A DNA stretch of 64,000 nucleotides from a candidate division WOR-3 bacterium UBA6260 (GTDB taxonomy: Bacteria; Hydrothermota; 32-111), in contig DJVI01000028.1 of the NCBI GenBank assembly GCA_002441125.1, positions 35,377-99,376 of the forward strand, read 5' to 3'. Positions 1 through 64,000 of this stretch are shown here, one piece after another. Positions within the stretch are counted from its first letter, which is position 1. The number at the start of each line of letters is the position of its first letter. Below the pieces are notes generated by a model, which was not told the origin of the DNA, did no database searches, and was given only the letters and a program-made list of their open reading frames with translations. The position numbers were made by a program, and so were the translations under genes.

Positions 1-244
1 TTATTATTATTATAGAAACATCAGGGTAAAAATGTTTAAGCTCAGGCAGATACTCTAATCCAGTTCTGTCAGGTAATTTAACATCAAGTAAAATAAGGTC
101 TATCGAATTTTTTTCTAAAATTTGAAACATCTCTTTTCCATTTGACGATTTAAAAACATTGTACCTGTTTTCAAGAAGTATCTCTCCAACAGATTCAAGA
201 ATGAAAGGATCATCGTCAACTATCAAAACATTCTTCATATTCAT
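1..244 (-). CDS. Response regulator receiver-domain protein. The N-terminus is in the window; the gene runs off the window start.
   Basis: The reverse complement of 1-244 translates as MNMKNVLIVDDDPFILESVGEILLENRYNVFKSSNGKEMFQILEKNSIDLILLDVKLPDRTGLEYLPEL... with the receiver DD and phospho-acceptor-like D in LDV. A GGAGG RBS lies 4-10 nt upstream of the ATG at 244/238. The reading frame stays open to position 1. Confidence 0.7.
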   Translation of the reverse strand, partial: MNMKNVLIVDDDPFILESVGEILLENRYNVFKSSNGKEMFQILEKNSIDLILLDVKLPDRTGLEYLPELKHFYPDVSIIII

Positions 245-252
245 AAGACCTC

Positions 253-1311
253 CTATATCGTAGGCAAAGGAAGAACAACTTTTATTTCGGTTCCGTTTTC
301 ATAATCTTTCATCAACAATTTTCCAGAAACATTTTCAATATCGAATTTTATAGAGTTAACAGTCAGAAGGTCAGACCTGCTATTTTCATCATCTTGCTCT
401 GCAAGTCTCTCAATATCTGTTTTAAAATTTGTGTTGAAAATTAAATTTATGTTATCATCGAAAAGAGAAAAACTTATCGATACTTTGTTCCCTTTAACTT
501 TTTCACTTCTGTGAAAAAGAAGAAGCATCAGTTCAAGGAAAATATATTTCAAAAATCCATGTGGTAACTTTACAGGCGGGATCTTTTTGTCATAAGAGTA
601 TTCAATTTCAACATTATGGTTTATAAAATAATCTTTTATTATAGGTAAAAATTTTACAGTTTCATCCTCGATGTTGACAAGTTCCATCCTTTCAGAGATA
701 CCGAGTTTAAGTTCCCTTACAGTTGATACTATAGAAACTATCCTATCAACATTCTGCTCGATCATATCTATCTTTTTATGCAACTCCTTTGGGCAACTCT
801 TATCCAATCTCAACATATCGAGTTGAAGGATTATAGATGTAACAGGGTTATTTATCATATGACTTATACTTGATATCAATTCCCCAGCTACTGAAAGTTT
901 TGAAATTTTCCCAATTTCATGTTGTAAAGAGGACATACTCTCACAGGAAAATATATAATTTCTGATTCCAACCAATTTTTCACTCTTATATTCAAACTCT
1001 CTCTCAAAATCCTCTTCACTTATAAAATCTAAATAGGGAAATTCAAAAAGTTTTTCATACTCGTAAATATCCTCATCTTTTTTTAAAATTACAAGAATAG
1101 GGATCTTCAAATAAAAAAACTTTTTTAAAAGATTTGTATTTTCTAAAATTTTTCCGTTTTCAGATGAAGTTAAAATTATGTCTATTTTCACCTCACTACA
1201 AATCTTATCTATTTGACTGAAATCATCTTCAAATATTAAGTTGTTTTCACCCAATTTTTTAGATTTTAATATATTATCCTGCTGTACATTGAAAAGTATT
1301 ATCTGTTTCAT
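253..1311 (-). CDS. Histidine-kinase-like signalling protein. Degenerate N-terminal receiver-like domain, a HisKA H-box, and a divergent ATP-binding region.
   Basis: The H-box is SISHMINNPVTSI (compare AHEINNPL). The C-terminal region has the length of HATPase_c, but the N box lacks Asn (LELMLLLFHRS) and the G1/G2 Gly motifs are degenerate. The N-terminal 100 aa are receiver-like without the DD pair. It overlaps its neighbour by 4 nt. Confidence 0.6.
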   Translation of the reverse strand: MKQIILFNVQQDNILKSKKLGENNLIFEDDFSQIDKICSEVKIDIILTSSENGKILENTNLLKKFFYLKIPILVILKKDEDIYEYEKLFEFPYLDFISEEDFEREFEYKSEKLVGIRNYIFSCESMSSLQHEIGKISKLSVAGELISSISHMINNPVTSIILQLDMLRLDKSCPKELHKKIDMIEQNVDRIVSIVSTVRELKLGISERMELVNIEDETVKFLPIIKDYFINHNVEIEYSYDKKIPPVKLPHGFLKYIFLELMLLLFHRSEKVKGNKVSISFSLFDDNINLIFNTNFKTDIERLAEQDDENSRSDLLTVNSIKFDIENVSGKLLMKDYENGTEIKVVLPLPTI

Positions 1312-2573
1312 AAAATTCCCTCCTCTATTTCACTTTCAGCTATATACCTTATCATATCTTTTGAAATGTCATTTGTATACAATTTTGGTAAATAGGAATC
1401 GTTACGATCTATAAGTTCAACTATCCTTTTAAAATTTTCTTTCGAAGATTTTTTCTTCCCTTCCATTTTATCTATAAGAGCAATATAGTAGAGAGAATAT
1501 ATATTGTTTGGGTTTTGTGCTAATGTTTTTTGAAAATAGAGTTTCGCTATAGAATAGTTCAATCTGTTAAAGTAATATGTACCAAGAATAAAATCGAAAT
1601 CAGGGTCTTTTATCCCATTCAATTCTAACTGTTTTTCAAGAAATTCTATTTTCATAATATCGTTCTGTCTTGTAAATATAAGAAGCATCAATTTTAAAAT
1701 TTCAACACTCATCAGATCATCTTTTCCCAAAAGTGCCTGTAAAATACCTAAAGATTCATTGTATTTTTTCTCCTTGAAAAAATTTAAAGCATCCTCAAAA
1801 GTATAATCTGATACTAAAAATTCATCACTCTCTGGTTTTTTGAAGTAGAATAACCCTTCAGAACCCACCTGCTCGAACAAACCGGTTGAAAAGATGTTCA
1901 TCTCCTTAAAATCCGATACAATATAACCACCACCTTTCAGCAACCTGTAACTCTCTTTTGAAAAATTTACCAACCTATCTTTCAAAAATATTTTGGCAAA
2001 ATTGTTTACAATAATCATATCAAAAAATTCACTCTTTATAGAGTTATTAAAGGGATTTGAGACTATAAAATTTATTCTGTTTAAAAGGTCTGTTCTTATA
2101 GTGTAATTTTCTATCATATCAATAAAATACTTAAGTTCATCATCGTTTGCTTTTATAAGTTGTTGGTATTCTATCTTCCCATTTTTTATCCTATCAACAA
2201 TAAAAAATGATGGATAAACTGCAAAATAGTTTACATTTTTCCTTTTCTTTAGGTTCTTTAAAATCAGTTCACAATCTATTACGAATGAAAGCAAAGAACT
2301 ACCTATATCTGATGAGAAAATGAGGATGTTCAAATTATCCTTTTCAAGATTTTCAAAAATATTTTTTGTAACTTTTTTGATATCCTCATTTTCAAAAAAG
2401 AGGTTTTGATAATTGTAAAGTGCGAAAAGTATCTTTTCAAAATCTTCTTTTGTCTGTATCTTTCCGAGGTTGTAAAGATCATGGATTTTAACATTCAAAG
2501 ATGTTGTTATGTTTATATTGAAAGAGTTCTGTAAAATATCTATTATCTCAATAACAGTTTTGGGAATCAACAT
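1308..2573 (-). CDS. CheR-like SAM-dependent methyltransferase with C-terminal TPR repeats
   Basis: MTase-fold motifs are LNILIFSSDIGSS (compare RIWSAGCSTGEE), FDMIIVNNFAKIFL (compare FDLIFCRNVLIYF) and YRLLKGGGYIVSDFKE (compare LKPGGYLFLGHSE). The C-terminus has TPR-like repeats (AKLYFQKTLAQNPNNIYSLYYIALI). It overlaps both neighbours. Confidence 0.6.
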   Translation of the reverse strand: MLIPKTVIEIIDILQNSFNINITTSLNVKIHDLYNLGKIQTKEDFEKILFALYNYQNLFFENEDIKKVTKNIFENLEKDNLNILIFSSDIGSSLLSFVIDCELILKNLKKRKNVNYFAVYPSFFIVDRIKNGKIEYQQLIKANDDELKYFIDMIENYTIRTDLLNRINFIVSNPFNNSIKSEFFDMIIVNNFAKIFLKDRLVNFSKESYRLLKGGGYIVSDFKEMNIFSTGLFEQVGSEGLFYFKKPESDEFLVSDYTFEDALNFFKEKKYNESLGILQALLGKDDLMSVEILKLMLLIFTRQNDIMKIEFLEKQLELNGIKDPDFDFILGTYYFNRLNYSIAKLYFQKTLAQNPNNIYSLYYIALIDKMEGKKKSSKENFKRIVELIDRNDSYLPKLYTNDISKDMIRYIAESEIEEGIL

Positions 2574-4672
2574 TTCCCCCTTTTTAAGATATTTTTAACT
2601 CTCAACAAAACCTTCTGAGGATCGATAGGTTTTGTTATATAGTCATCAGCACCTTTTGTAAGTCCCTCTATTTCATTTTCAGAATCAGATTTTGAAGTGA
2701 GAACAACAACAGGGATATTGGATAGATTTTCATCATTTTTAATCCTTTCGAGAAGTTCAAATCCTCCCATCTGGGGCATAGACAAGTCTGTGATAACAAG
2801 ATCAACATTTTTGCTGTTCAATATTTCTAAAGCCTCTTTACCATTTTCAGCTTCTAATGTTAAAAAACCTTCAGATTTAAAAAGTGCACTAATTACTGTT
2901 CTTATCGTTTTTACATCATCAACAACAAGAATACTCTTTCCCTTTTCACCCCTTTCTTTTTTTTCTACACAGTAAGAGATTTCATCCTCAACAAGAAACC
3001 TGTCCACATCAAGAACCCTTTCAATTTCGCTGAAAGTCGTTATACCTTTTTTTACTTTATCGAGTCCATCATTAAAAACAGTTTTATAATTTATACTCTT
3101 GAGATAAGAAACTATCTCATTCAAATTTGTTCCCTTCTCAATAAGTTCTCTCAACTTCTGATCTATTTCTAAAACTCCAAAAATTCCAATTATCCCTGAA
3201 AATCCGGTATAGTTACATTTTTCACATCCATTTTTGTTCTCTTCAAAGATTTCAAAATTCTCATCCACTTTTAAAATCTTTCTTACCTTTTCATCAGGCT
3301 TGATTTTATGTGAACAAAATTTACAAACTTTTCTGACTATCCTCTGTGCTATAACAACAAGTAAAGCGTCAGCTATAAGATATGGCTCAACACCTAAATC
3401 TTTCAACCTTATTAGAGTTGATACTTCACTGTTTGTGTGAAGAGTTGAAAGTAAAAGATGACCTGTGATAGCCCCTTTGAATGCGGTTTGTGCTGTTTCA
3501 GTATCTCTTATTTCACCTAGCAGTATAACATTTGGATCCTGCCTTAACAGAGTTCTTAAAGCTGAAGAGAAAGTAACATTGTTTTTAGGATCTATCTGTG
3601 TCTGATTTATACCTTTAATAGTGTACTCTATGGGGTCCTCAATAGTTGTGATGTTTAAATGTTTATAGTCAAGTTCCTGTAAAATAGAATACAGTGTAGT
3701 TGTTTTCCCACTTCCAGTTGGACCTGTGACAAGAATTATTCCCTGCGATTTTGCCGTGTTTTTCCTGATGATTTTAATATTCTCTTCTGTTAATCCAAGT
3801 TGTTCTAACGAAACTTTTATTTTACTTTTATCAAGAATCCTAATAACTACTTTTTCCCCATCCATTATTGGAATTGTAGAAACCCTTAAAGAGATATCTT
3901 TCTGGGAAACAACTATCTGTATATTTCCATCCTGTGCTTTTCTTGTAATAGTTATATCCATTTTAGCCATAATTTTTATTCTTGAAATTACTCTTTTTTC
4001 TATCTTTTTTGGTAACCTCAAGTGCTCCTGTAAAAATCCATCTATCCTGTATCTAACGATAAGGTTACTTGCCTGTGGTTCAAAATGTATATCTGAAGCG
4101 TTCAACTTTATAGCATCTATAATTATAGAGTTTATAAGTCTAACTATAGGTTTAGCACTTATTTCATCATCCTCTACTACCTCTTCTTCAATATTTTCAT
4201 AATCATCTATTTTAAGTATATTCTCATCAAGTTCATAAGAGAATTTTTCCTGTCCAAAAATTTCAACAAATTTGTTTTCAATGTTTTCTGAAGTAGTTAC
4301 ATAAATGTCTACATCAAGACCTGTTATAAACTGAATATCTTTAATGAGTTCAAGATTAAAAGGATTATCAGAAACTATCTTTAAAGTTTTTTGGGAAAGT
4401 TCAAAAGGAATAAATCTATTTTTCTTAATGTAAGAAGGTATGAAAAGAGATAATAAACCTTCAGTTATTTGAACTTCTTTCAAATCAACATAACCTACCT
4501 TAAAATTCTCCTCAATTAACTTTGCGAGTTTTTCATCTACCTTTAACTTTCCCTCATATAAAAGGTTTGTAAAAAATTTTATCTGATCAAAACTTTTTGA
4601 TTCACTCTCTTTCTGATAGAGTTTAAATATTTCAGGAAAGTTTTTTAAATAATCAATTATTTGTTCTTTCAT
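2567..4672 (-). CDS. GspE/PilB-family type II/IV secretion ATPase, with an N-terminal T2SSE_N domain and a C-terminal response-regulator receiver domain
   Basis: Walker A is LVTGPTGSGKTTTLYSIL. The Asp box is NITTIEDPIEY. Walker B is ILLGEIRDTETA. The His box is GHLLLSTLHTN. The tetracysteine motif is CKFCSHK...CEKCNYTGF. The C-terminal 120 aa read ILVVDDVKTIRTV...VDLVITDLSMPQMGG...VVVLTSKSD...ADDYITKP, a canonical receiver domain. Confidence 0.85.
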   Translation of the reverse strand: MKEQIIDYLKNFPEIFKLYQKESESKSFDQIKFFTNLLYEGKLKVDEKLAKLIEENFKVGYVDLKEVQITEGLLSLFIPSYIKKNRFIPFELSQKTLKIVSDNPFNLELIKDIQFITGLDVDIYVTTSENIENKFVEIFGQEKFSYELDENILKIDDYENIEEEVVEDDEISAKPIVRLINSIIIDAIKLNASDIHFEPQASNLIVRYRIDGFLQEHLRLPKKIEKRVISRIKIMAKMDITITRKAQDGNIQIVVSQKDISLRVSTIPIMDGEKVVIRILDKSKIKVSLEQLGLTEENIKIIRKNTAKSQGIILVTGPTGSGKTTTLYSILQELDYKHLNITTIEDPIEYTIKGINQTQIDPKNNVTFSSALRTLLRQDPNVILLGEIRDTETAQTAFKGAITGHLLLSTLHTNSEVSTLIRLKDLGVEPYLIADALLVVIAQRIVRKVCKFCSHKIKPDEKVRKILKVDENFEIFEENKNGCEKCNYTGFSGIIGIFGVLEIDQKLRELIEKGTNLNEIVSYLKSINYKTVFNDGLDKVKKGITTFSEIERVLDVDRFLVEDEISYCVEKKERGEKGKSILVVDDVKTIRTVISALFKSEGFLTLEAENGKEALEILNSKNVDLVITDLSMPQMGGFELLERIKNDENLSNIPVVVLTSKSDSENEIEGLTKGADDYITKPIDPQKVLLRVKNILKRGKC

Positions 4673-6068
4673 ATTCTCCTATAAAATTTATAAATTTTTC
4701 AACTAAATCTTTTTGAAAATATTTGTCAGATAACTTTTGCAGATTTTCAAAAGCGTTGTTTTTCCCAACACCATCTCTATAATTCTTATTCTCTGTGAGA
4801 AGTATATAAGTATGAACAAGTTTAATTATCTGTGACTCGATTGGGATCTGGGCACCTTGCAATCTTTTTGGGAAACCAGTGCCATCATAATTTTCACTTA
4901 TAGATCCGATTATAGGTTCAAGTTCCTTTAAAAACTCTATATCCTCAATAACATTTTTGAATTTTTCTGAAACCTCTTTTGAACTACTCTTTTTATCTTT
5001 CCCAAAAGATTGTATTATATCAAAAAGAATAGATGAATATTTTATCTTTTCTATAATTTCCTCATCTAATTTCAAAAAAGAAGAAAAATCTTCACAATAT
5101 TTAGATTTTTTCTCTATTAACCTTTTTTGATTGCTATCCGATAAACCTGTAAGAGTAAGCATAGTGTATATAATACCATACCTTGTTGACTTCAACTTTT
5201 TGTTTAATTTTATTTCATAGTATTTGTGTGATAAAACAAAAGATAAAACTTCTGCGATTTCAAGATCCGTATCAAGAAAATCATTTTCCCTTTTTAAGTA
5301 AACAACTCCCAAAATATCATTCTCATAACTCATAACTGATGTCATAGATTTTGAACCAGCAAAAATACAACCAATATTGTTTTTTACCGGTATGAAAAAT
5401 ATTGGTAACTTTGGATCCACTTTTTCACCAACTTTAAATTCACCAACAGAAGGACCAACTATCTCTTTAAAAAAGTCATCCTCTTTTACAAAAAAATATA
5501 TAAACTGTGTTAAAAAAATTTTTGAAAATTCAAGGTAAGATATTTTAAATAGAGTTTCTATATCATCTATCTTAGAAATCTTTTTTTGGAACCGTTTCAA
5601 AAGTATCAACCTCTCAATAACTTTTCTCGATTCATCACTCTCCGGATTTTTTTCCTTCTTGTTAATAATATCTGCAATTATTTTTTTATTCTCAAGCAAA
5701 CTGTTCCTCTTGTTGATAGCACTTTTCAATGCGTTCATAACCTGATTAACATGTAAAGGTTTGGGGATATAATCGAAAGCGCCATATTGCAAAGCTTCAA
5801 TAGAAGTTGAGAGGGAAGCGTATGCAGTCATAACTATTACCTGAATATCACTATCAATCTCCTTAACATTTTTTAAGATATTAAGACCTGAAATGTCTGG
5901 AAGTATTATATCTGTAAATACAATATCTGGTGGATTGTTTGTTATATAATTCATAGCCGAAGTACCATCATAAAAAGCAAGACATTCATAATCTGAAGAA
6001 TAGTTGTTCAAAGCATCCTTTAAAGAGTTTGCAAGATCTTTGTTGTCATCAATAATCAAAACCCTCAT
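4653..6068 (-). CDS. Response-regulator protein with an N-terminal receiver domain and a C-terminal HD-GYP-like domain (GYP half conserved, HD motif degenerate)
   Basis: The receiver domain reads MRVLIIDDNKD...DIVFTDIILPDISG...VIVMTAY...FDYIPKP. The C-terminus carries ENYDGTGFPKRLQGAQIPIESQIIKLVHTY plus a distal AFENLQKLSDKYFQKDLVEKF, matching the HHERxDGSGYPxGLxGExIPLxxRI part of HD-GYP. In the upstream half, LHDIGK is replaced by ILFDI. Start chosen at the ATG (MRV) preceded by GGAGG. The ORF-track start at 6191 adds an unlikely 41-aa leader. Confidence 0.6.
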   Translation of the reverse strand: MRVLIIDDNKDLANSLKDALNNYSSDYECLAFYDGTSAMNYITNNPPDIVFTDIILPDISGLNILKNVKEIDSDIQVIVMTAYASLSTSIEALQYGAFDYIPKPLHVNQVMNALKSAINKRNSLLENKKIIADIINKKEKNPESDESRKVIERLILLKRFQKKISKIDDIETLFKISYLEFSKIFLTQFIYFFVKEDDFFKEIVGPSVGEFKVGEKVDPKLPIFFIPVKNNIGCIFAGSKSMTSVMSYENDILGVVYLKRENDFLDTDLEIAEVLSFVLSHKYYEIKLNKKLKSTRYGIIYTMLTLTGLSDSNQKRLIEKKSKYCEDFSSFLKLDEEIIEKIKYSSILFDIIQSFGKDKKSSSKEVSEKFKNVIEDIEFLKELEPIIGSISENYDGTGFPKRLQGAQIPIESQIIKLVHTYILLTENKNYRDGVGKNNAFENLQKLSDKYFQKDLVEKFINFIGEYERTNN

Positions 6069-6256
6069 CTTCCTTTGCACAATTCCTCCTTTTACACCTA
6101 TTATATACAAAAAAAATGCCAAATATAAGTGTAACAATTTCATTATGTTATGATTATATGACATTCTGGATTTTTTTAAATTGAGAATCATTTACAATTA
6201 AGTATTTGTTTTTATAGACTTATAGTTTGTAAAAAGAATTTGCAAAAGTCATAATT

Positions 6257-6973
6257 TTATGACACATTCAAAGTTTCAGAAACAAGATAACATTTTCTTA
6301 ATACTAAAGATTTCAAAAATGTATTTGTTTCGCAACTTTTTTTAAGTTCATCAATGTTTAAATTCGTTTTCAATATTAATTTTTTATTTTGTGGTAAACT
6401 TTCTAACTTCTTTATTATCAAGAAGTTATTAAAAATATTTAAAGTTTCAATTTGGATGTAACAATTTGTTCCATCCATTTTTTCAAAATCGATATTTTCA
6501 AGATCTTCAATTTTTATCTTTTTTAAACTTTTAAAAATTTTGATTTCTGGGATTTTGGTTAAAAGTAAAATATTCTTTTCCATCCTGCCATCATTCAAAA
6601 AATTTTCAATTATAAATTTATACTCCTCTATCTCTTTAAGTATCCTATCAAGTTGTTCATAATGAAAAGGTTTCTCTATTATATAATTTACATTAAGTTC
6701 TTTTAAAAGATCCTTTATTTTTTGATTCGGACTTGCGGTAACAACAATAAAAGTTAAAAATAGTTCCATCCTTTTTAACTGATTTATTATATTTATACCA
6801 TAGTTCGAACCCAAGAAGATATCTATTATAAGAACATCAAGAGTTTCAATCTCGTTAGACTTTATGAAAAGAGGATGTTTATTCAAAAGGTAAACTTCAT
6901 GTTTTTTTAAAATAAGAATATCTTTTAAAGCGTTTGCAAAAGTTTCATTATCCTCAATTAATCCTATCTTCAT
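6257..6973 (-). CDS. Response regulator receiver protein with an uncharacterised C-terminal domain
   Basis: The sequence MKIGLIEDNETF...LDVLIIDIFLGSNYG...FIVVTAS...NYIIEKP is a receiver domain. An AAGGAG RBS lies 5 nt upstream of the ATG at 6973. The C-terminal ~120 aa have no motif I can assign. Confidence 0.6.
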   Translation of the reverse strand: MKIGLIEDNETFANALKDILILKKHEVYLLNKHPLFIKSNEIETLDVLIIDIFLGSNYGINIINQLKRMELFLTFIVVTASPNQKIKDLLKELNVNYIIEKPFHYEQLDRILKEIEEYKFIIENFLNDGRMEKNILLLTKIPEIKIFKSLKKIKIEDLENIDFEKMDGTNCYIQIETLNIFNNFLIIKKLESLPQNKKLILKTNLNIDELKKSCETNTFLKSLVLRKCYLVSETLNVS

Positions 6974-7090
6974 AATTACTCCTTTTTTTTCTAATTCAGT
7001 TAAACACATTATTTGTGCCAAACTAAATTATTATTTTTTATAACTTAAAGTTAATAAAAAGTTATGAACACATTACAAATGTTTAAAATG

Positions 7091-7118
7091 TTGACAATTT
7101 GGTTTTAAAGTTTATTAT
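7091..7118 (+). promoter_or_regulatory. Sigma-70-type promoter (TTGACA-16 nt-TATTAT) that abuts the transporter start codon, possibly producing a leaderless mRNA
   Basis: TTGACA at 7091-7096 and TATTAT at 7113-7118. The ATG is at 7126, with no RBS in between. Confidence 0.4.
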
Positions 7119-7125
7119 CCTAATT

Positions 7126-8031
7126 ATGACAGGAGTAATTTTTCTTTCTATTTCGGTTCTACTATTTTCAACGATGGAGATAAGTTCTAAATTTATTTCT
7201 AAAGATTTCAACTTTTTACAGTTAACTTTTTTGAGATTTTTTTTTGGTATTTTCATATTCATATTTTTTATTCTCTTAAATAAAGATTTAAAGAAAGAGC
7301 TGGGAAATTTAAAAATAAAAAATTTTTTAAAAATATCCTCTTTGGGTTTTATAAATGTTTTTCTTTCAATGGTTCTCCTCCAGTATTCTGTTGAGAAAGG
7401 AAACGCTTCGGTTGCAGCTGTTCTTATAGGAAGCCATCCTATATTCGTATACATTTTAAATTTAATATTTTTAAAAGAGTTTGATAAAGTTAAACTTTTT
7501 AAAATATTAATTGGTATATTGGGGATATCTTTTCTTTTAATATTTTTTAAAAAACTCAACAGGATAGATTATCTATCATATTTTGCTGGGCTTTTATCAT
7601 CATTTTTCTTTGCACTTTTTACCTTCCTTTCAAAAAGATTTTTAAAGGATAACTCTCCGGTTATAACTAATTTCATATCTTTCTTCTCTGGAATTTTATT
7701 CCTATCCCCATTTTTCTTTTACCAAAAAAATTATCTTTTAAATTTGAACTCTTTTAACATCCCTTTTTTGTTATACCTCGGATTTTTCGTTACAGGATTT
7801 GGATACCTTTTATATTATGAAGGTTTCAAAAGGTTGAATGTTGTTGATGGTTCTATGCTATTCTTTTTAAAGCCATTTATAGCAACATTACTTTCAATCA
7901 TCCTTTTAAAAGAAAAATTGACCTCAAGTCAGATTTTTGGAATATTTTTGATAATCTTATCCTTAACAGATTTTAAAAAGGGAATTAAAATTGAAAGCTA
8001 TAACAGAATCAAAAAAGATAATCATAGTTGA
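7126..8031 (+). CDS. EamA/DMT-family (drug/metabolite transporter) permease
   Basis: About ten hydrophobic segments with the two-fold EamA-like architecture. The track start is TTG at 7099; I prefer the ATG at 7126 (MTGVIFLSISVLL). Confidence 0.65.
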   Translation: MTGVIFLSISVLLFSTMEISSKFISKDFNFLQLTFLRFFFGIFIFIFFILLNKDLKKELGNLKIKNFLKISSLGFINVFLSMVLLQYSVEKGNASVAAVLIGSHPIFVYILNLIFLKEFDKVKLFKILIGILGISFLLIFFKKLNRIDYLSYFAGLLSSFFFALFTFLSKRFLKDNSPVITNFISFFSGILFLSPFFFYQKNYLLNLNSFNIPFLLYLGFFVTGFGYLLYYEGFKRLNVVDGSMLFFLKPFIATLLSIILLKEKLTSSQIFGIFLIILSLTDFKKGIKIESYNRIKKDNHS

Positions 8032-8584
8032 AAAAAATTCTACATTTATAGGTAGAGGATTTTTCGTAAAAGATAAGAATGATGTTGAAAAGTTTATTTC
8101 ATCATTAAGAAATGAGGAGAAGGGATATACACATATAGTTTATGCTTACAGATTAACATCTAACGAATTCTATTATACTGATGACAGAGAGCCTAAAAAT
8201 TGTGCGGGTCTTCCTGTTTACAATGTTATCGAAAAGAATGAACTTTTCTTTTCACTAATCACTGTAATAAGATTTTTTGGCGGGATAAAACTCGGTGCAT
8301 CAGGCCTTGTTAGAGCATATTCAAAATGTGCTATAGAAACTTTAAAAAATTCTATTATAAAGGAACTTGAGAATTTTTATCTTTTAGAGATTTCAGCTGA
8401 CTACAACGAATACAACAAAATTTTACATCTGATAGAAAGGACAAAACATAAAATTTTATTTGAAGATTTCAAAGAAAAGGTTAAAGCAAAAATTTATGTT
8501 AACGATGAAACTTTATCAAAGATAGAAAAGATCTATCCAGACTCTTTTGAAATTTTGGATAAAGATATTCTTCTTCCCTACTGA
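7991..8584 (+). CDS. yigZ: YigZ/IMPACT-family protein (UPF0029)
   Basis: STFIGRGFFVKD...YTHIVYAYRL...DDREPKNCAGLPVYNVI...VIRFFGGIKLGASGLVRAY matches the IMPACT N-domain signature (xVxRYFGGxKLGxGGLxRAY). The TTG start overlaps the upstream transporter by 41 nt. Confidence 0.8.
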   Translation: MKAITESKKIIIVEKNSTFIGRGFFVKDKNDVEKFISSLRNEEKGYTHIVYAYRLTSNEFYYTDDREPKNCAGLPVYNVIEKNELFFSLITVIRFFGGIKLGASGLVRAYSKCAIETLKNSIIKELENFYLLEISADYNEYNKILHLIERTKHKILFEDFKEKVKAKIYVNDETLSKIEKIYPDSFEILDKDILLPY

Positions 8585-9615
8585 TTCATCTTTTTCAAAA
8601 GTGAAAGTATAGATCTCCTTGAAAATGGCTTTTTTAAAAGAGGTATTTTAAACTCTCTGATTATCCTTTTCACTTCAGCTGGTATAGAATAACCTGTTAT
8701 AAAAACGAATTTTATTTCTGGATAACTTTTTCTGACAAGATGGAAAACTTCTGATCCTGATTCGTTCTTAATCCTTATATCACAGAATATTATAGAAATC
8801 CTCTCTTTTCCTTTTTCTATGATTTCGATAGCATCCTTTATATTTTCAGATTGTATTGTTTCTATACCTTCCTCATTCAAAACATCTATTATAGACTCTC
8901 TAACCTCATCTTCATCATCTATAATAAGAACCTTTTCAGATGTTGCTGATGGAGGTAGTTTTAGCATTTTCGAATCATCAGTGTATGGAACAAGCTCAGG
9001 GTCATGTTCATGTAAAACAGCGAACCTTTTTAGTATATCGTTTATCTTGTTCAAACTATTCTTTATCCTCTCTATCAGTTTCTTCTCTTTGTCTGTTAAC
9101 TTGTTTCCCATTCTTTTTTCAAGCATCTCTGTAGATAGAAGTATTACTGAAAGTGGTTGGTTCAATTCGTGATGCATCGTTATGACCGATGCTTTTATTA
9201 TGTTCATCTTAGCAAGTTTTACACTATCCTTCATATCCTCTATCATCTTTAAAATTATTCTTATCCTTGAATCGAGTTGGTTTATATCTATAGGTTTGTA
9301 TATGTAATCAACAGCACCAGCTTCAAGACCTTCAGCAACAGTTGCTGTATCTGTTAGGTGTGAAAGGAAAATTACAGGGATCTCTTTTAACTGTTCATCT
9401 TCCTGTATATCCTTGCAGATATCTATTCCGTTGAATTCATTAAGATCTATATCCAAAATTATTATGTCAGGTAAAAACTCTTTGATCCTTTTTATGCATT
9501 TGTTTGGGTCATTATCTGCATAAACTACATAGCCTAAAGAACTGAGAGATTTGCTAACAAAGGTTGTAACAGTTATACTGTCATCGAGAAGATAAACCCT
9601 AATTTTATTTTTCAT
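8578..9615 (-). CDS. REC-HisKA-REC phosphotransfer protein: two receiver domains flanking a HisKA-like dimerisation/phospho-His domain, with no ATPase domain
   Basis: N-terminal receiver: VYLLDDS...IIILDIDLNEFNG...FLSHLT...VDYIYKP. H-box: ITMHHELNQPLSVI. C-terminal receiver: VLIIDDEDEV...IIFCDIRIKNESG...FVFITGYS...LLKKP. There is no HATPase_c between them. Confidence 0.7.
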   Translation of the reverse strand: MKNKIRVYLLDDSITVTTFVSKSLSSLGYVVYADNDPNKCIKRIKEFLPDIIILDIDLNEFNGIDICKDIQEDEQLKEIPVIFLSHLTDTATVAEGLEAGAVDYIYKPIDINQLDSRIRIILKMIEDMKDSVKLAKMNIIKASVITMHHELNQPLSVILLSTEMLEKRMGNKLTDKEKKLIERIKNSLNKINDILKRFAVLHEHDPELVPYTDDSKMLKLPPSATSEKVLIIDDEDEVRESIIDVLNEEGIETIQSENIKDAIEIIEKGKERISIIFCDIRIKNESGSEVFHLVRKSYPEIKFVFITGYSIPAEVKRIIREFKIPLLKKPFSRRSILSLLKKMNQ

Positions 9616-9965
9616 TTTCCCCCCCTTAATATGTTTATAACTTCATTCAGATTCCTCTTTATCTCCCCTTTTAAATAATTCTTTTCATTTTCGAAATCAA
9701 GGTTTAACTGAACAATTTCAACTTTTGAATTCATAACTTCATTAGCTCCTTTTATTGTATATTTTTTTTCATAAAGCAGTTCTTTGATTTTTTTTACAGT
9801 TTCTATATCCTTTTCAGTATACATCCTTCTTCCATTTACAGAATGTTTCAGAGGTTTTAACTTAGGGAAGACTGTCTCCCAATACCTCAAAACATAACTT
9901 CTAAGACCTGTCATCTGCGAAACTTCCTTTATTGAATAGTATCTTTTTTTATATTCTGTTTTCAT
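9612..9965 (-). CDS. MerR-family HTH transcriptional regulator
   Basis: YSIKEVSQMTGLRSYVLRYWETVF matches the MerR N-terminal HTH (helix-turn-helix, then RYWE). It is 117 aa and overlaps the upstream gene by 4 nt. Confidence 0.75.
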   Translation of the reverse strand: MKTEYKKRYYSIKEVSQMTGLRSYVLRYWETVFPKLKPLKHSVNGRRMYTEKDIETVKKIKELLYEKKYTIKGANEVMNSKVEIVQLNLDFENEKNYLKGEIKRNLNEVINILRGGK

Positions 9966-10569
9966 TTCCCTTAATCAATCTCTCAATGTTACTTTTATGT
10001 TTTAAAATTATAAAAGCAACAACAAGGATTATTAATAAAAAATCTATATTTGAAAATTTTTTAAAAGGAAAAGTAATATTTAAAAGTTTTCCCATAACGA
10101 AGTAAACTATTGGAAAGAAGAAAGCTGAAATAATAGTTCCAACAGCAACAATCCTTGTTGTTATAACAGAAATCAAAAAAAATATTGCACAAACTAAAAT
10201 TTCGAATGGAAAGAGAACGATAAAACTTCCAAAGGAAGTTGCAGCACCTTTCCCACCTTTGAATTGTAGGTATGGTGTAAACATATGACCTAAAACGGTT
10301 GATATCGCAACTATTGTTGATATTTCAAGATTTTTATCAAAATAGAAAACTGAAATCAAGGTTGGGATAAAACCTTTCATAAAATCAAGAACAAATACAG
10401 GTATACCATACTTCCATCCACCTATCCTGTAAACATTTGTGGCTCCAACATTACCACTACCAACCTTTCTGATGTCTGTCTTCAAAAAAAATTTCGAAAC
10501 GATAAAAGCAAAAGGAATACCTGAAAATAGATATGATAAAAGACAAAATATTATTATCTTAACTATCAT
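9949..10569 (-). CDS. plsY: Glycerol-3-phosphate acyltransferase PlsY
   Basis: SGNVGATNVYRIGGWKYGIPVFVLDFMKG matches the PlsY signature. Five TM segments, ~200 aa. Confidence 0.9.
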   Translation of the reverse strand: MIVKIIIFCLLSYLFSGIPFAFIVSKFFLKTDIRKVGSGNVGATNVYRIGGWKYGIPVFVLDFMKGFIPTLISVFYFDKNLEISTIVAISTVLGHMFTPYLQFKGGKGAATSFGSFIVLFPFEILVCAIFFLISVITTRIVAVGTIISAFFFPIVYFVMGKLLNITFPFKKFSNIDFLLIILVVAFIILKHKSNIERLIKGNENRI

Positions 10570-11872
10570 TTTTACCCCTTAATTCAACATCGAAAGGAAT
10601 CTCGGACAAGTTCAATACCTCTCTTATTTTATTAATTATATATCTTCTATAATTTCTGTCAATATTCTCTGGGTCATTAACTCTCAAAATAAATATTATC
10701 GGGTCTTGAGATTTTTGTGTCAAACTATAGAATCTTGGCCTTTTTCCACTCTTTAAAAGAGGATGTTTAAAGTTTGGTATTATTCTTTCAAAAAGGATCG
10801 TGTTGAGTAAACTATTTTTAAATTTTGCCGGTAATTTACTTTTTAGTTCATAAGATTTTTCAAGTATTTTATATATATGTTTTTTTTCTTTTGCAGATAT
10901 GAAGAGTTTTGGCAAAAAATCGCCAAATTCAAGGTTATCAAGTACCTCTTTATAAAACTTTGTTTTCTCAATTTCAGTTACAAGATCGGTTTTGTTAAAA
11001 ACTATTATTGTTGGTTTTAAAAGAGATAAAGATTCTCCAAGAATTTTTTTATCCTGATGTGTAACTTTCTCCATTATATCCATAACAACTACAACAACAT
11101 CAGACCTTTCCATAGCGAGTTTGCTTCTCAAAATTGTATAGTATTCTGTTGGTTCTTTAATCTTAGATGCCCTTCTAATTCCAGCTGTATCTATAAGAAT
11201 GAAAGGTTTATTTTCATACTCAAGGTAAGAATCTACAGAATCTCTCGTTGTCCCGGGTATGGGAGAGACTATCATTCTGTTTTCATTAAGAAGAGAGTTG
11301 ACTATCGTAGATTTGCCAGTATTAGGTTTACCAACTATCGAAATCTTAAGCCCCTCTTTAAAAAACTCATCTTTTCCCTTGTCCTTATACCTTTCAACCA
11401 TCATCTCTTTTAATGTTGAAAGGTTTAATTTATGCTCAGCTGAAATTTGTATAAATGTATCAAAACCGAGTTTAAAAATATCAGGATCAGGTAAATTATC
11501 ATATTCATCACATTTGTTAACAACCAAAATTACATCCTTTTTCCTTTTCCTTAATTTCTCTGCTATATAATAATCATCAGCGTTAACACCGTTTCTGTTG
11601 TCTATAACAAAAAGTATTATATCTGACTGGTTTATCGCTATATCAACCTGCTGTTCTACAAGGTCACTGAAAGTTACATTTTTTGGATTTTCCTCTATTC
11701 CTCCTGTATCTATAATAACAAAATTTTTATTATCTATAGATATTCTTTCATAATGCCTGTCCCTTGTAAGGTTTGGTGTTGAATGAACAACAGCTTTTCT
11801 TTTCCCTAAAAGGGAGTTGAAAAGTGTTGATTTACCAACATTTGGTTTTCCTATTATAGATACAACATTCAT
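10559..11872 (-). CDS. der: Ribosome-associated GTPase Der/EngA
   Basis: Two tandem G domains (GKPNVGKSTLFN...DTGG...NKCD and GKPNTGKSTIVN...DTAG...NKTD) plus a C-terminal KH-like domain. Confidence 0.92.
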   Translation of the reverse strand: MNVVSIIGKPNVGKSTLFNSLLGKRKAVVHSTPNLTRDRHYERISIDNKNFVIIDTGGIEENPKNVTFSDLVEQQVDIAINQSDIILFVIDNRNGVNADDYYIAEKLRKRKKDVILVVNKCDEYDNLPDPDIFKLGFDTFIQISAEHKLNLSTLKEMMVERYKDKGKDEFFKEGLKISIVGKPNTGKSTIVNSLLNENRMIVSPIPGTTRDSVDSYLEYENKPFILIDTAGIRRASKIKEPTEYYTILRSKLAMERSDVVVVVMDIMEKVTHQDKKILGESLSLLKPTIIVFNKTDLVTEIEKTKFYKEVLDNLEFGDFLPKLFISAKEKKHIYKILEKSYELKSKLPAKFKNSLLNTILFERIIPNFKHPLLKSGKRPRFYSLTQKSQDPIIFILRVNDPENIDRNYRRYIINKIREVLNLSEIPFDVELRGKNDS

Positions 11873-13089
11873 AAAAGATACCTTTTAATATCAATATTTT
11901 TTTCCAAAACTATAAGTTTTTTCCCACTCCTTTTAATAATATCTTTTTTTGTGAAATTATCAAGTGTTAAACCATCAATGTTAAAAACACTTTTATAGAT
12001 AAGGTAATTCTTATAATCTGTTTCTCTCATAATTTTTATAATATCGGAAGCTGTTAAAAGTCCTGTTACCGTAACCATATCTCCAAAAAATGTGTTAACT
12101 GATGGCAGAATACCTTCAGATTTAAAATAAAAATTTTTTATCAAAAAATCTCCAAAACTTTTTCCTGTAATGATGGCATAACCTTTTTTAAGTTTTTTAT
12201 CTTTGAATTTTACAGTTTCTTCAATAAAGTTTCTGACCATACCTATCCCATTTTCATACTGTGGGAAAGAATGATAATAACTTTTTGGAGGGATTTTCAT
12301 CTGAGCTTTCAGAAAAAATTCATCGGCTATATAAACTTTTTTGTATCCAATTTTTTCTTTTAAATTCTCTACAATATCGATAAGATTTTTTGCGTAATCT
12401 TTATCAATTGGAGTGAATTTAGTTAAATCTTTTCTATACTTTGTTAAACCTAAAGGGACTATCCCCAAAGACAAGAATCTTTTCTCTTGTGCGTACTTTA
12501 TCGTTTCTTCAAGGTATTTACCATCATTTATATTCCTCATAAGAACAACCTGACCATGTATCCTTATTCCTCCATTTAACAACTTTTCAATTTTTTCGAT
12601 TCCATTTTCTATTCCAAAAATTCTTCTCCTTAAACTATTATCGACAGAATGAACTGAAATGTAAAGTGGTGATATTTTATGCTCAATTATATTTAGAAGT
12701 AACTTGTTATTCAAATTGGATAGTGTTATAAAATTACCATACTCAAAAGATTCCCTATAATCGTCATCTTTAAAATATAAACTTTTTCTTAGTCCTTCCG
12801 GGTTCTGATCAACAAAACAGAAAATGCATCTATTGTTACATCTTCTTCTTTCAAACTCATCAAACTGAACTTTTATTTTACCATAATCTTTTTTCAAGAC
12901 CTCAAATTCTGTCAAACCACCAGTTTTCTTTTTTATAATGAAACGCATCCTTTCAAAAGATGTTTCGTAAAGAACACCAAGAAAATCGAAAATCTCTCTC
13001 CCATTAATTGAAACTATTCTATCACCTTCAGATACTGAGTACTTTTTAAATATAGAACCTTTTTCTATCTTTGAAATTTTTACTGACAT
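11869..13089 (-). CDS. PDZ-domain radical-SAM protein (DUF512 family)
   Basis: N-terminal PDZ-like segment (KGSIFKKYSVSEGDRIVSINGREI), then CNNRCIFC (CxxxCxxC). Sits in the conserved DUF512-der-plsY arrangement. Confidence 0.7.
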   Translation of the reverse strand: MSVKISKIEKGSIFKKYSVSEGDRIVSINGREIFDFLGVLYETSFERMRFIIKKKTGGLTEFEVLKKDYGKIKVQFDEFERRRCNNRCIFCFVDQNPEGLRKSLYFKDDDYRESFEYGNFITLSNLNNKLLLNIIEHKISPLYISVHSVDNSLRRRIFGIENGIEKIEKLLNGGIRIHGQVVLMRNINDGKYLEETIKYAQEKRFLSLGIVPLGLTKYRKDLTKFTPIDKDYAKNLIDIVENLKEKIGYKKVYIADEFFLKAQMKIPPKSYYHSFPQYENGIGMVRNFIEETVKFKDKKLKKGYAIITGKSFGDFLIKNFYFKSEGILPSVNTFFGDMVTVTGLLTASDIIKIMRETDYKNYLIYKSVFNIDGLTLDNFTKKDIIKRSGKKLIVLEKNIDIKRYLL

Positions 13090-13676
13090 TATTTTAAAAA
13101 GAGATTGTTTAATCTATAAAAAAATTTTATCAACTCATACCCTGAGATTGTGTTATAAGGATTGAAATATCCATCAGCGACATCCATAATCCCCAAAAAT
13201 ACTACATTTGAAATAGGTTTGTATGCGAAAAATTTCTCATCAACATCCTTAATATCTACAACATTCATTTTAAAATTAGAAAGGAAACCGTTGCTCAAAA
13301 TAAAGTTATAAAAAAATACTGCAAGTTGGTATCTTAAAACAGGAGTATCAGGTTTAAATGTACTATCTGGAAGTGGTGTGAAAATTCCCCTTTTTACCTG
13401 TGCATACAGAATCTCACTTTTGGGAAACATTTTTATATCGAATGGTATTTCATTTTTATAAACAAAAATCTCTTCTGGGAAATATATTCCAAAAAGGTAA
13501 GCTACATCACTTTTAGTAACAACATCCTTTTTTTCTAAACCTTTCAAAAATTGATACTCTTTATCAGCTTTACTAATAAATAATGAAAGGTATCTGTCAT
13601 TTTTTGGGAAACAACCGGAAAGTATAATTAAAAAAATTAAAATGATAAAAGGATAAAATTTTTTCTTTAAATACAT
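13089..13676 (-). CDS. Lipoprotein of unknown function
   Basis: The start at MYLKKKFYPFIILIFLIILSGC gives a signal peptide plus lipobox Cys. The longer ORF in the track (to 13889) would read through the tRNA genes, so I rejected it. Confidence 0.5.
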   Translation of the reverse strand: MYLKKKFYPFIILIFLIILSGCFPKNDRYLSLFISKADKEYQFLKGLEKKDVVTKSDVAYLFGIYFPEEIFVYKNEIPFDIKMFPKSEILYAQVKRGIFTPLPDSTFKPDTPVLRYQLAVFFYNFILSNGFLSNFKMNVVDIKDVDEKFFAYKPISNVVFLGIMDVADGYFNPYNTISGYELIKFFYRLNNLFLK

Positions 13677-13685
13677 ATTTATAAG

Positions 13686-13771
13686 TGCCGGAGGCCGGAC
13701 TCGAACCGGCACGGGATTGAAGTCCCAGCGGATTTTAAGTCCGCTATGTCTACCAATTCCATCACTCCGGC
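13686..13771 (-). tRNA. tRNA-Leu (anticodon TAA), with a long variable arm
   Basis: Reverse complement: GCCGGAG-TG-ATGGAATTGGTAGACAT-A-GCGGA-CTTAAAA-TCCGC-TGGGACTTCAATCCCGTG-CCGGTTCGAGTCCGG-CCTCCGGC-A. A 7-bp acceptor stem, an anticodon loop with TAA, and a long extra arm. Confidence 0.85.
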
Positions 13772-13774
13772 ATA

Positions 13775-13846
13775 AGGCGGCATCCGGATTTGAACCGGAG
13801 AATAACGGTTTTGCAGACCGTCGCCTTACCGCTTGGCTATACCGCC
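13775..13846 (-). tRNA. tRNA-Cys (anticodon GCA)
   Basis: Reverse complement: GGCGGTATAGCCAAGCGGTAAGGCGACGGTCTGCAAAACCGTTATTCTCCGGTTCAAATCCGGATGCCGCCT. Anticodon loop CTGCAAA, discriminator U. Confidence 0.85.
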
Positions 13847-13859
13847 AAGAAAAAAATGG

Positions 13860-13932
13860 AGCGGGAAACGGGACTTGAACCCGCGACACTCACCTTGGCA
13901 AGGTGACGCTCTACCAACTGAGCTATTCCCGC
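13860..13932 (-). tRNA. tRNA-Gly (anticodon GCC)
   Basis: Reverse complement: GCGGGAATAGCTCAGTTGGTAGAGCGTCACCTTGCCAAGGTGAGTGTCGCGGGTTCAAGTCCCGTTTCCCGCT. Anticodon loop TTGCCAA. Confidence 0.88.
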
Positions 13933-13978
13933 TCTTTGAAAAGATTTTATATCAAATTTATAAAAAATGTCAATACTT

Positions 13979-15187
13979 TTATATAGTTTTAAAAACTTTT
14001 TCAATCTTTGCAAAAGCCCAATCAATATCTTTTTTAGTTATAACAAGTGGTGGAGCGAACCTTATAATGTTTTCATGTGTCTCTTTGCAAAGGAGCCCCT
14101 CTTTCATCAAAGCTTCACAAAATCTCCTTGCACCACCTGCGTTTTCATTCAATTCAACACCGATAAGAAGTCCTTTTCCTCTCACTTCCTTTATGTAATC
14201 AGATTTTATTGATTTCAAAAGTTTCATAAAATAGTTACCCATCTTCAAAGCGTTCTTATCGAGTTTCTCTTTTACAAGTATATCGAGAGAAGCAACAGCG
14301 ATAGCACTTGCCAAGGGGTTTCCACCAAATGTTGAACCATGATCACCAGGTTTGAATACATCCATAACCTCTTTCTTTGCAAGGAATGCACTAACAGGAT
14401 AGTATCCTCCGGAGAGAGCTTTTCCGAGTATAAGTCCATCAGGTTTCACTCCATCTTCCCAATGGTGTGCAAAAAGTTTTCCGGTTCTGCAAAGACCAGT
14501 TTGTATCTCATCTAAAACGAAAAGAATGTTATTCTTTCTACATATTTCCTGTGCCCTTTTCAAAAATCCATCAGGTGGTATTATGATTCCACCCTCTCCC
14601 TGTATAGGTTCTGTTAAAAAAGCAACAGTGTTTGGTGTTATAGCTTTTTCAAGGGCATCCGTATCTCCAAAAGGTATCTCAACGAAACCTTGTGTTAAAG
14701 GACCAAATCCATCTTTGTATTGGAATTCAGAAGAGAAGGAGATTATTGTAATAGTTCTACCATGGAAGTTGTTTTTTGATACTATTATCTCAGCTTTATC
14801 CTTTTCAACACCTTTAACAGTGTAACCCCATTTTCTTATCGCTTTTAACGCTGTTTCAACAGCTTCAGCACCAGAGTTCATCGGCAACATTTTATCCATC
14901 TTCGCAAGTTTGCAAAGTTTTTCATAAAACAACGGGAGCTGATCGTTATGGAAGGCTCTGCTTGTCAATGTTAGTTTTTTCATCTGTTTTATTGCTGCTG
15001 ATGCGATTTTTGGATTACAATGCCCCTGATTCACAGCAGAATATGAGCTCAAAAAATCCAAATACTTCTTCCCTTCAGTATCCCATACCCATATACCTTT
15101 TCCTTTTGTTAAACAAACATCGAGTGGATGATAATTGTTTGCTCCATACTTTTTTTCGATTTCAAAAAGTTTATTTGATTTTTTCAT
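13979..15187 (-). CDS. rocD: Ornithine aminotransferase (class-III PLP aminotransferase)
   Basis: EKKYGANNYHPLDVCLTKGKGIWVWDTEGKKYLDFLSSYSAVNQGHCNPKI...KLTLTSRAFHND is almost colinear with the eukaryotic and bacterial OAT N-termini. Confidence 0.85.
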   Translation of the reverse strand: MKKSNKLFEIEKKYGANNYHPLDVCLTKGKGIWVWDTEGKKYLDFLSSYSAVNQGHCNPKIASAAIKQMKKLTLTSRAFHNDQLPLFYEKLCKLAKMDKMLPMNSGAEAVETALKAIRKWGYTVKGVEKDKAEIIVSKNNFHGRTITIISFSSEFQYKDGFGPLTQGFVEIPFGDTDALEKAITPNTVAFLTEPIQGEGGIIIPPDGFLKRAQEICRKNNILFVLDEIQTGLCRTGKLFAHHWEDGVKPDGLILGKALSGGYYPVSAFLAKKEVMDVFKPGDHGSTFGGNPLASAIAVASLDILVKEKLDKNALKMGNYFMKLLKSIKSDYIKEVRGKGLLIGVELNENAGGARRFCEALMKEGLLCKETHENIIRFAPPLVITKKDIDWAFAKIEKVFKTI

Positions 15188-15254
15188 AAAAACTCCTTTT
15201 TTTGAATTTATAAAATATCATATTAAAAATTAAAGTCAAGAGTTTAAAAACTTG

Positions 15255-15282
15255 TTGATTATTTTTTAAATGTTGTTAAAAT
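15255..15282 (+). promoter_or_regulatory. Candidate extended -10 promoter (TTGATT-16 nt-TGtTAAAAT) ending 10 nt before the ATG, so possibly leaderless
   Basis: TTGATT at 15255-15260 and TGTTAAAAT at 15274-15282. The ATG is at 15292 with no RBS. Confidence 0.3.
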
Positions 15283-15291
15283 TCTTAAATT

Positions 15292-16395
15292 ATGAAAAGT
15301 ATTGCGATATTCTCAACTGTACATAAAGTTTACGATGTAAGGATATTCCATAAAGAGATAAAAGCACTAAAAGAATCATACAAAATTTTTTATTTTAACC
15401 CATATATAGAAGAAGAGAAAAAGGAGGATGAAAATCTTTACCTGAAAAAATTAAAAAGAAGAAAAAACAGATTTTTAAGGATCATTTTCTCACCTTTTGA
15501 TACCTTCTTTCAACTTGTAAAAACAGATTATTCTCTTTACCATTTCCATGACCCTGAACTTTTAATTACCGGTATCCTTCTTAAAATTTTTGGGAAAAAA
15601 GTAGTTTTCGATTCACATGAGAACAATTTTGGTTTGATAATTGAAAAAACATATTTAAAACCATATTTCCTAAAATTTTTTATAGCGAAATCTGTAAGAT
15701 TTTTTGAACTTGCAACATCCCATTTTTTCGATGGAGTTATTGTAGCAAGACCTGACCTTGAAAAACTTTATAGAAACAAAAATATCCTTGTATTCAGAAA
15801 TTTCCCCGATATAGATTTCAAAATAGAAAATGGTGTAAAAAAAGTTAACGAAAAACCTATAATAGTCTATTCAGGCGGATTGACCTATATAAGGGGTATA
15901 ACACAACTCGTTGATGCTGTTGGACTTTTGGATGGTAAAGTTGAACTCCATCTTTTAGGTGAATGGCAGGATAAAGGATTGAAAGAGGATTGTGAAAAAA
16001 GGAAAGGGTTTAGATATACGAAGTATTTAGGGAACTTCCCTTATGGAGAACATTTCAAATACATCAAAAATGGTGATATTGGAATAGTTCCATTTTTGCC
16101 AGCACAAAACCATCTTACAACACTGCCAAACAAACCTTTCGAATATTTTCTGTGCAAAATCCCAGTTCTTATGTCAGATTTCCATTACTGGAGATACACT
16201 TTCAAAGATATAGCATTATTTTTTGATCCATTATCACCAGATGATATTAAGGAAAAAATATTGTATTTAATTGAAAACAAAGAGATTTCAAAAAAACTTG
16301 TTGAAAACGCTTATGAAAAACTTCTCAATGAATTCAACTGGAACAAAGAGAAGAAAAAACTTGAAGATTTTTATCAAAAACTGCTCAAAAGCTGA
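15292..16395 (+). CDS. Glycosyltransferase, group 1 (GT4-like)
   Basis: C-terminal half: PNKPFEYFLCKIPVLMSDF...FFDP, with the EX7E-like region typical of GT4 retaining enzymes. 367 aa. Confidence 0.55.
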   Translation: MKSIAIFSTVHKVYDVRIFHKEIKALKESYKIFYFNPYIEEEKKEDENLYLKKLKRRKNRFLRIIFSPFDTFFQLVKTDYSLYHFHDPELLITGILLKIFGKKVVFDSHENNFGLIIEKTYLKPYFLKFFIAKSVRFFELATSHFFDGVIVARPDLEKLYRNKNILVFRNFPDIDFKIENGVKKVNEKPIIVYSGGLTYIRGITQLVDAVGLLDGKVELHLLGEWQDKGLKEDCEKRKGFRYTKYLGNFPYGEHFKYIKNGDIGIVPFLPAQNHLTTLPNKPFEYFLCKIPVLMSDFHYWRYTFKDIALFFDPLSPDDIKEKILYLIENKEISKKLVENAYEKLLNEFNWNKEKKKLEDFYQKLLKS

Positions 16396-17476
16396 ATCTC
16401 TCTATTAATTCTTTCAATCTTGAAAGTTCATTCTCATTGTTGAAAATATGGAAAGCGAATCTGACCATCCCATCTCTGAAAGATACTCTGACATTCTTTT
16501 CGATAAGGTAGTTGAAAAAGTTTTTTGTATTTTTCGTTTTGAAAGAAATTATAGGAGTTTTTATCTCTATAATATTTTGGGAAAGAAAACCAAAATTTTC
16601 AAGCATATGCCCTATATTTTTTATTCCTTCAAGATTATGAGAATATATTTCTTCTTTTCCTACACTGTTTAAAAATTTTAAATTCTCACCCATCATCGTA
16701 ATACCTAAAAAGTTTCTCGTTCCACCTTCTATACCTGAACCATTCATCCTGTATTCAGGTAAATTTTCAAAAGAATCAAAATTTTTATAATCCAAAGAAA
16801 GCCATCCACAATTCCTTTTAACAATTCTATCTATATGTTGTTCATCAATATATAAAAATCCTATACCTTGAGGACCTAAAAGCCATTTTGAGGCACCAGC
16901 GAAAAGAAAATCTACAGGTGTTTTCCCAATATCTATCGGAACTGAACCTGCCGCCTGTATGGCGTCAACAGCAATTATAGAATTTCTGTTATGAACTATC
17001 TCAAGCAAAATGTTTAAATCAACAATATCTCCTGTAAGGTAATCCACAAGGTCAATGAAAACCAAACTCTTTTTATATTTAGATAATTCCCTATCAAGAT
17101 TGTTCGGATTCTTGGCTATAACCTCAACAGAATATCTGTCATCTTTTAAAAATGGGATTAAAGTGCATGGAAAAGTTTTTCCATAAATAATAATTTTCTT
17201 TATTTCAGAAAATCCATTTTTTATTATATGAACAGAGGATGTAGTGTTCTGAACAAGCCCTATACTGCTTTGTTTACAGTTTATAAGTTTTGCTATTTCC
17301 TTTCTGCAATTCTCTATTGTGGAAAAATAAGTTTCAAGTGGTATATCTCCTTCGAAAGAAAGTTTTTCAAGTAACTTTTGTGCTTTAAGAACACTCTCTT
17401 TTGTAGGAATCCCTGATGATGCTGAGTTGAAATATAAAACATCCCTTTGATTAAAATATGTTGAATAATCTTTCAT
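16385..17476 (-). CDS. Class-V aminotransferase fold PLP enzyme (cysteine-desulfurase/epimerase-like)
   Basis: FAGASKWLLGPQGIGFLYI matches the PLP-Lys motif SxHKxxGPxGxGxLY. 363 aa. Confidence 0.65.
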   Translation of the reverse strand: MKDYSTYFNQRDVLYFNSASSGIPTKESVLKAQKLLEKLSFEGDIPLETYFSTIENCRKEIAKLINCKQSSIGLVQNTTSSVHIIKNGFSEIKKIIIYGKTFPCTLIPFLKDDRYSVEVIAKNPNNLDRELSKYKKSLVFIDLVDYLTGDIVDLNILLEIVHNRNSIIAVDAIQAAGSVPIDIGKTPVDFLFAGASKWLLGPQGIGFLYIDEQHIDRIVKRNCGWLSLDYKNFDSFENLPEYRMNGSGIEGGTRNFLGITMMGENLKFLNSVGKEEIYSHNLEGIKNIGHMLENFGFLSQNIIEIKTPIISFKTKNTKNFFNYLIEKNVRVSFRDGMVRFAFHIFNNENELSRLKELIERFSF

Positions 17477-17530
17477 AAGCCCACCTTTTTAATAATAAAT
17501 ATTTTATCATAAAAAATTACACATTCAAGA

Positions 17531-17605
17531 TGGCGCCCGAAGGGAATCGAACCCCCAACCTCTTGATCCGTAGTCAAGTGCTCTATCCAATTGAGCTACG
17601 GGCGC
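17531..17605 (-). tRNA. tRNA-Arg (anticodon ACG), with CCA encoded
   Basis: Reverse complement: GCGCCCGTAGCTCAATTGGATAGAGCACTTGACTACGGATCAAGAGGTTGGGGGTTCGATTCCCTTCGGGCGCCA. Confidence 0.85.
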
Positions 17606-17614
17606 GCAATTTTA

Positions 17615-18268
17615 TTATATACTTTCCTCTTTGGAATTCAATTCGAACTCATGCCTTATTGAAAAACCTATAAATAATTTTTTCGCTTGATCAGAGAATG
17701 GATATGTTACATCTATCTGGAAAGATTTTGGGATAAAAATGTTAACAAAAAAATCTGGAACTTTATGTTTGAAAAGGTCTCCCCTTTCAATATCAAGAGT
17801 CAAAAATAACTCGTTTTTTATCTTCTCTGTAAAATGAAGATAAGTTGAAAGACCCGTTGTGAAAGATATGTTTCTGTTTATGTGGTAACTCATTATTCCC
17901 GAGAATATCGGATAAACTAAAACATTTGAGACATTAGTGTAAAGATCTGTTTGGAGAGCAAACCTTAAAGGAATTTTAAAATCTGGAGAGTATTTGAGAC
18001 CAAAACCCGCAGAATTACTCTGGTATCCAACTATAAGGTCAAGATATTGTGCAAGTCCATAGTTGAAAGAAAAACCCCAATAACCTTTACTCTCTTTCAA
18101 AGAATCAGCCAAGTTTTTATCCTTTTCAGAAAAATATCCGGCATAGGCAAGATTGTATTGAAAATGAATATTACCGGTGTAGACAGGATCAGCAATCTGG
18201 TTTGATGGAAAAAGTTTAACAATAAAAAGAAAAAGGAAAATTAAAAAAAGTTTGAGATTCTTTTTCAT
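17615..18268 (-). CDS. Secreted protein, possibly a small beta-barrel outer-membrane protein
   Basis: Signal peptide MKKNLKLFLIFLFLFIVKLF. Rich in aromatics with an alternating pattern. No assignable family. Confidence 0.35.
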   Translation of the reverse strand: MKKNLKLFLIFLFLFIVKLFPSNQIADPVYTGNIHFQYNLAYAGYFSEKDKNLADSLKESKGYWGFSFNYGLAQYLDLIVGYQSNSAGFGLKYSPDFKIPLRFALQTDLYTNVSNVLVYPIFSGIMSYHINRNISFTTGLSTYLHFTEKIKNELFLTLDIERGDLFKHKVPDFFVNIFIPKSFQIDVTYPFSDQAKKLFIGFSIRHEFELNSKEESI

Positions 18269-18288
18269 AAAAAACCCCTTTAATTGAT

Positions 18289-19365
18289 TTATAAAAATTT
18301 TTCTAATATTTTTGAAATCCTTTCAGATGTTTTTCCATCCCAATATTTGATTCTATTACATCTCACTCTCTCAGAAATCCTGAAAATCTTTTCAACATTT
18401 TCAATATCAGGTTCCAAAAGAGTATTGGTTCCTTCTGTAACTGTAACAGGTCTTTCAGTGTTCTTTCTCAATGTAAAACAAGGTATATTAAGAAATGTAG
18501 TTTCCTCCTGAATACCACCAGAATCGGTTAAAACGAATTTTGAGTTCATCTCTAAAGCAACAGATTTAAGATATGAGACTGGTTTTACAACATATATTTT
18601 TTCTGAAATATATCTTTTTAAATTGAAAAGTTCTATCATTTTCTCTGTTCTTGGATGAAGTGGAAATATCACAGGGTAATCTTTTGAAAGAGTGTTAACA
18701 AAATTCAAAATTTTTATAAACCTTTTTCTGTCATCAACATTTGAAGGTCTGTGTAATGTTAGATAGATGAAATTTTTTCTTTTAACGGAAAATTCCCTAC
18801 ATATATCGATACTTTTTATTTTATCAAAATTTTCTTTTAAAGTATCAATCATTATGTTCCCTACAAGAAAAATATTTTCCTTCTCCCTGCCCTCTTTTAA
18901 AAGGTTTGAAATAGCATCTGATGATGGGGCGAAAAGAAAATCTGAAAGAGAATCTGTAACAATTCTATTTATCTCTTCAGGCATACTTTTATCAAAACTC
19001 CTTAAACCTGCCTCAACATGTGCAACTTTCAAATAGAGTTTTTTCGCCGCAATCGTAGCTGCCATAGTTGAGTTGACATCTCCAAAAACAACACAAAGGT
19101 TAGGTTTTCTTTTCAAAAGTAGTCTCTCATACTCAACCATTATCTTAGATGTTTGGTAAGCATGTGTTCCACTTTTAACATCAAAAGAATACTCTGGTCT
19201 TGGAATTGAAAGATCCTTAAAGAATATATCTGACATCTCCTTTGTGTAATGCTGACCTGTGTGTATCAACCTAACATTAAACTTTTCTCTTAAAATTCTG
19301 TTAAGTTTTACAACTTTTATAAAATTTGGTCTTGCTCCTATTATAAGGTCAACAGTTTTTTTCAT
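18289..19365 (-). CDS. wecB: UDP-N-acetylglucosamine 2-epimerase (non-hydrolysing)
   Basis: IIGARPNFIKVVKL...HVEAGLRSFD...HRPSNVDD...LTDSGGIQEE match the WecB/MnaA signatures. Confidence 0.88.
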   Translation of the reverse strand: MKKTVDLIIGARPNFIKVVKLNRILREKFNVRLIHTGQHYTKEMSDIFFKDLSIPRPEYSFDVKSGTHAYQTSKIMVEYERLLLKRKPNLCVVFGDVNSTMAATIAAKKLYLKVAHVEAGLRSFDKSMPEEINRIVTDSLSDFLFAPSSDAISNLLKEGREKENIFLVGNIMIDTLKENFDKIKSIDICREFSVKRKNFIYLTLHRPSNVDDRKRFIKILNFVNTLSKDYPVIFPLHPRTEKMIELFNLKRYISEKIYVVKPVSYLKSVALEMNSKFVLTDSGGIQEETTFLNIPCFTLRKNTERPVTVTEGTNTLLEPDIENVEKIFRISERVRCNRIKYWDGKTSERISKILEKFL

Positions 19366-20291
19366 AGATAAAATTCCATTGATCTTTTTAAACCTTCTTT
19401 TACCTTCACAAGAACTTCATATTTCAATATTTTTCTTATCTTTTCTATATCAGCCAAAGAATCCCTTACATCACCTGCTCTTGGTGGGAGATACCTTTTC
19501 TCTATTTTATAACCTGTTATATTTGAAACATAATCTACGAGTTCATTTACAGAGATCCTTTCTCCACACGCCACATTGAAAGTTTCTCCAAAAGCTTCAT
19601 CAGGTGCTTTGAGTGAAAGGATGTTAGCATAAACTACATTTGAAACATAAGTGAAATCTCTTGTCTGGTTTCCATCACCAAAAATAGTGATGTAAGTTTT
19701 GTTTTTAACAGCTGAAAAAACTTTCGGAATAAAAGCGGAGTACTGTGACATTGGGTCCTGATTCTCACCAAAAACATTAAAATATCTGAGTGAAATAGTT
19801 TTCAAACCGTAAATTTTATAGAAAATTGAAGAGTAGTATTCGCCAGTCAACTTTGTCAGAGCGTATGGTGATTTTGGTTTGGGTTCAAGTGTTTCGACTT
19901 TAGGAATTAAAGGATTATCACCGTAAATTGAAGAAGATGATGCGAAAATAAACCTTTTAATATTCATATCTTTACTGCATTGGAGAAGGTTCAAAGTTCC
20001 AACAATATTAACATCGTTAGTCGTAATTGGATCGTTAATTGACCTTGGAACTGAAGGAAGTGCTGCCTGATGGAAAACATAATCTATATCTTTCAGAGAG
20101 AGCATAACTGTATGGTAACTCCTTATATCACCTTCAACAAGTTCTATCCTATCAATAAAAGGAAGAATGTTTTCCCTTTTACCTGTTGAAAAGTTATCAA
20201 GAACCCTAACTTGATTGTTATCCTCAAGTAGTGCTTTTACAAGATTGCTTCCGATAAATCCAGCACCACCTGTAACAAGAATTTTAGCCAT
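19362..20291 (-). CDS. NAD-dependent nucleotide-sugar epimerase/dehydratase (UDP-sugar 4-epimerase-like SDR)
   Basis: ILVTGGAGFIGSNL Rossmann motif. YALTK catalytic YxxxK. 309 aa. Overlaps wecB by 4 nt. Confidence 0.8.
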   Translation of the reverse strand: MAKILVTGGAGFIGSNLVKALLEDNNQVRVLDNFSTGKRENILPFIDRIELVEGDIRSYHTVMLSLKDIDYVFHQAALPSVPRSINDPITTNDVNIVGTLNLLQCSKDMNIKRFIFASSSSIYGDNPLIPKVETLEPKPKSPYALTKLTGEYYSSIFYKIYGLKTISLRYFNVFGENQDPMSQYSAFIPKVFSAVKNKTYITIFGDGNQTRDFTYVSNVVYANILSLKAPDEAFGETFNVACGERISVNELVDYVSNITGYKIEKRYLPPRAGDVRDSLADIEKIRKILKYEVLVKVKEGLKRSMEFYL

Positions 20292-20343
20292 CCTTTCTCC
20301 TTTTTAAAAAAGCATTATACCATAAACTTTTCCATTTACAATC

Positions 20344-21936
20344 TCAATTTATCTTTAAAATAGATAGAAAAACACCTTCCCTGTTTTCAAAAATATCAAA
20401 ATTCCCAAAATAGAGAGAATCATCATCGGTAAAATATTCGAATGTTAAAATATCACCTTTTTCAATCTTAACTATTCCATTTCCACTCAAATTTATAAAA
20501 TTCCCTCTTTCTATTGTCCCTTTATAACCAGAGTTTAAGTGAGCAACTTCTCTACCATCAATTTTTACTCTCAAAAACAGATCCGTTTTTTCTTTTTTCG
20601 AAGAGAAAGTTACTTTATAGGAAATGTTATAAAAACCGCTTTTCAAAAAATATAAACTACTGACATCCTTTTCTGAAACTTTAAAATATTCAGAGTTGTT
20701 CTCTAAAACTACTTTTTGAAAATTGAAATTTTTGAAAATATTTTTTTTACTACTATTCTCATTCAAAGTGAAAATTTTCAAGGGAGTGTTTAGATTAACT
20801 TCAAGAAAAGGTAAATTGGGATCAACAAAAATATTTCTTCTAAAAATTATATTGTTTGAACTATCCTCAAATAAAGAGAGATCATTTATTTTATCAAGAT
20901 TTGAAAATCCCCATCTAATATTCTGATTTTTCCCATTGTTGTATCTAAATATCAAAGGTTGATCTAAAAAATTTGTTAAATTTTTTGTGTAAATCTCAGA
21001 AGTATAAAGTTTTACATTTTTCATATCCAACCTGTTATCTTTGAATGTAATAGTGTCCCTTATGCTTGAAACAAATGAAAGAATACCATCACCTGAAAGA
21101 TTTAATTTAACTTTATTACCAACACTTATTTCTTTTCCAACATTCAGATTCCCTGAAACTGTAAAAGAGCCATCTTCTTTTTTGAAAAATATTGAATCCT
21201 TTTCACTTTTGACCTTCATTTCACCATTTATTTGCATAAAAGATGCTGCATATATAGAAGAATCAACAAAATTTTTTGCTATGTATCTATCTTTTGCTAT
21301 TATTCCACCTTCCATCTGCAAAAGATTGTGTATATCATCCTTCTCCTTCAAAATAAGAATATTCTGTTTTTTATTTCCATATATTATGAAACTATCTCCG
21401 TCTGTCTCGTGAAGTAAAGATTTTATTCCCCAGAAATTTGTACCTACATATTTGCCCTGACTTGCTGCAAGATAACCGTTTGAAAGCCATTTGAAACTAT
21501 TTGATATCTCGCATCCAAAAATATCTGAAAATTTTACTAACTTCTCATTTACCAAATTCTCACACATACAAAAAAACATTGCAAAATAATCAATCCCACC
21601 CTGATTTATAAAAGATTTAAAAGTCAGATTCTCCATCTGAACTGTAACATCTTCAGATCTGTTTATTATTACACTTCCATCAAGATCACAATTGGATGGA
21701 GTGTTCATACCAAAAATTACTAACTTTTTTATAGGTTCATTGATAACAATACTATCATATTCTAAATTTGAAATTATGTTGATTTTAATATCTTTTAAAT
21801 CATTTTCTGAAGCATAATCTAAAAGATCCGATATATTTTTAAAACTATCTGAAGGGATATTGTAAATCTTTTGTTCAAAAGCGGATATTTTCAGGAAAGA
21901 TAACAAAAAAACAAAATAAAAAAATTTTCTACCCAT
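20344..21936 (-). CDS. Secreted protein of unknown function
   Basis: N-terminal signal peptide MGRKFFYFVFLLSFLKISAF. 530 aa, rich in N/S/G/K. Motif-free by eye. Confidence 0.4.
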   Translation of the reverse strand: MGRKFFYFVFLLSFLKISAFEQKIYNIPSDSFKNISDLLDYASENDLKDIKINIISNLEYDSIVINEPIKKLVIFGMNTPSNCDLDGSVIINRSEDVTVQMENLTFKSFINQGGIDYFAMFFCMCENLVNEKLVKFSDIFGCEISNSFKWLSNGYLAASQGKYVGTNFWGIKSLLHETDGDSFIIYGNKKQNILILKEKDDIHNLLQMEGGIIAKDRYIAKNFVDSSIYAASFMQINGEMKVKSEKDSIFFKKEDGSFTVSGNLNVGKEISVGNKVKLNLSGDGILSFVSSIRDTITFKDNRLDMKNVKLYTSEIYTKNLTNFLDQPLIFRYNNGKNQNIRWGFSNLDKINDLSLFEDSSNNIIFRRNIFVDPNLPFLEVNLNTPLKIFTLNENSSKKNIFKNFNFQKVVLENNSEYFKVSEKDVSSLYFLKSGFYNISYKVTFSSKKEKTDLFLRVKIDGREVAHLNSGYKGTIERGNFINLSGNGIVKIEKGDILTFEYFTDDDSLYFGNFDIFENREGVFLSILKIN

Positions 21937-22158
21937 ATTTTAATTCTCCTTATTTTAAATTTTATCATAGTATAAGAGTAATTCAATGGTAGAATTGTGA
22001 GATTTTTATTAACTATTGTTCAAAATGAATAAAATAAAGGTAATAAGAATATATCAAAAAAGTATAAGAGACAAAAATATTTTTCTTAAAAATAATTTTT
22101 TTAATTTATACTACTTTTTTAAACTATTTGGATAGATTTTTGATTGAAGATAGTTATA

Positions 22159-22186
22159 TTGACAAAAAAGATTTTTTTGTTAATAT
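22159..22186 (+). promoter_or_regulatory. Promoter for tRNA-Leu (TTGACA-16 nt-TAATAT)
   Basis: TTGACA at 22159-22164 and TAATAT at 22181-22186. The tRNA 5' end is at 22196. Confidence 0.45.
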
Positions 22187-22195
22187 TCTTTCTAT

Positions 22196-22279
22196 GCCGA
22201 AGTGGTGGAATTGGTAGACACGTCGGTCTCAAAAACCGATGATGGCAACATCATGCCGGTTCGACTCCGGCCTTCGGCA
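22196..22279 (+). tRNA. tRNA-Leu (anticodon CAA), with a long variable arm
   Basis: GCCGAAG-TG-GTGGAATTGGTAGACAC-G-TCGGT-CTCAAAA-ACCGA-TGATGGCAACATCATG-CCGGTTCGACTCCGG-CCTTCGGC-A. Confidence 0.88.
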
Positions 22280-22280
22280 T

Positions 22281-22988
22281 TTAAGATCTCGCGAAAGTAA
22301 TTCCTAAAACTTTTTCTATTTTGAAATGTGATTTTAAGACTCTTGCAGCATCAGACATAGTTTTGCCTGTGGTGAAAACATCATCAACAACAAGAATTGA
22401 AAAACAGGTAAAATCTTTTTTTGATGGATAAAATATTTCTCCTCTTTTTTCCCTTAAAAATCTTGGTAGAACTGCCTGATTTACAATTCTTTCTTTCTGT
22501 TTTAAAATGTTTTCGGCGATCGGGATCCCTGTCAGTTCAGATAGATCTTTTGCCAAAATAAAAGATTGGTTGTAATACCTGTTGTAACTTTTGAAAAAAC
22601 TCTGTGGTATATAGGTTATGAATTCTACATTTTGAAAATTAACATCCTCCTGTAATTTCATATAAAGAGAATTCGAAATAAATGAACTCAAAGATTTTAT
22701 GTTATAGTACTTGAAATTTTTTATGATCGTTGAAGTTATTTTATCATAATAGTAAACTGACCTGACATAATCAAAATCATATACATTATCTTTACATTTG
22801 TCACACAAAATTTCATCCTCATCTATATTTTTTCCACAAATATTACATAAACTACCTCCAACCCTTTTTAAACCAACAAAACAATCTTTACACAAAGGTA
22901 TATCCTTAATGAACCTTTCTTTTTTACATACTATACAGTTATCAGGAAAAAGTAGTTTGAAAGGGTTACCAATATCTATCCCTCTCAT
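22281..22988 (-). CDS. comF: ComF-family protein (zinc-ribbon plus phosphoribosyltransferase domain)
   Basis: N-terminal CxxC...CxxC pairs (CIVCKK...CKDCF; CNICGK...CDKC). C-terminal PRTase motif ILVVDDVFTTGKT. Confidence 0.75.
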   Translation of the reverse strand: MRGIDIGNPFKLLFPDNCIVCKKERFIKDIPLCKDCFVGLKRVGGSLCNICGKNIDEDEILCDKCKDNVYDFDYVRSVYYYDKITSTIIKNFKYYNIKSLSSFISNSLYMKLQEDVNFQNVEFITYIPQSFFKSYNRYYNQSFILAKDLSELTGIPIAENILKQKERIVNQAVLPRFLREKRGEIFYPSKKDFTCFSILVVDDVFTTGKTMSDAARVLKSHFKIEKVLGITFARS

Positions 22989-24168
22989 CGATACCTCTAT
23001 TTATTATAGCGAACATTATAAATGTTGTTAAGTATGATGAACCACCATAGGAAAATAAAGGTAAGGGAACACCAACTATCGGGATCAAACCACAAGACAT
23101 GCTTATATTCAAAAAGTATTCAACTATAATAAATATTGTGAAAGAGTAAACTACGAGTTTCGTGTATTTTGATTTTATCCTGTTAACATTATATAGGACT
23201 CTAAGCAAAATTATTGAAAGCATCGTAAGTATAAAAAGATAACCTAAAAAACCGAACTCCTCACCAACAGCTGAAAAGATAAAATCTGTGTGTTGTTGTG
23301 GAACAAAATTTAAACCTTTTTGCGTTCCATTCAAAAATCCTTTTCCAAAAATTCCTCCAGAACCTATACCTATTTTCGATTGTAAGAGATTCCATCCATA
23401 ACCATGAATATCCTTTTGTGGAGAAAGGTAAGAAATTATTCTATTCTTCTGATAATCTCTCAAACTGTTCCAAACAACCGGTGCCAATCCTCCAAATATT
23501 ATGTTTGCAAAAAATACTTTGAGAAGTTTAATAAAATCTACTTTTGAAAAATATAGAACAAAAGCTATGAAAAAAAGATAAAAGATCCAAAATATAGGGA
23601 AAAAAGAAAAAATTATCGAAAGGATTGGTGTAAAAAGTATAAACAGATTTATAAATTTTATACCGTAAAGATATAAAATAAGAAAGAGGATTATTATAAA
23701 AAGAATAGATGTTCCAAGATCAGGTTGAAAAAATATAAGGAAGAATGGAATAAGAACAATGATGTATGAGACGAAAAGTGTTAGAAAGCTGTCCTTTTTT
23801 TCCTTTCTTGATAACAAAAATCTTGGCAGTGTCAGAATAAGAGATACTTTTGCGAATTCAGAAGGTTGAATGTATGCTATACCAAAATCAAACCACCTTT
23901 CTACTGGAGCTTTATTTACAACTTTTAAAAAAACAAGTAAAGATATAGAAAAGAAATAAAGAAGGTAAGCACTTATGTAAAAAATTTTTATAGGTATAAA
24001 TTGGATACCAACAAAAAGAATCAATGATATAAAAAACCAAATAAGCTGTTTATAGAATATAGAGATACTATCATTATGGACAACAGAGAACAAAACCAAA
24101 AGTCCAAAAATTGAAAGTGCTAACAGAGGTAAAACTATAAAAGGATCCAACTTTTTTTTAAAATCCAT
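22966..24168 (-). CDS. rodA: Rod-shape-determining SEDS protein RodA (FtsW/RodA/SpoVE family)
   Basis: A 10-TM SEDS protein with GSSYLTTFIMFAIINRG near the C-terminus. It lies immediately downstream of PBP2-mreDCB. Confidence 0.85.
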   Translation of the reverse strand: MDFKKKLDPFIVLPLLALSIFGLLVLFSVVHNDSISIFYKQLIWFFISLILFVGIQFIPIKIFYISAYLLYFFSISLLVFLKVVNKAPVERWFDFGIAYIQPSEFAKVSLILTLPRFLLSRKEKKDSFLTLFVSYIIVLIPFFLIFFQPDLGTSILFIIILFLILYLYGIKFINLFILFTPILSIIFSFFPIFWIFYLFFIAFVLYFSKVDFIKLLKVFFANIIFGGLAPVVWNSLRDYQKNRIISYLSPQKDIHGYGWNLLQSKIGIGSGGIFGKGFLNGTQKGLNFVPQQHTDFIFSAVGEEFGFLGYLFILTMLSIILLRVLYNVNRIKSKYTKLVVYSFTIFIIVEYFLNISMSCGLIPIVGVPLPLFSYGGSSYLTTFIMFAIINRGIDERDRYW

Positions 24169-25930
24169 TTTTAATCCTTAAATACTTTTCAACTATCATT
24201 TTTGTTATCTTTGCTGGGTCATCACCACCATGTCCACCATTCTCAATTACAACAACAATAACCAACCTGTCATTACCATCTTTATCAGTATAGATTGAAC
24301 CAAACCATGCATGAGGTTCACCTGATGAATTTTCTGCTGTTCCGGTTTTACCACTTATATATCCCAAATTTTTATCTATCCTTGCAAGAAGAGCAGTACC
24401 ATTATCAGAATTTACAACATTGTACAAAGAATTTTTTAAAAGTTTTAAATATTTTTTTTCAAACTTTACTTCCCTTTGAATTTTTTTTGTGTATTCGAAT
24501 ATTTTTTCACCATTTTTCGTTTTGACTGAATCGACAACATGTGGTCTTATAACTTTTCCATCATTCGCTATTATCAAAAACATTGATGCAACCTGTATTG
24601 GTGTAACAAGAATATCTCCCTGCCCTATTGAAAGATTTGCAATCTGTCCCATCCCCCACATATTTTTCCCATATTTTTTGTTAAGAAATTTTGAATCTGG
24701 AATTATCCCTCTACTCTCTTCAAATATATCTACTCCCGTTAAATCTCCAAAACCAAGTTCGGTTGCTCCTCTGTAAATAGCATCAACACCAACCTTCATT
24801 CCCAGTTGATAGAAATATATATCACATGAATTTATCAAAGCATCGAAAAGGTTTAGTTCATTGTGAACTTTCCAACATTTAAAAATTCTGTTTGAAATCA
24901 TTATGCTACCATAGCATGGTTGGAAAAATGTATTAGAGTCAGCTTTTTCATCCTGAAGTGCTGTAAGGAATGTGACTATTTTAAAAACTGAACCTGGTGG
25001 ATACAATCCATTCGTAGCCCTATTAAGAAAAGGTGAAAAAATGTTTGTTCTCAAATACTCCCAAACATCATTCCTTATACCTGTTATAAAAATATTCGGG
25101 TCAAAAGATGGCTTAGAATAAAGAGATAATATACCCCCACTCTTGCAATCCAAAACTATCGCTGTTCCACTTTGAAAATCTTTGAAAATAGTATCTATAT
25201 AACTTTGTAACTTGTGATTTATACTTAAAAAAATATCATCCCCATTTATTTTTTTTAAAGAATTTTTTTGTTCAACCTCTCTTACAATATCTCCCGTTAC
25301 ATCAACCTCATAATATTTAATTCCATTTCTTCCTTTCAGGAAACTCTCATAACTTTTTTCAACTCCAGTTTTACCAACAAAATCTGAAATACTGTAACCT
25401 TTCATCTTCAACTCATAGAGTTCATTCCCCGTGATCTTTCCAACATAGCCAACAATATGAGAGTATAAATATTCATAAGGGTAATATCTTTTTGGCTGAT
25501 ACCTTATATCGAATTCCGGGAAGTGATTTCTATTCTCCTCTATGAATGTTACATCATCAATATTCAAATTGTTTTTAAGACATATCTCCTTTTCATTGTT
25601 TCTTTTTGCATCACCTATCATCTGATTTATGGAGTCAGGATCAACCTCTATAATTTTGGAAATGTTAAGAATATTATCCGCTGTTATATCGAATTTATCA
25701 AGGTTGCAGAACAAAGAAAAATATTTTTTAGATGTAGCTATAACTACAGAATCTGAACTTATTATGTTACCCCTGACAGCTGGAACAATAACCTTTCTAT
25801 AACTGTTACCCTCTGATAAAGTTTTGTAATAACGATTTTCAAAAAATTGTAAATCGATAATAAAGATAACCTGTATGAAAAAAAGTAATACTATAAGAAA
25901 TATGAAATTTGTGTATCTATCTTGTGACAT
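24158..25930 (-). CDS. mrdA: Penicillin-binding protein 2 (class B transpeptidase)
   Basis: N-terminal TM, dimerisation domain, transpeptidase motifs SVFK (SxxK), SNR-like and KTGTA. Confidence 0.88.
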   Translation of the reverse strand: MSQDRYTNFIFLIVLLFFIQVIFIIDLQFFENRYYKTLSEGNSYRKVIVPAVRGNIISSDSVVIATSKKYFSLFCNLDKFDITADNILNISKIIEVDPDSINQMIGDAKRNNEKEICLKNNLNIDDVTFIEENRNHFPEFDIRYQPKRYYPYEYLYSHIVGYVGKITGNELYELKMKGYSISDFVGKTGVEKSYESFLKGRNGIKYYEVDVTGDIVREVEQKNSLKKINGDDIFLSINHKLQSYIDTIFKDFQSGTAIVLDCKSGGILSLYSKPSFDPNIFITGIRNDVWEYLRTNIFSPFLNRATNGLYPPGSVFKIVTFLTALQDEKADSNTFFQPCYGSIMISNRIFKCWKVHNELNLFDALINSCDIYFYQLGMKVGVDAIYRGATELGFGDLTGVDIFEESRGIIPDSKFLNKKYGKNMWGMGQIANLSIGQGDILVTPIQVASMFLIIANDGKVIRPHVVDSVKTKNGEKIFEYTKKIQREVKFEKKYLKLLKNSLYNVVNSDNGTALLARIDKNLGYISGKTGTAENSSGEPHAWFGSIYTDKDGNDRLVIVVVIENGGHGGDDPAKITKMIVEKYLRIKNGF

Positions 25931-26399
25931 AAAATTTCTTTAACAAATTCCTAAAAGAATGTAAAAGAAAGTATAAAAAAACTGTGTAAAATGGAATAAG
26001 AATGATGAAAACAAAAACCGTTACTATACTTTTTGATTTTTGAAAATTTATAACAAGTAGAATAATCCTATAAAAAAGATCGGAAATTAAAACCAAAAGA
26101 ACTCTGTTGAAAAATTTTTCTTTATAAAAAAAGTTTCCAAATCTTGAAGTAAAATATGAGATTATAAGAAAAACTGATGAATGGAAACCAAGGTATGTTC
26201 CCAAAATTGCATCACAGAAAAAACCTATAATAAAAGAGAAAAGGTAAGTAAATATTTCATTGAAGTTCAAACAGACAAAGATGAGAAGTATTATTATAAG
26301 ATCCGGTTGTATAACGCCATTTATTGAAAGAAAAGGAGGAACCGTTGAAACAAAATAAATGAAAATAAGAGAAAGAATAGTTAAAAGGAAATATTTCAT
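25917..26399 (-). CDS. mreD: Rod-shape-determining protein MreD
   Basis: A 160-aa polytopic membrane protein at the mreC-mreD-mrdA position. Overlaps both neighbours. Confidence 0.7.
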   Translation of the reverse strand: MKYFLLTILSLIFIYFVSTVPPFLSINGVIQPDLIIILLIFVCLNFNEIFTYLFSFIIGFFCDAILGTYLGFHSSVFLIISYFTSRFGNFFYKEKFFNRVLLVLISDLFYRIILLVINFQKSKSIVTVFVFIILIPFYTVFLYFLLHSFRNLLKKFYVTR

Positions 26400-27241
26400 T
26401 CAAAAGTCCTTTTGTAAACAGTATACCAACCAAATTTTGTTATTTCTCTCTTTTGTACCTTTTCGAATCTGTTTCTATAAAACCCTTTATCCATTTTAAC
26501 AATAAAAACATATTTTAAAGATAAAATATTTTCAAAAGGTTTTATAACATAAAAAAAATCACCATCTTCAAGCATTTCAATCTTCATTACTTTTCCAACA
26601 GGAATATTTTCGGGAAAAATTTTACCGAATCCACTTGTAAAAATCGAGTCCCCAATCTTTAATTTAGAGTCATATTGAATATTTTCAACTTTCAAAAGCC
26701 CGGTTCTATAAAAATAACATAATAAAAACTGTTTTTTTTCTCTATCCATTACACCAACTCTGAAATTCGAGTTGTTGAATGTCTCAACAACAGAGCTGTA
26801 TTTATCAGCTGAAACTATTTTTCCTACAATACCTTGCAAAGATAAAACAGGCATCCCTTCTTCAACACCATCAACTTTCCCTTTATCTATAGTTAAAAAT
26901 TCACCTGCTACCTTATCCTGTGCTATAACTTCAGAGAATATCAACTCCTCTTTGAACCTCTCTTTCATCATTAAAAGATTCTTCAGATTTTCATTTTCAT
27001 ATTCAAGATATTTTAATCTGCTTATCTGCAGGTTCTTTTGAAATATTGTTACCATTTCATCCTTCAATATCTTTCTATCCTGAAAAGTGAATCCGATATA
27101 ATCGACAATGAAATTGAAAGGTTTTAAAGGATAAACAAGGATATTTTTAAAAGAATAGAATGTGAACCTGTTTGAAAGAATCATAAATAGAAATGAGATA
27201 AACAAAAGGGAAAAGAAAAAAATTTTTGATCTTGATTTCAT
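26396..27241 (-). CDS. mreC: Rod-shape-determining protein MreC
   Basis: N-terminal TM, coiled-coil (LKYLEYENENLKNLL), C-terminal beta domains (GDSIFTSGFGKIFPENIPVGKV). Confidence 0.85.
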   Translation of the reverse strand: MKSRSKIFFFSLLFISFLFMILSNRFTFYSFKNILVYPLKPFNFIVDYIGFTFQDRKILKDEMVTIFQKNLQISRLKYLEYENENLKNLLMMKERFKEELIFSEVIAQDKVAGEFLTIDKGKVDGVEEGMPVLSLQGIVGKIVSADKYSSVVETFNNSNFRVGVMDREKKQFLLCYFYRTGLLKVENIQYDSKLKIGDSIFTSGFGKIFPENIPVGKVMKIEMLEDGDFFYVIKPFENILSLKYVFIVKMDKGFYRNRFEKVQKREITKFGWYTVYKRTFE

Positions 27242-27242
27242 T

Positions 27243-28289
27243 TTATCTTGATGTTTGAATTATGATCTTTTCATAAAAAGAGAGATTCTCAAGGATCTTT
27301 CCACTTCCTCTGACAACACATTCTATAGGATTCTCAGCTATGGTTACCCTAAGTCCAGTCTCTTTTGAAACGAGTTTATCAAAATTTTTTAAAAGAGACC
27401 CACCACCTGTCATAACTATACCCTGATCTATTATATCCGATGCAAGTTCTGGTGGAGTTTTTTCAAGTGCCTGTTTGATAGCTGAAACAATCATATAAAC
27501 TGGCTCTCTTAAAGCTTCCCTTATCTCCTCAGAAGTCAACTTTATAGTTTTGGGAATTCCCTCAACAAGGTCTATTCCTTTTATTTCAAGTTCAAGTTCT
27601 TCATCAAGTTTATATGCAGAACCTATTGTAGTTTTTATCTTTTCAGTTGTTTGCTCCCCTATTAGAAGGTTGTAGTTTTTCTTAACATACTGTATTATAG
27701 CTTCATCCATCTCATCGCCACCAACTCTTATTGAGTTGTTAGTTACTATACCGTTCAAAGCTATAACAGCTATTTCACTTGTTCCACCTCCTATATCTAT
27801 AACCATACTTCCCTTTGGTTTATCAACTGGAAGACCAACTCCAACTGCAGCAGCAACAGGTTCTGAAACAAGGAAAACATCCCTAACTCCAGAGTGCTCA
27901 ACAGAATCTCTTACAGCCCTCATTTCAACAGCTGTTATTCCAGATGGAACGCAAACTATTACCCTTGGTCTTATTATTATCTTCGATTTTTCAACTTTTG
28001 TTATAAAATATCTCAACATCTCTTCTACAACTTCAAAATCAGCTATAACACCATCCTTCATAGGTCTTACCGCTTTAATCTCCTGTGGTGTCTTTCCAAG
28101 CATCTCTTTTGCCTGAAAACCAACAGCCAAAGGTTTGTTTGTCCTAAGATCTATCGCTACAACTGAAGGTTCGTTCAAAACTATCCCCTCATCCTTCATA
28201 TAAATTAAAGTTGATGCTGTTCCTAAATCTATAGCTATATCATTTGAAATAAATGAATTGAAAAGGGATTTGATATTGAATGGTTTCAT
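27243..28289 (-). CDS. mreB: Rod-shape-determining actin homologue MreB
   Basis: DIAIDLGTASTLIY (phosphate-1), VIDIGGGTSEIAVI (phosphate-2), GIVMTGGGSLLKN (adenosine motif). Confidence 0.95.
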   Translation of the reverse strand: MKPFNIKSLFNSFISNDIAIDLGTASTLIYMKDEGIVLNEPSVVAIDLRTNKPLAVGFQAKEMLGKTPQEIKAVRPMKDGVIADFEVVEEMLRYFITKVEKSKIIIRPRVIVCVPSGITAVEMRAVRDSVEHSGVRDVFLVSEPVAAAVGVGLPVDKPKGSMVIDIGGGTSEIAVIALNGIVTNNSIRVGGDEMDEAIIQYVKKNYNLLIGEQTTEKIKTTIGSAYKLDEELELEIKGIDLVEGIPKTIKLTSEEIREALREPVYMIVSAIKQALEKTPPELASDIIDQGIVMTGGGSLLKNFDKLVSKETGLRVTIAENPIECVVRGSGKILENLSFYEKIIIQTSR

Positions 28290-28307
28290 TTTTCCTCCAG
28301 AGAGTAA

Positions 28308-28952
28308 TCAGGCGATACTTAAAAGATATATAGAGTTTTCAAGTTCTTCCAAAGAATCATCGAAAAGATCTTTTCTTTTTATCTTGTAATTTGGAATATC
28401 TTCAAGAAATTTAGAAACTGGCTCTATTGGAAAATCAATGAATTCAGTTTTGTAATGCATAGGGAAAACAAAAAGCGGAGAAATATTTTCTATTATCTTT
28501 TTAGCATCATTATGATCTATAGTAAAATATCCACCAACAGGGATCATTATAGCGTAAGGGTCGGAGAGTTTTTTAAAAGTTTCAGGTGAAGGTAGATGTC
28601 CTAAATCACCAAAATGTATTATTTTACCTTTTTCGGTATGAACTATAAATATTAAATTCTCCCCTCTTTTTTTTCCTTTTTCCTGATCATGGAAAGTTTT
28701 TACACTTTCTATTTTAATTTCACCAAAATCATATATACCCTCTTTGTCTATTATTTTTGGTGAATTCTTAAAATCTCTGAAATTATGGTCAGAGTGGTTA
28801 TGAGAAATTAAAACAATATCTGGATCTTCAAAATTCCCTTTATACCTAAAAGAAGACCCGTATCCATCTTTCTGATACGGGTCAAAAATTATTTTTTTAT
28901 TTTCTATATTAAGTTGAAAAGATGCGTGGCCATACCACACAATTTTCATCAT
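28308..28952 (-). CDS. MBL-fold metallo-hydrolase (UPF0173-like)
   Basis: [10 protein letters not shown] (HxHxDH), a later H and D, 214 aa. Confidence 0.7.
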
Positions 28953-29206
28953 TCCTTCCCTTCAACAAATACCCTTTTTCTAAACTTTCCATACTTATGA
29001 AATTTAACTACTCCATCTATCAAAGCAAAGAGAGTATTATCAGAACCTATCCCAACATTTGTTCCAGGATGAAAAACTGTTCCCTTTTGTCTCACAAGAA
29101 TGGTTCCAGCTTTAACAAACTCTCCCTCAGATCTTTTTACACCTAAATATTTTGGGTTCGAATCTCTTCCGTTCCTCGATGACCCTACTCCTTTCTTGTG
29201 TGCCAT
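28949..29206 (-). CDS. rpmA: 50S ribosomal protein L27
   Basis: [24 protein letters not shown]...[29 protein letters not shown] is a near-consensus L27. Confidence 0.95.
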
Positions 29207-29215
29207 AACTCCTCC

Positions 29216-29536
29216 TTAGGGGGTAACTATTTTTTCTATTTTTGCAATAGTATAATTGTCCCTATATCCTTTAATCCTTTTATAGTTTGATCTTCTTCTG
29301 AATTTCATAACCTCAATCTTTTTTCCTTTTTCTTCTTCAACAAGTTCAAGAACTACCTTTGCACCTTTAACATAAGGTTTACCTATGTTGAACCCTTTAT
29401 CATTAGAAACCAAAAGTACCTTATCGGTTTCAATCTTTTTACCTTTTTCAAAATTATCAACTTTGGTCAATTTTATAGTTTGATTTTCCTCAACCTTGTA
29501 TTGGAAACCGTTGATCTCTACTATAGCAAACATCAT
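29216..29536 (-). CDS. rplU: 50S ribosomal protein L21
   Basis: [22 protein letters not shown]...[10 protein letters not shown] is the L21 signature. Confidence 0.92.
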
Positions 29537-29895
29537 TTTCCTCCTTCATTTGTGGGTAAATTATTTAATGGTATTGTTGGATTCTGCTGTTGTGTATTTT
29601 GATCTGGAGTACTTTGTGGAACATTGTTCTGGACAGGTATCCTGTTCTCAATATTTACACTCCTGTTAGATTTACTTGTCATAATTGCCAAAGAAAAACT
29701 TGTTAGCATGAAAACAACTGCAAGTATTGCTGTAGCTTTAGTAAGAAAATTTTCAGTACCAAATCCAGATAAAAGATTTTCCTGTCCTCCACCACCAAAC
29801 ATTTCTGACATCCCGCCTTTTGACTGTTGTAAAAGTATCAGTACTACAAGCAGAACTGATACTAAAATATGGATTATTAAAATCAAAGTAAACAA
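29533..29895 (-). CDS. secG: Preprotein translocase subunit SecG (with a Q/N/P-rich C-terminal tail)
   Basis: LVSVLLVVLILLQQSKGGMSEMFGGGG...TKATAILAVVFMLTSFSLAI: two TM helices flanking the Gly-rich loop. Confidence 0.85.
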   Translation of the reverse strand: MFTLILIIHILVSVLLVVLILLQQSKGGMSEMFGGGGQENLLSGFGTENFLTKATAILAVVFMLTSFSLAIMTSKSNRSVNIENRIPVQNNVPQSTPDQNTQQQNPTIPLNNLPTNEGGK

Positions 29896-29907
29896 TTTAA
29901 AAACCTC

Positions 29908-30659
29908 CTAAATTAAACTTTTATCAACTATCTCTATTATCTTTTTAAATTTATCACATTTCAACGATGCACCACCTACTAAAACACCGTCAACATCATC
30001 TTCTCTGAAAAGATCTTTTACATTCTCTTCGTTGACACTTCCACCATACAATATGGAAATATCAAAAGCTATATTCTTCCCAAATAAAGAAGAAAGTTGC
30101 TCTCTTATAAAAGAGTGCATCTCCTGTGCATCATAAGGTGTAGCATTTTTTCCTGTACCTATAGCCCACACAGGTTCATAAGCAATTATAATGTTTTTGA
30201 AATTATTTTCAATACCCCCAAGAGAGATTTTTAATTGGTTCTCTACAACGAATTTTTGTTTGTTTAAACTCCTTTCTTCCTCTTTTTCTCCAACGCAAAG
30301 TATCGGTTTAATATTTGTTGAAAGTATCTTTTTGATCTTCAAAGATACCAATTCATCACTTTCTTTAAATATGTTTCTCCTTTCAGAATGACCTAATATA
30401 ACATATTCACATCCAAACTCTTCAAGAAATCTACAAGAGATTTCACCGGTGAAAGCACCTTTATCCTCATAGAAAACATTCTGGGCACCAACTTTTATTT
30501 TACTATCTTTTAAAATCTCCCGATATCTTTGAAGATGAGTGAAAGGTGGGAAAACTATAACCTCCAAATCATTTTTAACATATTTTGAAAAATCTTTTAA
30601 AGGAAGAATATCATCTATAAGATTCATCTTCCAATTTCCGGCAACATAAACCTTTCTCA

Positions 30660-30663
<4 letters not shown>
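29908..30663 (-). CDS. tpiA: Triosephosphate isomerase
   Basis: RKVYVAGNWKMN...ILGHSERR...AYEPVWAIGTG...GGSV motifs. Confidence 0.95.
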
Positions 30664-32866
<2,203 letters not shown>

Positions 32867-34357
32867 TTAAAATACATAAGCGATTTTTTCAAGTTTATTC
32901 AAAGAGTATATTTCAAATCCTGTTTTTGAAAATTCTATCTTTTCAATCTTAATGTTAACTTTATAATCTTTCATCAAACTTTCGAAATACTTGTAAAGAT
33001 CTTTTTCAATAACTTCAGATAATTCTTTATTACAGTTTATAACAAGTGTATCGTTTGAGTAATTTTTTATATTCTCTTTTATCCATCTTATAAGTTTCAT
33101 ACCTAAGAATATCGGCTTTGCAGTATAACCTCTTCCATCACAACATTCACATTTTTCAACAAAATTCATCGTAACAGATGGACCTATCTTTTTTCTTGTC
33201 ATCTCAACTAAACCGAACTGTGAGAGTTTCAAAGTTTTCGTTGTTGAACGATCATTTTTCAAACATTTTTTTAGGTAGTTAAAAACCTCTTTCCTCGATT
33301 GTTCATCCTCCATATCAATAAAATCGATAACTATGAGACCTCCTATATCCCTTAACCTTAACTGTCTTGCTATCTCTTCAGCAGCCATAAGATTTATATC
33401 TTTCACAAGATTAACATCATCCCTGCTTTTAGATATCTTTCCGGAGTTCACATCTATTGCTGTTAAAGCTTCGGTTGTCTCAATAACTATGGAGACTCCA
33501 CCTTTAAGATAAACTTCAGGTTTTGTCATCTTATCTATCTCTTTATCTATATCAAAATAGGCAAGCATCGGTATTTTGAATTTGTAAAGGTTAACCTTAT
33601 TTTTCAGGATAGGGTTGAAAAAAGTTAAATAGTTTGTTACCTCATTGAAAATCTCCCTCGTATCAATATAAATAGCATCAAGGTTTCTTTTCATAAGGTT
33701 TCTTATAGTTTTTATAACGAGTGAGGATTCCCTGTAAAGTAATGTAGGGGATTTCTTTTTATCAATATTTTTTACAATCTTGTCCCATATTTTTAGAAGT
33801 TCATAAAATTCTTTTTTCAAAAGAGAAGGTTTCGCATCAATAGCTGCAGTCCTAACTATAACTCCCATATCTGAGGATAAAAAAGAGTATATGAAAGATT
33901 TTACAGATGATTTGAAATCTCTATCTTTTATCTGTTTTGAAACACCAACGAAATGGACGAAGGGAACAAGTATAAGATAGTTACCTGCTATTGAAATATA
34001 AGATGTCAGTTTAGCACCTTTCGCATTGATCTCATCCCTGACAACCTGAACAAGTATCTCATCACCCTCCTTTATCTCCATGTAATTTTCAATATCCTCA
34101 TCTATCTCTCCAAAATATTCAAATTTCACCTTTCCATCCGGAGTGTTCAAAGGAAGGAAAGCTTTTTTCTTCTCTCCTATATCAACAAAGGCTGCCTGTA
34201 TACCTCCAGCGATATGCTCTATCCTCGCCTTGTATATATTACCTACAAGAGAACTTTTCGTTGTATCATCAACAGATATTTCGACGAGTTTTGAGTCCTC
34301 TTTTAATGCTATAATTATACTGTTTTCCAACTTAGAAATAAAAAGTTCATTCATCAA
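32867..34357 (-). CDS. rng: Ribonuclease E/G-family endoribonuclease
   Basis: N-terminal S1 domain (GNIYKARIEHIAGGIQAAFVDIG). DNase-I-like catalytic region (GGLIVIDFIDM, EALTAIDVNSGK). Zn-link CxxC (CECCDGRG). 496 aa, i.e. RNase G size. Confidence 0.85.
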   Translation of the reverse strand: MMNELFISKLENSIIIALKEDSKLVEISVDDTTKSSLVGNIYKARIEHIAGGIQAAFVDIGEKKKAFLPLNTPDGKVKFEYFGEIDEDIENYMEIKEGDEILVQVVRDEINAKGAKLTSYISIAGNYLILVPFVHFVGVSKQIKDRDFKSSVKSFIYSFLSSDMGVIVRTAAIDAKPSLLKKEFYELLKIWDKIVKNIDKKKSPTLLYRESSLVIKTIRNLMKRNLDAIYIDTREIFNEVTNYLTFFNPILKNKVNLYKFKIPMLAYFDIDKEIDKMTKPEVYLKGGVSIVIETTEALTAIDVNSGKISKSRDDVNLVKDINLMAAEEIARQLRLRDIGGLIVIDFIDMEDEQSRKEVFNYLKKCLKNDRSTTKTLKLSQFGLVEMTRKKIGPSVTMNFVEKCECCDGRGYTAKPIFLGMKLIRWIKENIKNYSNDTLVINCNKELSEVIEKDLYKYFESLMKDYKVNIKIEKIEFSKTGFEIYSLNKLEKIAYVF

Positions 34358-36834
34358 ATAACCTCTATAACCTTTCCATTTTCAACTATGAAAAATTTTT
34401 CTCTATAAACGGAGACATCTTTTAGCTCCTCTATACAAAGAACTTTTCTATACAATTCTTCGAATTTAATATTACCATCTTTTCCCAAAATCAAAACAAC
34501 TTTAACATAACCTTTTCCAACTTCTATTATATCAACATATTTTCTAATATCAACTTCCTCTTCCTTTTGGTTTATATTCCTAACCACCTTAAACTTTTCA
34601 CTATCAAGAAAATTCTTTATACATTCTACATTTTCCTTCCCAACATCAAATTCGAAAACCATCTTTGCTCTGTTCACTCTGGATATTATAGAATCCTTTT
34701 CACTTAAAAGTTCCTTAGCGTAAAAAAATCTTATCCCTTCAGGGAAAGATGAGTTTAAAGTATCTAAAATATTTTGAACGAATAAACCTTCAAGATAAAC
34801 TTCAACCATCTCCATCTGTGAATAAACGAAAACAGGTTTTGGGAATCCCAAATTCATCTTAATTCTGGGATTGAAACCCTGTGTATAGATGAAAGGGAGT
34901 TTAGATCTTCTGAAACCTGTGTTCAAAATATTTATCATAGTAAGATGTGATAAATACTGTAAATTCTGATCAACAGAGTATAACAAAAGTATCTTTGTTT
35001 TTTTTATCAGAGGGTTTATCAATTTTTTCTGTTTCCTTCTAACAAAATCGTTCACACTTGAAAACTGTTCCACATTATTTTTTATAAGCTCCCCAGCTAT
35101 ATCTCCCTTACAGGCAGAACAACCTGTACAACTATCCCTTCTGCAATCTTCAGTAAAAATCTCTTTCTGTGATGCCAAAAATTCCTTTTCAAGATAACTT
35201 TTTGAAACTTTGCAATTTATAAAATCCCATGGTAGAGGTTCATCTATTGCTCTTTCCCTTAGATAATCTTTAAGTTCTATACCCAAATCTTTTGCAACCT
35301 CTTCCCACTTTTTAAAATCAAAAAATTCACTCCATTCATCAAGTCTGCATCCCTTTTTATAAGCGTTAAAAACAAGATTGTTAAGTTTTTCGTCTCCCCT
35401 TGCAAAAACTCCCTCAAGAAAAGATATATCAGGATCCCTGTATGTTATAGATACATTTTTACTTTTAACACCATCAACTATTCTTTCTATCTTCCTTTTA
35501 GTTGTATCAATATCATCCTGCTTTACCCACTGGAAAGGAGTGAAAGGTCTCGCTACAAATGGAGAAAATGAAACATTCAAAACAATATCTTTGAATCTTC
35601 TACCAAGTTCGTTTAAAAGTTTTACAGTTTCATCTAAATCACTTTCATCTTCATATGGAAGTCCAACCATAAAATATAATTTAACATGTTTCCAGCCGAG
35701 TTTTTTCCCTCTCTCTATAGTTTCAAAAATTTCCTCTGTGGAAATATTTTTATTTATTACTTTTTTCAATCTTTCAGAACCTGTTTCCACAGCTATTGTT
35801 AAACCTGATTTCCTTATATCAGATATTTCTGTTAAAAGATCACTTTTAATTTCTCCTATTCTTAAAGATGGTAAAGATATTGATATCTTGTTTTTGGAAA
35901 GGTTTTTGTTCAGACTCTTCAAAAGAGGAAAAAGTTCCCTGTAATCTGTCGCTGAAAGGGATAGAAGGGTTACCTCATCGTAGCCGGTATTTTTTACAAT
36001 CTCTGTACAATCTGAAACAACTATCTCTTTTTTCTTTTCTCTTAAAGGTCTATAAATATAACCTGCTTGACAGAATCTACAACCTCTCGTGCATCCTCTG
36101 CTTATTTCAACAACATCCCTTTCGTAAACTGTTCTTGCTATTGGGACTAAAGGTTTTTGAATACTTTTTCTTTCAAAAAAATTTTCGTCAACTTTTTGGA
36201 AAACATCCTTATTTTTACCTGAAAGTTGTGGAATGTATGTATAATCGAGTTGATCAAAAAGTTGAAGTGCCTGATATCTTGTTATCTCTCCCCATTTCAA
36301 CTTTCTCATTATTAAAACAATATCCTCAACCATACCTTCACTTTCACCTATAAAGAAAACATCTATAAAATCTTTTATTGGAAGAGGATTGTAAGTTACA
36401 GTTCCACCAGCAATAACTATTGGAGAGTTTTCATCTCTATCTTTTGAAAATAAAGGTATCCGACCAAGTTCAAGTATCTGAAGGATATTTGTGAAAGTTA
36501 ATTCGTATTCAACTGTAAAACCAACAAGATCGAATTCTTTAAGTGGTGTTCCAGTTTCAAGTGAAAGAAGAGGTATTTGGTCCTTTCTTAAAAATTCCTC
36601 CATATCATTTTCAACAGCGTAAACTCTTTCTGCGTAAACATCATCGTAAGAGTTGAAATAATGGTAATTCAGAAGGTGCCCATATGATGACATCCCAATA
36701 GAGTAAAGATCAGGGAAAGAAAGAAGAACCCTGATTTTATTTTCACCATCCTTTTTAATAACATTGAATTCATTTCCTATGTACTGTAAAGGATTTTTAA
36801 CCTTTCTTAATAAACTATCAGGATATTTCTTCAT
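34354..36834 (-). CDS. Fused radical-SAM protein (TIGR03960-like B12-binding radical-SAM) plus DUF2344/TIGR03936-like C-terminal domain
   Basis: The radical-SAM cysteine triad is CTRGCRFCQAG. The N-terminal B12-binding-like region and the ~250-aa C-terminal extension correspond to the pair of genes usually found just upstream of rng. Here they form one 826-aa ORF. Confidence 0.65.
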   Translation of the reverse strand: MKKYPDSLLRKVKNPLQYIGNEFNVIKKDGENKIRVLLSFPDLYSIGMSSYGHLLNYHYFNSYDDVYAERVYAVENDMEEFLRKDQIPLLSLETGTPLKEFDLVGFTVEYELTFTNILQILELGRIPLFSKDRDENSPIVIAGGTVTYNPLPIKDFIDVFFIGESEGMVEDIVLIMRKLKWGEITRYQALQLFDQLDYTYIPQLSGKNKDVFQKVDENFFERKSIQKPLVPIARTVYERDVVEISRGCTRGCRFCQAGYIYRPLREKKKEIVVSDCTEIVKNTGYDEVTLLSLSATDYRELFPLLKSLNKNLSKNKISISLPSLRIGEIKSDLLTEISDIRKSGLTIAVETGSERLKKVINKNISTEEIFETIERGKKLGWKHVKLYFMVGLPYEDESDLDETVKLLNELGRRFKDIVLNVSFSPFVARPFTPFQWVKQDDIDTTKRKIERIVDGVKSKNVSITYRDPDISFLEGVFARGDEKLNNLVFNAYKKGCRLDEWSEFFDFKKWEEVAKDLGIELKDYLRERAIDEPLPWDFINCKVSKSYLEKEFLASQKEIFTEDCRRDSCTGCSACKGDIAGELIKNNVEQFSSVNDFVRRKQKKLINPLIKKTKILLLYSVDQNLQYLSHLTMINILNTGFRRSKLPFIYTQGFNPRIKMNLGFPKPVFVYSQMEMVEVYLEGLFVQNILDTLNSSFPEGIRFFYAKELLSEKDSIISRVNRAKMVFEFDVGKENVECIKNFLDSEKFKVVRNINQKEEEVDIRKYVDIIEVGKGYVKVVLILGKDGNIKFEELYRKVLCIEELKDVSVYREKFFIVENGKVIEVI

Positions 36835-37702
36835 CTGTTATAATCTTGTAAATTTTTTTATAGATCTGTGAAGTCTTTTGAACTATCTCATCTGAAAGTT
36901 GTGGTGGCTGAGACTTCCTGTCCCAATCTGTTGAAAGTAGATAGTTTCTTATAAGCTGTTTATCGAATGGTTCCTGCTTCTTTCCAGCCTGATAAGTTTC
37001 CGTTGACCAGAATCTCGAAGAATCTGGTGTGAAGATCTCATCTATGAGCAGAAGATTACCTTCAATCAAACCGAATTCAAATTTTGTATCAGCCAAAATT
37101 ATATTTTTTTCTTGAAGGAATTCTGAACCGAACCTGTAAAGTTGTAAAGAAACATCTTTAATCTTATTTGCAAGTTCATCACCAAGTTTTTCTCTCATAT
37201 AGTCGAAAGAAACTGTTTCATCATGCCCTTTCTCTGCTTTTGTTGTTGGTGTAAAAAGTGGTTCATCAAACTTTTCAGATTCAACATAACCACCCCTGAT
37301 ATAATTACCACCAACAGTTTGAGTTTTCAAATATTCACTCCAAGCGCTACCTGTTATATAACCTCTTACAATACACTCGAAAGGTATAGGTTTCGCTTTC
37401 TTAACAACCATGAATCTATCTTTTAGAAAATCATACTTTTTTAAATCTTTAGGCAAAGCATCAAAATCATCGTAAAGAAAATGGTTTGGTACAATATTTT
37501 TAGTTAAATCAAAAAAGAATTTGGATATTTTGTTCAAAACTTTTCCTTTTGAATCTATACCATTTTCAAGAACATAATCGAATGCTGATATTCTGTCTGT
37601 TGTAACTATCAAGAGTTTATCATCTTCAAATTCGTAAATGTCTCTAACTTTTCCCTTTGAAATCATCCTTAATTCTTTTATGTTTGTTTCCTTTACTACC
37701 AT
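36818..37702 (-). CDS. purC: Phosphoribosylaminoimidazole-succinocarboxamide (SAICAR) synthase
   Basis: SKGKVRDIYEFEDDKLLIVTTDRISAFDYVL, LADTKFEFG. An AAGGAG RBS lies 7 nt upstream of the ATG at 37702. Confidence 0.9.
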   Translation of the reverse strand: MVVKETNIKELRMISKGKVRDIYEFEDDKLLIVTTDRISAFDYVLENGIDSKGKVLNKISKFFFDLTKNIVPNHFLYDDFDALPKDLKKYDFLKDRFMVVKKAKPIPFECIVRGYITGSAWSEYLKTQTVGGNYIRGGYVESEKFDEPLFTPTTKAEKGHDETVSFDYMREKLGDELANKIKDVSLQLYRFGSEFLQEKNIILADTKFEFGLIEGNLLLIDEIFTPDSSRFWSTETYQAGKKQEPFDKQLIRNYLLSTDWDRKSQPPQLSDEIVQKTSQIYKKIYKIITDEEIS

Positions 37703-38162
37703 TTTTTTCTCCTTTATTCAAAAGTGAATTTAATTCATCTATAAACTCGTTCATATCTTTGAACTGCCTGTAAACGGATGCGAACCTTACATAGGAAATC
37801 TCATCAACCTCTTTTAAATGTTCCATAACAATCTCTCCGATAACCTTTGACTCAACCTCATCAGATTCTTTTGCAAAAAGTTTTCTTTCAACATCTTCAA
37901 CTATTCTGTTTATTATTTCATTCGAGACAGGCCTTTTCCTACAAGCTGTTCTTATACCTTCAATAAGTTTATCCCTCGCATAAGGTTCCCTTCTACCATC
38001 CCTTTTTATAACAAGGAGAGGTGTTTTTTCAACATACTCATATGTTGTGAACCTTTTTTTACATTGAAGGCACTCTCTTCTTCTTCTAACACTTTGCCCA
38101 TCTTTACTTGCCCTCGAATCTATAACTCTATTTTCTTCAAAACCACAGTATGGACATTTCAT
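37644..38162 (-). CDS. nrdR: Transcriptional repressor NrdR (with a Lys-rich C-terminal extension)
   Basis: MKCPYCGFEENRVIDSRASKDGQSVRRRRECLQCKKRFTTYEYVE: zinc ribbon plus ATP-cone. The 3' end overlaps purC by 59 nt. Confidence 0.9.
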   Translation of the reverse strand: MKCPYCGFEENRVIDSRASKDGQSVRRRRECLQCKKRFTTYEYVEKTPLLVIKRDGRREPYARDKLIEGIRTACRKRPVSNEIINRIVEDVERKLFAKESDEVESKVIGEIVMEHLKEVDEISYVRFASVYRQFKDMNEFIDELNSLLNKGEKNGSKGNKHKRIKDDFKGKS

Positions 38163-38644
38163 ATCTTTTTCATCTTTTTTGATGCGTCAAGGATTATCGT
38201 GTTTGAACAACTAACCAAATTCCCATTTTCATCTTTCCCATAATATGTCTCATAAATCCTTGCTAAAGGGTAATTACCTGTTGTGAAAAGTGCATTTTCT
38301 TCTTTTATGTAACTACCACCTTCAACATTTAAAGTTCCAAACCAATTTCTGACTTCACTTTCATCATAGTAATAGGTTTCTATTATGTTACCATTAACTA
38401 TAATCTGTCCATAACAACAACATCCATTTGGTCCATAGTTTCCGAGAGCCACAGAAATGTTATTCTTTTCTCTTATAATTACATCAGAGTAAAAGGACCA
38501 ACCATTGTTGGCATCATAATAAGCATCTGTAACAGGATTTGGATTAAAGGTAAGTTCAAGTTCAGCAATTTTAGGCACAGGAAGTAAGACACAGGATGAA
38601 AAAAATAAAACAAATAATACCAATAAAAACAGGGATTTTTTCAT
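38159..38644 (-). CDS. Lipoprotein of unknown function
   Basis: Signal peptide with lipobox (LVLFVLFFSSC). 161 aa. Contains GPNGCCCYGQ. AAAGGAG RBS. Confidence 0.5.
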   Translation of the reverse strand: MKKSLFLLVLFVLFFSSCVLLPVPKIAELELTFNPNPVTDAYYDANNGWSFYSDVIIREKNNISVALGNYGPNGCCCYGQIIVNGNIIETYYYDESEVRNWFGTLNVEGGSYIKEENALFTTGNYPLARIYETYYGKDENGNLVSCSNTIILDASKKMKKI

Positions 38645-38655
38645 AACTCTCCTTT

Positions 38656-38682
38656 TATAAAAAGGGGGAAAATCCCCCTTTA
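38656..38682 (-). terminator. Rho-independent terminator after the aldehyde dehydrogenase gene
   Basis: On the minus strand: TAA-AGGGGG-ATTTT-CCCCCTT-TTTAT. A 7-bp GC-rich stem (38662-38668 / 38674-38680) followed by a T-run. It overlaps the stop codon. Confidence 0.5.
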
Positions 38683-40176
38683 CTTTTCTATACTCACATC
38701 TATCTGTGCTTTCTGCAATTTACCTGAATAATCGATGTAAACAGTTTTCTGTTCTGTGAATATTTCATAAACTGTCCATCCACCCTCTCTATGTCCATTT
38801 CCTGTATTCTTTGTTCCTCCGAATGGCAGATGACATTCGGCACCTATAGTTGGGCCATTAACATAAGTTATTCCTGTATCTATATCTTCAACTGCTTTAA
38901 AAGCTAAATTCACATTTTTAGTATAAATTGAACTTGAGAGTCCATACTCAACATCGTTTAAAACATCTATCGCTTCTTCAAAACTTTTTACCTTAATGAC
39001 AGATAGGACTGGGCCAAATATCTCTTCCTGCTCTATTCTCATTTTAGGTTTAACATCAACAAAAATAGTTGGTTTTACGAACCATCCATTTTTGCAAACA
39101 CCTTCTTCATACCTGTAACCACCTGTTACAAGTTTTGCTCCCTCTTCCTTTCCAATCTTTACATATTCCAAAATCTTTTTCATAGAAGCTTCATTGATTA
39201 CCGGACCAACATCAACACTCTCATCCCATGGATAGCCCAATTTCAAATCTTCAGTTCTTTTTACAAGTTTTTCGATGAAAAGGTCATGTATCTTTTCATG
39301 TAGGATCAACCTTGATGTAGCTGTACATCTCTGTCCCGCTGTTCCAAAAGCACCGAAAAGAACACCATCAACAGCGAGATCAATATCAGCATCATCCATA
39401 ACTATTTGAGCATTCTTTCCACCAAGCTCAAGAGAAACTCTTTTCAATGTCTTTCCACAAACTGATGCTATATGTCTTCCAATCTCAGATGAACCTGTAA
39501 AGGATACTACACCAATATCTTTGTGCTCAAGTATTGCGTTACCAACAGCACTACCTGGACCGTGAACAAGGTTCACAACTCCCTTTGGAAATCCTGCCTC
39601 TTCCATTATCTCAACAAGTTTGGTTGCAAGAGCAGGTGTATCAGATGCTGGTTTCAAAACAACAGTGTTCCCAGAAAGTAATGCGGGAAACATTTTCCAT
39701 GTTGGTATCGCTATAGGGAAATTCCATGGAGTTATAAGACCTGCAACACCGATAGGTCTTAAAAATGTTATAGCAACTTTGTTTGGTAATTCTGATGGGG
39801 ATGTTCTTCCAAAAAATCTTCTACCTTCACCGAAAGCGTAATAGGCTGTATCTATACCTTCCTGTGTATCACCTCTCGCTTCCTTCATAATCTTTCCCAT
39901 CTCTTCGGTCATAAGTTTTGCTATCTCTTCTTTCCTTCTCACCATTATATCACCAACTTTACCGAGCAGTTCACCCCTTTTGGCTGCTGGGACCTTTCTC
40001 CAACTTTTAAACGCTTCCTTAGCAGCTTTAACTGCAAGGTCAACATCCTCTTTATTTGATTTTGGGAAAACACCTACTATTTTACTCCAATCGGCTGGCA
40101 TTCTGCTTTCAAAAGTTTCTTTTGTAACAGAATCAACCCATTCACCGTTAATGTAATTCTTAAATTTTTGAGTCAT
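38680..40176 (-). CDS. NAD(P)-dependent aldehyde dehydrogenase
   Basis: YINGEWV...ITPWNFP..., the ELGGK-type motif LELGGKNAQIV, and catalytic Cys in GQRCTATSR. 498 aa. Confidence 0.85.
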   Translation of the reverse strand: MTQKFKNYINGEWVDSVTKETFESRMPADWSKIVGVFPKSNKEDVDLAVKAAKEAFKSWRKVPAAKRGELLGKVGDIMVRRKEEIAKLMTEEMGKIMKEARGDTQEGIDTAYYAFGEGRRFFGRTSPSELPNKVAITFLRPIGVAGLITPWNFPIAIPTWKMFPALLSGNTVVLKPASDTPALATKLVEIMEEAGFPKGVVNLVHGPGSAVGNAILEHKDIGVVSFTGSSEIGRHIASVCGKTLKRVSLELGGKNAQIVMDDADIDLAVDGVLFGAFGTAGQRCTATSRLILHEKIHDLFIEKLVKRTEDLKLGYPWDESVDVGPVINEASMKKILEYVKIGKEEGAKLVTGGYRYEEGVCKNGWFVKPTIFVDVKPKMRIEQEEIFGPVLSVIKVKSFEEAIDVLNDVEYGLSSSIYTKNVNLAFKAVEDIDTGITYVNGPTIGAECHLPFGGTKNTGNGHREGGWTVYEIFTEQKTVYIDYSGKLQKAQIDVSIEK

Positions 40177-40188
40177 AAAACCTCCAAT

Positions 40189-41103
40189 CTATTTTAATAT
40201 TTTTTCAAGTTCTAAATCTGAAGGGTATCTCTCTTCAAAAAGTGTAACTACTTCAGATTCATAATTTATTATCCTTCCAAAATCATCCACAAAAAGGGTC
40301 AATTTATCAAAACTTGAAAGTTCTCCATATCCTTTCATAATAATTGTATGATTTAAAGGTGTTTCGATAGCATTTCTTAAACCAATCCCATCGAATCCAC
40401 CAAGCATAATATCTATTCCTTCAACATTTTCCGCAATTATCCTATCATGTTCAAGACCAACGGATGTAAGACCTATTATAATTGAACATCTGTTTTTTTT
40501 CAATATATCAACAACCTCTTTAGTTTTCTCAATCTCTTTTTCAATAATGTAATATTTAGCTACCTCTTCATCCATATTCAATGTAGCATACTCTGAAACT
40601 AACCCAAAAATTCCAATTCTGATACCTTCCTTTTCCATTATAACATATTTTTGTGGTTGTATCTGGGAATCAACTATCTTCAGGTTAGATGATATCAGTT
40701 TTGGATTAAACAAATTAAAGGCTTCATTTAAAAATTTAGGACCAGCGATTATTTCATCAACACCTATATTTACAACATCGTAACCCATATAATTAAAGTA
40801 TAGGGAAGGTTTAGTAAAATCTGTTGAATCTAAATCTACAGATTTGTAAACAAAATTCCCAGAATCAAAGAGGAGAAATATCTGATTCTTTTTGTTAGCT
40901 AGCTCCCTTTCATATTTTACAGCTGTTGAAAGTGAATATATCCCACCAAGAACAGGTGGAAACTCAGGGTTTATAAATGTAGCTTCCCTTCTTTCAAGTA
41001 CATTCCTTATATCGTTCGTGTGTAATATAACTATCTCTTTTGAAAAAAGGGAAATAACAGTAAGAAAAAATGATAAGAAGAAAAAATTTTTTTTCATTTT
41101 CAC
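40189..41103 (-). CDS. Secreted 5'-nucleotidase-like (calcineurin-fold) protein with degenerate metal/catalytic motifs, probably non-catalytic
   Basis: Signal peptide. ILHTNDIRN replaces ILHTNDHHG. FDSGNF replaces LDAGD. GVDEII replaces GNHEFD. GGFDG replaces GGHSH. There is no C-terminal nucleotide-binding domain (304 aa). Confidence 0.55.
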   Translation of the reverse strand: MKMKKNFFFLSFFLTVISLFSKEIVILHTNDIRNVLERREATFINPEFPPVLGGIYSLSTAVKYERELANKKNQIFLLFDSGNFVYKSVDLDSTDFTKPSLYFNYMGYDVVNIGVDEIIAGPKFLNEAFNLFNPKLISSNLKIVDSQIQPQKYVIMEKEGIRIGIFGLVSEYATLNMDEEVAKYYIIEKEIEKTKEVVDILKKNRCSIIIGLTSVGLEHDRIIAENVEGIDIMLGGFDGIGLRNAIETPLNHTIIMKGYGELSSFDKLTLFVDDFGRIINYESEVVTLFEERYPSDLELEKILK

Positions 41104-41106
41104 CTC

Positions 41107-41676
41107 TTAGAAAACTGTTATTCTGTCAACAGATTTTTCAAGAATCTTTGTGAAATAACTTTCATAGATTTTACCTAAAGTATCCGATTTAATCAGAACT
41201 GAAGCTTCATTGTTTTTATCAAGAGCATGGTAACTCCAGTTCGTTGAACCAACTATTACAAAGATAGAATCAATTATCATCGTTTTTGCATGAAGGGTTG
41301 CTTCAGGATCATCATAGAAAACCTTAACTCCTCCACTTTTCAAAAAATCTCCAAGATCTTTATTCCTCGTGCTCTGATTTGGATTGAAACCTGACTGATC
41401 TAGAACTATTTTAACATCAACTCCCCTTTTTACAGCATCGAAAAGGGATTCATAAATTTTCTGGTTCACTCCATCCTTTCTTTCAGGATAGTAACCACCT
41501 TCAAGCATCATTATGTGAATAGTTTTAGATGAATTTTTTATAAGTTTTATAAGATTTTTTGAATACTCTCTGTTATTCATTGTAATAGCACCATCAGCCT
41601 GAAGAAAATTTAAACTGTCTGAAAAAATAAGTTTGAAAGTTAACAAAAATATAATTAGAAAAAATTGTTTTTTCAT
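41107..41676 (-). CDS. Secreted PLD-family protein with a single HKD motif (Nuc-like nuclease or phospholipase fold)
   Basis: Signal peptide. LHAKTMIIDSIFVIVGSTNWS matches HxKx4Dx6GSxN. 189 aa. Confidence 0.75.
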   Translation of the reverse strand: MKKQFFLIIFLLTFKLIFSDSLNFLQADGAITMNNREYSKNLIKLIKNSSKTIHIMMLEGGYYPERKDGVNQKIYESLFDAVKRGVDVKIVLDQSGFNPNQSTRNKDLGDFLKSGGVKVFYDDPEATLHAKTMIIDSIFVIVGSTNWSYHALDKNNEASVLIKSDTLGKIYESYFTKILEKSVDRITVF

Positions 41677-41684
41677 ACCAACTC

Positions 41685-42260
41685 CTAAGGTGTAATTGTT
41701 AAAGTATCTGATCTGAACTCATAAATCTTTTCAAAAAAATCCTCATACTTTAAAGATATATCTTTTGATTTCAAAGCTACCGCACATTCATCATTTTTTG
41801 CAAGAGCATAGAAACTCCAGTTTGTTGAACCAACAACCGTTATAGAAGAATCTATAACTATAAATTTCGCATGGGTTGTTATGTCTGGCATATCAAAGTA
41901 AACCTCAACACCAAATTTTCTCATATATTGTGCATACTCGTTATTTTTTACCGAAAGGGATGGATTCCATGATGACTGGTCAACAATTAAAACAACCTTC
42001 ACACCTCTTTTTACAGCATCAATCAAAGAGTTCTGAAGTTCAGTAGGTTCCCCTTCTGGATAATCCGGATAATAGCCAACCTGATAGATAACAGCATGAA
42101 TAGTTTTTTGTGCATTGTTAAAAAGTTTTATCAGAGTTGGAGTGTAATCCCTGTTGTTCATAGGGATTACTCCATCAACTGGAAGTAAATTTATCTTTTC
42201 TTGGGAGATTAAAAACAGAAAGAATATAAAAACGAATAAAGTTAAAAATATCTTTTTCAT
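41685..42260 (-). CDS. Secreted PLD-family single-HKD protein (paralogue of 41107-41676)
   Basis: Start at MKKIFLTLFVFIFFLF (AGGAG RBS 5 nt upstream). THAKFIVIDSSITVVGSTNWS. Same length and layout as its neighbour. Confidence 0.75.
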   Translation of the reverse strand: MKKIFLTLFVFIFFLFLISQEKINLLPVDGVIPMNNRDYTPTLIKLFNNAQKTIHAVIYQVGYYPDYPEGEPTELQNSLIDAVKRGVKVVLIVDQSSWNPSLSVKNNEYAQYMRKFGVEVYFDMPDITTHAKFIVIDSSITVVGSTNWSFYALAKNDECAVALKSKDISLKYEDFFEKIYEFRSDTLTITP

Positions 42261-42267
42261 AATACTC

Positions 42268-43428
42268 CTAAAATTTAACTGAAACATCACCAACAAATTT
42301 TAAAACTCTGTCAGTATAGTAAACATCTTCCTTCTCATAGTTAACATTCTTATAGTTTAAGGCAAGTGTAAAATCTGTCATACCGATTTTGTAAGTTAAA
42401 CCTGTTGTAAAACCTATATCAACCAATCTGTTGTCCTTCCTGTAAGGTTCATACATAAAACCATACATCATATCTATATTTTTATTCAGTTGATGTAAAA
42501 CTCCTATGTTGTATTTTATAAGATCATTGTAATCTATAAATTGACCGTTTAATTCACTCCACCTTTCATAAGTTATTGAAGAATAGAATACGGCAGGTGC
42601 AACATTTTTAGCCCTGTATTCCAAACCAAATGAGAATATGTCTGGAATTATGTAATAAACGGTTTCAGTCAAAAGGTTGGTGTCAGAAGCTATAACATCG
42701 GTGACCCTGTTAACTGTAATGTATGTTCTGATATTGTAAACGAAAGAAAGTTTAAGATCATCTTTATAATTATATGAAAGGCCAAAATTACCTCTTATCC
42801 CAGAATAATTCTCTTTCGCTGAAGAAGTTGAGTCTGTGTATGAAGGATCAACGAAAAGTTTTGAGTAATCATCTGAACCATCACCCTGCATAATCGAAAA
42901 GTTTGTTCCAAGGGTAAAACCCAAAATCTTGTAATTCAAGCTCAAAAAATATGTGTTCACATTCCCAATCCTAATCTGACTCTCATCGTATAAAAGAACA
43001 TAGTTATCGTTTCTATATATCTGTCTGTATGTATAATCGTTGTTTATATAATTTTCATAACCTATGTATAAACCAAAATCAGATATTGGCATATAACCTA
43101 AAATGTATGCAGGTTCACCATAAAGGAAACTGTTATCGTAAACATTCTTTTTGGCAACACTGTTTTCATAGGAATCAAAAATATATTTTGATCTCGTTTC
43201 TCTGGTCTGGAGTCCATAGAATCCGAGTGAAACAAAATAGTTTTGGGTTTTACATTCAACGGTTGGGTTTAAAAGTGGGTTGAAAAAGAAATCGTTGTTA
43301 CCTAATGCAGCACCCTTACTGAAAAGTGATGTGTTAAAATCACCAAGTCCAGTTCTATAAAGTGAAGTGTAAGGGAAAAGAGTTAAAGAGAAAAGAAAGA
43401 TTAAAATAATATAAAAAAACTTTTTCAT
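42268..43428 (-). CDS. Predicted beta-barrel outer-membrane protein
   Basis: Signal peptide MKKFFYIILIFLFSLTLF. Alternating aromatic/hydrophilic pattern. C-terminal ...VSVKF (terminal Phe). Confidence 0.5.
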   Translation of the reverse strand: MKKFFYIILIFLFSLTLFPYTSLYRTGLGDFNTSLFSKGAALGNNDFFFNPLLNPTVECKTQNYFVSLGFYGLQTRETRSKYIFDSYENSVAKKNVYDNSFLYGEPAYILGYMPISDFGLYIGYENYINNDYTYRQIYRNDNYVLLYDESQIRIGNVNTYFLSLNYKILGFTLGTNFSIMQGDGSDDYSKLFVDPSYTDSTSSAKENYSGIRGNFGLSYNYKDDLKLSFVYNIRTYITVNRVTDVIASDTNLLTETVYYIIPDIFSFGLEYRAKNVAPAVFYSSITYERWSELNGQFIDYNDLIKYNIGVLHQLNKNIDMMYGFMYEPYRKDNRLVDIGFTTGLTYKIGMTDFTLALNYKNVNYEKEDVYYTDRVLKFVGDVSVKF

Positions 43429-43436
43429 TTTTCCTC

Positions 43437-45857
43437 CTACCATCTGATATCTATCTGACAAGATAAACCAATAAGGTTTTTGTATTCATCAAAATCTGAT
43501 ATAACCTGAAAATCTGAATCTATGTAACGGTATTTGTTATTATAAACAGATATACCTGAAAATGTAGTTTCCTGATTTTTTAAGGATAGTTTCATCCTCA
43601 TAGAAAGAAGATCAGATATCCTATCAACAAAACTCAAGTACATCTTATCACCTTTTCCATAAAGGAAATCTATCCCATTATCCTCAAGTATCCATTGACT
43701 CATACCGTTAGTATTCCATGTCGCAAAACCACCAAGAACGGAAAAGAAATCGGTTATCCTCTTTTCATAGGAGAGGTTTACAAAAGAACCATCTATGAAA
43801 TTATTATCCGTGTTTCCTCCTGTTGTTAATTTAACCATTCCATACCTTGCTTCAAAATTAAGATAATCGTTGTTGGAAAGAACGGTGAATATCCTCAAAG
43901 TTGTTTCGTTAGTTACAGAGTTTGTTGAAACAATATTTTTATAAATGTTCTTTTCCTGTATTTTGTATTTTAACCTTATCCTAACAGGGAAAACAGGTCT
44001 TAACTCTATTTCGCTCTGGAATCTATAGTTAAGAAGGTTATAATCGAGAGTTCTCCAAATATCAAGGTATGTGTAGTTTAGTGTTAAATTTGATAAAATC
44101 CTATACCTTGTTTCAAGATATATACCCTCCTCAGGTCTTGGCCTTGGGTCATCGAGAATGTATGTGAAAAGCGGATCTATAAGTCTATAGGTTTTTTCAA
44201 ACTCCGTATCATCATATCTTGACTGCTCATAGAAAGGTCTCGAATAAAAATTTGTGTAACCAACATCGTACCTTCTTAAAAGACCTACAAAATAAAAATC
44301 ACTGTAAACCAATCCGCTTTTTATAACATAAGCTTTACTTTTATCCTGTAAAGCGAACTCCCCTTGTAAAAATAGATTTTTGTAAGCAGTTTGGAAATTA
44401 AATCCGTAAACATTCAACCTATCATTTTTAAATTCGTTAAGGTAAACAGGTATTTTCAGGTTGTCTTTATCGAAAGGTATATCCAAATTTAAACTATCCT
44501 GTTTGAAATCTTTGTCAAATAAAGAGTTGAAACCTGAAAATCCGATTTGTGTCACAAGTGGAAGGTTAAGGATCCCACCTATATTTAAAGCTACTTTCCC
44601 ACCTAAAGTTTTTTCACCATAAACATCTGTAAACTGATCTATATAAGTTTTTGTTAAAAGTGGTAGATTTACGGTTGAATCCCTGTTTAAAATTCCATCC
44701 CTTTTCATCTGAGACAAAAATAAAAGGTAGTATAATCTTTTAACATTTCCTTCCAAAGCTATACCGAAAAGGTTGTTTGCAAAAGATTCATTTAAATCAA
44801 CGAAAAGCCCGGAACTCCTGTCATATGTTCTTGAGCTCTTCTCATCAGTATTATCGAATATTAAACCTTCATTCAGAGTTACCCTATAATTCCCAAATAT
44901 CAAATTTTTTATAAAAGGTATATCTCTTACCTGAAAATATCCTTTAATATTTCTTTCTCCGATTGTTGAATAATCTGAAAACAATGTCCCAAAAGAAAGA
45001 TTGTTCCCAACATTCAGGATTATTTTGTTGTAAAGGTTTGAACCTATCTTTCTTTTCTGTAACTGCGAGTACTCACTTTCAATTCTACTTTTCAAAGAAT
45101 CAACTTCCTCTGAAGTGTAACCTGCCTTTAAAAGAGTATTCCTCAAATTTACCGAATCAGGATTTACTACCTCAAGTTGACTCAACCTGTATGATAGTTC
45201 ATTAGCGAGAGCAGAAAATGATGAGTATCCATAAGTATCATCGTTGGAATATTTCATCTTCGTTCTTATATAACCTGAGAGGTCAAAAAAACTTCTCTTT
45301 TCATCTTTGAAGGAAATATAGTTTTTCAAATTGGAATAGGCATAATAGGTCAGATTAGGTGTTCTTCTAAGATCTGTAAGGTATCTGTATGTTCTTGATT
45401 TTTTCCCCTGCATTATAGCTTCAACATCAGTTAACCTTACTCCATATATCTGTAAAAGTTCTTCAAAGCCAACCCTGTTAACATTGAGTTTCTCAACAAG
45501 CAGCCTTTCCCATAGATCTATAGCACCTCTTGAAGGGTTTTCCTCTCCAGCCAACCTGTCTTGAATTCTTAGGATGTAAATTGAGGTTGAATCTATAGTA
45601 GTGTCAGGTTTTATCATAATCTTTTCTTTCAATATTGAAAAGATCTCATAATCAACACCTTCTATATTCATAAGTTCATATATAGATTTAATCTCTCCAT
45701 GATTTTTTATATAAACTTTGATGTTGTTTATAACTTCATCAGGGATAAAGAGAGTATCAAGTGCAGATGGGTCTTGATTGTTTATATCTATCTTATCCTG
45801 AGAGAAAGTTATAGAAAAGATGACAAGGATTAAAAGAAAAATATATATCCTTTTCAT
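43437..45857 (-). CDS. Large outer-membrane protein with N-terminal ComEA-like helix-hairpin-helix modules and a C-terminal beta-barrel-like region
   Basis: Signal peptide. INNQDPSALDTLFIPDEVINNIKVYIKNHGEIKSIYELMNIEGVDYEIFSILKEKI follows the ComEA HhH pattern (IN..s...L..LPGIG...A..I..YR..nG.F.S.EEL..V.GIG.K.fe.lk). A second weaker copy reads VGFEELLQIYGVRLTDVEAI. The ~650-aa remainder is Y/N/S-rich and ends ...IDIRW. Confidence 0.5.
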   Translation of the reverse strand: MKRIYIFLLILVIFSITFSQDKIDINNQDPSALDTLFIPDEVINNIKVYIKNHGEIKSIYELMNIEGVDYEIFSILKEKIMIKPDTTIDSTSIYILRIQDRLAGEENPSRGAIDLWERLLVEKLNVNRVGFEELLQIYGVRLTDVEAIMQGKKSRTYRYLTDLRRTPNLTYYAYSNLKNYISFKDEKRSFFDLSGYIRTKMKYSNDDTYGYSSFSALANELSYRLSQLEVVNPDSVNLRNTLLKAGYTSEEVDSLKSRIESEYSQLQKRKIGSNLYNKIILNVGNNLSFGTLFSDYSTIGERNIKGYFQVRDIPFIKNLIFGNYRVTLNEGLIFDNTDEKSSRTYDRSSGLFVDLNESFANNLFGIALEGNVKRLYYLLFLSQMKRDGILNRDSTVNLPLLTKTYIDQFTDVYGEKTLGGKVALNIGGILNLPLVTQIGFSGFNSLFDKDFKQDSLNLDIPFDKDNLKIPVYLNEFKNDRLNVYGFNFQTAYKNLFLQGEFALQDKSKAYVIKSGLVYSDFYFVGLLRRYDVGYTNFYSRPFYEQSRYDDTEFEKTYRLIDPLFTYILDDPRPRPEEGIYLETRYRILSNLTLNYTYLDIWRTLDYNLLNYRFQSEIELRPVFPVRIRLKYKIQEKNIYKNIVSTNSVTNETTLRIFTVLSNNDYLNFEARYGMVKLTTGGNTDNNFIDGSFVNLSYEKRITDFFSVLGGFATWNTNGMSQWILEDNGIDFLYGKGDKMYLSFVDRISDLLSMRMKLSLKNQETTFSGISVYNNKYRYIDSDFQVISDFDEYKNLIGLSCQIDIRW

Positions 45858-45866
45858 AAAAAACTC

Positions 45867-46745
45867 CTAAAAGGAATAGGACAGCTGGATATGGTTTCTT
45901 GAAGGAAGGTTAACAACTGTTGTGTAACCATAATCTATAGATAGATTTTTTATTTTCATTTCAAATCCTATTCCAAGATTTGTTGGATAACTTCTTACTC
46001 CGGAATATATTGTGAACAGATTCTTTATTAACTGGTATTTCAATGAAAAACCGAAAGAAGTAGGTTCACCACTGACTTTTGAAATATCAAAATTTGTGGT
46101 CAAACTCTCATAAGGTAAGTAAGTCAAACCAGCAGAGACCTTTCTTGTTATATAGTATCTTTGGTTACTCATAGCACCAACAATATATGTGTCTGTGAAA
46201 TTCGAAACCGCAAGCCCAATAAACCATCTATCATAAACTTTACCTATCATTCCTAAATCAGCTGTATAGAATATATTGTTGTTAGCATCAACACCTTCCA
46301 TCTTCTGTTCGATAAAAAGAAAGTTCAAATTTGTTCCAAAAAATATTAGATCGTTGAATCCAAGACCGTATGTTAACTGGACAACTCTTTCTGTCTGCAA
46401 TCTCGTGTTAGTACTTAATAAAGAGTCACCGTTTGAATAATCACCGATTACGAAAAGTTCAGAATACTTTAAACCAATGTTACCATAATCTGAAAAGTAT
46501 CCTCCCGATAGAGAAGCAGCATGTATGAACCTGTAAAGATTCTCATAAGAAACTGATACCTGATATTTATCAAGCCCCATTATAGACGCTGGATTTACTG
46601 TGATATTATCTATTCCAGAGATCATACCGGTTGTTGCGTAGGCCATACTTTTTGTCTGAACATTACCGGGTATATATTCGAAAGCAGCATAAGAATAGAT
46701 AAAAGTCAAAAAAGAAATTATGAAAATTAAAATAATCTTCTTCAT
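45867..46745 (-). CDS. Beta-barrel outer-membrane protein, PorP/SprF-like (tentative)
   Basis: Signal peptide. N-terminal GIDNITVNPASIMGLDKYQVSVSYEN resembles the PorP/SprF NPAxxG...YRxQW start. C-terminal ...LSYSF. Sits immediately downstream of a T9SS-CTD cargo gene. Confidence 0.4.
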   Translation of the reverse strand: MKKIILIFIISFLTFIYSYAAFEYIPGNVQTKSMAYATTGMISGIDNITVNPASIMGLDKYQVSVSYENLYRFIHAASLSGGYFSDYGNIGLKYSELFVIGDYSNGDSLLSTNTRLQTERVVQLTYGLGFNDLIFFGTNLNFLFIEQKMEGVDANNNIFYTADLGMIGKVYDRWFIGLAVSNFTDTYIVGAMSNQRYYITRKVSAGLTYLPYESLTTNFDISKVSGEPTSFGFSLKYQLIKNLFTIYSGVRSYPTNLGIGFEMKIKNLSIDYGYTTVVNLPSRNHIQLSYSF

Positions 46746-46756
46746 CTTTTACCTCA

Positions 46757-48730
46757 TCATTTTAATTTTGTTGATATAACAACAGGTTTTGTTATAGAAT
46801 AACTGTAACCTTTACTATCTATCTTGGTTACATTTAAAATATAGATGCCCAAATTACATAATGCACCATTTTTATCCTTACCATCCCAAAGGTATATACC
46901 TGAACCAGGTTGGTTTTCACCTATAGTTTTTATATGTTTTCCATTTATATCGTAAATCTTCAATGTGAACCTTTCATCATTCAAACCTTTCACCTCTATC
47001 CTTAAAACCTGTCCATAATCTGGTGAAAATGGATTCGGGAAAAGTGAAACGGAAGATGTTGAATCTTCAGGTAAACTCAAAATATTTATATCAGATTTTT
47101 TCCTAACCTGTAATTGATAGCCTGATGTATATGGTGATTGACTGTCATATTGGCCACCTATTCCAATAACATCAACTATCTTACCGGGAACTATAGAACC
47201 CATTATTTCATCTTCATAAAGACCTGTTGATTTGTTTATTCTAACATCTATAACAGAGTATCCATTCTGAATCTGGAAATTTTTACCTGTTCCCGCATCG
47301 ACAGGATATGTTAAAATCTTACCATAAACTACTTTCAAAAGTTTTCCTTCAACAAGCTCCGATATACCCTGAGAGTTTTTAAGTTCTTCTGGTTGTACAT
47401 AAGCGAAAGTATCATTTAAAATGTAAACATCGGTATCGGGTGATGAGTACTTTATCTCAGTTAAACCGTTATACTCTGTAACAACTCCCCTGACCATCAC
47501 CTCAACACCTTCTTTGAATTTTTGATTCGCAGGATCTGATGATGAGTATATATCAACACCACCAGTTTTATCCTGAATGAAAAATCCTGTCGATGTTGCG
47601 GTCGGAGAAAAAATACTCGATGATCCTATAACAACTCCTTTAACTGAAACAACCTGATTAACATACTTTGAATTGTAACCATCATTTGTAGATTGAACTT
47701 CAGAGATATCCATAAGGTTTGAAAAAGGTGTTTTCTTCATTATGAAAAATGGTGAAACAGGTAAAAGTTGTGTTTGGCTAACACCGGTATAAAGTTTCAC
47801 AGTATCACTGTTTGTGAAGTAATAATTTTTAACATAAATTTTTATAGAGTCCTTGAAAATAATATTGTTTATATTAACTGTTGTTGTAGTTGATGTTGTA
47901 TCTATTGTTATCTTAGAAGAGTCAAACAAGATAAAGGATGAGTCACAAAGAACCTTTATTGAATCTTTTAACAACTTTTTGTTAAAAACGAGTTTTAAAT
48001 ACTTAATGGTTCCATATATAGTGTCAACATTTGGAATAAGATCAACCCTTATATCGTTATAGGATGAATCGTTGAAAAATTTAGGATTAACATTTACCAA
48101 ACCACTACCATCAATAGTTTTTAAAACATCATCGTTACCATAAGGTTTTAACTCATATTTCCCGTTGTATTCATCCATACAACCTCTTATGAAAATAAAA
48201 GTATCGTTGAGAGCTTCAACAGTTACAGGGTAAGAATTATCTTCATAGATTATCATAGGCCCAGACCCATCATCGACTTGCCATTCCCTTGCTGATGTTA
48301 TCTGTGTAACAGCGCAATTTTCAACCTGTATAAACATACCTTCATACTTTTCTTTCCCAGCATCACCTGTTTTCACAATAACTGGACCTGGGACTTTTAC
48401 ACCCTTTGCAAGAACTGTTAGAGTTGTTGGGTTTGATATTTCAGTTTTTCCATTATATTCTACAACCTGACCAGTAACAATTATAGAATCACCAACTTCA
48501 ACAGGTGTTGGAGGATTGTAAACTAATATTCCGTGCCAAGGTAAAGTATCATCCTGAATGTAAACATTAACACCGAAAACTCTTGTAACTATTCCAGAGA
48601 TTGTAACGGTTTGTCCAGCATAAGGTGATGCTCCTGAAATATTTTCAGTGTATTGAACATCATAAATTGTAAGCCCAAATGAAACTATAAAAAGAGAAAC
48701 TACTGAAAAGAATAAGAATAGATATTTCAT
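46757..48730 (-). CDS. Secreted multi-domain protein with two OB-fold-like repeats and a T9SS type-A C-terminal sorting domain
   Basis: Signal peptide. Repeat 1: IYDVQYTENISGASPYAGQTVTISGIVTRVFGVNVYIQDD...GILVYN...VGDSIIVTGQVVEYNGKTEI. Repeat 2: ISEVQSTNDGYNSKYVNQVVSVKGVVIG...GFFIQDKTGGVDIYSS...GVEVMVRGVVTEYNGLTEI. The C-terminus SLFPNPFSPDYGQVLRIEVKGLNDERFTLKIYDINGKHIKTIGENQPGSGIYLWDGKDKNGALCNLGIYILNVTKID...KPVVISTKLK fits the Por_Secre_tail / TIGR04183 pattern. Confidence 0.6.
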   Translation of the reverse strand: MKYLFLFFSVVSLFIVSFGLTIYDVQYTENISGASPYAGQTVTISGIVTRVFGVNVYIQDDTLPWHGILVYNPPTPVEVGDSIIVTGQVVEYNGKTEISNPTTLTVLAKGVKVPGPVIVKTGDAGKEKYEGMFIQVENCAVTQITSAREWQVDDGSGPMIIYEDNSYPVTVEALNDTFIFIRGCMDEYNGKYELKPYGNDDVLKTIDGSGLVNVNPKFFNDSSYNDIRVDLIPNVDTIYGTIKYLKLVFNKKLLKDSIKVLCDSSFILFDSSKITIDTTSTTTTVNINNIIFKDSIKIYVKNYYFTNSDTVKLYTGVSQTQLLPVSPFFIMKKTPFSNLMDISEVQSTNDGYNSKYVNQVVSVKGVVIGSSSIFSPTATSTGFFIQDKTGGVDIYSSSDPANQKFKEGVEVMVRGVVTEYNGLTEIKYSSPDTDVYILNDTFAYVQPEELKNSQGISELVEGKLLKVVYGKILTYPVDAGTGKNFQIQNGYSVIDVRINKSTGLYEDEIMGSIVPGKIVDVIGIGGQYDSQSPYTSGYQLQVRKKSDINILSLPEDSTSSVSLFPNPFSPDYGQVLRIEVKGLNDERFTLKIYDINGKHIKTIGENQPGSGIYLWDGKDKNGALCNLGIYILNVTKIDSKGYSYSITKPVVISTKLK

Positions 48731-48731
48731 T

Positions 48732-50135
48732 TTACCTCCTGAGAGTCCCTTTCCTCTTTGAGGAAGGGAGAATATTTAAATTTTCTCTGTATTTAGCAAC
48801 CGTTCTTCTTGCAATTTTAATAGAATATTTTTCTTCAAGTATTTTAACAAGATCTAAATCTGAGTAAGGATTGTTTGGGTCCTCTTTTTCAATCTCCTCT
48901 TTGATTATATTCATAATATTCTTGTTTGAAACCTCAAAACCTGAATTGTTTTTAACTCCTTTTGAAAAGAAAAATTTTAAAGGAAAAATACCTGAAGGAG
49001 TATCCATATATTTATTCTCTATAGCTCTTGAAACTGTTGCTTCATGCATTCCTATATGACCTGCTATATCGCTTAAAGTTAAAGGTTTCAACGAAGAGAT
49101 ACCGTTAAAGAAAAAATCTTTTTGAACAGCGATAATTCTTTCAGATATCTTTAAAAGTGTATTGTTCCTTCTATATATCCCTTCTAAAAGGAATAACGCC
49201 GCATTGAATTTATTTTTTAAAAATCTTTTTTCTTCCTGTGAAAGGTTTTCTTTGTTTTTGTACATATCAAAATAACTTTTGCTAAGATGAACTTCCGGAA
49301 ATGATTGAAGGTTCAAAGATACATAAAGTTCTTCTCCCCTCTGCTCTACAATAACATCTGGTATTATGTAATCAGTACTCTTCCCCCAAACCCCATTAGC
49401 AGGCTTTGGATTTAGACTTTTTATTGACTCTAAAGCTTTTTCAAGTTTACTTCTTGTTATTTTGAGTTTATTTTCTATTATATACAATTTGTTTGTTAAA
49501 AACTCCTCATAGAACTCTTTTATAATTCTGTATTCCAATGTTTCTTCTTTCTTTTGGTTTTCGAGTTGGGTAAGTAAAACTTCTTGAACACTCCTGCTTC
49601 CTATTCCAACAGGTTCAAAAAACTTGTACTTTGAGTGAACATACTCAACCTTTTCAAGCGGAAGTTTTAGATTCTCAGCTAATTCAGACAAAGAGATTTC
49701 CAAAAGTCCATCATCGGAAAGTGAAAAAGTTATCTCTTCTGCAATTTTTATCTCATCTGGATCATCGAAAAAAATATGTGATTGTGTCAGAAGATAATCT
49801 TGCAAATTTTCAGGCTCCTCAACATTCGAAATCGGATCGAACTCTTCATCCTCTCTGTTATACCTCTCAGATGGCAGAGAAGCTTTTTTCCACTCATCAT
49901 GAAAAAAATACTCATAATCTATCTCATCCTTTAAAGGGAGCTCAGGTTCAACCTCCTCATAGGAGACATCTTCCTCCTCAAGTATATCATCAGTTAAAAA
50001 CGGATTCTGTTCTATTTCATTTGTTATAACCTGTTGTAATTCAAGTAATGGCAGTTGCAATATCTTTACAAGAGTTAGAAGTTGAGGGGTTAATTTAATC
50101 TCCTGTCTTAAAGAGGTTTCAAGTTTTTGTTTCAT
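48732..50135 (-). CDS. rpoN: RNA polymerase sigma-54 factor
   Basis: N-terminal Gln/Leu-rich activator-interaction region (LTPQLLTLVKILQLPLLELQQ). C-terminal RpoN box ARRTVAKYRE. Confidence 0.92.
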   Translation of the reverse strand: MKQKLETSLRQEIKLTPQLLTLVKILQLPLLELQQVITNEIEQNPFLTDDILEEEDVSYEEVEPELPLKDEIDYEYFFHDEWKKASLPSERYNREDEEFDPISNVEEPENLQDYLLTQSHIFFDDPDEIKIAEEITFSLSDDGLLEISLSELAENLKLPLEKVEYVHSKYKFFEPVGIGSRSVQEVLLTQLENQKKEETLEYRIIKEFYEEFLTNKLYIIENKLKITRSKLEKALESIKSLNPKPANGVWGKSTDYIIPDVIVEQRGEELYVSLNLQSFPEVHLSKSYFDMYKNKENLSQEEKRFLKNKFNAALFLLEGIYRRNNTLLKISERIIAVQKDFFFNGISSLKPLTLSDIAGHIGMHEATVSRAIENKYMDTPSGIFPLKFFFSKGVKNNSGFEVSNKNIMNIIKEEIEKEDPNNPYSDLDLVKILEEKYSIKIARRTVAKYRENLNILPSSKRKGTLRR

Positions 50136-50851
50136 AATCTGAATCTTTCTCCGAGATAGAGTTGTCTGGCTTTTTCATCATTTATCAACTGGTGGGCATC
50201 GCCAGATAGGAGTATCTTTCCTTCATATATTATATGAGCGATATCAACTATTTCAAGTGTTTCCCTGACATTATGATCCGTTATCAAAATCCCAATACCT
50301 TCCTTTGCAAGTTCTTTTACCATATTCTGTATCTCTTCTTTAACTTTTGGATCTATTCCGGTAAAAGGCTCATCAAGAAGCAAAAATTTTGGATTGGAAG
50401 TTAAAGCTCTCGCAATTTCAACTCTCCTTCTTTCACCTCCAGAAAGTTTGTAAGCTGGAAGATCTTTCAAGTGGGAAACCTTGAATTTTTCAAGAAGTTC
50501 AAAAGTCCTTTCTTTATTTTTCTTTTTATCTTTGTAAAGCATCTCAAGAATAGAGTAGACATTCTCATATACTGTCAGTTGCCTGAAAATTGAACTCTCC
50601 TGTGGCAAATATCCTATCCCCAACCTTGCCCTTCTGTACATAGGCAGATTTGTTATATCCTTTTCATCAAGAAATATATTCCCTGAAGATACCTGAACAA
50701 CTCCAACCATCATGTAAAATGTTGTAGTTTTACCAGCACCGTTTGGACCCAAAAGCCCAATGATTTTCCCATTTTCAACTTCTATTGAAAGTCGATCAAC
50801 AACTTTTCTTTTACCATAAAACTTCACAAGGTTTTCACTTCTCAGTTTCAT
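50132..50851 (-). CDS. lptB: LPS export ABC transporter ATP-binding protein LptB
   Basis: GLLGPNGAGKTTTF (Walker A), LSGGERRRVEIARAL (signature), LLLDEP (Walker B). 239 aa. Directly upstream of rpoN. Confidence 0.88.
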   Translation of the reverse strand: MKLRSENLVKFYGKRKVVDRLSIEVENGKIIGLLGPNGAGKTTTFYMMVGVVQVSSGNIFLDEKDITNLPMYRRARLGIGYLPQESSIFRQLTVYENVYSILEMLYKDKKKNKERTFELLEKFKVSHLKDLPAYKLSGGERRRVEIARALTSNPKFLLLDEPFTGIDPKVKEEIQNMVKELAKEGIGILITDHNVRETLEIVDIAHIIYEGKILLSGDAHQLINDEKARQLYLGERFRL

Positions 50852-51746
50852 CTTTTTCCTTTTTCACAAGTTCACTCTCTTTAATTTTATAAAATTTAAG
50901 AATATCAACTTTTGATGATTTAAAACTACCATCAAGTGAATCACAAACTATTATAACAATATTATCATCTTCATTTTTAAATACAATATTATTTTTCCCA
51001 ACCATCCTTTTTAAACTGTCATTCTCAAAATAGAAAAAGAAAGTGTCTCCCTGAAAGGAAGAGTTCTTTGCAACTATATCTCCCCTTTTCAAAGTTTTAA
51101 AAAAGGGTTCTTTTCTATAATAATTCACTGAATCAGATTTTATCGTGAAACTATCGTTAAAAATTTCAACTCCATTTGAAAAAATATTAACAGAATCTTT
51201 ATCATCTATCACAATGTTACCAGATCTTATAGAATATGAAGAGTCATACTTTTGAAGGAAAGAGTTACCTTTAAAATAAATCCTTTCAACATTTTTCAAA
51301 TATTCAACTCTATCTCCAAAAATTTTTAACTTCTCTTCAACATTATCAAAACAAGGTTTTCCGGTAAAAATAAAAAGAGAATCATCAAGAAAAATTTTTA
51401 AAGTTTCACTCTCAATCGAAAATCTATTCTCTTTTTCAGTTCTTTGAAAATTAATATAGAATCTTTTTTCCTTTATAAAATAGACTCCATATTTTGCAAA
51501 GATTTTAACAGAATCCTTTCTCTCCAAAATAAAACTTTTGGGGAAAAAGATCAAAGAATCCTTCTTCAAAATGAAAGACGAATCAGTTTTAAGGGAGTAA
51601 TCGTCAGATTTGAAATCAACATTTTTAAAGAAAAATATAGTATCCCCAATTATGGATGCTTTTTCAGAATAGAGTGTATAAGCATAGAAAATTTCTGGTA
51701 AAAAAAACAATATGATAAAAGCCAAAGTTTTATTTATTTTCATCAT
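50835..51746 (-). CDS. lptA: LptA/OstA-family periplasmic protein
   Basis: Signal peptide. Repetitive beta-jellyroll-like sequence with OstA_N character. Its position between the lptC-like gene and lptB. Confidence 0.55.
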   Translation of the reverse strand: MMKINKTLAFIILFFLPEIFYAYTLYSEKASIIGDTIFFFKNVDFKSDDYSLKTDSSFILKKDSLIFFPKSFILERKDSVKIFAKYGVYFIKEKRFYINFQRTEKENRFSIESETLKIFLDDSLFIFTGKPCFDNVEEKLKIFGDRVEYLKNVERIYFKGNSFLQKYDSSYSIRSGNIVIDDKDSVNIFSNGVEIFNDSFTIKSDSVNYYRKEPFFKTLKRGDIVAKNSSFQGDTFFFYFENDSLKRMVGKNNIVFKNEDDNIVIIVCDSLDGSFKSSKVDILKFYKIKESELVKKEKDETEK

Positions 51747-52242
51747 ATATCAAAACTGGCGAAAGGAATAGAGTTTTTTTAAAATTATCAAAACAGATAA
51801 AACCTTTTGTTAACATCCTATCATCCTTCTTTTCTATCATTATCGAATCGTCAGTTCTTAAGGTATCAGTGTTTATATCGTAAAGAAGATGGTTAGTGTA
51901 AAGAACCATAGAGTCAGAAAAAATAACTCGAACATTCTTAAAATATTCTATCCTTTTTTCAAAAACATTTGAACTTTCCGCAACAATCTTAACTTTTTCT
52001 CCATCCTCCCTATCATACTCAACATTTTTAAGAATATACATATTCATAGAATCTATATAGTAACCTGTATCAGATTTTATTGAATAAATTTTTACATCTT
52101 TTTGAAAATATTCTGATTTGAAACCTGTAACAATATCTTCCTGATATTTTTCTATCTTTTCTGTATTCTCTCTTCCACAGAATAAAAGAAAGAAGAAAAT
52201 ACTAACCGTTACTATCCTGAAATATCTTACTGAAGAAATCAT
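51730..52242 (-). CDS. lptC: LptC-like membrane-anchored protein
   Basis: A single N-terminal TM (IVTVSIFFFLLFCG), ~170 aa, upstream of lptA-lptB. Confidence 0.45.
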   Translation of the reverse strand: MISSVRYFRIVTVSIFFFLLFCGRENTEKIEKYQEDIVTGFKSEYFQKDVKIYSIKSDTGYYIDSMNMYILKNVEYDREDGEKVKIVAESSNVFEKRIEYFKNVRVIFSDSMVLYTNHLLYDINTDTLRTDDSIMIEKKDDRMLTKGFICFDNFKKTLFLSPVLIYDENK

Positions 52243-53020
52243 ACTGGAATATATCCTTTTTTATTTCCTTTTCGAAAAATCTATATATCTTTTCATATGA
52301 AAAGCCGTAAGCATCATAGAAGTAAACTTTATGTTTTCCTTTTTCAAATCTTGTTACCATCAAAACTGGATGTAATTTGAACTTCTCAATCACTCTATAC
52401 CAACCGTAAGGTAAATTCTGAACAATTCCTAAAAAGTTAACATTTTTTGTTGTTAGGTTGTTCAATTTTTGATCTATTAAAAAAGAAAGAATCCTTCCAT
52501 TTTCTATATGTCCTTTATAAACAGATAAAGGAGAACTCTTTTCTATGAGTTTAATTCCATATTTGACTCTGATAGCATCCAAATAATCATAAAACCATTC
52601 ATCCCTTTTCTGATAAACGACAGAAATGTTGAAACCTTTTCTTTGCAAAATCTGACCAACAACCTCCCAACTCCCGTAATGGACCGAAATTATAGATACC
52701 TTTTCATTTTTCATAACCAAATTTTTGAGTAATTCAAGGTTTTGGAATTCGTATCTATCTTCAGAAGGGTGATGGTGAAGAAGATAAAGGTTTTCTACTA
52801 AAAATGTTGCATTATTAAGGTATATTTTTATGGAAAATCTTATATGACATTTTTTTAAATTTTCCTTCACCCTCTTTTTGCTTTTTATTCCAAAATTGTA
52901 AAAAAGTATGGAGATCAATTTTGCCAAGATAACCAATACTTTTAACGGAAAATATTTTAGTAGAAAAAGTGAAATTTTAACAACTGGGTCATTTTTTGAA
53001 TTTTTCATACCAGTTTTCAA
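52202..53020 (-). CDS. Lipid A late acyltransferase (LpxL/HtrB family, LPLAT superfamily)
   Basis: N-terminal TM. VHYGSWEVVGQ matches the HxGNWE acyltransferase motif. Confidence 0.65.
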   Translation of the reverse strand: MKTGMKNSKNDPVVKISLFLLKYFPLKVLVILAKLISILFYNFGIKSKKRVKENLKKCHIRFSIKIYLNNATFLVENLYLLHHHPSEDRYEFQNLELLKNLVMKNEKVSIISVHYGSWEVVGQILQRKGFNISVVYQKRDEWFYDYLDAIRVKYGIKLIEKSSPLSVYKGHIENGRILSFLIDQKLNNLTTKNVNFLGIVQNLPYGWYRVIEKFKLHPVLMVTRFEKGKHKVYFYDAYGFSYEKIYRFFEKEIKKDIFQYDFFSKIFQDSNG

Positions 53021-54098
53021 GAATACTCTTCTTAACTTTTATTGATTTGTATTGGCAAACTTCTACACAACAATAACAGGTTATGCACAACCTTTCCCTT
53101 ATGTGTGGGTACCCATCAACAAGATTTATTGCACCAGCAGGGCAAGATTTATAACATCTGTAACATTTCTTGCATTTTTCAGTAATTATCTGAGGGAAAT
53201 TGGATGTGAAATGTTTTACAAATTTTTGTTTTGCAAAATTTAAAGATAATGAGAAATTGTTTTTATCCGGCATCCTCATTTCAAGTTTATGGAATGATCC
53301 TAAAACCTCATATCTGCCATCATAGAAACCATTCCTTTTAGCCATTTTCAAAAAAGGTATATCGGAAGTTTTTAAACCTAAAAGTGATGCTATAAAATCA
53401 TCCAAAGCGAACCCATCCTCTGAAGCTAAAAGTAGTTCAGTTTTAGCATAATCTCCACCACCCGGCCCATTCCCTTGCATTCCAACTATTCCATCAACAA
53501 TGTTTAATTCAGGTTTTACAGAGTTGTAAAGTTTTGATAAAAAATCTGAAAAACTTTCCGGATCAGGAAACCTCGTATGATAGTAAAGTTTACTTTCACC
53601 GGGAATGAGACCATAAAGATTTTTAACAGATAAGGTTAACTTTGTAAGCATGTGTGTTTTCAACTTCGCTATGTTTACTATATGTGGTTCATCTTTAATA
53701 AAATCACTTACCTTAATCCTGTCTTTTATAAAGTATTTTGTCCTGTTAAGATTAACAAGCTCTATACCATACTTTTCGGATAGTTCCGAGAAACCTGTCT
53801 GTTTAAAAATCTGCTCCATATCTTTATGTATCGCAGATGACCCATCAGCTATAAATATTTTTTCTTTCTCAATTCCACCTGAAAGCAGAATTTTTATTAC
53901 AGATTCAACTACTATTGGATTCGTTGTTATTATGTTTAAAGTAGAATTAGGTTTTGTGAGAAGGTTAGGTTTTAAAATTATCTTTTTTCCATCTGAAAAT
54001 TTTTTTATAAGATCTAAACTATCGAATACTTTTCTTAAAGATTCATCTATATTTTCAATGTTATAATCTGATATTTCAAAAGAGAATACTTTTTTCAT
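52989..54098 (-). CDS. DUF362-domain protein with C-terminal 2x[4Fe-4S] ferredoxin domain
   Basis: KKIILKPNLLT...TTNPIVVESVI...IADGSS...AKLKTH (DUF362). CKKCYRCYKSCPAGAI...CITCYCCVEVCQYKSI (two CxxCxxCxxxCP clusters). Confidence 0.7.
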   Translation of the reverse strand: MKKVFSFEISDYNIENIDESLRKVFDSLDLIKKFSDGKKIILKPNLLTKPNSTLNIITTNPIVVESVIKILLSGGIEKEKIFIADGSSAIHKDMEQIFKQTGFSELSEKYGIELVNLNRTKYFIKDRIKVSDFIKDEPHIVNIAKLKTHMLTKLTLSVKNLYGLIPGESKLYYHTRFPDPESFSDFLSKLYNSVKPELNIVDGIVGMQGNGPGGGDYAKTELLLASEDGFALDDFIASLLGLKTSDIPFLKMAKRNGFYDGRYEVLGSFHKLEMRMPDKNNFSLSLNFAKQKFVKHFTSNFPQIITEKCKKCYRCYKSCPAGAINLVDGYPHIRERLCITCYCCVEVCQYKSIKVKKSILENWYEKFKK

Positions 54099-54526
54099 TT
54101 TATAAAATATATTTTCACCTTTCTATCAAAAACATTGCATTCAACAGGTTGTGTTTTAGAGTTAACTATCTTTTCATAATCTTCCACAAGTTCTTTCAAA
54201 ACCCTTTCATCGTAAACGATAAGGTATTTTGGTTTTACTATCTCAAACTCCTCTTCAAGATACCTTCTACACCTTTTCTTGGCTTCCTCCGTCAAATCAC
54301 CATGTATTATAAGTGAACATCTGTAAAGATAGGTTATGTAAGCACCATATTTCACCTCAGTTTCATAAAGAGTCAAAAGTGAAGATGCTTTTGCAATCAA
54401 TTTCGAATCTATTGAAAAATTGTGACTTTCAGGTTCATACCCTATTATCATTATTTCCTGTAAAATATTACCTGAGAATACAGGCTCTCCATAACTTCTC
54501 ATAGGGCAGCCTTCGCAATCTTCCAT
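54095..54526 (-). CDS. Uracil-DNA glycosylase superfamily protein (family 4/5-like)
   Basis: MEDCEGCPM (CxxC near the N-terminus)...IMIIGYEPE (compare GEAPG)...AYITYLYRCS (compare VYITNVVKCRP)...KPKYLIV. Start chosen at the internal Met (54526). The track ORF begins at GTG 54592 and overlaps queH. Confidence 0.45.
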   Translation of the reverse strand: MEDCEGCPMRSYGEPVFSGNILQEIMIIGYEPESHNFSIDSKLIAKASSLLTLYETEVKYGAYITYLYRCSLIIHGDLTEEAKKRCRRYLEEEFEIVKPKYLIVYDERVLKELVEDYEKIVNSKTQPVECNVFDRKVKIYFIK

Positions 54527-54542
54527 CTTTTTAAGGAATTTT

Positions 54543-55097
54543 TTAAATTTTAACTCTCTGTCCACATTTCCCCCTTGAAAATATACAACCACAATAATTC
54601 TGCCTGTAAAGGTTCAACTCCTTAGAAATCTTTACTGACTCTTTAAAACCATCATTTTTTCTGAGATTCTCTTTAATAAAAATTATACCAAACTCTTTAG
54701 CTACATTTTCTCCAATACTGTTAATAAGTTCAACATTCTTATGTGGACTTATCGTAAGAGTAGTGGAAAAATAATTGTAGTTATTCTCTTTGCAAAATTT
54801 AGCAACCTTTCTAAAATTCGTTAGGTGACAGACTTCACATCTTTTTCCCATCTCAGGTTCATTTTCAAGTCCAACAACATTTTCCAAAAAATTTTTACTC
54901 TCATATTTTAATTTCTTACTTTCAAAACCAAAATGTCTTGCTACCTTCAAAACCTCTTCATACCTTTTTTCAAACTCATCTTCAGTATCAATATTATCAT
55001 TCACAAAAAGAGAGATAACATTATATTTTTTACTGAAAAATTTATAGGAGTAAGTTAAATCTGGACCACAACATGTATGCAAAATTAAATTTTCCAT
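54543..55097 (-). CDS. queH: Epoxyqueuosine reductase QueH (DUF208)
   Basis: LILHTCCGPDLTYS (N-terminal CC...C)...NYCGCIFS at the C-terminus. 184 aa. Confidence 0.75.
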   Translation of the reverse strand: MENLILHTCCGPDLTYSYKFFSKKYNVISLFVNDNIDTEDEFEKRYEEVLKVARHFGFESKKLKYESKNFLENVVGLENEPEMGKRCEVCHLTNFRKVAKFCKENNYNYFSTTLTISPHKNVELINSIGENVAKEFGIIFIKENLRKNDGFKESVKISKELNLYRQNYCGCIFSRGKCGQRVKI

Positions 55098-55143
55098 AAA
55101 TTAATTATACAATATAAAAGTAAATATTCAAGGATTGTAAATA

Positions 55144-55172
55144 TTGACATAGAAAAAAAACAAAAGATAATT
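55144..55172 (+). promoter_or_regulatory. Sigma-70-type promoter (TTGACA-17 nt-ATAATT) for the cupin gene
   Basis: TTGACA at 55144-55149, ATAATT at 55167-55172, GGAGG at 55179-55183, ATG at 55188. Confidence 0.5.
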
Positions 55173-55187
55173 ATTTTTGGAGGTATT

Positions 55188-55517
55188 ATGAATATTTTTG
55201 AAGATATTCCATTTCAGGAGGAAAATTTTGGCTACAGAAAACTTGTTGAAAACAACTATTGTTTGATATTGCAGATAGCGTTGAACCCAAAACAATCGGT
55301 TAAGGAACATTTCGCAAACTCATATCTTACAATAATACCTATTTTAGGAGAGGTTGAGATAACTGTAAATGGAGTAAAGACAAGTTTGAAGGAAGGTTCT
55401 ATATTTTTGGTGAATCTCAATGACAGAATGTTTATTGAAAATACTTCTGAAAGAAAGAGCTCCTTACTTGTTTTTAAATCACCACATCCGGATACTTTTA
55501 AAAAAGACCTTCAGTGA
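55188..55517 (+). CDS. Cupin-domain protein
   Basis: 109 aa. Two-motif cupin-like pattern (...HFANSYLTIIPILGEVEITVNG...GSIFLVNLNDRMFIEN). Strong RBS. Confidence 0.5.
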   Translation: MNIFEDIPFQEENFGYRKLVENNYCLILQIALNPKQSVKEHFANSYLTIIPILGEVEITVNGVKTSLKEGSIFLVNLNDRMFIENTSERKSSLLVFKSPHPDTFKKDLQ

Positions 55518-56637
55518 AATAACTGTTTTTATAAGGTTGTTTAAATATTTCAATTACTTTTTCATCATAGGTGTAATCTCTTTCAATTAATTTTTTCAAT
55601 TTCTCTTCAAGATTGTAAATTTCAGATTTGTTAAGAGTTTCTCCTATATTGTATTTTTTTACGAATTTGAATACCTCACTTTCAGGGCCAACATACAATA
55701 TCTTTTTTTTGAATTTTATTCCATCAAGAAGTTTAGATGAAAAAATAGAGTTACCATCTTTCAGGTCGAAAGGATGCATTATAAGAAAAATGTCAGATGA
55801 AAAAATGTAATCAGTAGTTTTTTCATAATCCATTTCACCTAATATTTTTATATACTCTTTTCCTTCAAGATAATTTTTTATCTTCTCTTCAACTTTCCCT
55901 ACGATAAAAATATTTAAACCGAATTTGGAATAGATCTTTTCAAACTCTTCAAAAAAATCCTTGTTGAATCTGTATCTGTCAAGTTTTCCAGCATAAAGTA
56001 AAAACTTACCTTTAAAATCTAAATCATCCCTTTTATCTTTTTCTTCAACTAAAGAATTTAAAATAAGATCAACCCTTCTTTTTTTATATCTATTTTTTAT
56101 CAATGAAACAAATTGTGGTATATTCGTTGTTATTCTATCAAATTTTTTGAAAATTATCCTGTCAAAAATATAATCGATAAATTTGATGAAAATTATTTTA
56201 TATTCTCTTAAAGTCCCATTATAGTAAATATCTCTTACATCAAGAACAAATCTATCAAGATCAGATTTTTTTAGTTTCAAGGATAGGATCAAAGGCAATG
56301 AGAATGGAGGTGAAGTTATTATGATTCTTTCATAATCATCTTTGTTTTTAATAATGTATTTAAAGACTTCAAAAGACCATAAAAACATAGAATCTGGAAG
56401 AGGGTTAAAATATCTTAAAAATGACTCTTTTCTATCAACCTTTTTACCTTTGATAAAGGGATCTTTTATAAAAAGGATCTTTTCTTTTTGAAAAGTTTTA
56501 AAAGATGAAGTTATAACAAGATAATCTATTTTTGAATTTTTATAATAATCTATAAGAGAAATAAATCTTCTACCACCACCATAGTTATAATAGGGATAAA
56601 GATAGTATGAAACTAATAAAACTTTTTTTCTATCCAT
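55498..56637 (-). CDS. Glycosyltransferase-like protein (GT4/group-1-like, divergent)
   Basis: The N-terminal VLLVSYYLYPYYNYGGGRRF resembles the GT4 N-domain start. C-terminal Rossmann-like half. 379 aa. Confidence 0.4.
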   Translation of the reverse strand: MDRKKVLLVSYYLYPYYNYGGGRRFISLIDYYKNSKIDYLVITSSFKTFQKEKILFIKDPFIKGKKVDRKESFLRYFNPLPDSMFLWSFEVFKYIIKNKDDYERIIITSPPFSLPLILSLKLKKSDLDRFVLDVRDIYYNGTLREYKIIFIKFIDYIFDRIIFKKFDRITTNIPQFVSLIKNRYKKRRVDLILNSLVEEKDKRDDLDFKGKFLLYAGKLDRYRFNKDFFEEFEKIYSKFGLNIFIVGKVEEKIKNYLEGKEYIKILGEMDYEKTTDYIFSSDIFLIMHPFDLKDGNSIFSSKLLDGIKFKKKILYVGPESEVFKFVKKYNIGETLNKSEIYNLEEKLKKLIERDYTYDEKVIEIFKQPYKNSYFTEGLF

Positions 56638-57598
56638 CTATCCTTTTCTTTAAAATTTCTCCCTTCCTGTAAAACTCTTTAACTTTTCTGTTATCACTTG
56701 ACAACATATATACCTTGTTTAGTTTTCTAAGATAGAGTTTCGCTTTTTCAAAATCTTTCAGTTCGGTATATACCAAAGTTAGATTGTAATAAACGAAAGA
56801 TAGATTCACATAAGTTTTTGGTTGATTTGTTTCAACCTCATCTCTCAGCTTTTCAAGTAAAGGTAGAGTTTCTTTAAATTTGTTCTGCTCAAGAAGTATC
56901 TTTATATGTGTAAAAAGAAACATCCTGTTTTCAGGATATATTTCTCTCAACTTCTCACAAACCTTTTCAGCTTCCTTATAATTTTTATCCATCTGATAAA
57001 GAATAGATAGAACATTGTATGCTGGATACTGAACAAAAATACCTGAGTCTGCAGCAAATTTTATCAACTTTATTTCATCATCATTACCTGAAACAAAAGG
57101 TAACTTATCTTTAAATTTATTAACGAAATAAGTGACAACACCCTTCCCAAGATAACTATCATACATTCTTTTATCTATATCTATTGACCTGTTAAAAAAT
57201 TTTAATGCCGATAAACCGTTATTAATTACTTTTGTATAATTTCCTTTATCTACATAGTAATAAGTTTTGTAAAGAAAAACTCCACCAACAAAAAAGTTAT
57301 CATAAGAATCTTTCAGATCAGCGTATTTTAAAACTGAATCTGAACTTGAAAAAAGTAAATATGATAAAGAATCGGTTTCAAAATCACTCATATAAGTTGA
57401 AATGATAGTTGCTTTAAGAAAATGATAAAGAACTGGTGAATATTTGTTTTTTATACTCTCATTGTATTTTAAAGCTTTTTCATAATCCTGTTTATACAAA
57501 AGATTAACTATAGTATCTACATCATCCTTATATAAAGGATAGGAGAAAAGAGATATAGAAAAAAATGATAGAAAAATTATCAGAATAAATTTTTTCAT
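56630..57598 (-). CDS. Secreted TPR-like repeat protein
   Basis: Signal peptide MKKFILIIFLSFFSISLFS. Helical repeats with a TPR-like spacing of Y/L/A (e.g. YEKALKYNESIKNKYSPVLYHFLKA). Confidence 0.45.
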   Translation of the reverse strand: MKKFILIIFLSFFSISLFSYPLYKDDVDTIVNLLYKQDYEKALKYNESIKNKYSPVLYHFLKATIISTYMSDFETDSLSYLLFSSSDSVLKYADLKDSYDNFFVGGVFLYKTYYYVDKGNYTKVINNGLSALKFFNRSIDIDKRMYDSYLGKGVVTYFVNKFKDKLPFVSGNDDEIKLIKFAADSGIFVQYPAYNVLSILYQMDKNYKEAEKVCEKLREIYPENRMFLFTHIKILLEQNKFKETLPLLEKLRDEVETNQPKTYVNLSFVYYNLTLVYTELKDFEKAKLYLRKLNKVYMLSSDNRKVKEFYRKGEILKKRIDG

Positions 57599-58527
57599 AT
57601 TATATTATATTTGAACCTTTCTTTATAGTATATTATCGAAATTACTAAAGTGAGAGCACATAAGATAAGAAAATATGGGAAAATTATACCAAGTGAAAAA
57701 GAAACGAACGGTGATGTGTACATAACGGACCATTTTATAAATTTTTCTTTTCTAAATATCAAGGATATTATGAAGAAAATAAGTGAATATGATGTTGTTA
57801 TAATTGCGAGAAAATCTTTATAGTAAAAACCAAAGATGAACGCTAAGAGCATAAAAATAGTTGATAGTATAAGAGAACTTTTAATTCCAAGAAAAATCCC
57901 GGTTGTTTTCAAACCAACTATTTTATCACCTTCATAATCAAGAATCGTTGTATTTATAAAGATCGCAGCCATAGAAAATATATAAGGTAAAAAGATTGTA
58001 AAATTTGGTATACTGTCGTTTACCGAAAGATAACCTATAAGAGAAGCTACAAAAGCGTATCCAACAACATTTGAAAAAAGGTCAAGGAATGGTCTGCTTT
58101 TGAAATAGAAAGGTTTTGCAGAATACAAATATCCCATAATAAAAGATATTATAAAAAGAACTATAATAGTTTTCTGAACTCTGAAATTGAAAAAAACCAT
58201 AGTAAAACCTACAAGAACTACTATAACGAAAGTGATGTAAGCATTTTTTACACTTATTATTCCCTCTGGTAAAAGAAAAAGTTTTTTGTTCAACCTATCA
58301 GTTTCAATATCCGTTATCTGGTTTAGTATGTAAATACCACCCATAAGAAGTGAGTAAGCAAATAGAACATAGTAAACTTTAAAATCAAAATTGAAATTTA
58401 ATACTTTCAACTCTTTATAATCTCTATATCCCAAATAAACACCTATAAAATAAAAAGTCCATAGAGCAACCTGTATAGTTGGTCTTAAAAGAAAAAGATA
58501 ATCTATAAAAATACTTTTCTTTTTCAT
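57595..58527 (-). CDS. UbiA-family prenyltransferase (polytopic membrane)
   Basis: LNQITDIETDRLNKK matches the NxxxDxxxD first Asp-rich motif. Eight to nine TM segments. Confidence 0.65.
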   Translation of the reverse strand: MKKKSIFIDYLFLLRPTIQVALWTFYFIGVYLGYRDYKELKVLNFNFDFKVYYVLFAYSLLMGGIYILNQITDIETDRLNKKLFLLPEGIISVKNAYITFVIVVLVGFTMVFFNFRVQKTIIVLFIISFIMGYLYSAKPFYFKSRPFLDLFSNVVGYAFVASLIGYLSVNDSIPNFTIFLPYIFSMAAIFINTTILDYEGDKIVGLKTTGIFLGIKSSLILSTIFMLLAFIFGFYYKDFLAIITTSYSLIFFIISLIFRKEKFIKWSVMYTSPFVSFSLGIIFPYFLILCALTLVISIIYYKERFKYNII

Positions 58528-59366
58528 AATTTTATAACAGGTGAAAATCTACCGAACCAGTTTGTTACCCTTCCCTTCATATCAAAATGGCCGAAAAGAA
58601 ATAGTGGTTTTTTGAAAAGAAGAGTTTTTAAAGTTATATTTCCATCGATTATGTATAGGGTGTTTCTTGGAATCTCGTAAGGATCAAATTTTTCTTTATC
58701 AGTGTAAGATGTGAAGGCACCCTTATAACCCGCACTTTTTACTTTTCTTTTAACTCTTTCGTTTGTTAAACCATAAGGATAAAGAAAATATTCTATTTTT
58801 CTTTTAAGAGACTTTTCAAGTATCTCTTTTGAAACAAAAATTTCAAGATCAAGTTTCTCAGAATTGAGTTTTCTTAAATCCTTATGTGAAAAAGAATGTG
58901 AAATTATCTCGAAACCATAATCTCCCATCTCTTTCAACATTCCTAAATCCATATGTTTGAACTTTCCAGTCTTAGCATCCCAAACATTTCTTTTTCCAAT
59001 ATAACCTGCAACAGGGGATAATACACCTGTAAAAGAATATTTCTTCATTATAGGAAAAGCATACCTGTAAACATTTTCATAAGCATCATCAAAAAAAATC
59101 AAAATTTTTCTTTCTTCTTTGGATTTTAAAAAATCATCTATAGTTGTAGTTTCAAAACCATTCTCTTTTAAAAACTTCAAATAGTTTTCAAATTGGAACA
59201 ATAGGTTGGTTGTTCCTCCAAATTCTGGATATTTTGAAACTTTATGAAAAGAGATTATATTCTCTGCATAGATTCTCTTTTTGTAAAATTTAAAATACCA
59301 ATAAATCCAACCATAAATGTAAAGTAAAAAAACGAAAATTACAGGCAAAATATATTTTAAAACCAT
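58524..59366 (-). CDS. Polysaccharide deacetylase (NodB-homology domain) with N-terminal TM
   Basis: IFFDDAYENVY (motif 1 DD), ISHSFSHKDL (motif 2 HSxxH). 280 aa. Confidence 0.7.
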   Translation of the reverse strand: MVLKYILPVIFVFLLYIYGWIYWYFKFYKKRIYAENIISFHKVSKYPEFGGTTNLLFQFENYLKFLKENGFETTTIDDFLKSKEERKILIFFDDAYENVYRYAFPIMKKYSFTGVLSPVAGYIGKRNVWDAKTGKFKHMDLGMLKEMGDYGFEIISHSFSHKDLRKLNSEKLDLEIFVSKEILEKSLKRKIEYFLYPYGLTNERVKRKVKSAGYKGAFTSYTDKEKFDPYEIPRNTLYIIDGNITLKTLLFKKPLFLFGHFDMKGRVTNWFGRFSPVIKL

Positions 59367-60562
59367 TTTCTCAATCTATTATGTTTGTTGTTATTTTTTT
59401 GCTCAATCTTTCTGTAATAGAAATCCAATATCTCATCAGAAACATTTTCCCATGAGAATCTCTTAACGAATTCAAGTCCATTCTTTCTAAGTTGCTCTCT
59501 CAACTCTCTATTCTTCAAAACCTCTATTATTCCATCAGCGAGATCTTTTGGATCTTTAGGTTTTACAAGGTATCCATTATATTTATGTTTTATAACCTGT
59601 CTATATCCCCTTATATTACTTGCAACAACTGGGGTTCCAGATGCCATCGCTTCAAGCAGTACAATACCAAAACTCTCACCACCAGTTGCCGGTGAAACAA
59701 AGATATTAGCAGTGTTATAGTACAATGGTAAAAGTGACCAATCAACATAATCTTCAAATATTATGTGTTCTTTAGATTTATCACTTATAGAAAGCTCATA
59801 ATATTTTTTCAAAAATCCTTTTCCAACTACTATCAATCTAACATCAGTTATCTCATCAACGATATAATCCATCGCTTTATACAAGAATTTGATCCCTTTC
59901 CTTGGATCCTGTCTCCCAACGAACAGTAGATTTATCCTTCCATCAATATAGTTTTCAAGTTTAGGATTATTTGGAGAGAATCTTTTAAGGTCAACACCAT
60001 TTGGAATAATAGTATATTCTCCTGGGAAATATCTATAAACGGACCTTTTCGCTTCTTCTGAAACAGCTATAACTCCATCTATCCTTTCAAAAAATTTCTT
60101 AAGAGGAGATCTTAAAGCTTCATAACCTATAGATCTGTCAAACGCAGCATGGAATGTTATAATGTTTGTTGAGTTAGAAAAGAAAAGAGTAATTAAAGGC
60201 AAAGTTGGAGCTAAAGCTCCATGTATATGAATAATATCGTATTTTTCCCTTTCAAGAAGATTTTTTATATCGAATATCATTTTCAAACCTACAGAAACCT
60301 GAGCGAAAGATTTGTTAGCTGGAATTGAGATAGAGTATCCAACCCTCTTTATATCACTACCTTCATTTTTAACACTCTTAAAAAGAGGATTCCCGGTTAG
60401 TATGTGAACAGTGTGACCTTTTCTCTTCATCTCTATATAAAGATGGTGTATATGTTCAGAGATACCACCTGGAAGAGGATAATACATATCTGAAACCATC
60501 AAAATTTTTAATTTTTTTCTTTCAGCCATTTTCACTCCCATCTCATAGAAAATGCAAACCAC
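59357..60562 (-). CDS. Glycosyltransferase family 4 (PimA-like retaining GT)
   Basis: KILMVSDMYYPLPGGISEHIHHL (GT4 N-terminus)...ESFGIVLLEAMASGTPVVASNIRGYRQVI...GYLV (EX7E region). Confidence 0.8.
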   Translation of the reverse strand: MVCIFYEMGVKMAERKKLKILMVSDMYYPLPGGISEHIHHLYIEMKRKGHTVHILTGNPLFKSVKNEGSDIKRVGYSISIPANKSFAQVSVGLKMIFDIKNLLEREKYDIIHIHGALAPTLPLITLFFSNSTNIITFHAAFDRSIGYEALRSPLKKFFERIDGVIAVSEEAKRSVYRYFPGEYTIIPNGVDLKRFSPNNPKLENYIDGRINLLFVGRQDPRKGIKFLYKAMDYIVDEITDVRLIVVGKGFLKKYYELSISDKSKEHIIFEDYVDWSLLPLYYNTANIFVSPATGGESFGIVLLEAMASGTPVVASNIRGYRQVIKHKYNGYLVKPKDPKDLADGIIEVLKNRELREQLRKNGLEFVKRFSWENVSDEILDFYYRKIEQKNNNKHNRLRKWF

Positions 60563-61356
60563 TCTTCTGGTTTATTCTCAATAACTTCATAAAGTTTATT
60601 TAATCCGTTGTTAGCATATTTTCTTAAATTTTCATCTCTTTCAATCTCATAGATTTTTATCTTATATCTGAACCTTTCATTTTTTTCATAGTAAATAACT
60701 GCGAACAAAATCTTTCTCGAATACTTTTTAGAAAAATAGAAAGGACCTTTTGGAATATAAACTTTAGATTTTCCAAAATCTGATAAACTTCCTGTTTTAT
60801 TAATATCCCTATCAAAAAGAAGAACAGGAATGTATCCTTTCTGTATCAATTCTTCTATTTTAGCTCCGGTAGATAGGTCTTCAAGAGGCAAAACTTTCAT
60901 TCCTGTTCTACCCCTGAACCTTTTTAAAATCTCATACCTCTTTTCACCAACTCCTTCAAATTCTGCTACTGTAACACTTTTCTCCACAAGAAAACCAAAA
61001 ATCATTCCGCCAAGTTCCCAATTACCATAATGTGCTGTAACAAGAACATATTTATCATTTTGGATCTCTTTTAGAGAGACTTCAGAAAAATCTGTTAATT
61101 TGAGAAGATAATTTTTATTCATATAATAAAATTTCAAAAGATCCAAATGGTTTCTTGTCATGTTGATAAAAACTTTTTTAACATCAAAATTTTCTATTCC
61201 TATCCTTTTAAGGTTATCACTTATACTTTTAACCCTCCAGTTGTTTGAAAGAAAAATAATGTTTCCAACAATCATAGATATAAAATCTATTACCTCAAAT
61301 GGAACAAAATATAAAAAGATAGTCATTATCCTAAAATAGTAATATAAAAGCATCAT
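60532..61356 (-). CDS. Lysophospholipid/lipid-A-type acyltransferase (HtrB/PatA-like, LPLAT superfamily)
   Basis: N-terminal TM. AHYGNWELGGMIFG matches HxGNWE. 274 aa. Overlaps the upstream GT4 by 31 nt. Confidence 0.65.
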   Translation of the reverse strand: MMLLYYYFRIMTIFLYFVPFEVIDFISMIVGNIIFLSNNWRVKSISDNLKRIGIENFDVKKVFINMTRNHLDLLKFYYMNKNYLLKLTDFSEVSLKEIQNDKYVLVTAHYGNWELGGMIFGFLVEKSVTVAEFEGVGEKRYEILKRFRGRTGMKVLPLEDLSTGAKIEELIQKGYIPVLLFDRDINKTGSLSDFGKSKVYIPKGPFYFSKKYSRKILFAVIYYEKNERFRYKIKIYEIERDENLRKYANNGLNKLYEVIENKPEEWFAFSMRWE

Positions 61357-61775
61357 CCAGTATGGCCAAACCCGCCATCCCCTCTTTCCGTATCATCTAT
61401 TTTATCTTCAACAAAATTAGCTTTTTCAACTTTGGCAACAACCATCTGTGCTATCCTGTCACCTCTTTTTATACAAAACTTCTCTCTGTTAAGGTTGAAC
61501 ATTATAACTTTTATTTCACCTCTATAATCTGAATCTATAGTTCCAGGCGTGTTTAAAATCAATATTTTATTTTTCAAAGAGAAACCGCTTCTTGGTCTTA
61601 TCTGGATCTCATAACCTGAAGGTATCTGAACTCTTATACCAGTTGGTACCAAAGAGACATCAAAAGGTTCAATACAGATATCAGATGAAGAGTATATGTC
61701 TGCACCAGAAGAGCCATCAGTCATATATTTAGGCAAAAATCCTGTTTCTGAAATTTCAATTTTTATATCAATCAT
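61353..61775 (-). CDS. dut: dUTP diphosphatase
   Basis: GSSGADIYS (motif 1), RPRSGFS (motif 2), NTPGTIDSDYRGEIKV (motif 3), GDRIAQMV (motif 4), GGFGHTG (motif 5). Confidence 0.92.
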   Translation of the reverse strand: MIDIKIEISETGFLPKYMTDGSSGADIYSSSDICIEPFDVSLVPTGIRVQIPSGYEIQIRPRSGFSLKNKILILNTPGTIDSDYRGEIKVIMFNLNREKFCIKRGDRIAQMVVAKVEKANFVEDKIDDTERGDGGFGHTG

Positions 61776-63028
61776 ATCTTAAAATCTTTTTTGTTCCCGA
61801 CAACTGAGATGTTCAATTTATCGAATTTGAAATATTTTTTAGCTACTTCTATTATATCATCTGGATTTACATTTTTGAATTTTTTTATCACAGAGTTTAC
61901 ACTCTCTATTCTTTTTTTATATAGACAAGATTTCGCGTTAAATCCCATCCTGCCGGAAAGGGAATCATAACTCATTACAACATTTGCCAAGATCTGATTT
62001 TTTACTTTCTCCATCTCATCCTTTTTAACACCTTTCTTTATTATATCGGCCATCTCTTTTTCAATAAGTCCCATCGTCTTTTTGTAGTTATCAGGTGAAC
62101 AAACAAAATAAACTCCACCCATACCTGACTCTTTGAAAATATCAACAAAAGAGTAGACTGTGTAAACGAGTCCTCTTTCCTCTCTCAACTTTTTAAAAAG
62201 TCTTGAAGACATCCCTATTCCCAAAATAGCGGAGAGTATAGTTAGTGGGAACCTTTCATCAGAACTGTAATTTTGAGTTTTGAATCCTAAAGCAACATGG
62301 AACTGTTGTAAAGAATTTTTGTAAACATAAATTTTTTGGGAGAAGTTATCCTTAACTTTTTGATCAAAAATTTTAGAATTAACTTCACCTTTTCTAAAAA
62401 ACTTATTATCTATAAGATCTTTAACTTTTGAAATTCTTAGAGGTCCTATGTAAGAATAGAAGGAATTGTTACTAACATAATTTTTTTCAATAAAATCTAT
62501 AACATCTTTCCTCTTTATAGATTTTATTATCTCCTCACTTCCAAGAATAGTTTTTTCAAAAGGTGAACCTTTGAAAATTATCCTGTTTAAATTCTCAAAA
62601 ACAAGGTCCTCTGGATCATCCTCAGCTGATCTTATCTCTTCTATGACAACATTTTTTTCCTTTTCAAGTTCTTCTTCAGGTATAAGAGGTTCAAAAAGCA
62701 TCTCTTGGAATATTGGAAGTATCCTTTTAAAATTGTCAGGTAAACATTTGAAATAAAACGATGTGTGATCTCTTGAAGTGTATGCGTTTATACTTCCACC
62801 ATAATGTTCTATCAGTCTTGAAATTTCATCAGATTTTCTTTTTTTCGTTCCTTTAAAGACAAGATGTTCTGTAAGGTGGCTTATGCCGTTTAACTTTTCA
62901 CTCTCATAATCTGACCCAACTCTAACATAATAACCAAAAATCAGAGAATGGAATATTTTTATCTGCTCTCCAACAAAATTTACTCCATTCTCCAATTTTT
63001 CTATAGATACATTCTGTTTAAGATCCAT
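61772..63028 (-). CDS. M16-family (pitrilysin/insulinase-like) zinc peptidase
   Basis: The inverted zinc motif HLTEHLVFKGT (HxxEH) sits ~60 aa from the N-terminus. Start chosen at MDLKQN (AAGGA RBS). The track's GTG start at 63079 overlaps pnp by 62 nt. Confidence 0.8.
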   Translation of the reverse strand: MDLKQNVSIEKLENGVNFVGEQIKIFHSLIFGYYVRVGSDYESEKLNGISHLTEHLVFKGTKKRKSDEISRLIEHYGGSINAYTSRDHTSFYFKCLPDNFKRILPIFQEMLFEPLIPEEELEKEKNVVIEEIRSAEDDPEDLVFENLNRIIFKGSPFEKTILGSEEIIKSIKRKDVIDFIEKNYVSNNSFYSYIGPLRISKVKDLIDNKFFRKGEVNSKIFDQKVKDNFSQKIYVYKNSLQQFHVALGFKTQNYSSDERFPLTILSAILGIGMSSRLFKKLREERGLVYTVYSFVDIFKESGMGGVYFVCSPDNYKKTMGLIEKEMADIIKKGVKKDEMEKVKNQILANVVMSYDSLSGRMGFNAKSCLYKKRIESVNSVIKKFKNVNPDDIIEVAKKYFKFDKLNISVVGNKKDFKI

Positions 63029-64000
63029 CTTTTTTGTAATCCTTTCTTCCAAATTTTCTGTAATGGTGTTTTTGTTCACCCTCGTTCTGATTCGGATTGT
63101 TGTTTTCTATTAAAACTTTTCTTGAAACATTAACTTTACCATTATCATCAACATTGATCACTTTTACTGATACCTTATCTCCCACCTTTAGATGCTCGTT
63201 AAGATCATTCACCCTTTCGTGTGAGAATTGTGAAATGTGCATCAAAGCTTCTTTACCAGGTAAAAGTTCAATGAATGCACCGAAGTTTGTGATCTTCGTT
63301 ACCTTTCCTTCATATATTTCACCCATTTCAATATCTTTGACCAAAGAATCTATCATTCTTTTAGCTTCATCACCACTTGCAAGATCGGTTGATGCGATTG
63401 TTACCTTTCCACTATCATCTATATCAACTTTAACTCCGGTCTTTTCTATTATGGACCTTATCATCTTTCCACCGGGACCGATAACAAGTCCTATCTTGTC
63501 CTTATCTATAGTGAACTGGATCAACCTTGGAGCATACTGTGACAACTGCTCTCTCGGTTTTGATATAGTTTTTTCCATAATGCTCAGTATGAATTCTCTT
63601 CCCTCTTTTGCCTGATAGAAACCTTTTCTCAAAATGTCAATTGTTATTCCTTCAATCTTTGTATCAAGCTGTAAACCGGTTATTCCTTCTCTTGTCCCGG
63701 CAACTTTAAAATCCATATCTCCATAATGATCCTCTTCACCCATTATATCAGAAAGAACAACAGGTTCATGATCTTTTTCAACTATAAGTCCCATAGCGAT
63801 GCCTGCGACATGACATTTGATCGGGACTCCCGCATCCATCAAAGATAAAGAACCAGAGCATACTGAAGCCATACTCGATGAACCGTTAGATTCGAGTATT
63901 TCAGAAACTATCCTTATAGTGTATGGGAAAATCTCTTCTGAAGGTATGACAGCTTGAAGGGATTTCTCCGCAAGGAATCCATGCCCTATCTCTCTTCTAC
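63018..64000 (-). CDS. pnp: Polyribonucleotide nucleotidyltransferase (PNPase), C-terminal part. The N-terminus lies beyond the window end.
   Basis: ...ESNGSSSMASVCSGSLSLMDAGVPIK (second RNase PH core), KH domain (IGLVIGPGGKMIRSI), S1 domain (GEIYEGKVTKITNFGAFIEL). The reading frame stays open to position 64000. Confidence 0.92.
   Translation of the reverse strand, partial: RREIGHGFLAEKSLQAVIPSEEIFPYTIRIVSEILESNGSSSMASVCSGSLSLMDAGVPIKCHVAGIAMGLIVEKDHEPVVLSDIMGEEDHYGDMDFKVAGTREGITGLQLDTKIEGITIDILRKGFYQAKEGREFILSIMEKTISKPREQLSQYAPRLIQFTIDKDKIGLVIGPGGKMIRSIIEKTGVKVDIDDSGKVTIASTDLASGDEAKRMIDSLVKDIEMGEIYEGKVTKITNFGAFIELLPGKEALMHISQFSHERVNDLNEHLKVGDKVSVKVINVDDNGKVNVSRKVLIENNNPNQNEGEQKHHYRKFGRKDYKKDGS

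What the first reader, a model, noticed from the sequence alone, without database searches (positions are those of the whole stretch)
43437..45857. Outer-membrane beta-barrel-like protein with N-terminal ComEA-type helix-hairpin-helix DNA-binding modules
Residues ~25-80 follow the ComEA HhH pattern closely (IPDEVINNIKVYIKNHGEIKSIYELMNIEGVDYEIFSILKEKI). A second, weaker HhH-like stretch follows. The remaining ~650 aa have the composition and C-terminal aromatic residue (W) of a large barrel. Known ComEA proteins are periplasmic or membrane-anchored DNA receptors. I am not aware of an HhH module fused to a barrel-type OMP. It would place a DNA-binding domain at the cell surface or in the periplasm attached to an OM channel.
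Basis: partly seen in the sequence, partly recalled or inferred. Interest (0 to 1): 0.65.

Follow-up and report, generated by a model that had tools for sequence, protein, structure and literature searches.

The report
Outer-membrane barrel with fused ComEA modules
An uncultured WOR-3/TA06 bacterium encodes a large outer-membrane barrel fused to two ComEA-like DNA-binding modules, inside a conserved gene cassette with a surface DNA-binding protein, nucleases and a nucleotidase, so it probably belongs to an uncharacterised machine for capturing and importing extracellular DNA.

Summary
ORF 43437-45857 (-) encodes an 806-aa secreted protein with two tandem ComEA-type HHH_3 modules (res ~20-84 and ~122-188). 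A high-confidence AlphaFold model (pLDDT 89) shows a C-terminal outer-membrane beta-barrel, about 24 strands, ending in Trp. Strand parity and the indel pattern place the HhH modules in the periplasm.

The family has 83 representatives at E<1e-30. All come from uncultured FCB-superphylum lineages (WOR-3, TA06, Fermentibacteria, Krumholzibacteria, Gemmatimonadota, Cloacimonadota and others). It has no Pfam or NCBIfam model for the barrel and no close solved structure.

The gene sits in a cassette conserved across phyla: a DUF5689/OB-fold protein with a T9SS-type tail, a PorV/PorP-like barrel, the HhH-barrel, a FadL-like barrel, then a 5'-nucleotidase and/or nucleases. Housekeeping flanks are not conserved.

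DUF5689 proteins paired with an outer-membrane barrel and nucleases define the recently described Bacteroidota Ddb DNA-utilisation loci and the Riemerella transformation system, where the HhH protein is separate and the barrel is a TonB-dependent transporter. Here the barrel is of a different kind and the HhH is fused to it.

Best reading: the outer-membrane conduit or dock of an extracellular-DNA acquisition system. This is a new variant of a known kind, and its function is inferred, not shown.

The parts
45798..45857 (-). Signal peptide of the HhH-barrel protein (res 1-20, MKRIYIFLLILVIFSITFSQ). It has no lipobox Cys, so it is type I.
   Evidence: Sequence. Helix 2-18 in the model.
45606..45800 (-). 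ComEA-type HHH_3 module 1 (res 20-84). It is acidic: net charge -5 in the window, family median -3.
   Evidence: Pfam HHH_3 E 6.8e-6. All 9 orthologues hit, best E 1.2e-16. EEPD1 tandem-HhH match. Charge.
45495..45605 (-). Two-helix linker between the HhH modules (res 85-121, conserved RLASEExP..GAIDxWE). EEPD1 has the same spacing between its two modules.
45294..45494 (-). ComEA-type HHH_3 module 2 (res 122-188). It is basic: +5 in the window, family median +2. It has conserved Arg164 and Arg165.
   Evidence: ComEA 8dfk match at 124-187, E 1.9e-4. HHH_3 E 0.014 on its own. hhalign against module 1 gives 98.7%.
43440..45281 (-). Outer-membrane beta-barrel (res 193-806), about 24 wall strands, ending in the beta-signal ...QIDIRW. 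Its lumen-facing residues are net basic, with a conserved ladder of R626, R628, K630, K632 and K636.
   Evidence: AF2 model pLDDT 89.3. Foldseek hits are all OM barrels. Topology and indels. Lumen charge.
45042..45245 (-). Three-helix insertion between strands 1 and 2 (res 205-272). By parity it is extracellular loop 1. It is variable and partly deleted in other family members.
44133..44267 (-). The longest of the highly conserved segments in the family (res 531-575, ..YDNPYSRPFSEQSRYDDTEFEKTYRLIDP..DDPRPKPEEG). By parity it is extracellular loop 7, and it is a candidate lumen constriction or gate.
   Evidence: Among the lowest column entropies of all segments (1.76; only b14 at 1.66 and conn21 at 1.74 are lower). 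Alignment.
43656..43709 (-). Conserved loop hairpin GMSQWIxEDxGIDFLYG (res 717-734), the family signature used for the genome scan.
46757..48730 (-). Cassette partner 1: a 657-aa secreted protein with two OB-fold nucleic-acid-binding modules (DUF5689 family, resembling the ExeM/NucH N-terminus) and a T9SS-type C-terminal domain. It has no nuclease domain. It is the proposed surface DNA receptor.
   Evidence: Pfam tRNA_anti-codon, FlgD_ig and weak DUF5689. NCBIfam ExeM/NucH N-terminus, E 6e-16. PDB: EEP nuclease 9sf9 N-terminus E 6e-9 and PorU CTD 6za2 E 1e-4. hhalign to an orthologue that passes the DUF5689 gathering score: 99.8%.
45867..46745 (-). Cassette partner 2: a 292-aa PorV/PorQ/PorP-like (FadL-superfamily) small OM barrel. 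It is the proposed anchor for the T9SS-tailed OB protein.
   Evidence: NCBIfam PorV_fam E 3.5e-7. PorV 6h3i_F E 7e-4. The orthologue hits PorP_SprF. Present upstream in 57/60 distant loci.
42268..43428 (-). Cassette partner 3: a 386-aa FadL/TodX-family OM barrel (start taken at MKKFF).
   Evidence: Profile against PDB: 9hjm_F E 8e-10, TbuX 3bry E 1.4e-9, TodX 3brz E 2.8e-9. Toluene_X in 4 of 13 members. Present downstream in 40/61 distant loci.
41685..42260 (-). Secreted single-HKD PLD-family (Nuc/NucT-like) nuclease 1, with an intact HxK(x)4D..GSxN motif.
   Evidence: PLDc_2 E 1.5e-23. NucT and DrmC similarity. Motif read from the sequence.
41107..41676 (-). Secreted single-HKD PLD-family (Nuc/NucT-like) nuclease 2, with an intact motif.
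   Evidence: PLDc_2 E 3.1e-24.. Sequence.
40189..41103 (-). 5'-nucleotidase-like protein, truncated to 304 aa. Metal-ligand residues are lost in motifs II-V and partly in motif I (its Asp is kept). It is a conserved pseudo-enzyme. Distant loci carry the full-length, active-looking 5'-nucleotidase at this position.
   Evidence: NCBIfam UshA-like hits. Alignment with intact orthologues. Pfam Metallophos + 5_nucleotid_C in orthologues.
38665..38678 (-). The only convincing terminator-like hairpin downstream of the cassette. It lies after the aldehyde dehydrogenase gene, which is not part of the conserved cassette.

Best explanation
The protein is the outer-membrane core of an extracellular nucleic-acid acquisition machine found in uncultured FCB-superphylum bacteria. 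The proposed mechanism follows; the evidence section marks which steps are shown and which are inferred.

1. A surface-displayed DUF5689/OB-fold protein captures extracellular DNA. It carries a T9SS-type C-terminal domain and is held at the surface by the adjacent PorV/PorP-like barrel.
2. DNA, or large fragments of it, enters the ~24-strand barrel, whose lumen wall is net basic. Conserved long extracellular loops probably gate the pore.
3. At the periplasmic mouth, the two covalently tethered ComEA-type HhH modules bind the incoming polymer and prevent back-sliding. The basic module 2 is the more likely DNA binder. This would be a ComEA-style ratchet that needs neither TonB nor a pilus.
4. 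Signal-peptide-bearing nucleases, here two Nuc-type PLD enzymes, degrade the DNA, and in most lineages a 5'-nucleotidase completes the breakdown to nucleosides and phosphate. The FadL-like barrel serves an accessory transport or anchoring role.

The primary purpose is most likely nutrient (P, N, nucleoside) scavenging. Delivery to a ComEC-type importer for transformation is not excluded.
For: Shown by computation.
- Architecture: signal peptide, two HHH_3 modules and an OM barrel.
- Topology: 24 long strands. The even-numbered connections are 2-9 residues and take essentially no insertions, although conn8 (res 426-434) is gapped in about 45% of members. The odd-numbered connections carry all the long loops and nearly all insertions. 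This puts the N-terminal modules on the same side as the C-terminal beta-signal, which is the periplasm.
- Family size: 83 representatives at E<1e-30, and 128 loci among GTDB species genomes.
- Context: excluding the close clade, a PorV-like gene lies upstream in 57/60 loci and an OB-fold gene in 38/45. A FadL-like gene lies downstream in 40/61 and a 5'-nucleotidase in 35/46. The window's housekeeping neighbours recur in 1/68.
- The same cassette occurs in Krumholzibacteria, Gemmatimonadota and other remote lineages. Other nuclease types (Endonuclease_1, MBL-fold, LTD proteins) substitute there.
- The OB partner is DUF5689 family: an orthologue scores 40.1 bits against a gathering score of 28.6, and hhalign to the window's family gives 99.8%.
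- Both PLD nucleases have intact catalytic motifs and signal peptides.
- Lumen-facing strand residues are net basic (family +31/-18), with a conserved five-residue Arg/Lys ladder.

From the literature.
- DUF5689 proteins paired with an OM barrel are essential for Riemerella transformation, together with a separate HhH protein (PMC8459023).
- ComEA acts as a periplasmic DNA-binding ratchet (PMC3879209).

Inferred, not shown: DNA binding by these HhH modules, passage of DNA through this barrel, anchoring of the OB protein by the PorV-like barrel, and the nutritional purpose.
Against: - No experiment exists for any family member, and all carriers are uncultured.
- The HhH hairpins are degenerate. 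The canonical GIG glycines and Lys residues are mostly replaced, module 1 is acidic, and the window's own HHH_3 score is just under Pfam's threshold.
- I could not inspect the model's coordinates. Pore diameter, possible plugging by loops, and the position of the HhH modules relative to the barrel are therefore unknown. The strand count and topology come from the DSSP string plus indel patterns.
- DSSP lists 25 strand elements plus a short hairpin at 721-732. I count 24 wall strands by treating that hairpin as part of a loop.
- Charged barrel lumens are common and not specific to DNA.
- The cassette contains two other barrels, either of which could be the real conduit for small products.
- In the window's clade the 5'-nucleotidase is a pseudo-enzyme, and some lineages keep only the OB protein, the PorV-like barrel and the HhH-barrel. 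The degradative part is therefore variable.
- No ComEC, nucleoside transporter or T9SS core gene lies in the 64-kb window.
Confidence: 0.58

Rival explanations
1. It uses the same machinery, but the purpose is natural transformation. The barrel and HhH modules deliver intact DNA to the periplasm for ComEC-dependent import and recombination, as in Riemerella, rather than for food.
For: The Riemerella system (DUF5689 protein, OM barrel and an HhH protein) is essential for transformation (PMC8459023). ComEA-type modules are classically competence proteins (PMC3879209). Some lineages have a cassette without any nuclease or nucleotidase. The Gemmatimonadota locus carries metallo-beta-lactamase-fold proteins and a second HHH_3 protein, which recall ComEC accessory domains.
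Against: A 5'-nucleotidase is the most persistent downstream partner (35/46 distant loci). Nucleases with signal peptides sit in the cassette, which suggests degradation to monomers. No comEC, dprA or comF lies in the window or in the fetched flanks. The two purposes are not mutually exclusive, as PMC12478041 notes for the Ddb and Riemerella systems.
Confidence: 0.2
2. The barrel is not a DNA conduit. It acts as a scaffold or retention device whose periplasmic HhH modules hold oligonucleotides or a nuclease complex near the outer membrane. Small products would enter through the FadL-like or PorV-like barrels or through general porins.
For: The cassette has two further barrels. Long, highly conserved loops could permanently plug the 24-strand lumen. 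Solved 22-26-strand barrels such as ushers, TonB-dependent transporters and MtrB are all plugged or filled (established knowledge, and these are the fold matches). There is no evident energy coupling.
Against: FadL-family channels are known for hydrophobic substrates, not polyanions (established knowledge). Lumen-facing residues of the large barrel are net basic with a conserved Arg/Lys ladder. Fusing a DNA-binding module to a very large barrel is most simply explained if DNA emerges from that barrel.
Confidence: 0.14
3. The HhH modules have lost DNA binding and serve protein-protein or cell-wall contacts. The barrel would then be a generic large porin or secretion-associated protein, for example part of a T9SS cargo-display platform for the OB-fold protein, and the nucleic-acid link would be indirect.
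For: The hairpin motifs are degenerate and module 1 is acidic. The window protein is just below the HHH_3 threshold. The most constant neighbours are T9SS-flavoured: a PorV/PorP-like barrel and a CTD-bearing protein.
Against: Even on this reading, the displayed cargo is an OB-fold/DUF5689 nucleic-acid binder, and nucleases or nucleotidases co-occur across phyla. Module 2 stays basic with conserved arginines. The tandem-HhH unit is the same one found in the nuclease EEPD1 and in ComEA.
Confidence: 0.06
4. The HhH modules are surface-exposed and the protein is an extracellular-DNA adhesin that ties cells to a biofilm matrix.
For: eDNA-binding surface proteins exist in other bacteria (general knowledge).
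Against: Parity of 24 strands, short indel-free turns on the side of the N- and C-termini, and long variable loops on the other side all place the N-terminal modules in the periplasm. No lumen-spanning linker of the autotransporter type is evident between residue 188 and strand 1 at 193.
Confidence: 0.02

Closest known systems
Bacteroidota Ddb DNA-utilisation loci (B. thetaiotaomicron ddbABCDEF; PMC12478041) and the related Riemerella anatipestifer transformation genes RA0C_RS04915, RS04920 and RS02645 (PMC8459023)
   Same: Both are pilus-independent outer-membrane systems for exogenous DNA in the FCB group. Each has a surface DUF5689/OB-fold DNA binder encoded next to an OM barrel, and the partner here is homologous to it. 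Nucleases with signal peptides lie in the locus. An HhH (ComEA-like) protein is involved, and in Riemerella it is essential. The layout resembles a polymer-utilisation locus.
   Different: The barrel here is not a TonB-dependent transporter. It has no Plug, TonB_dep_Rec or CarboxypepD_reg match and no sequence match to solved TonB-dependent transporters. It has about 24 strands rather than 22. The HhH modules are fused to the barrel instead of forming a separate protein. The surface binder has a T9SS-type C-terminal domain and a dedicated PorV/PorP-like barrel rather than a lipoprotein anchor. There is an extra FadL-like barrel and a 5'-nucleotidase. The carriers are uncultured candidate phyla.
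ComEA (periplasmic or membrane-anchored competence DNA receptor; TIGR01259, Pfam HHH_3; PMC3879209, PMC9747964)
   Same: It shares the HHH_3 fold unit. The location is probably periplasmic, and the role is probably binding incoming DNA.
   Different: ComEA is a small protein with one C-terminal HHH_3 domain. This protein has two N-terminal modules with degenerate hairpins, one of them acidic, fused to a 614-aa OM barrel. The score against the ComEA model is 15 bits against a cut-off of 152.
EEPD1-type tandem HhH N-terminal region (PDB 9yi2)
   Same: The two HhH modules and the linker align over residues 15-180 with the same spacing.
   Different: In EEPD1 the tandem HhH is fused to an EEP nuclease domain, not to a membrane barrel.
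Large outer-membrane barrels: chaperone-usher ushers FimD/PapC (24 strands), MtrB (26), TonB-dependent transporters (22)
   Same: These are the best structural matches (E ~1e-7 to 1e-6), of similar size and with a similar strand number.
   Different: TM-scores are only 0.2-0.45. There is no Usher, Plug or TonB_dep_Rec sequence signal, and the accessory domains differ. This is a match of fold class, not of family.

Membership tests
ComEA family (NCBIfam TIGR01259 / Pfam HHH_3) | HHH_3 helix-hairpin-helix domain | tested here: met
   In the window, HHH_3 gives E 6.8e-6 and 26.5 bits against a gathering score of 27, which is marginal. All 9 orthologues match, best E 1.2e-16. The profile hits ComEA 8dfk. 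The second module is related to the first at 98.7%.
ComEA family (NCBIfam TIGR01259 / Pfam HHH_3) | Whole-protein match to the ComEA model, with the small single-domain architecture | tested here: not met
   TIGR01259 scores 15 bits against a cut-off of 152.35. The protein is 806 aa with two N-terminal modules plus a barrel.
ComEA family (NCBIfam TIGR01259 / Pfam HHH_3) | Sequence-independent DNA binding | not testable with these tools
   Only indirect evidence is available. Module 2 is basic (+5) and module 1 is acidic (-5). The hairpin glycines and lysines are mostly replaced.
TonB-dependent transporter (DdbC / RA0C_RS04915 / SusC type) | N-terminal Plug domain and TonB_dep_Rec 22-strand barrel, with or without a CarboxypepD_reg domain | tested here: not met
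   None of these Pfam families matches at E<=1 in the window protein or in any of the 9 orthologues. No solved TonB-dependent transporter appears in the profile-against-PDB sequence search at E<=1. The N-terminus is occupied by HhH modules. About 24 strands are counted. TonB-dependent transporters appear only as low-TM fold-class matches.
Ddb-like DNA-utilisation or uptake locus (system level) | DUF5689 surface DNA-binding protein encoded next to an OM barrel | tested here: met
   In the window, the OB protein hits DUF5689 only weakly, E 0.006. Its Gemmatimonadota orthologue passes the gathering score at 40.1 bits and is homologous at 99.8% by hhalign. The two genes are adjacent in 38/45 distant loci.
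Ddb-like DNA-utilisation or uptake locus (system level) | Secreted or periplasmic nucleases in the locus | tested here: met
   There are two PLD/Nuc-type proteins with signal peptides and intact HKD motifs. Remote loci carry Endonuclease_1, MBL-fold and LTD proteins.
Ddb-like DNA-utilisation or uptake locus (system level) | Transporter is a DdbC-type TonB-dependent transporter | tested here: not met
   See the TonB-dependent transporter row.
Ddb-like DNA-utilisation or uptake locus (system level) | Locus required for depletion or uptake of exogenous DNA | not testable with these tools
   This needs genetics or biochemistry, and the carriers are uncultured.
Chaperone-usher usher (Pfam Usher; FimD/PapC) | Usher barrel with an inserted plug and N- and C-terminal chaperone-binding domains | tested here: not met
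   These are the top Foldseek hits, but with TM 0.25-0.45. There is no Usher, PapC_N or PapC_C Pfam match, and no chaperone or pilin genes lie nearby.
Bacterial outer-membrane beta-barrel protein (BAM substrate) | Signal peptide, an even number of antiparallel amphipathic strands, short periplasmic turns with long external loops, and a C-terminal aromatic beta-signal | tested here: met
   The strand number comes from the DSSP string; the coordinates were not inspected.

The most novel reading that the evidence does not exclude
This family would be a third, independent route for DNA across a Gram-negative outer membrane, after the PilQ secretin with its pilus and the DdbC-type TonB-dependent transporter. 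It would be a TonB- and pilus-independent 24-strand translocon whose own periplasmic tandem ComEA modules act as a built-in ratchet. A T9SS-anchored OB-fold receptor would feed it. The system would be widespread in uncultured FCB phyla, where it could be a major sink for environmental DNA.
Probability: 0.33. Interest if true: 0.85.

Novelty: new variant of a known kind. Interest (0 to 1): 0.62.

Why it matters
How DNA crosses the outer membrane without a type IV pilus and secretin is only beginning to be understood. The Riemerella screen dates from 2021 and the Bacteroides Ddb loci from 2025.

This family suggests that the same logic extends across many uncultured FCB phyla: a surface OB-fold receptor, an outer-membrane barrel, a periplasmic HhH binder and nucleases. 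Here it uses an unrelated barrel and a covalent barrel-ComEA fusion. The fusion acts as a 'Rosetta stone', arguing that the barrel and the HhH binder work together at the periplasmic exit.

- It gives a compact, single-polypeptide model for studying ratchet-driven polymer import without TonB.
- It provides a genomic marker for DNA-foraging or DNA-uptake capacity in sediment, hot-spring and digester communities.
- It helps explain how small-genome candidate phyla obtain phosphorus and nucleosides.

Tried and rejected
- **First AlphaFold run (9 close orthologues).** It gave pLDDT 52 and was discarded. The 58-sequence alignment solved this.
- **Word-indexed homologue search.** Even with the diverse alignment it returned essentially only the close clade. 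The exhaustive profile search was needed.
- **The search for related loci with the 58-sequence alignment.** It failed because no stretch was conserved enough. An intermediate alignment worked.
- **Model coordinates.** They could not be read. Pore size and domain placement were therefore not measured, and I substituted a DSSP and indel parity analysis.
- **Promoter scan.** It was no better than shuffled sequence, 66 sites against 62.4 expected, so no promoter is claimed.
- **Short single-HhH subgroup (about 620-670 aa).** Its context was uninformative on a 7-kb contig.
- **Membership in three families.** I considered and rejected ComEA proper, TonB-dependent transporters and ushers (see the membership table).
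- **Riemerella's HhH protein RS02645.** I considered whether it is a barrel fusion like this one. The paper describes HhH domains and a predicted periplasmic location only, so I treat it as a separate soluble protein.
- **Literature on competence or ComEC in WOR-3.** The search found nothing.
- **Aldehyde dehydrogenase, rpoN and lptB neighbours.** I rejected them as cassette members because they are lost in distant loci (1/68).


Full report
**1. The observation**

ORF 43437..45857 on the minus strand encodes 806 aa. It begins with a type I signal peptide that has no lipobox cysteine. It ends ...LSCQIDIRW, with alternating hydrophobic residues and a terminal Trp, which is the usual outer-membrane beta-signal.

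Pfam places HHH_3 at residues 20-79 (E 6.8e-6, 26.5 bits, half a bit under the gathering score). The NCBIfam ComEA model matches only weakly (15 bits against a cut-off of 152). On one sequence the signal is marginal, but in the family it is robust. All nine close orthologues hit HHH_3, best E 1.2e-16.

- The family profile aligns to B. subtilis ComEA (8dfk) at residues 124-187 (E 1.9e-4).
- It aligns to the tandem HhH region of EEPD1 (9yi2) over residues 15-180, with the same inter-module spacing (E 3.3e-5).
- The isolated module spans the whole HHH_3 profile at E 0.014.
- A profile-profile comparison of module 1 with module 2 gives 98.7% probability.

The hairpins are degenerate, since the canonical G-I-G and Lys residues are mostly replaced. 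Module 1 is acidic (-5; family median -3) and module 2 is basic (+5; median +2).

**2. The barrel**

A model built from nine close sequences was unusable (pLDDT 52). An exhaustive profile search of 1.84 billion representatives found 1116 relatives at E<=1e-3 and 83 at E<=1e-30. Most are 780-860 aa with the same architecture.

With 58 of these as the alignment, the model reached pLDDT 89.3 and pTM 0.84. It shows:
- two helical HhH modules joined by a two-helix linker;
- a first strand at 193-204;
- a three-helix insertion at 205-272;
- long antiparallel strands from there to residue 805.

**3. Topology**

I could not read the coordinates, so I used the DSSP string together with the family alignment. 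I treated the short hairpin at 721-732 as part of a loop, which leaves 24 wall strands.

The even-numbered connections are 2-9 residues long and take essentially no insertions in 58 sequences, although conn8 (res 426-434) is gapped in about 45% of members. The odd-numbered connections hold every long loop (68, 35, 26, 26, 45, 18 and 22 residues) and nearly all insertions. This is the standard pattern of periplasmic turns and external loops. It puts the N-terminal HhH modules on the same side as the C-terminal beta-signal, which is the periplasm. This is an inference, not a measurement.

Unusually for an outer-membrane protein, several external loops are among the most conserved parts of the family: residues 531-575, 717-734 (GMSQWIxEDxGIDFLYG) and 328-362. 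That suggests they line or gate the lumen, or contact partners.

Lumen-facing strand positions are net basic (family average +31.3/-18.5; window +32/-15). Strand 625-638 carries a conserved ladder of R626, R628, K630, K632 and K636. This is compatible with passage of a polyanion, but it is not specific to DNA.

**4. Organism and distribution**

The closest protein (93% identity) is from candidate division TA06 bacterium 32_111, where it is named 'Competence protein ComEA (Modular protein)'. Others come from WOR-3 MAGs.

A scan of GTDB species genomes found 128 loci in WOR-3, TA06, Fermentibacteria/Aegiribacteria/Sabulitectum, Edwardsbacteria, Stahlbacteria and Latescibacterota. Remote representatives come from Cloacimonadota, Krumholzibacteria, Gemmatimonadota, Eisenbacteria and Elusimicrobiota MAGs.

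All carriers are uncultured, and all names are generic. Two variants exist: a shorter subgroup of 620-670 aa with one HhH module, and a 1251-aa form with a TPR extension.

**5. Gene context, the main functional evidence**

In the window the gene lies in a tightly packed minus-strand run with gaps of -29 to 12 nt. In transcription order, the run contains:

| Gene | Description |
|---|---|
| 657-aa protein | Two OB folds and a T9SS-type C-terminal domain |
| 292-aa protein | PorV-like barrel |
| HhH-barrel | The finding |
| 386-aa protein | FadL-like barrel |
| Two PLD proteins | Secreted, Nuc-type, with intact HxK(x)4D..GSxN motifs |
| 304-aa protein | 5'-nucleotidase-like |

Close relatives share the whole region, including lptB, rpoN, an aldehyde dehydrogenase and nrdR. 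That says nothing about function. In distant genomes those housekeeping neighbours disappear (1/68), while the cassette stays in the same order and orientation:

| Partner | Position | Loci with partner / loci with enough flank |
|---|---|---|
| PorV-like barrel | upstream | 57/60 |
| OB-fold protein | upstream | 38/45 |
| FadL-like barrel | downstream | 40/61 |
| 5'-nucleotidase | downstream | 35/46 |

The pattern persists at about 24% identity:
- **Krumholzibacteria:** LTD protein, small barrel, HhH-barrel, 429-aa barrel, 5'-nucleotidase.
- **A JGI contig:** HhH-barrel, Toluene_X protein, 5'-nucleotidase.
- **A Logan contig and the TPR variant:** the same triad, with LTD proteins added in the TPR variant.
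- **A marine Gemmatimonadota contig:** DUF5689/OB/FlgD_ig protein, PorP/SprF-like barrel, HhH-barrel, 460-aa protein, Endonuclease_1, two metallo-beta-lactamase-fold proteins, a second HHH_3 protein and LTD proteins.

The nuclease type changes between lineages while the nucleic-acid theme stays constant. Some WOR-3 and Stahlbacteria lineages keep only the OB/LTD protein, the PorV-like barrel and the HhH-barrel.

**6. The partners**

- **OB protein.** Its N-terminal OB domain matches the N-terminus of solved EEP-family nucleases (9sf9, E 6e-9). Its C-terminus matches the T9SS C-terminal domain of PorU (6za2, E 1e-4). It has no nuclease domain. In the window it hits DUF5689 only weakly. The Gemmatimonadota orthologue passes Pfam's threshold (40.1 bits against 28.6) and is homologous to the window's family at 99.8%.
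- **Small upstream barrel.** It belongs to the PorV/PorQ/PorP (FadL-superfamily) group. In T9SS these barrels bind or anchor CTD-bearing cargo (established knowledge), so I infer that it anchors the OB protein.
- **386-aa protein.** It is FadL/TodX family.
- **5'-nucleotidase.** It is full-length with intact metallophosphoesterase motifs in distant loci. In the window's clade it is truncated: motifs II-V have lost their metal-ligand residues and motif I keeps its Asp but not its second His, yet the protein is conserved. It is a pseudo-enzyme in the same clade that acquired the two PLD nucleases.

**7. Comparison with what is known**

Two papers define the nearest known system. In Riemerella anatipestifer, transformation needs a DUF5689 surface protein, the adjacent outer-membrane barrel (CarboxypepD_reg/TonB-dependent type) and a separate HhH protein. 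It also needs ComEC, DprA, ComF and RecA (PMC8459023).

In B. thetaiotaomicron, ddbABCDEF is required for depletion of exogenous DNA. It encodes nucleases, the TonB-dependent transporter DdbC and the DUF5689 protein DdbD. The authors relate it to the Riemerella system and describe it as PUL-like (PMC12478041).

The cassette here shares the DUF5689 partner by homology, and it shares the overall logic. It differs in several ways:
- The barrel is not a TonB-dependent transporter by any sequence test.
- The HhH binder is fused to the barrel.
- Surface anchoring is T9SS-style rather than by lipoprotein.
- There are extra FadL-like and PorV-like barrels and a nucleotidase.

The fusion of two components that are separate but co-required in Riemerella argues that barrel and HhH binder act at the same place. 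I found no paper describing an HhH-barrel fusion.

**8. Mechanism and confidence**

| Claim | Confidence |
|---|---|
| Architecture | ~0.9 |
| Membership in a nucleic-acid acquisition module | ~0.75 |
| HhH modules are periplasmic | ~0.75 |
| DNA or large fragments pass through this barrel and are held by the HhH modules (ComEA-like ratchet, PMC3879209) | ~0.4-0.5 |
| Best explanation overall | 0.58 |

Nutrition is favoured over transformation because nucleotidases and nucleases are the constant downstream partners. The two purposes are not exclusive, and no comEC or salvage transporter could be examined.

Rivals: a scaffold rather than a conduit, non-DNA-binding HhH modules within a T9SS display platform, and a surface adhesin. 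The last is disfavoured by the topology.

**9. Verdict**

It is best filed as a new variant of the recently recognised outer-membrane DNA-utilisation and uptake systems of the FCB group. It is built on an uncharacterised barrel family with covalently attached ComEA-type modules. Function is inferred from architecture, conserved context and homology of a partner. No experiment exists.

Noticed in passing
window 40189-41103 (-): The cassette's 5'-nucleotidase homologue is truncated to 304 aa. It has no 5_nucleotid_C domain. Metal-ligand residues are lost in motifs II-V (DSGNF, GVDEI, LTSVG, GGFDG) and partly in motif I (HTNDIRN, Asp kept, second His lost). It is still conserved at 48-55% identity within the clade. 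Distant loci carry an intact full-length enzyme. It is a pseudo-enzyme of unknown role, and it coincides with the gain of two PLD nucleases.
   Followed up: yes
window 2567-4672 (-), with 253-1311, 4653-6191, 6257-7021 and 8578-9615: A PilB/MshE-type secretion ATPase (MshEN + T2SSE, E 3e-125) carries a C-terminal response-regulator receiver domain. It sits in a cluster of receiver, HD and histidine-kinase proteins. This may indicate a regulated type IV filament system in this organism, which would be relevant to DNA uptake.
   Followed up: no
L088 (marine Gemmatimonadota contig) 5421-18502: This is an extended 'DNA-processing island'. After the cassette come Endonuclease_1, two metallo-beta-lactamase-fold proteins flanking a 600-aa HHH_3 protein and a DUF3006 protein, then a large LTD/CARDB protein. 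The 600-aa protein matches the barrel family mainly through its HhH region.
   Followed up: partly
L086 9001-12756 (protein P0045, 1251 aa): This family variant has an N-terminal TPR extension of about 430 aa before the HhH modules and the barrel. A CBM_4_9 protein and a faint CarboxypepD_reg protein precede it. The FadL-like barrel, a 5'-nucleotidase and two LTD proteins follow it.
   Followed up: partly
proteins P0124, P0135, P0138-P0142, P0147, P0150, P0153 (620-670 aa); L085: A shorter subgroup has a single HhH module and a barrel that matches well only through the first half, up to the conserved 531-575 region. The one context retrieved was a short contig and was uninformative.
   Followed up: partly
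window 48730-48732 and 38665-38678: The OB-fold gene starts 1 nt after the rpoN stop codon, with no terminator between them. The only convincing terminator lies after the aldehyde dehydrogenase gene. In this clade the cassette may therefore be co-transcribed with lptB-rpoN and ALDH, an arrangement not seen in distant lineages.
   Followed up: partly
L040, L076, L055, L073, L082, L047 (WOR-3 / Stahlbacteria): These loci have a reduced cassette with only the large LTD/OB surface protein, the PorV-like barrel and the HhH-barrel. No FadL-like barrel, nuclease or nucleotidase lies downstream. In these lineages the OB protein is expanded to about 1050-1100 aa, with LTD, Big_5 and fn3 domains and a DUF4131-like (ComEC N-terminal OB) match.
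   Followed up: partly
window 38159-38644 (-): A 161-aa predicted lipoprotein (signal peptide ending ...FFSSC) has no family match. It is conserved next to nrdR in the close clade only.
   Followed up: no

What the first reader, a model, noticed from the sequence alone, without database searches (positions are those of the whole stretch)
45867..48730. Type-A T9SS C-terminal sorting domain on a protein with duplicated OB-fold modules, paired with a PorP/SprF-like barrel, in a genome whose housekeeping synteny is not Bacteroidetes-like
The last ~90 aa of the 657-aa protein (FPNPFSP ... LKIYDINGKHIKTI ... GIYLWDGKDKNGA ... GIYILNV ... KPVVISTKLK) match the Por_Secre_tail consensus closely. The next gene encodes a ~290-aa barrel whose N-terminus resembles PorP/SprF. 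That cargo-plus-partner arrangement is known from Bacteroidota T9SS loci. The surrounding conserved synteny is of the kind I associate with Firmicutes-, Thermotogae- or Fusobacteria-like genomes: DUF512-der-plsY; TIGR03960/03936-rng; rplU-rpmA; gap-pgk-tpi-secG. So either the organism belongs to a T9SS-bearing lineage with that core gene order, or a CTD-based sorting system exists in an unexpected lineage. The cargo has no catalytic domain, only binding-type modules.
Basis: partly seen in the sequence, partly recalled or inferred. Interest (0 to 1): 0.55.

Follow-up and report, generated by a model that had tools for sequence, protein, structure and literature searches.

The report
Candidate outer-membrane DNA-capture gene cassette
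A secreted DNA-binding-type protein with a type IX-like sorting tail sits in a conserved gene cassette of an uncultured WOR-3 bacterium, next to three outer-membrane barrels (one with competence-protein-like DNA-binding domains) and two secreted nuclease-type proteins, which suggests an undescribed device for capturing or importing extracellular DNA.

Summary
The two genes exist exactly as described, on the minus strand: a 657-aa secreted protein (46757-48730) and a 292-aa barrel (45867-46745).

The interpretation needs correcting in three places.
1. The C-terminal domain is homologous to T9SS type-A CTDs: hhalign probability 98%, and a full-length match to the PorU CTD. But it scores as FlgD_ig (28 bits) and falls below the Por_Secre_tail and TIGR04183 cut-offs.
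2. The barrel is not PorP/SprF. It is a divergent 14-strand member of the PorV/PorQ (FadL-fold) family.
3. The organism belongs to candidate division WOR-3 (93% identity to 'TA06 bacterium 32_111'). A canonical PorV/PorQ-family gene lies on the same contig.

The larger result is that the pair belongs to a cassette kept in the same gene order in most of 31 species-level genomes (GC 30-68%), in several different genomic contexts:
- a CTD protein
- a PorV/Q-like barrel
- an ~800-aa barrel with two ComEA-like helix-hairpin-helix domains
- a BamG/FadL-like barrel
- then Nuc/NucT-like PLD nucleases and/or a 5'-nucleotidase

Independent fusions link the parts: OB module + PLD + CTD, and PorV/Q-like barrel + ComEA.

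Best reading: a surface DNA-capture and uptake or degradation apparatus built from T9SS-type parts. This is inferred, not shown. Whether a T9SS translocon (SprA, PorKLMN) is present could not be tested.

The parts
46757..48730 (-). 657-aa secreted 'cargo': signal peptide, double-OB module 1, a middle region, double-OB module 2 and a C-terminal sorting-type domain.
   Evidence: An 82%-identical homolog lies in a WOR-3 MAG. Distant homologs fuse the same OB module to PLDc_2 or Metallophos plus a CTD.
48116..48673 (-). Double-OB module 1 (aa ~20-205), resembling the N-terminal region of ExeM/NucH and DUF5689.
   Evidence: NF033681, 58 bits, partial match. Self-alignment with module 2 at E 7e-8.
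47096..47719 (-). Double-OB module 2 (aa ~338-545).
   Evidence: PF01336, 29.6 bits at aa 362-426; weak PF18942 DUF5689 hit; self-alignment with module 1.
46760..47050 (-). C-terminal domain (aa ~561-657). It belongs to the T9SS type-A CTD / FlgD_ig superfamily and is a variant ending ...KPVVISTKLK.
45867..46745 (-). 292-aa outer-membrane barrel, a divergent PorV/PorQ-family (FadL-fold) member. It has a conserved NPAS hatch motif and a terminal Phe.
   Evidence: NF033709, 30 bits. The AF2 model has 14 strands at pLDDT 59. Foldseek top hits are OmpG, TodX/FadL and the chain 8gl6_F of a T9SS complex. Of 106 remote relatives, 103 hit PorV_fam. The family profile matches PorV 6h3i at E 7.5e-15. 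hhalign gives 99.5% against the same-contig PorV-like protein.
43437..45857 (-). 806-aa outer-membrane protein: signal peptide, two ComEA-like (HhH)2 domains, a helical linker, then a large beta-barrel of ~550-600 aa that no Pfam family covers. It ends in Trp.
   Evidence: The 93%-identical protein in TA06 bacterium 32_111 is named 'Competence protein ComEA (Modular protein)'.
45297..45815 (-). Tandem helix-hairpin-helix region (aa ~15-187) of the 806-aa protein.
   Evidence: HHH_3, 26.5 bits for the window protein. All 16 diverse family members hit HHH_3, best E 3e-14. PDB matches: EEPD1 tandem HhH at 3e-17 and ComEA at 3e-8.
42268..43428 (-). 386-aa third barrel of the FadL/BamG/PorV superfamily. 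The start is ambiguous: an upstream in-frame ATG 5 codons upstream of this start (about 43443) would give 391 aa (the longest ORF, from a TTG at 43461, gives 397 aa).
   Evidence: No direct Pfam or NCBIfam hit. The family profile matches BamG 9n2d_B at 1.2e-9, TbuX/TodX, and PorV at 0.005. hhalign gives 98.9% against the small-barrel family.
41685..42260 (-). Secreted single-HKD PLD-family protein 1, Nuc/NucT-like.
   Evidence: PLDc_2, 83.7 bits. NucT models give 53 bits over the full length, below the cut-off. The HxK(x)4D...GSxN motif is intact.
41107..41676 (-). Secreted single-HKD PLD-family protein 2, 44% identical to protein 1.
   Evidence: PLDc_2, 85.7 bits. Best PDB matches are Nuc endonuclease 1byr at 4.6e-8, NucT 6ehi and MitoPLD. 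Paralogy with protein 1 is.
40189..41103 (-). Secreted domain resembling the N-terminal domain of UshA/5'-nucleotidase. It is probably catalytically dead and lacks the C-terminal substrate-binding domain.
   Evidence: NF041198, 62.8 bits. In the alignment to CD73, the metal ligands are replaced: DxH->DIR, GD->GN, GNHE->GVDE, H->T/S, H->F. In other clades a full 517-566-aa 5'-nucleotidase occupies this position.

Best explanation
The finding is the front end of a conserved outer-membrane cassette in a WOR-3 bacterium.

Proposed mechanism (steps 1 to 5):
1. The 657-aa protein is exported by the Sec pathway and then across the outer membrane. This second step probably uses a T9SS-like route signalled by its C-terminal domain.
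2. It is held on the cell surface because that domain docks on the adjacent PorV/PorQ-like 14-strand barrel. PorZ on PorQ and PorU on PorV are held this way in Bacteroidota.
3. Its four OB-type domains bind extracellular nucleic acid.
4. The small barrel and a second FadL/BamG-like barrel act as adaptor barrels beside a large new barrel. The N-terminal, presumably periplasmic, ComEA-like HhH domains of that barrel receive or hold the DNA.
5. Two secreted Nuc/NucT-like PLD proteins, possibly a heterodimer, cut the DNA. In other clades a 5'-nucleotidase releases nucleosides.

What is shown:
- gene order and its conservation
- family assignments
- signal peptides
- domain fusions

What is inferred:
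- DNA binding
- topology
- complex formation
- the export route
- whether the purpose is nutrition or transformation
For: **Cassette conservation**
- A scan of one genome per species found 31 loci with GC from 30% to 68%.
- In most of them the order is CTD protein / small barrel / HhH barrel / third barrel.
- What follows the third barrel differs between groups of loci:
  - two PLD genes plus a pseudo-UshA
  - one PLD gene plus a UshA-like gene
  - a full 5'-nucleotidase
  - two CAP-domain genes plus a 5'-nucleotidase
- The flank of rpoN upstream and aldehyde dehydrogenase downstream is found only in the low-GC clade. Elsewhere the cassette sits in other contexts, so it moves as a unit.
- Pairwise homology of all four core genes with the distant locus L010 was confirmed.

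**Coupling of CTD protein and barrel**
- The gene directly upstream of the small barrel ends in a CTD in most loci. This holds even where it is a Kelch/beta-propeller or nitroreductase-like protein instead of the OB protein.

**Barrel identity**
- Published precedent for FadL-fold barrels that flank a large barrel and tether surface proteins: BamG (PMC12611786) and PorV.

**Link to DNA**
- The OB modules match the N-terminal region of ExeM/NucH.
- The same OB module is fused to PLDc_2 or Metallophos plus a CTD in other phyla.
- HHH_3 hits all 16 diverse big-barrel homologs. ComEA matches at E 3e-8 and EEPD1 at E 3e-17.
- Eleven of 106 relatives of the small barrel carry C-terminal ComEA domains. 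One of them is an Elusimicrobia protein.
- The PLD proteins have intact HKD motifs and signal peptides. Their best solved relatives are the nucleases Nuc, NucT and MitoPLD.

**T9SS-type parts in the genome**
- A canonical PorV/PorQ-family gene lies on the same contig.
- A related WOR-3 genome has C25 peptidases with type-A CTDs next to the cassette.
Against: **No direct evidence**
- There is no experimental evidence for DNA binding, nuclease activity or complex formation.
- OB folds can also bind oligosaccharides or proteins.

**Weak domain calls in the window proteins**
- The HhH hairpins of the window protein are degenerate: there is a single Gly where ComEA has GIG. Its own HHH_3 score (26.5) is just below the gathering threshold (27).
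- The UshA-like protein in this clade has lost its metal ligands, so a nucleotidase step is not supported in this organism.

**Weak structural support**
- The AF2 model of the 806-aa protein is poor (pLDDT 52; the C-terminal 190 aa are unmodelled). Strand number and pore size are therefore unknown.
- The small-barrel model has only pLDDT 59.

**Exceptions among the loci**
- Some loci have non-OB cargo (Kelch, nitroreductase-like).
- Two loci labelled Cloacimonadota lack a detectable cargo and small barrel.

**T9SS status**
- Presence of a T9SS translocon and motor (SprA, PorK/L/M/N) was not established.
- The CTD is below the curated thresholds for type-A sorting domains.
Confidence: 0.55

Rival explanations
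1. This is an ordinary T9SS cargo with a dedicated anchor. The OB protein is a surface adhesin, for example for matrix DNA or a polymer. A standard T9SS secretes it and its private PorQ-like barrel holds it. The downstream barrels and PLD genes are functionally unrelated neighbours.
For: - The CTD is homologous to the PorU and PorZ CTDs.
- The barrel belongs to the PorV/PorQ family.
- A PorV-family gene lies on the same contig.
- Tight operons are common in small genomes, so adjacency alone is weak evidence.
Against: - The four core genes travel together in unrelated genomic contexts and across 30-68% GC.
- A nuclease or 5'-nucleotidase gene always follows the core genes.
- Barrel-ComEA and OB-PLD fusions tie the parts together independently.
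Confidence: 0.2
2. The cassette is an envelope-biogenesis or secretion machine rather than a DNA system. The 806-aa barrel would be a lineage-specific translocon, a mini-SprA analogue. Alternatively it would be an assembly factor served by PorV-like and BamG-like adaptor barrels. The CTD proteins are its clients, and the HhH domains have a structural or peptidoglycan-related role.
For: - The cassette lies next to lptC-lptA-lptB-rpoN in the window clade.
- The best solved relative of the third barrel is BamG.
- The upstream CTD proteins vary between loci (OB, Kelch, nitroreductase-like), as expected for clients.
- C25 peptidases resembling PorU lie next to the cassette in L027.
Against: - The lpt/rpoN adjacency is confined to one clade.
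- The HhH domains are conserved in all 16 diverse members and match ComEA specifically.
- A 5'-nucleotidase-family or PLD nuclease gene follows the cassette in the loci that extend far enough downstream.
- The barrel shows no similarity to SprA, BamA or LptD.
Confidence: 0.12
3. The C-terminal domain is only a structural Ig-like (FlgD-type) module with no sorting role, and the barrel is a generic FadL-type channel for hydrophobic substrates. The pairing would then be coincidental.
For: - The domain passes the FlgD_ig threshold but not the Por_Secre_tail or TIGR04183 thresholds.
- The top PDB hits by E-value are FlgD proteins.
- Foldseek cannot separate the barrel from OmpG or FadL.
Against: - The same domain sits at the extreme C-terminus of unrelated secreted proteins in these lineages: OB, GH57, C25 peptidase, Kelch and Metallophos proteins.
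- It aligns over its full length to the PorU CTD.
- There is no FlgD N-terminal domain and no flagellar context.
- A CTD-terminated gene lies directly upstream of the barrel in most of the related loci.
- Relatives of the barrel overwhelmingly hit PorV/PorQ models.
Confidence: 0.08

Closest known systems
T9SS attachment-complex pairs PorZ-PorQ and PorU-PorV (Porphyromonas gingivalis, Flavobacterium johnsoniae)
   Same: - A protein with a type-A-like CTD is encoded beside a FadL-fold 14-strand PorV/PorQ-family barrel.
- Among T9SS structures, the best matches to the CTD profile are the PorU and PorZ CTDs. These are the two CTDs that are retained and stay bound to those barrels.
   Different: - The window barrel scores only 30 bits on the family model, against a cut-off of 90, and is ~70-100 aa shorter.
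- The CTD scores as FlgD_ig and has a different C-terminal strand region.
- The cargo is an OB-fold protein, not a sortase or an A-LPS carrier.
- The host is WOR-3, and a SprA/PorKLMN machine has not been demonstrated there.
SprB-SprF type pairs (type-B CTD cargo with a cognate PorP/SprF barrel)
   Same: The cargo gene is followed immediately by a dedicated small outer-membrane barrel gene.
   Different: - The barrel gives no PorP/SprF model hit (PF11751, TIGR03519).
- The CTD is related to type A and FlgD_ig, not to type B.
BamG-BamH-BamA canopy of the Bacteroidota BAM complex (PMC12611786)
   Same: A FadL-fold barrel acts as an adaptor beside a larger barrel and tethers a surface-exposed protein. 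BamG is the best solved relative of the third barrel of the cassette.
   Different: - The large barrel here is not Omp85/BamA.
- The tethered protein carries a CTD and is not a lipoprotein.
- No POTRA domains and no BamD are present.
ComEA-dependent DNA uptake through the PilQ secretin in competent Gram-negative bacteria
   Same: ComEA-type (HhH)2 DNA-binding domains are placed where incoming DNA would enter the periplasm.
   Different: - The HhH domains are fused to an outer-membrane barrel, or in relatives to a PorV/Q-like barrel, instead of being a free or inner-membrane-anchored protein.
- No secretin or pilus genes are in the cassette.
- The cassette is accompanied by nucleases.
Extracellular and periplasmic nucleases ExeM/NucH, YhcR, Nuc and NucT
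   Same: - The N-terminal OB modules resemble those that precede the catalytic domains of ExeM/NucH and YhcR-type enzymes.
- The PLD proteins are single-HKD, signal-peptide proteins like Nuc and NucT.
   Different: - The OB protein itself has no catalytic domain.
- Binding and catalysis are split between separate genes.
- The PLD proteins are below the NucT equivalog cut-offs.
Sus-like polysaccharide utilisation loci
   Same: The logic is the same: a surface binding protein, an outer-membrane conduit and periplasmic hydrolases are encoded together.
   Different: There is no SusC (TonB-dependent) or SusD homolog, and the presumed substrate is nucleic acid.

Membership tests
T9SS type-A C-terminal sorting domain (TIGR04183 / PF18962) | Scores at or above the curated model cut-off | tested here: not met
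   TIGR04183 gives no hit at E<=0.1. PF18962 scores 14.7 bits on the full protein and 22.5 bits on the isolated domain, against 27.
T9SS type-A C-terminal sorting domain (TIGR04183 / PF18962) | Homologous to bona fide CTDs and located at the extreme C-terminus of a Sec-signal protein | tested here: met
   hhalign gives 98% probability against a set of PF18962-positive CTDs, but only over columns 2-78 of 97. The PorU CTD 6za2 matches at E 2.9e-5 over residues 1060-1154 of 1156. The domain occupies aa 561-657 of 657, and a signal peptide is visible.
T9SS type-A C-terminal sorting domain (TIGR04183 / PF18962) | The genome encodes the T9SS core (SprA/Sov, PorK/L/M/N, PorU, PorV) | tested here: inconclusive
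   A PorV/PorQ-family protein passing its cut-off lies on the same contig (200.7 bits against 90). C25 peptidases with a CTD, resembling PorU but far below the PorU cut-off, occur in a related WOR-3 genome. SprA and PorKLMN could not be searched genome-wide.
T9SS type-A C-terminal sorting domain (TIGR04183 / PF18962) | Export depends on the T9SS, and PorU cleaves or retains the CTD | not testable with these tools
   Needs genetics or proteomics.
FlgD flagellar hook-capping protein (FlgD_ig PF13860) | Ig-like domain scores above the cut-off | tested here: met
   28.1 bits on the full protein and 31.5 bits on the isolated domain, against 27. FlgD structures match at E ~2.5e-6.
FlgD flagellar hook-capping protein (FlgD_ig PF13860) | FlgD N-terminal domain and a flagellar gene context | tested here: not met
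   No FlgD N-terminal domain is present. The FlgD equivalog models score 14-21 bits against cut-offs of 230-383. The neighbours are lpt, rpoN and barrel genes.
PorP/SprF family (TIGR03519 / PF11751) | Model hit | tested here: not met
   No hit at E<=0.1. Only 8 of 106 remote relatives hit TIGR03519 weakly, while 103 hit PorV_fam.
PorV/PorQ family (NF033709) | Scores at or above the family cut-off (90 bits) | tested here: not met
   30.1 bits, E 3.5e-7.
PorV/PorQ family (NF033709) | Transitive or profile-level homology to PorV/PorQ | tested here: met
   103 of 106 relatives hit NF033709, best E 3e-39, and 65 hit PorQ. The family profile matches PorV 6h3i at E 7.5e-15. hhalign gives 99.5% against the same-contig PorV-like protein.
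PorV/PorQ family (NF033709) | 14-strand FadL-type barrel with an N-terminal hatch (NPA-type motif) | tested here: met
   The AF2 model has 14 strands, though at low confidence (pLDDT 59). NPAS is invariant. Foldseek hits FadL/TodX and the 8gl6_F chain of a T9SS complex.
ComEA-type (HhH)2 DNA-binding domain (PF12836 / TIGR01259) | Model hit | tested here: inconclusive
   The window protein scores 26.5 bits against 27. But 16 of 16 family members hit HHH_3, best E 3e-14, and the family profile matches ComEA at E 3e-8.
ComEA-type (HhH)2 DNA-binding domain (PF12836 / TIGR01259) | Binds double-stranded DNA in the periplasm | not testable with these tools
   Topology is inferred from the domain lying N-terminal to a barrel. 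The GIG hairpins are partly degenerate in the window protein.
Nuc/NucT single-HKD PLD nucleases | PLD domain with an intact HxK(x)4D...GSxN motif and a signal peptide | tested here: met
   PLDc_2 scores 84 and 86 bits. The motifs and signal peptides are visible. Nuc 1byr matches at E 4.6e-8.
Nuc/NucT single-HKD PLD nucleases | Equivalog-level score; nuclease activity | tested here: not met
   The NucT models score 26-53 bits against cut-offs of 211-351. Activity cannot be tested here.
UshA / 5'-nucleotidase | Dimetal-binding residues and the C-terminal substrate-binding domain | tested here: not met
   The ligand positions are replaced in the alignment to CD73. The protein is 304 aa and lacks 5_nucleotid_C. 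Orthologous positions in other clades hold complete enzymes.
ExeM/NucH extracellular endonuclease (NF033681) | EEP catalytic domain and a score at or above 300 | tested here: not met
   58.3 bits. Only model positions ~34-116 of 546, the N-terminal OB region, are matched.

The most novel reading that the evidence does not exclude
The cassette encodes a previously undescribed outer-membrane apparatus for DNA capture and uptake. Its parts would be:
- a new ~600-residue barrel carrying periplasmic ComEA-like domains
- two FadL-fold adaptor barrels (PorV/Q-like and BamG-like) flanking it
- a CTD-docked OB-fold DNA-binding protein displayed above it

This would be a route for DNA across the outer membrane that is independent of pili and secretins. 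It occurs in WOR-3 and some Cloacimonadota-labelled genomes. Barrel-ComEA fusions suggest related devices in other phyla, including Elusimicrobia.
Probability: 0.35. Interest if true: 0.8.

Novelty: new variant of a known kind. Interest (0 to 1): 0.62.

Why it matters
**Where T9SS-type parts are found.** The result extends T9SS-type parts (a CTD signal and a PorV/Q adaptor barrel) to WOR-3. NCBI taxonomy does not place this phylum in the FCB group, and the searchable literature does not discuss type IX secretion there.

**A family-level hypothesis.** FadL-fold adaptor barrels may have been recruited repeatedly to DNA-binding ComEA modules. One such recruitment forms a complete, portable cassette together with nuclease-type genes.

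**If the hypothesis is right.** Uncultured anaerobes with small genomes would have a dedicated way to harvest or import extracellular DNA. That bears on nutrient cycling in sediments and reservoirs. It also bears on how DNA crosses an outer membrane without type IV pili.

**What can be tested now.** The work defines a new barrel family of ~800-aa proteins, sampled here from 31 species-level genomes, that is ready for structure prediction and biochemistry.

Tried and rejected
**Rejected or downgraded**
- PorP/SprF identity of the barrel is rejected: no model hits.
- 'Close match to Por_Secre_tail' is downgraded: the scores are below threshold.
- Direct BLAST and hhalign of the barrel against a KSB1 PorV gave only 30% probability. 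The link to PorV needed the wider family profile.
- An active 5'-nucleotidase role for the 304-aa protein is rejected, because the metal ligands are lost.
- An obligatory link to lpt/rpoN is rejected, because it is specific to one clade.

**Uninformative or unavailable**
- The AF2 model of the 806-aa protein was poor, and its Foldseek hits were generic porins with TMq ~0.2.
- The promoter and terminator scan was uninformative in this AT-rich DNA: 87 sites found against 78.5 expected. The one useful feature is a good terminator after the aldehyde dehydrogenase gene, at 38665-38678.

**Searches that found nothing**
- No other CTD protein lies in the 64-kb window.
- No PorU-like gene was found in the other loci held.
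- Literature searches for WOR-3 with type IX secretion, and for ComEA with PorV, found nothing relevant.

**Not possible with these tools**
- A genome-wide search for SprA and PorKLMN could not be run.

Full report
**1. What is at the coordinates**

On the minus strand lies a tightly packed gene run with gaps of 1-12 bp:
- lptC-like (51730-52242)
- lptA-like (50835-51746)
- lptB (50132-50851)
- rpoN (48732-50135)
- the 657-aa protein of the finding (46757-48730)
- the 292-aa barrel (45867-46745)
- an 806-aa protein (43437-45857)
- a 386-aa protein (42268-43428)
- two ~190-aa PLD proteins (41685-42260 and 41107-41676)
- a 304-aa UshA-like protein (40189-41103)
- an aldehyde dehydrogenase, followed by the only convincing terminator of the region, at 38665-38678

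All seven proteins from the 657-aa one to the UshA-like one begin with a typical hydrophobic signal peptide. The three barrels end in Phe, Trp and Phe. The window has ~30% GC throughout.

**2. The cargo**

The 657-aa protein contains a duplicated module. Residues 20-136 align with 340-467 at E 7e-8, and the motif V-x-EYNG-x-x-E recurs at ~91, ~186 and ~418. This suggests that each module is a pair of OB-like domains.

Family matches for these modules:
- Pfam calls an OB fold (tRNA_anti-codon, 29.6 bits) and, weakly, DUF5689.
- NCBIfam matches the N-terminal, non-catalytic part of the ExeM/NucH extracellular nuclease model (58 bits, positions ~34-116 of 546).

**3. The C-terminal domain**

Scores against the curated models:
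- FlgD_ig passes: 28.1 bits on the full protein and 31.5 bits on the isolated domain, against a threshold of 27.
- Por_Secre_tail does not: 14.7 and 22.5 bits against 27.
- TIGR04183 gives nothing at E<=0.1.

Comparisons with a profile built from 16 family CTDs:
- It aligns to a profile of PF18962-positive CTDs with 98% probability, but only over columns 2-78. The last ~19 residues (…KPVVISTKLK) differ from the canonical …KKMVLLK ending.
- Against solved structures it hits FlgD proteins (E ~2.5e-6, partial). It also hits the CTD of PorU over its full length (6za2, E 2.9e-5) and the CTD of PorZ (0.008).

The same domain ends unrelated secreted proteins in these lineages: GH57, C25 peptidase, Kelch, Metallophos and LTD/fn3 proteins. 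I therefore treat it as a divergent member of the type-A CTD / FlgD_ig superfamily that acts as a C-terminal tag. It does not pass the family's curated threshold.

**4. The 292-aa barrel**

It gives no PorP/SprF signal. What it does show:
- a weak PorV/PorQ family hit (30.1 bits against a cut-off of 90) and a weak FadL/Toluene_X hit over the N-terminal hatch
- an invariant NPAS motif in its 15-member family, at the place of the FadL NPA motif
- 14 strands in the AF2 model, at low confidence (pLDDT 59, pTM 0.61)
- Foldseek hits to 14-strand barrels: OmpG, TodX/FadL and chain 8gl6_F of a T9SS substrate complex, which has the highest TMq (0.60)

A full-library profile search found 928 relatives, mostly 265-300 aa. 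Of 106 relatives scanned:
- 103 hit PorV_fam (best E 3e-39)
- 65 hit PorQ
- 58 hit 'PorV2'
- 19 hit PorV
- only 8 hit PorP/SprF, and weakly

The wider family profile matches solved PorV (6h3i, E 7.5e-15). It also aligns end to end with a canonical PorV-like protein of the same organism (99.5%). Verdict: a short, divergent paralog of the PorV/PorQ family.

**5. The organism**

Names attached to close homologs of three different cassette proteins all point to candidate division WOR-3:
- 82% identity for the cargo
- 80% for the barrel
- 85% for the 806-aa protein (WOR-3 MAGs), and 93% to 'candidate division TA06 bacterium 32_111'
- 56% for the barrel, to a 'Candidatus Stahlbacteria' MAG

NCBI taxonomy lists WOR-3 as the phylum Caldifarciminota, outside the FCB group clade. 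The exact cargo sequence occurs on five metagenome contigs.

On the 106-kb contig that contains the window, ~4 kb beyond the window end, lies a 363-aa protein between rpmB and truB. It passes the PorV/PorQ family cut-off (200.7 bits against 90) and is most like T9SS PorV (131 bits, below the equivalog cut-off of 250). Next to it is a small protein with a near-threshold type-A CTD. A related WOR-3 genome (L027) has two C25 peptidases with type-A CTDs beside the cassette. They resemble PorU but score far below its cut-off.

No paper in the library mentions WOR-3 together with type IX secretion. The two recent WOR-3 genome papers do not discuss secretion. I could not search any genome for SprA or PorKLMN.

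**6. The neighbours change the picture**

*The 806-aa protein.*
- It has two ComEA-like (HhH)2 domains at its N-terminus. The window protein scores 26.5 bits on HHH_3.
- All 16 diverse homologs hit HHH_3, best E 3e-14.
- The family profile matches the tandem HhH of EEPD1 (3e-17) and ComEA (3e-8).
- After the HhH region come a helical linker and ~550-600 residues of beta structure that no Pfam family covers.
- The AF2 model is poor, and fold hits are generic porins.

*The 386-aa protein.*
- It is a second FadL-superfamily barrel.
- Its best solved relative is BamG (1.2e-9), followed by TbuX/TodX and PorV.
- It is related to the small-barrel family (98.9%).

*The two PLD proteins.*
- They are 44% identical paralogs with intact HxK(x)4D…GSxN motifs.
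- Their best solved relatives are the nucleases Nuc (4.6e-8), NucT and MitoPLD.
- Nuc works as a dimer with one HKD motif per subunit (general knowledge), so a heterodimer is plausible.

*The UshA-like protein.*
- It aligns with the N-terminal domain of CD73 but has lost essentially all metal ligands and lacks the C-terminal domain. It is probably inactive.

**7. Comparative evidence**

A scan of one genome per species with the 806-aa family found 31 loci with GC from 30% to 68%. Most are labelled WOR-3, and two are labelled Cloacimonadota. In most of them the order is CTD protein / small barrel / HhH barrel / third barrel. Loci cut by contig ends show only part of the order. L024 has no CTD protein next to the small barrel. 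In the two loci labelled Cloacimonadota, neither a cargo nor a small barrel was detected. What follows the third barrel differs between groups of loci:
- the low-GC clade has two PLD genes plus the pseudo-UshA
- some loci have one PLD gene plus a UshA-like gene
- the high-GC clade and one Cloacimonadota-labelled locus have a complete 517-566-aa 5'-nucleotidase
- another group has two CAP-domain genes plus a 5'-nucleotidase

The rpoN-upstream and aldehyde-dehydrogenase-downstream context exists only in the low-GC clade. Elsewhere the cassette lies, for example, after recJ and cobA. All four core genes of the distant locus L010 are individually homologous to the window genes, as is its 5'-nucleotidase to the window's UshA-like gene.

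The gene directly upstream of the small barrel ends in a CTD in most loci. This is so even where it is a Kelch/beta-propeller protein (L030, L032) or a nitroreductase-like protein (L035) rather than an OB protein.

**8. Fusions**

*The OB module.*
- In Ignavibacteria-type and other metagenomic proteins, one double-OB module is fused to PLDc_2 domains and a Por_Secre_tail CTD.
- In one case it is fused to a metallophosphoesterase plus a FlgD_ig CTD.

*The small barrel.*
- Eleven of 106 relatives of the small barrel carry one or two C-terminal ComEA HhH domains after the barrel. An example is an Elusimicrobia protein. Another member of one of these clusters is annotated 'PorV/PorQ family protein'.

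These fusions link OB to nuclease and barrel to ComEA independently of gene order.

**9. Mechanism proposed**

Shown:
- the families
- the gene order
- its conservation
- the fusions

Inferred:
- The OB protein is displayed at the surface, with its CTD docked on the PorV/Q-like barrel. The precedents are PorZ-PorQ and PorU-PorV.
- The two FadL-fold barrels flank the large barrel as adaptors. The precedents are PorV on SprA, and BamG on BamA where it tethers the surface protein BamH (PMC12611786).
- The HhH domains lie N-terminal to a barrel and so are presumably periplasmic. They would hold incoming DNA as ComEA does.
- The PLD pair degrades the DNA.
- In other clades a 5'-nucleotidase completes the salvage.

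Whether the outcome is feeding or transformation is open.

**10. Rivals**

- An ordinary T9SS cargo and anchor with unrelated neighbours (confidence 0.2).
- An envelope-biogenesis or secretion machine whose clients are the CTD proteins (0.12).
- A coincidental pairing of an Ig-like domain with a FadL channel (0.08).

The portability of the cassette, the constant nuclease or nucleotidase partner and the two classes of fusion argue against each of these. None is excluded without experiments.

**11. Verdict**

- the C-terminal domain is a sub-threshold, FlgD_ig-scoring CTD
- the barrel is PorV/Q-like, not PorP/SprF
- the lineage is WOR-3, which has PorV-family genes and annotated CTD proteins

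The interest lies in the wider cassette, which I did not find described in the searchable literature. I rate it a new variant of a known kind, with interest 0.62.

Noticed in passing
L043:3018-4109 (+), same contig as the window (ena:ERZ27315056:k141_943023), ~4 kb beyond window position 64000: A canonical 363-aa PorV/PorQ-family protein lies between rpmB and truB. It scores 200.7 bits on NF033709 (cut-off 90), 131 bits on T9SS PorV (cut-off 250) and hits Pfam PorV. The adjacent 220-aa protein (L043:1906-2568, minus strand) has a near-threshold type-A CTD (TIGR04183, 20.8 bits against 23).
   Followed up: partly
Proteins P0098, P0109, P0141, P0159, P0167, P0219 and others (relatives of the 292-aa barrel): These are fusions of a PorV/PorQ-like barrel (N-terminal ~280 aa) with one or two C-terminal ComEA-type HhH domains. 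P0098 comes from an Elusimicrobia MAG, a phylum I do not know to have a T9SS (from memory, not checked here). Other relatives carry C-terminal TPR or OmpA domains instead.
   Followed up: partly
window 40189-41103 (-): This UshA/CD73-like N-terminal domain has nearly all its dimetal ligands replaced and has no C-terminal domain. It is a conserved pseudo-enzyme in the low-GC clade. Other clades keep a complete 5'-nucleotidase at the same position.
   Followed up: partly
L027:2438-6346 (+) and L027:18360-21869 (-): Two C25-family peptidases with type-A CTDs (TIGR04183, 33 and 27 bits) flank the cassette in a high-GC WOR-3 genome. They show weak similarity to the PorU sortase (61-69 bits against a cut-off of 420).
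   Followed up: partly
L015, L019, L033, L034 (genome contigs records): Contigs labelled Acetofilamentum sp., uncultured Bacteroidales, Desulfuromonas sp. SDB and Desulfuromonadaceae carry the WOR-3-type cassette. L015 and L019 also share its flanking synteny. The taxonomic labels are probably wrong, or the contigs were mis-binned.
   Followed up: no
window 43428-43461, junction of the 806-aa and 386-aa genes: The peptide MVGGKMKK upstream of the called start of the third barrel is conserved in the low-GC clade, and it overlaps the 3' end of the 806-aa gene. This is either an earlier start with overlapping genes (translational coupling) or alternative-frame conservation imposed by the conserved ...DIRW end of the 806-aa protein.
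   Followed up: no
window 2567-4672 (-) and neighbours 253-8584: A 701-aa ATPase combines MshEN, T2SSE and a receiver domain. It sits in a cluster of response regulators, HisKA and HD_5 proteins, and a sigma-54 activator lies just outside the window.
   Followed up: no
window 20344-21936 (-): A 530-aa ORF with no Pfam hit at E<=1e-5, next to the cell-shape genes (mreB, a PBP2-type transpeptidase and a RodA/FtsW-family protein).
   Followed up: no
L010, L039-L041 (cassette variant): In one group of genomes, two lipoprotein-like CAP-domain (PF00188) proteins take the place of the PLD nucleases, between the third barrel and the 5'-nucleotidase. Their role is unknown.
   Followed up: no
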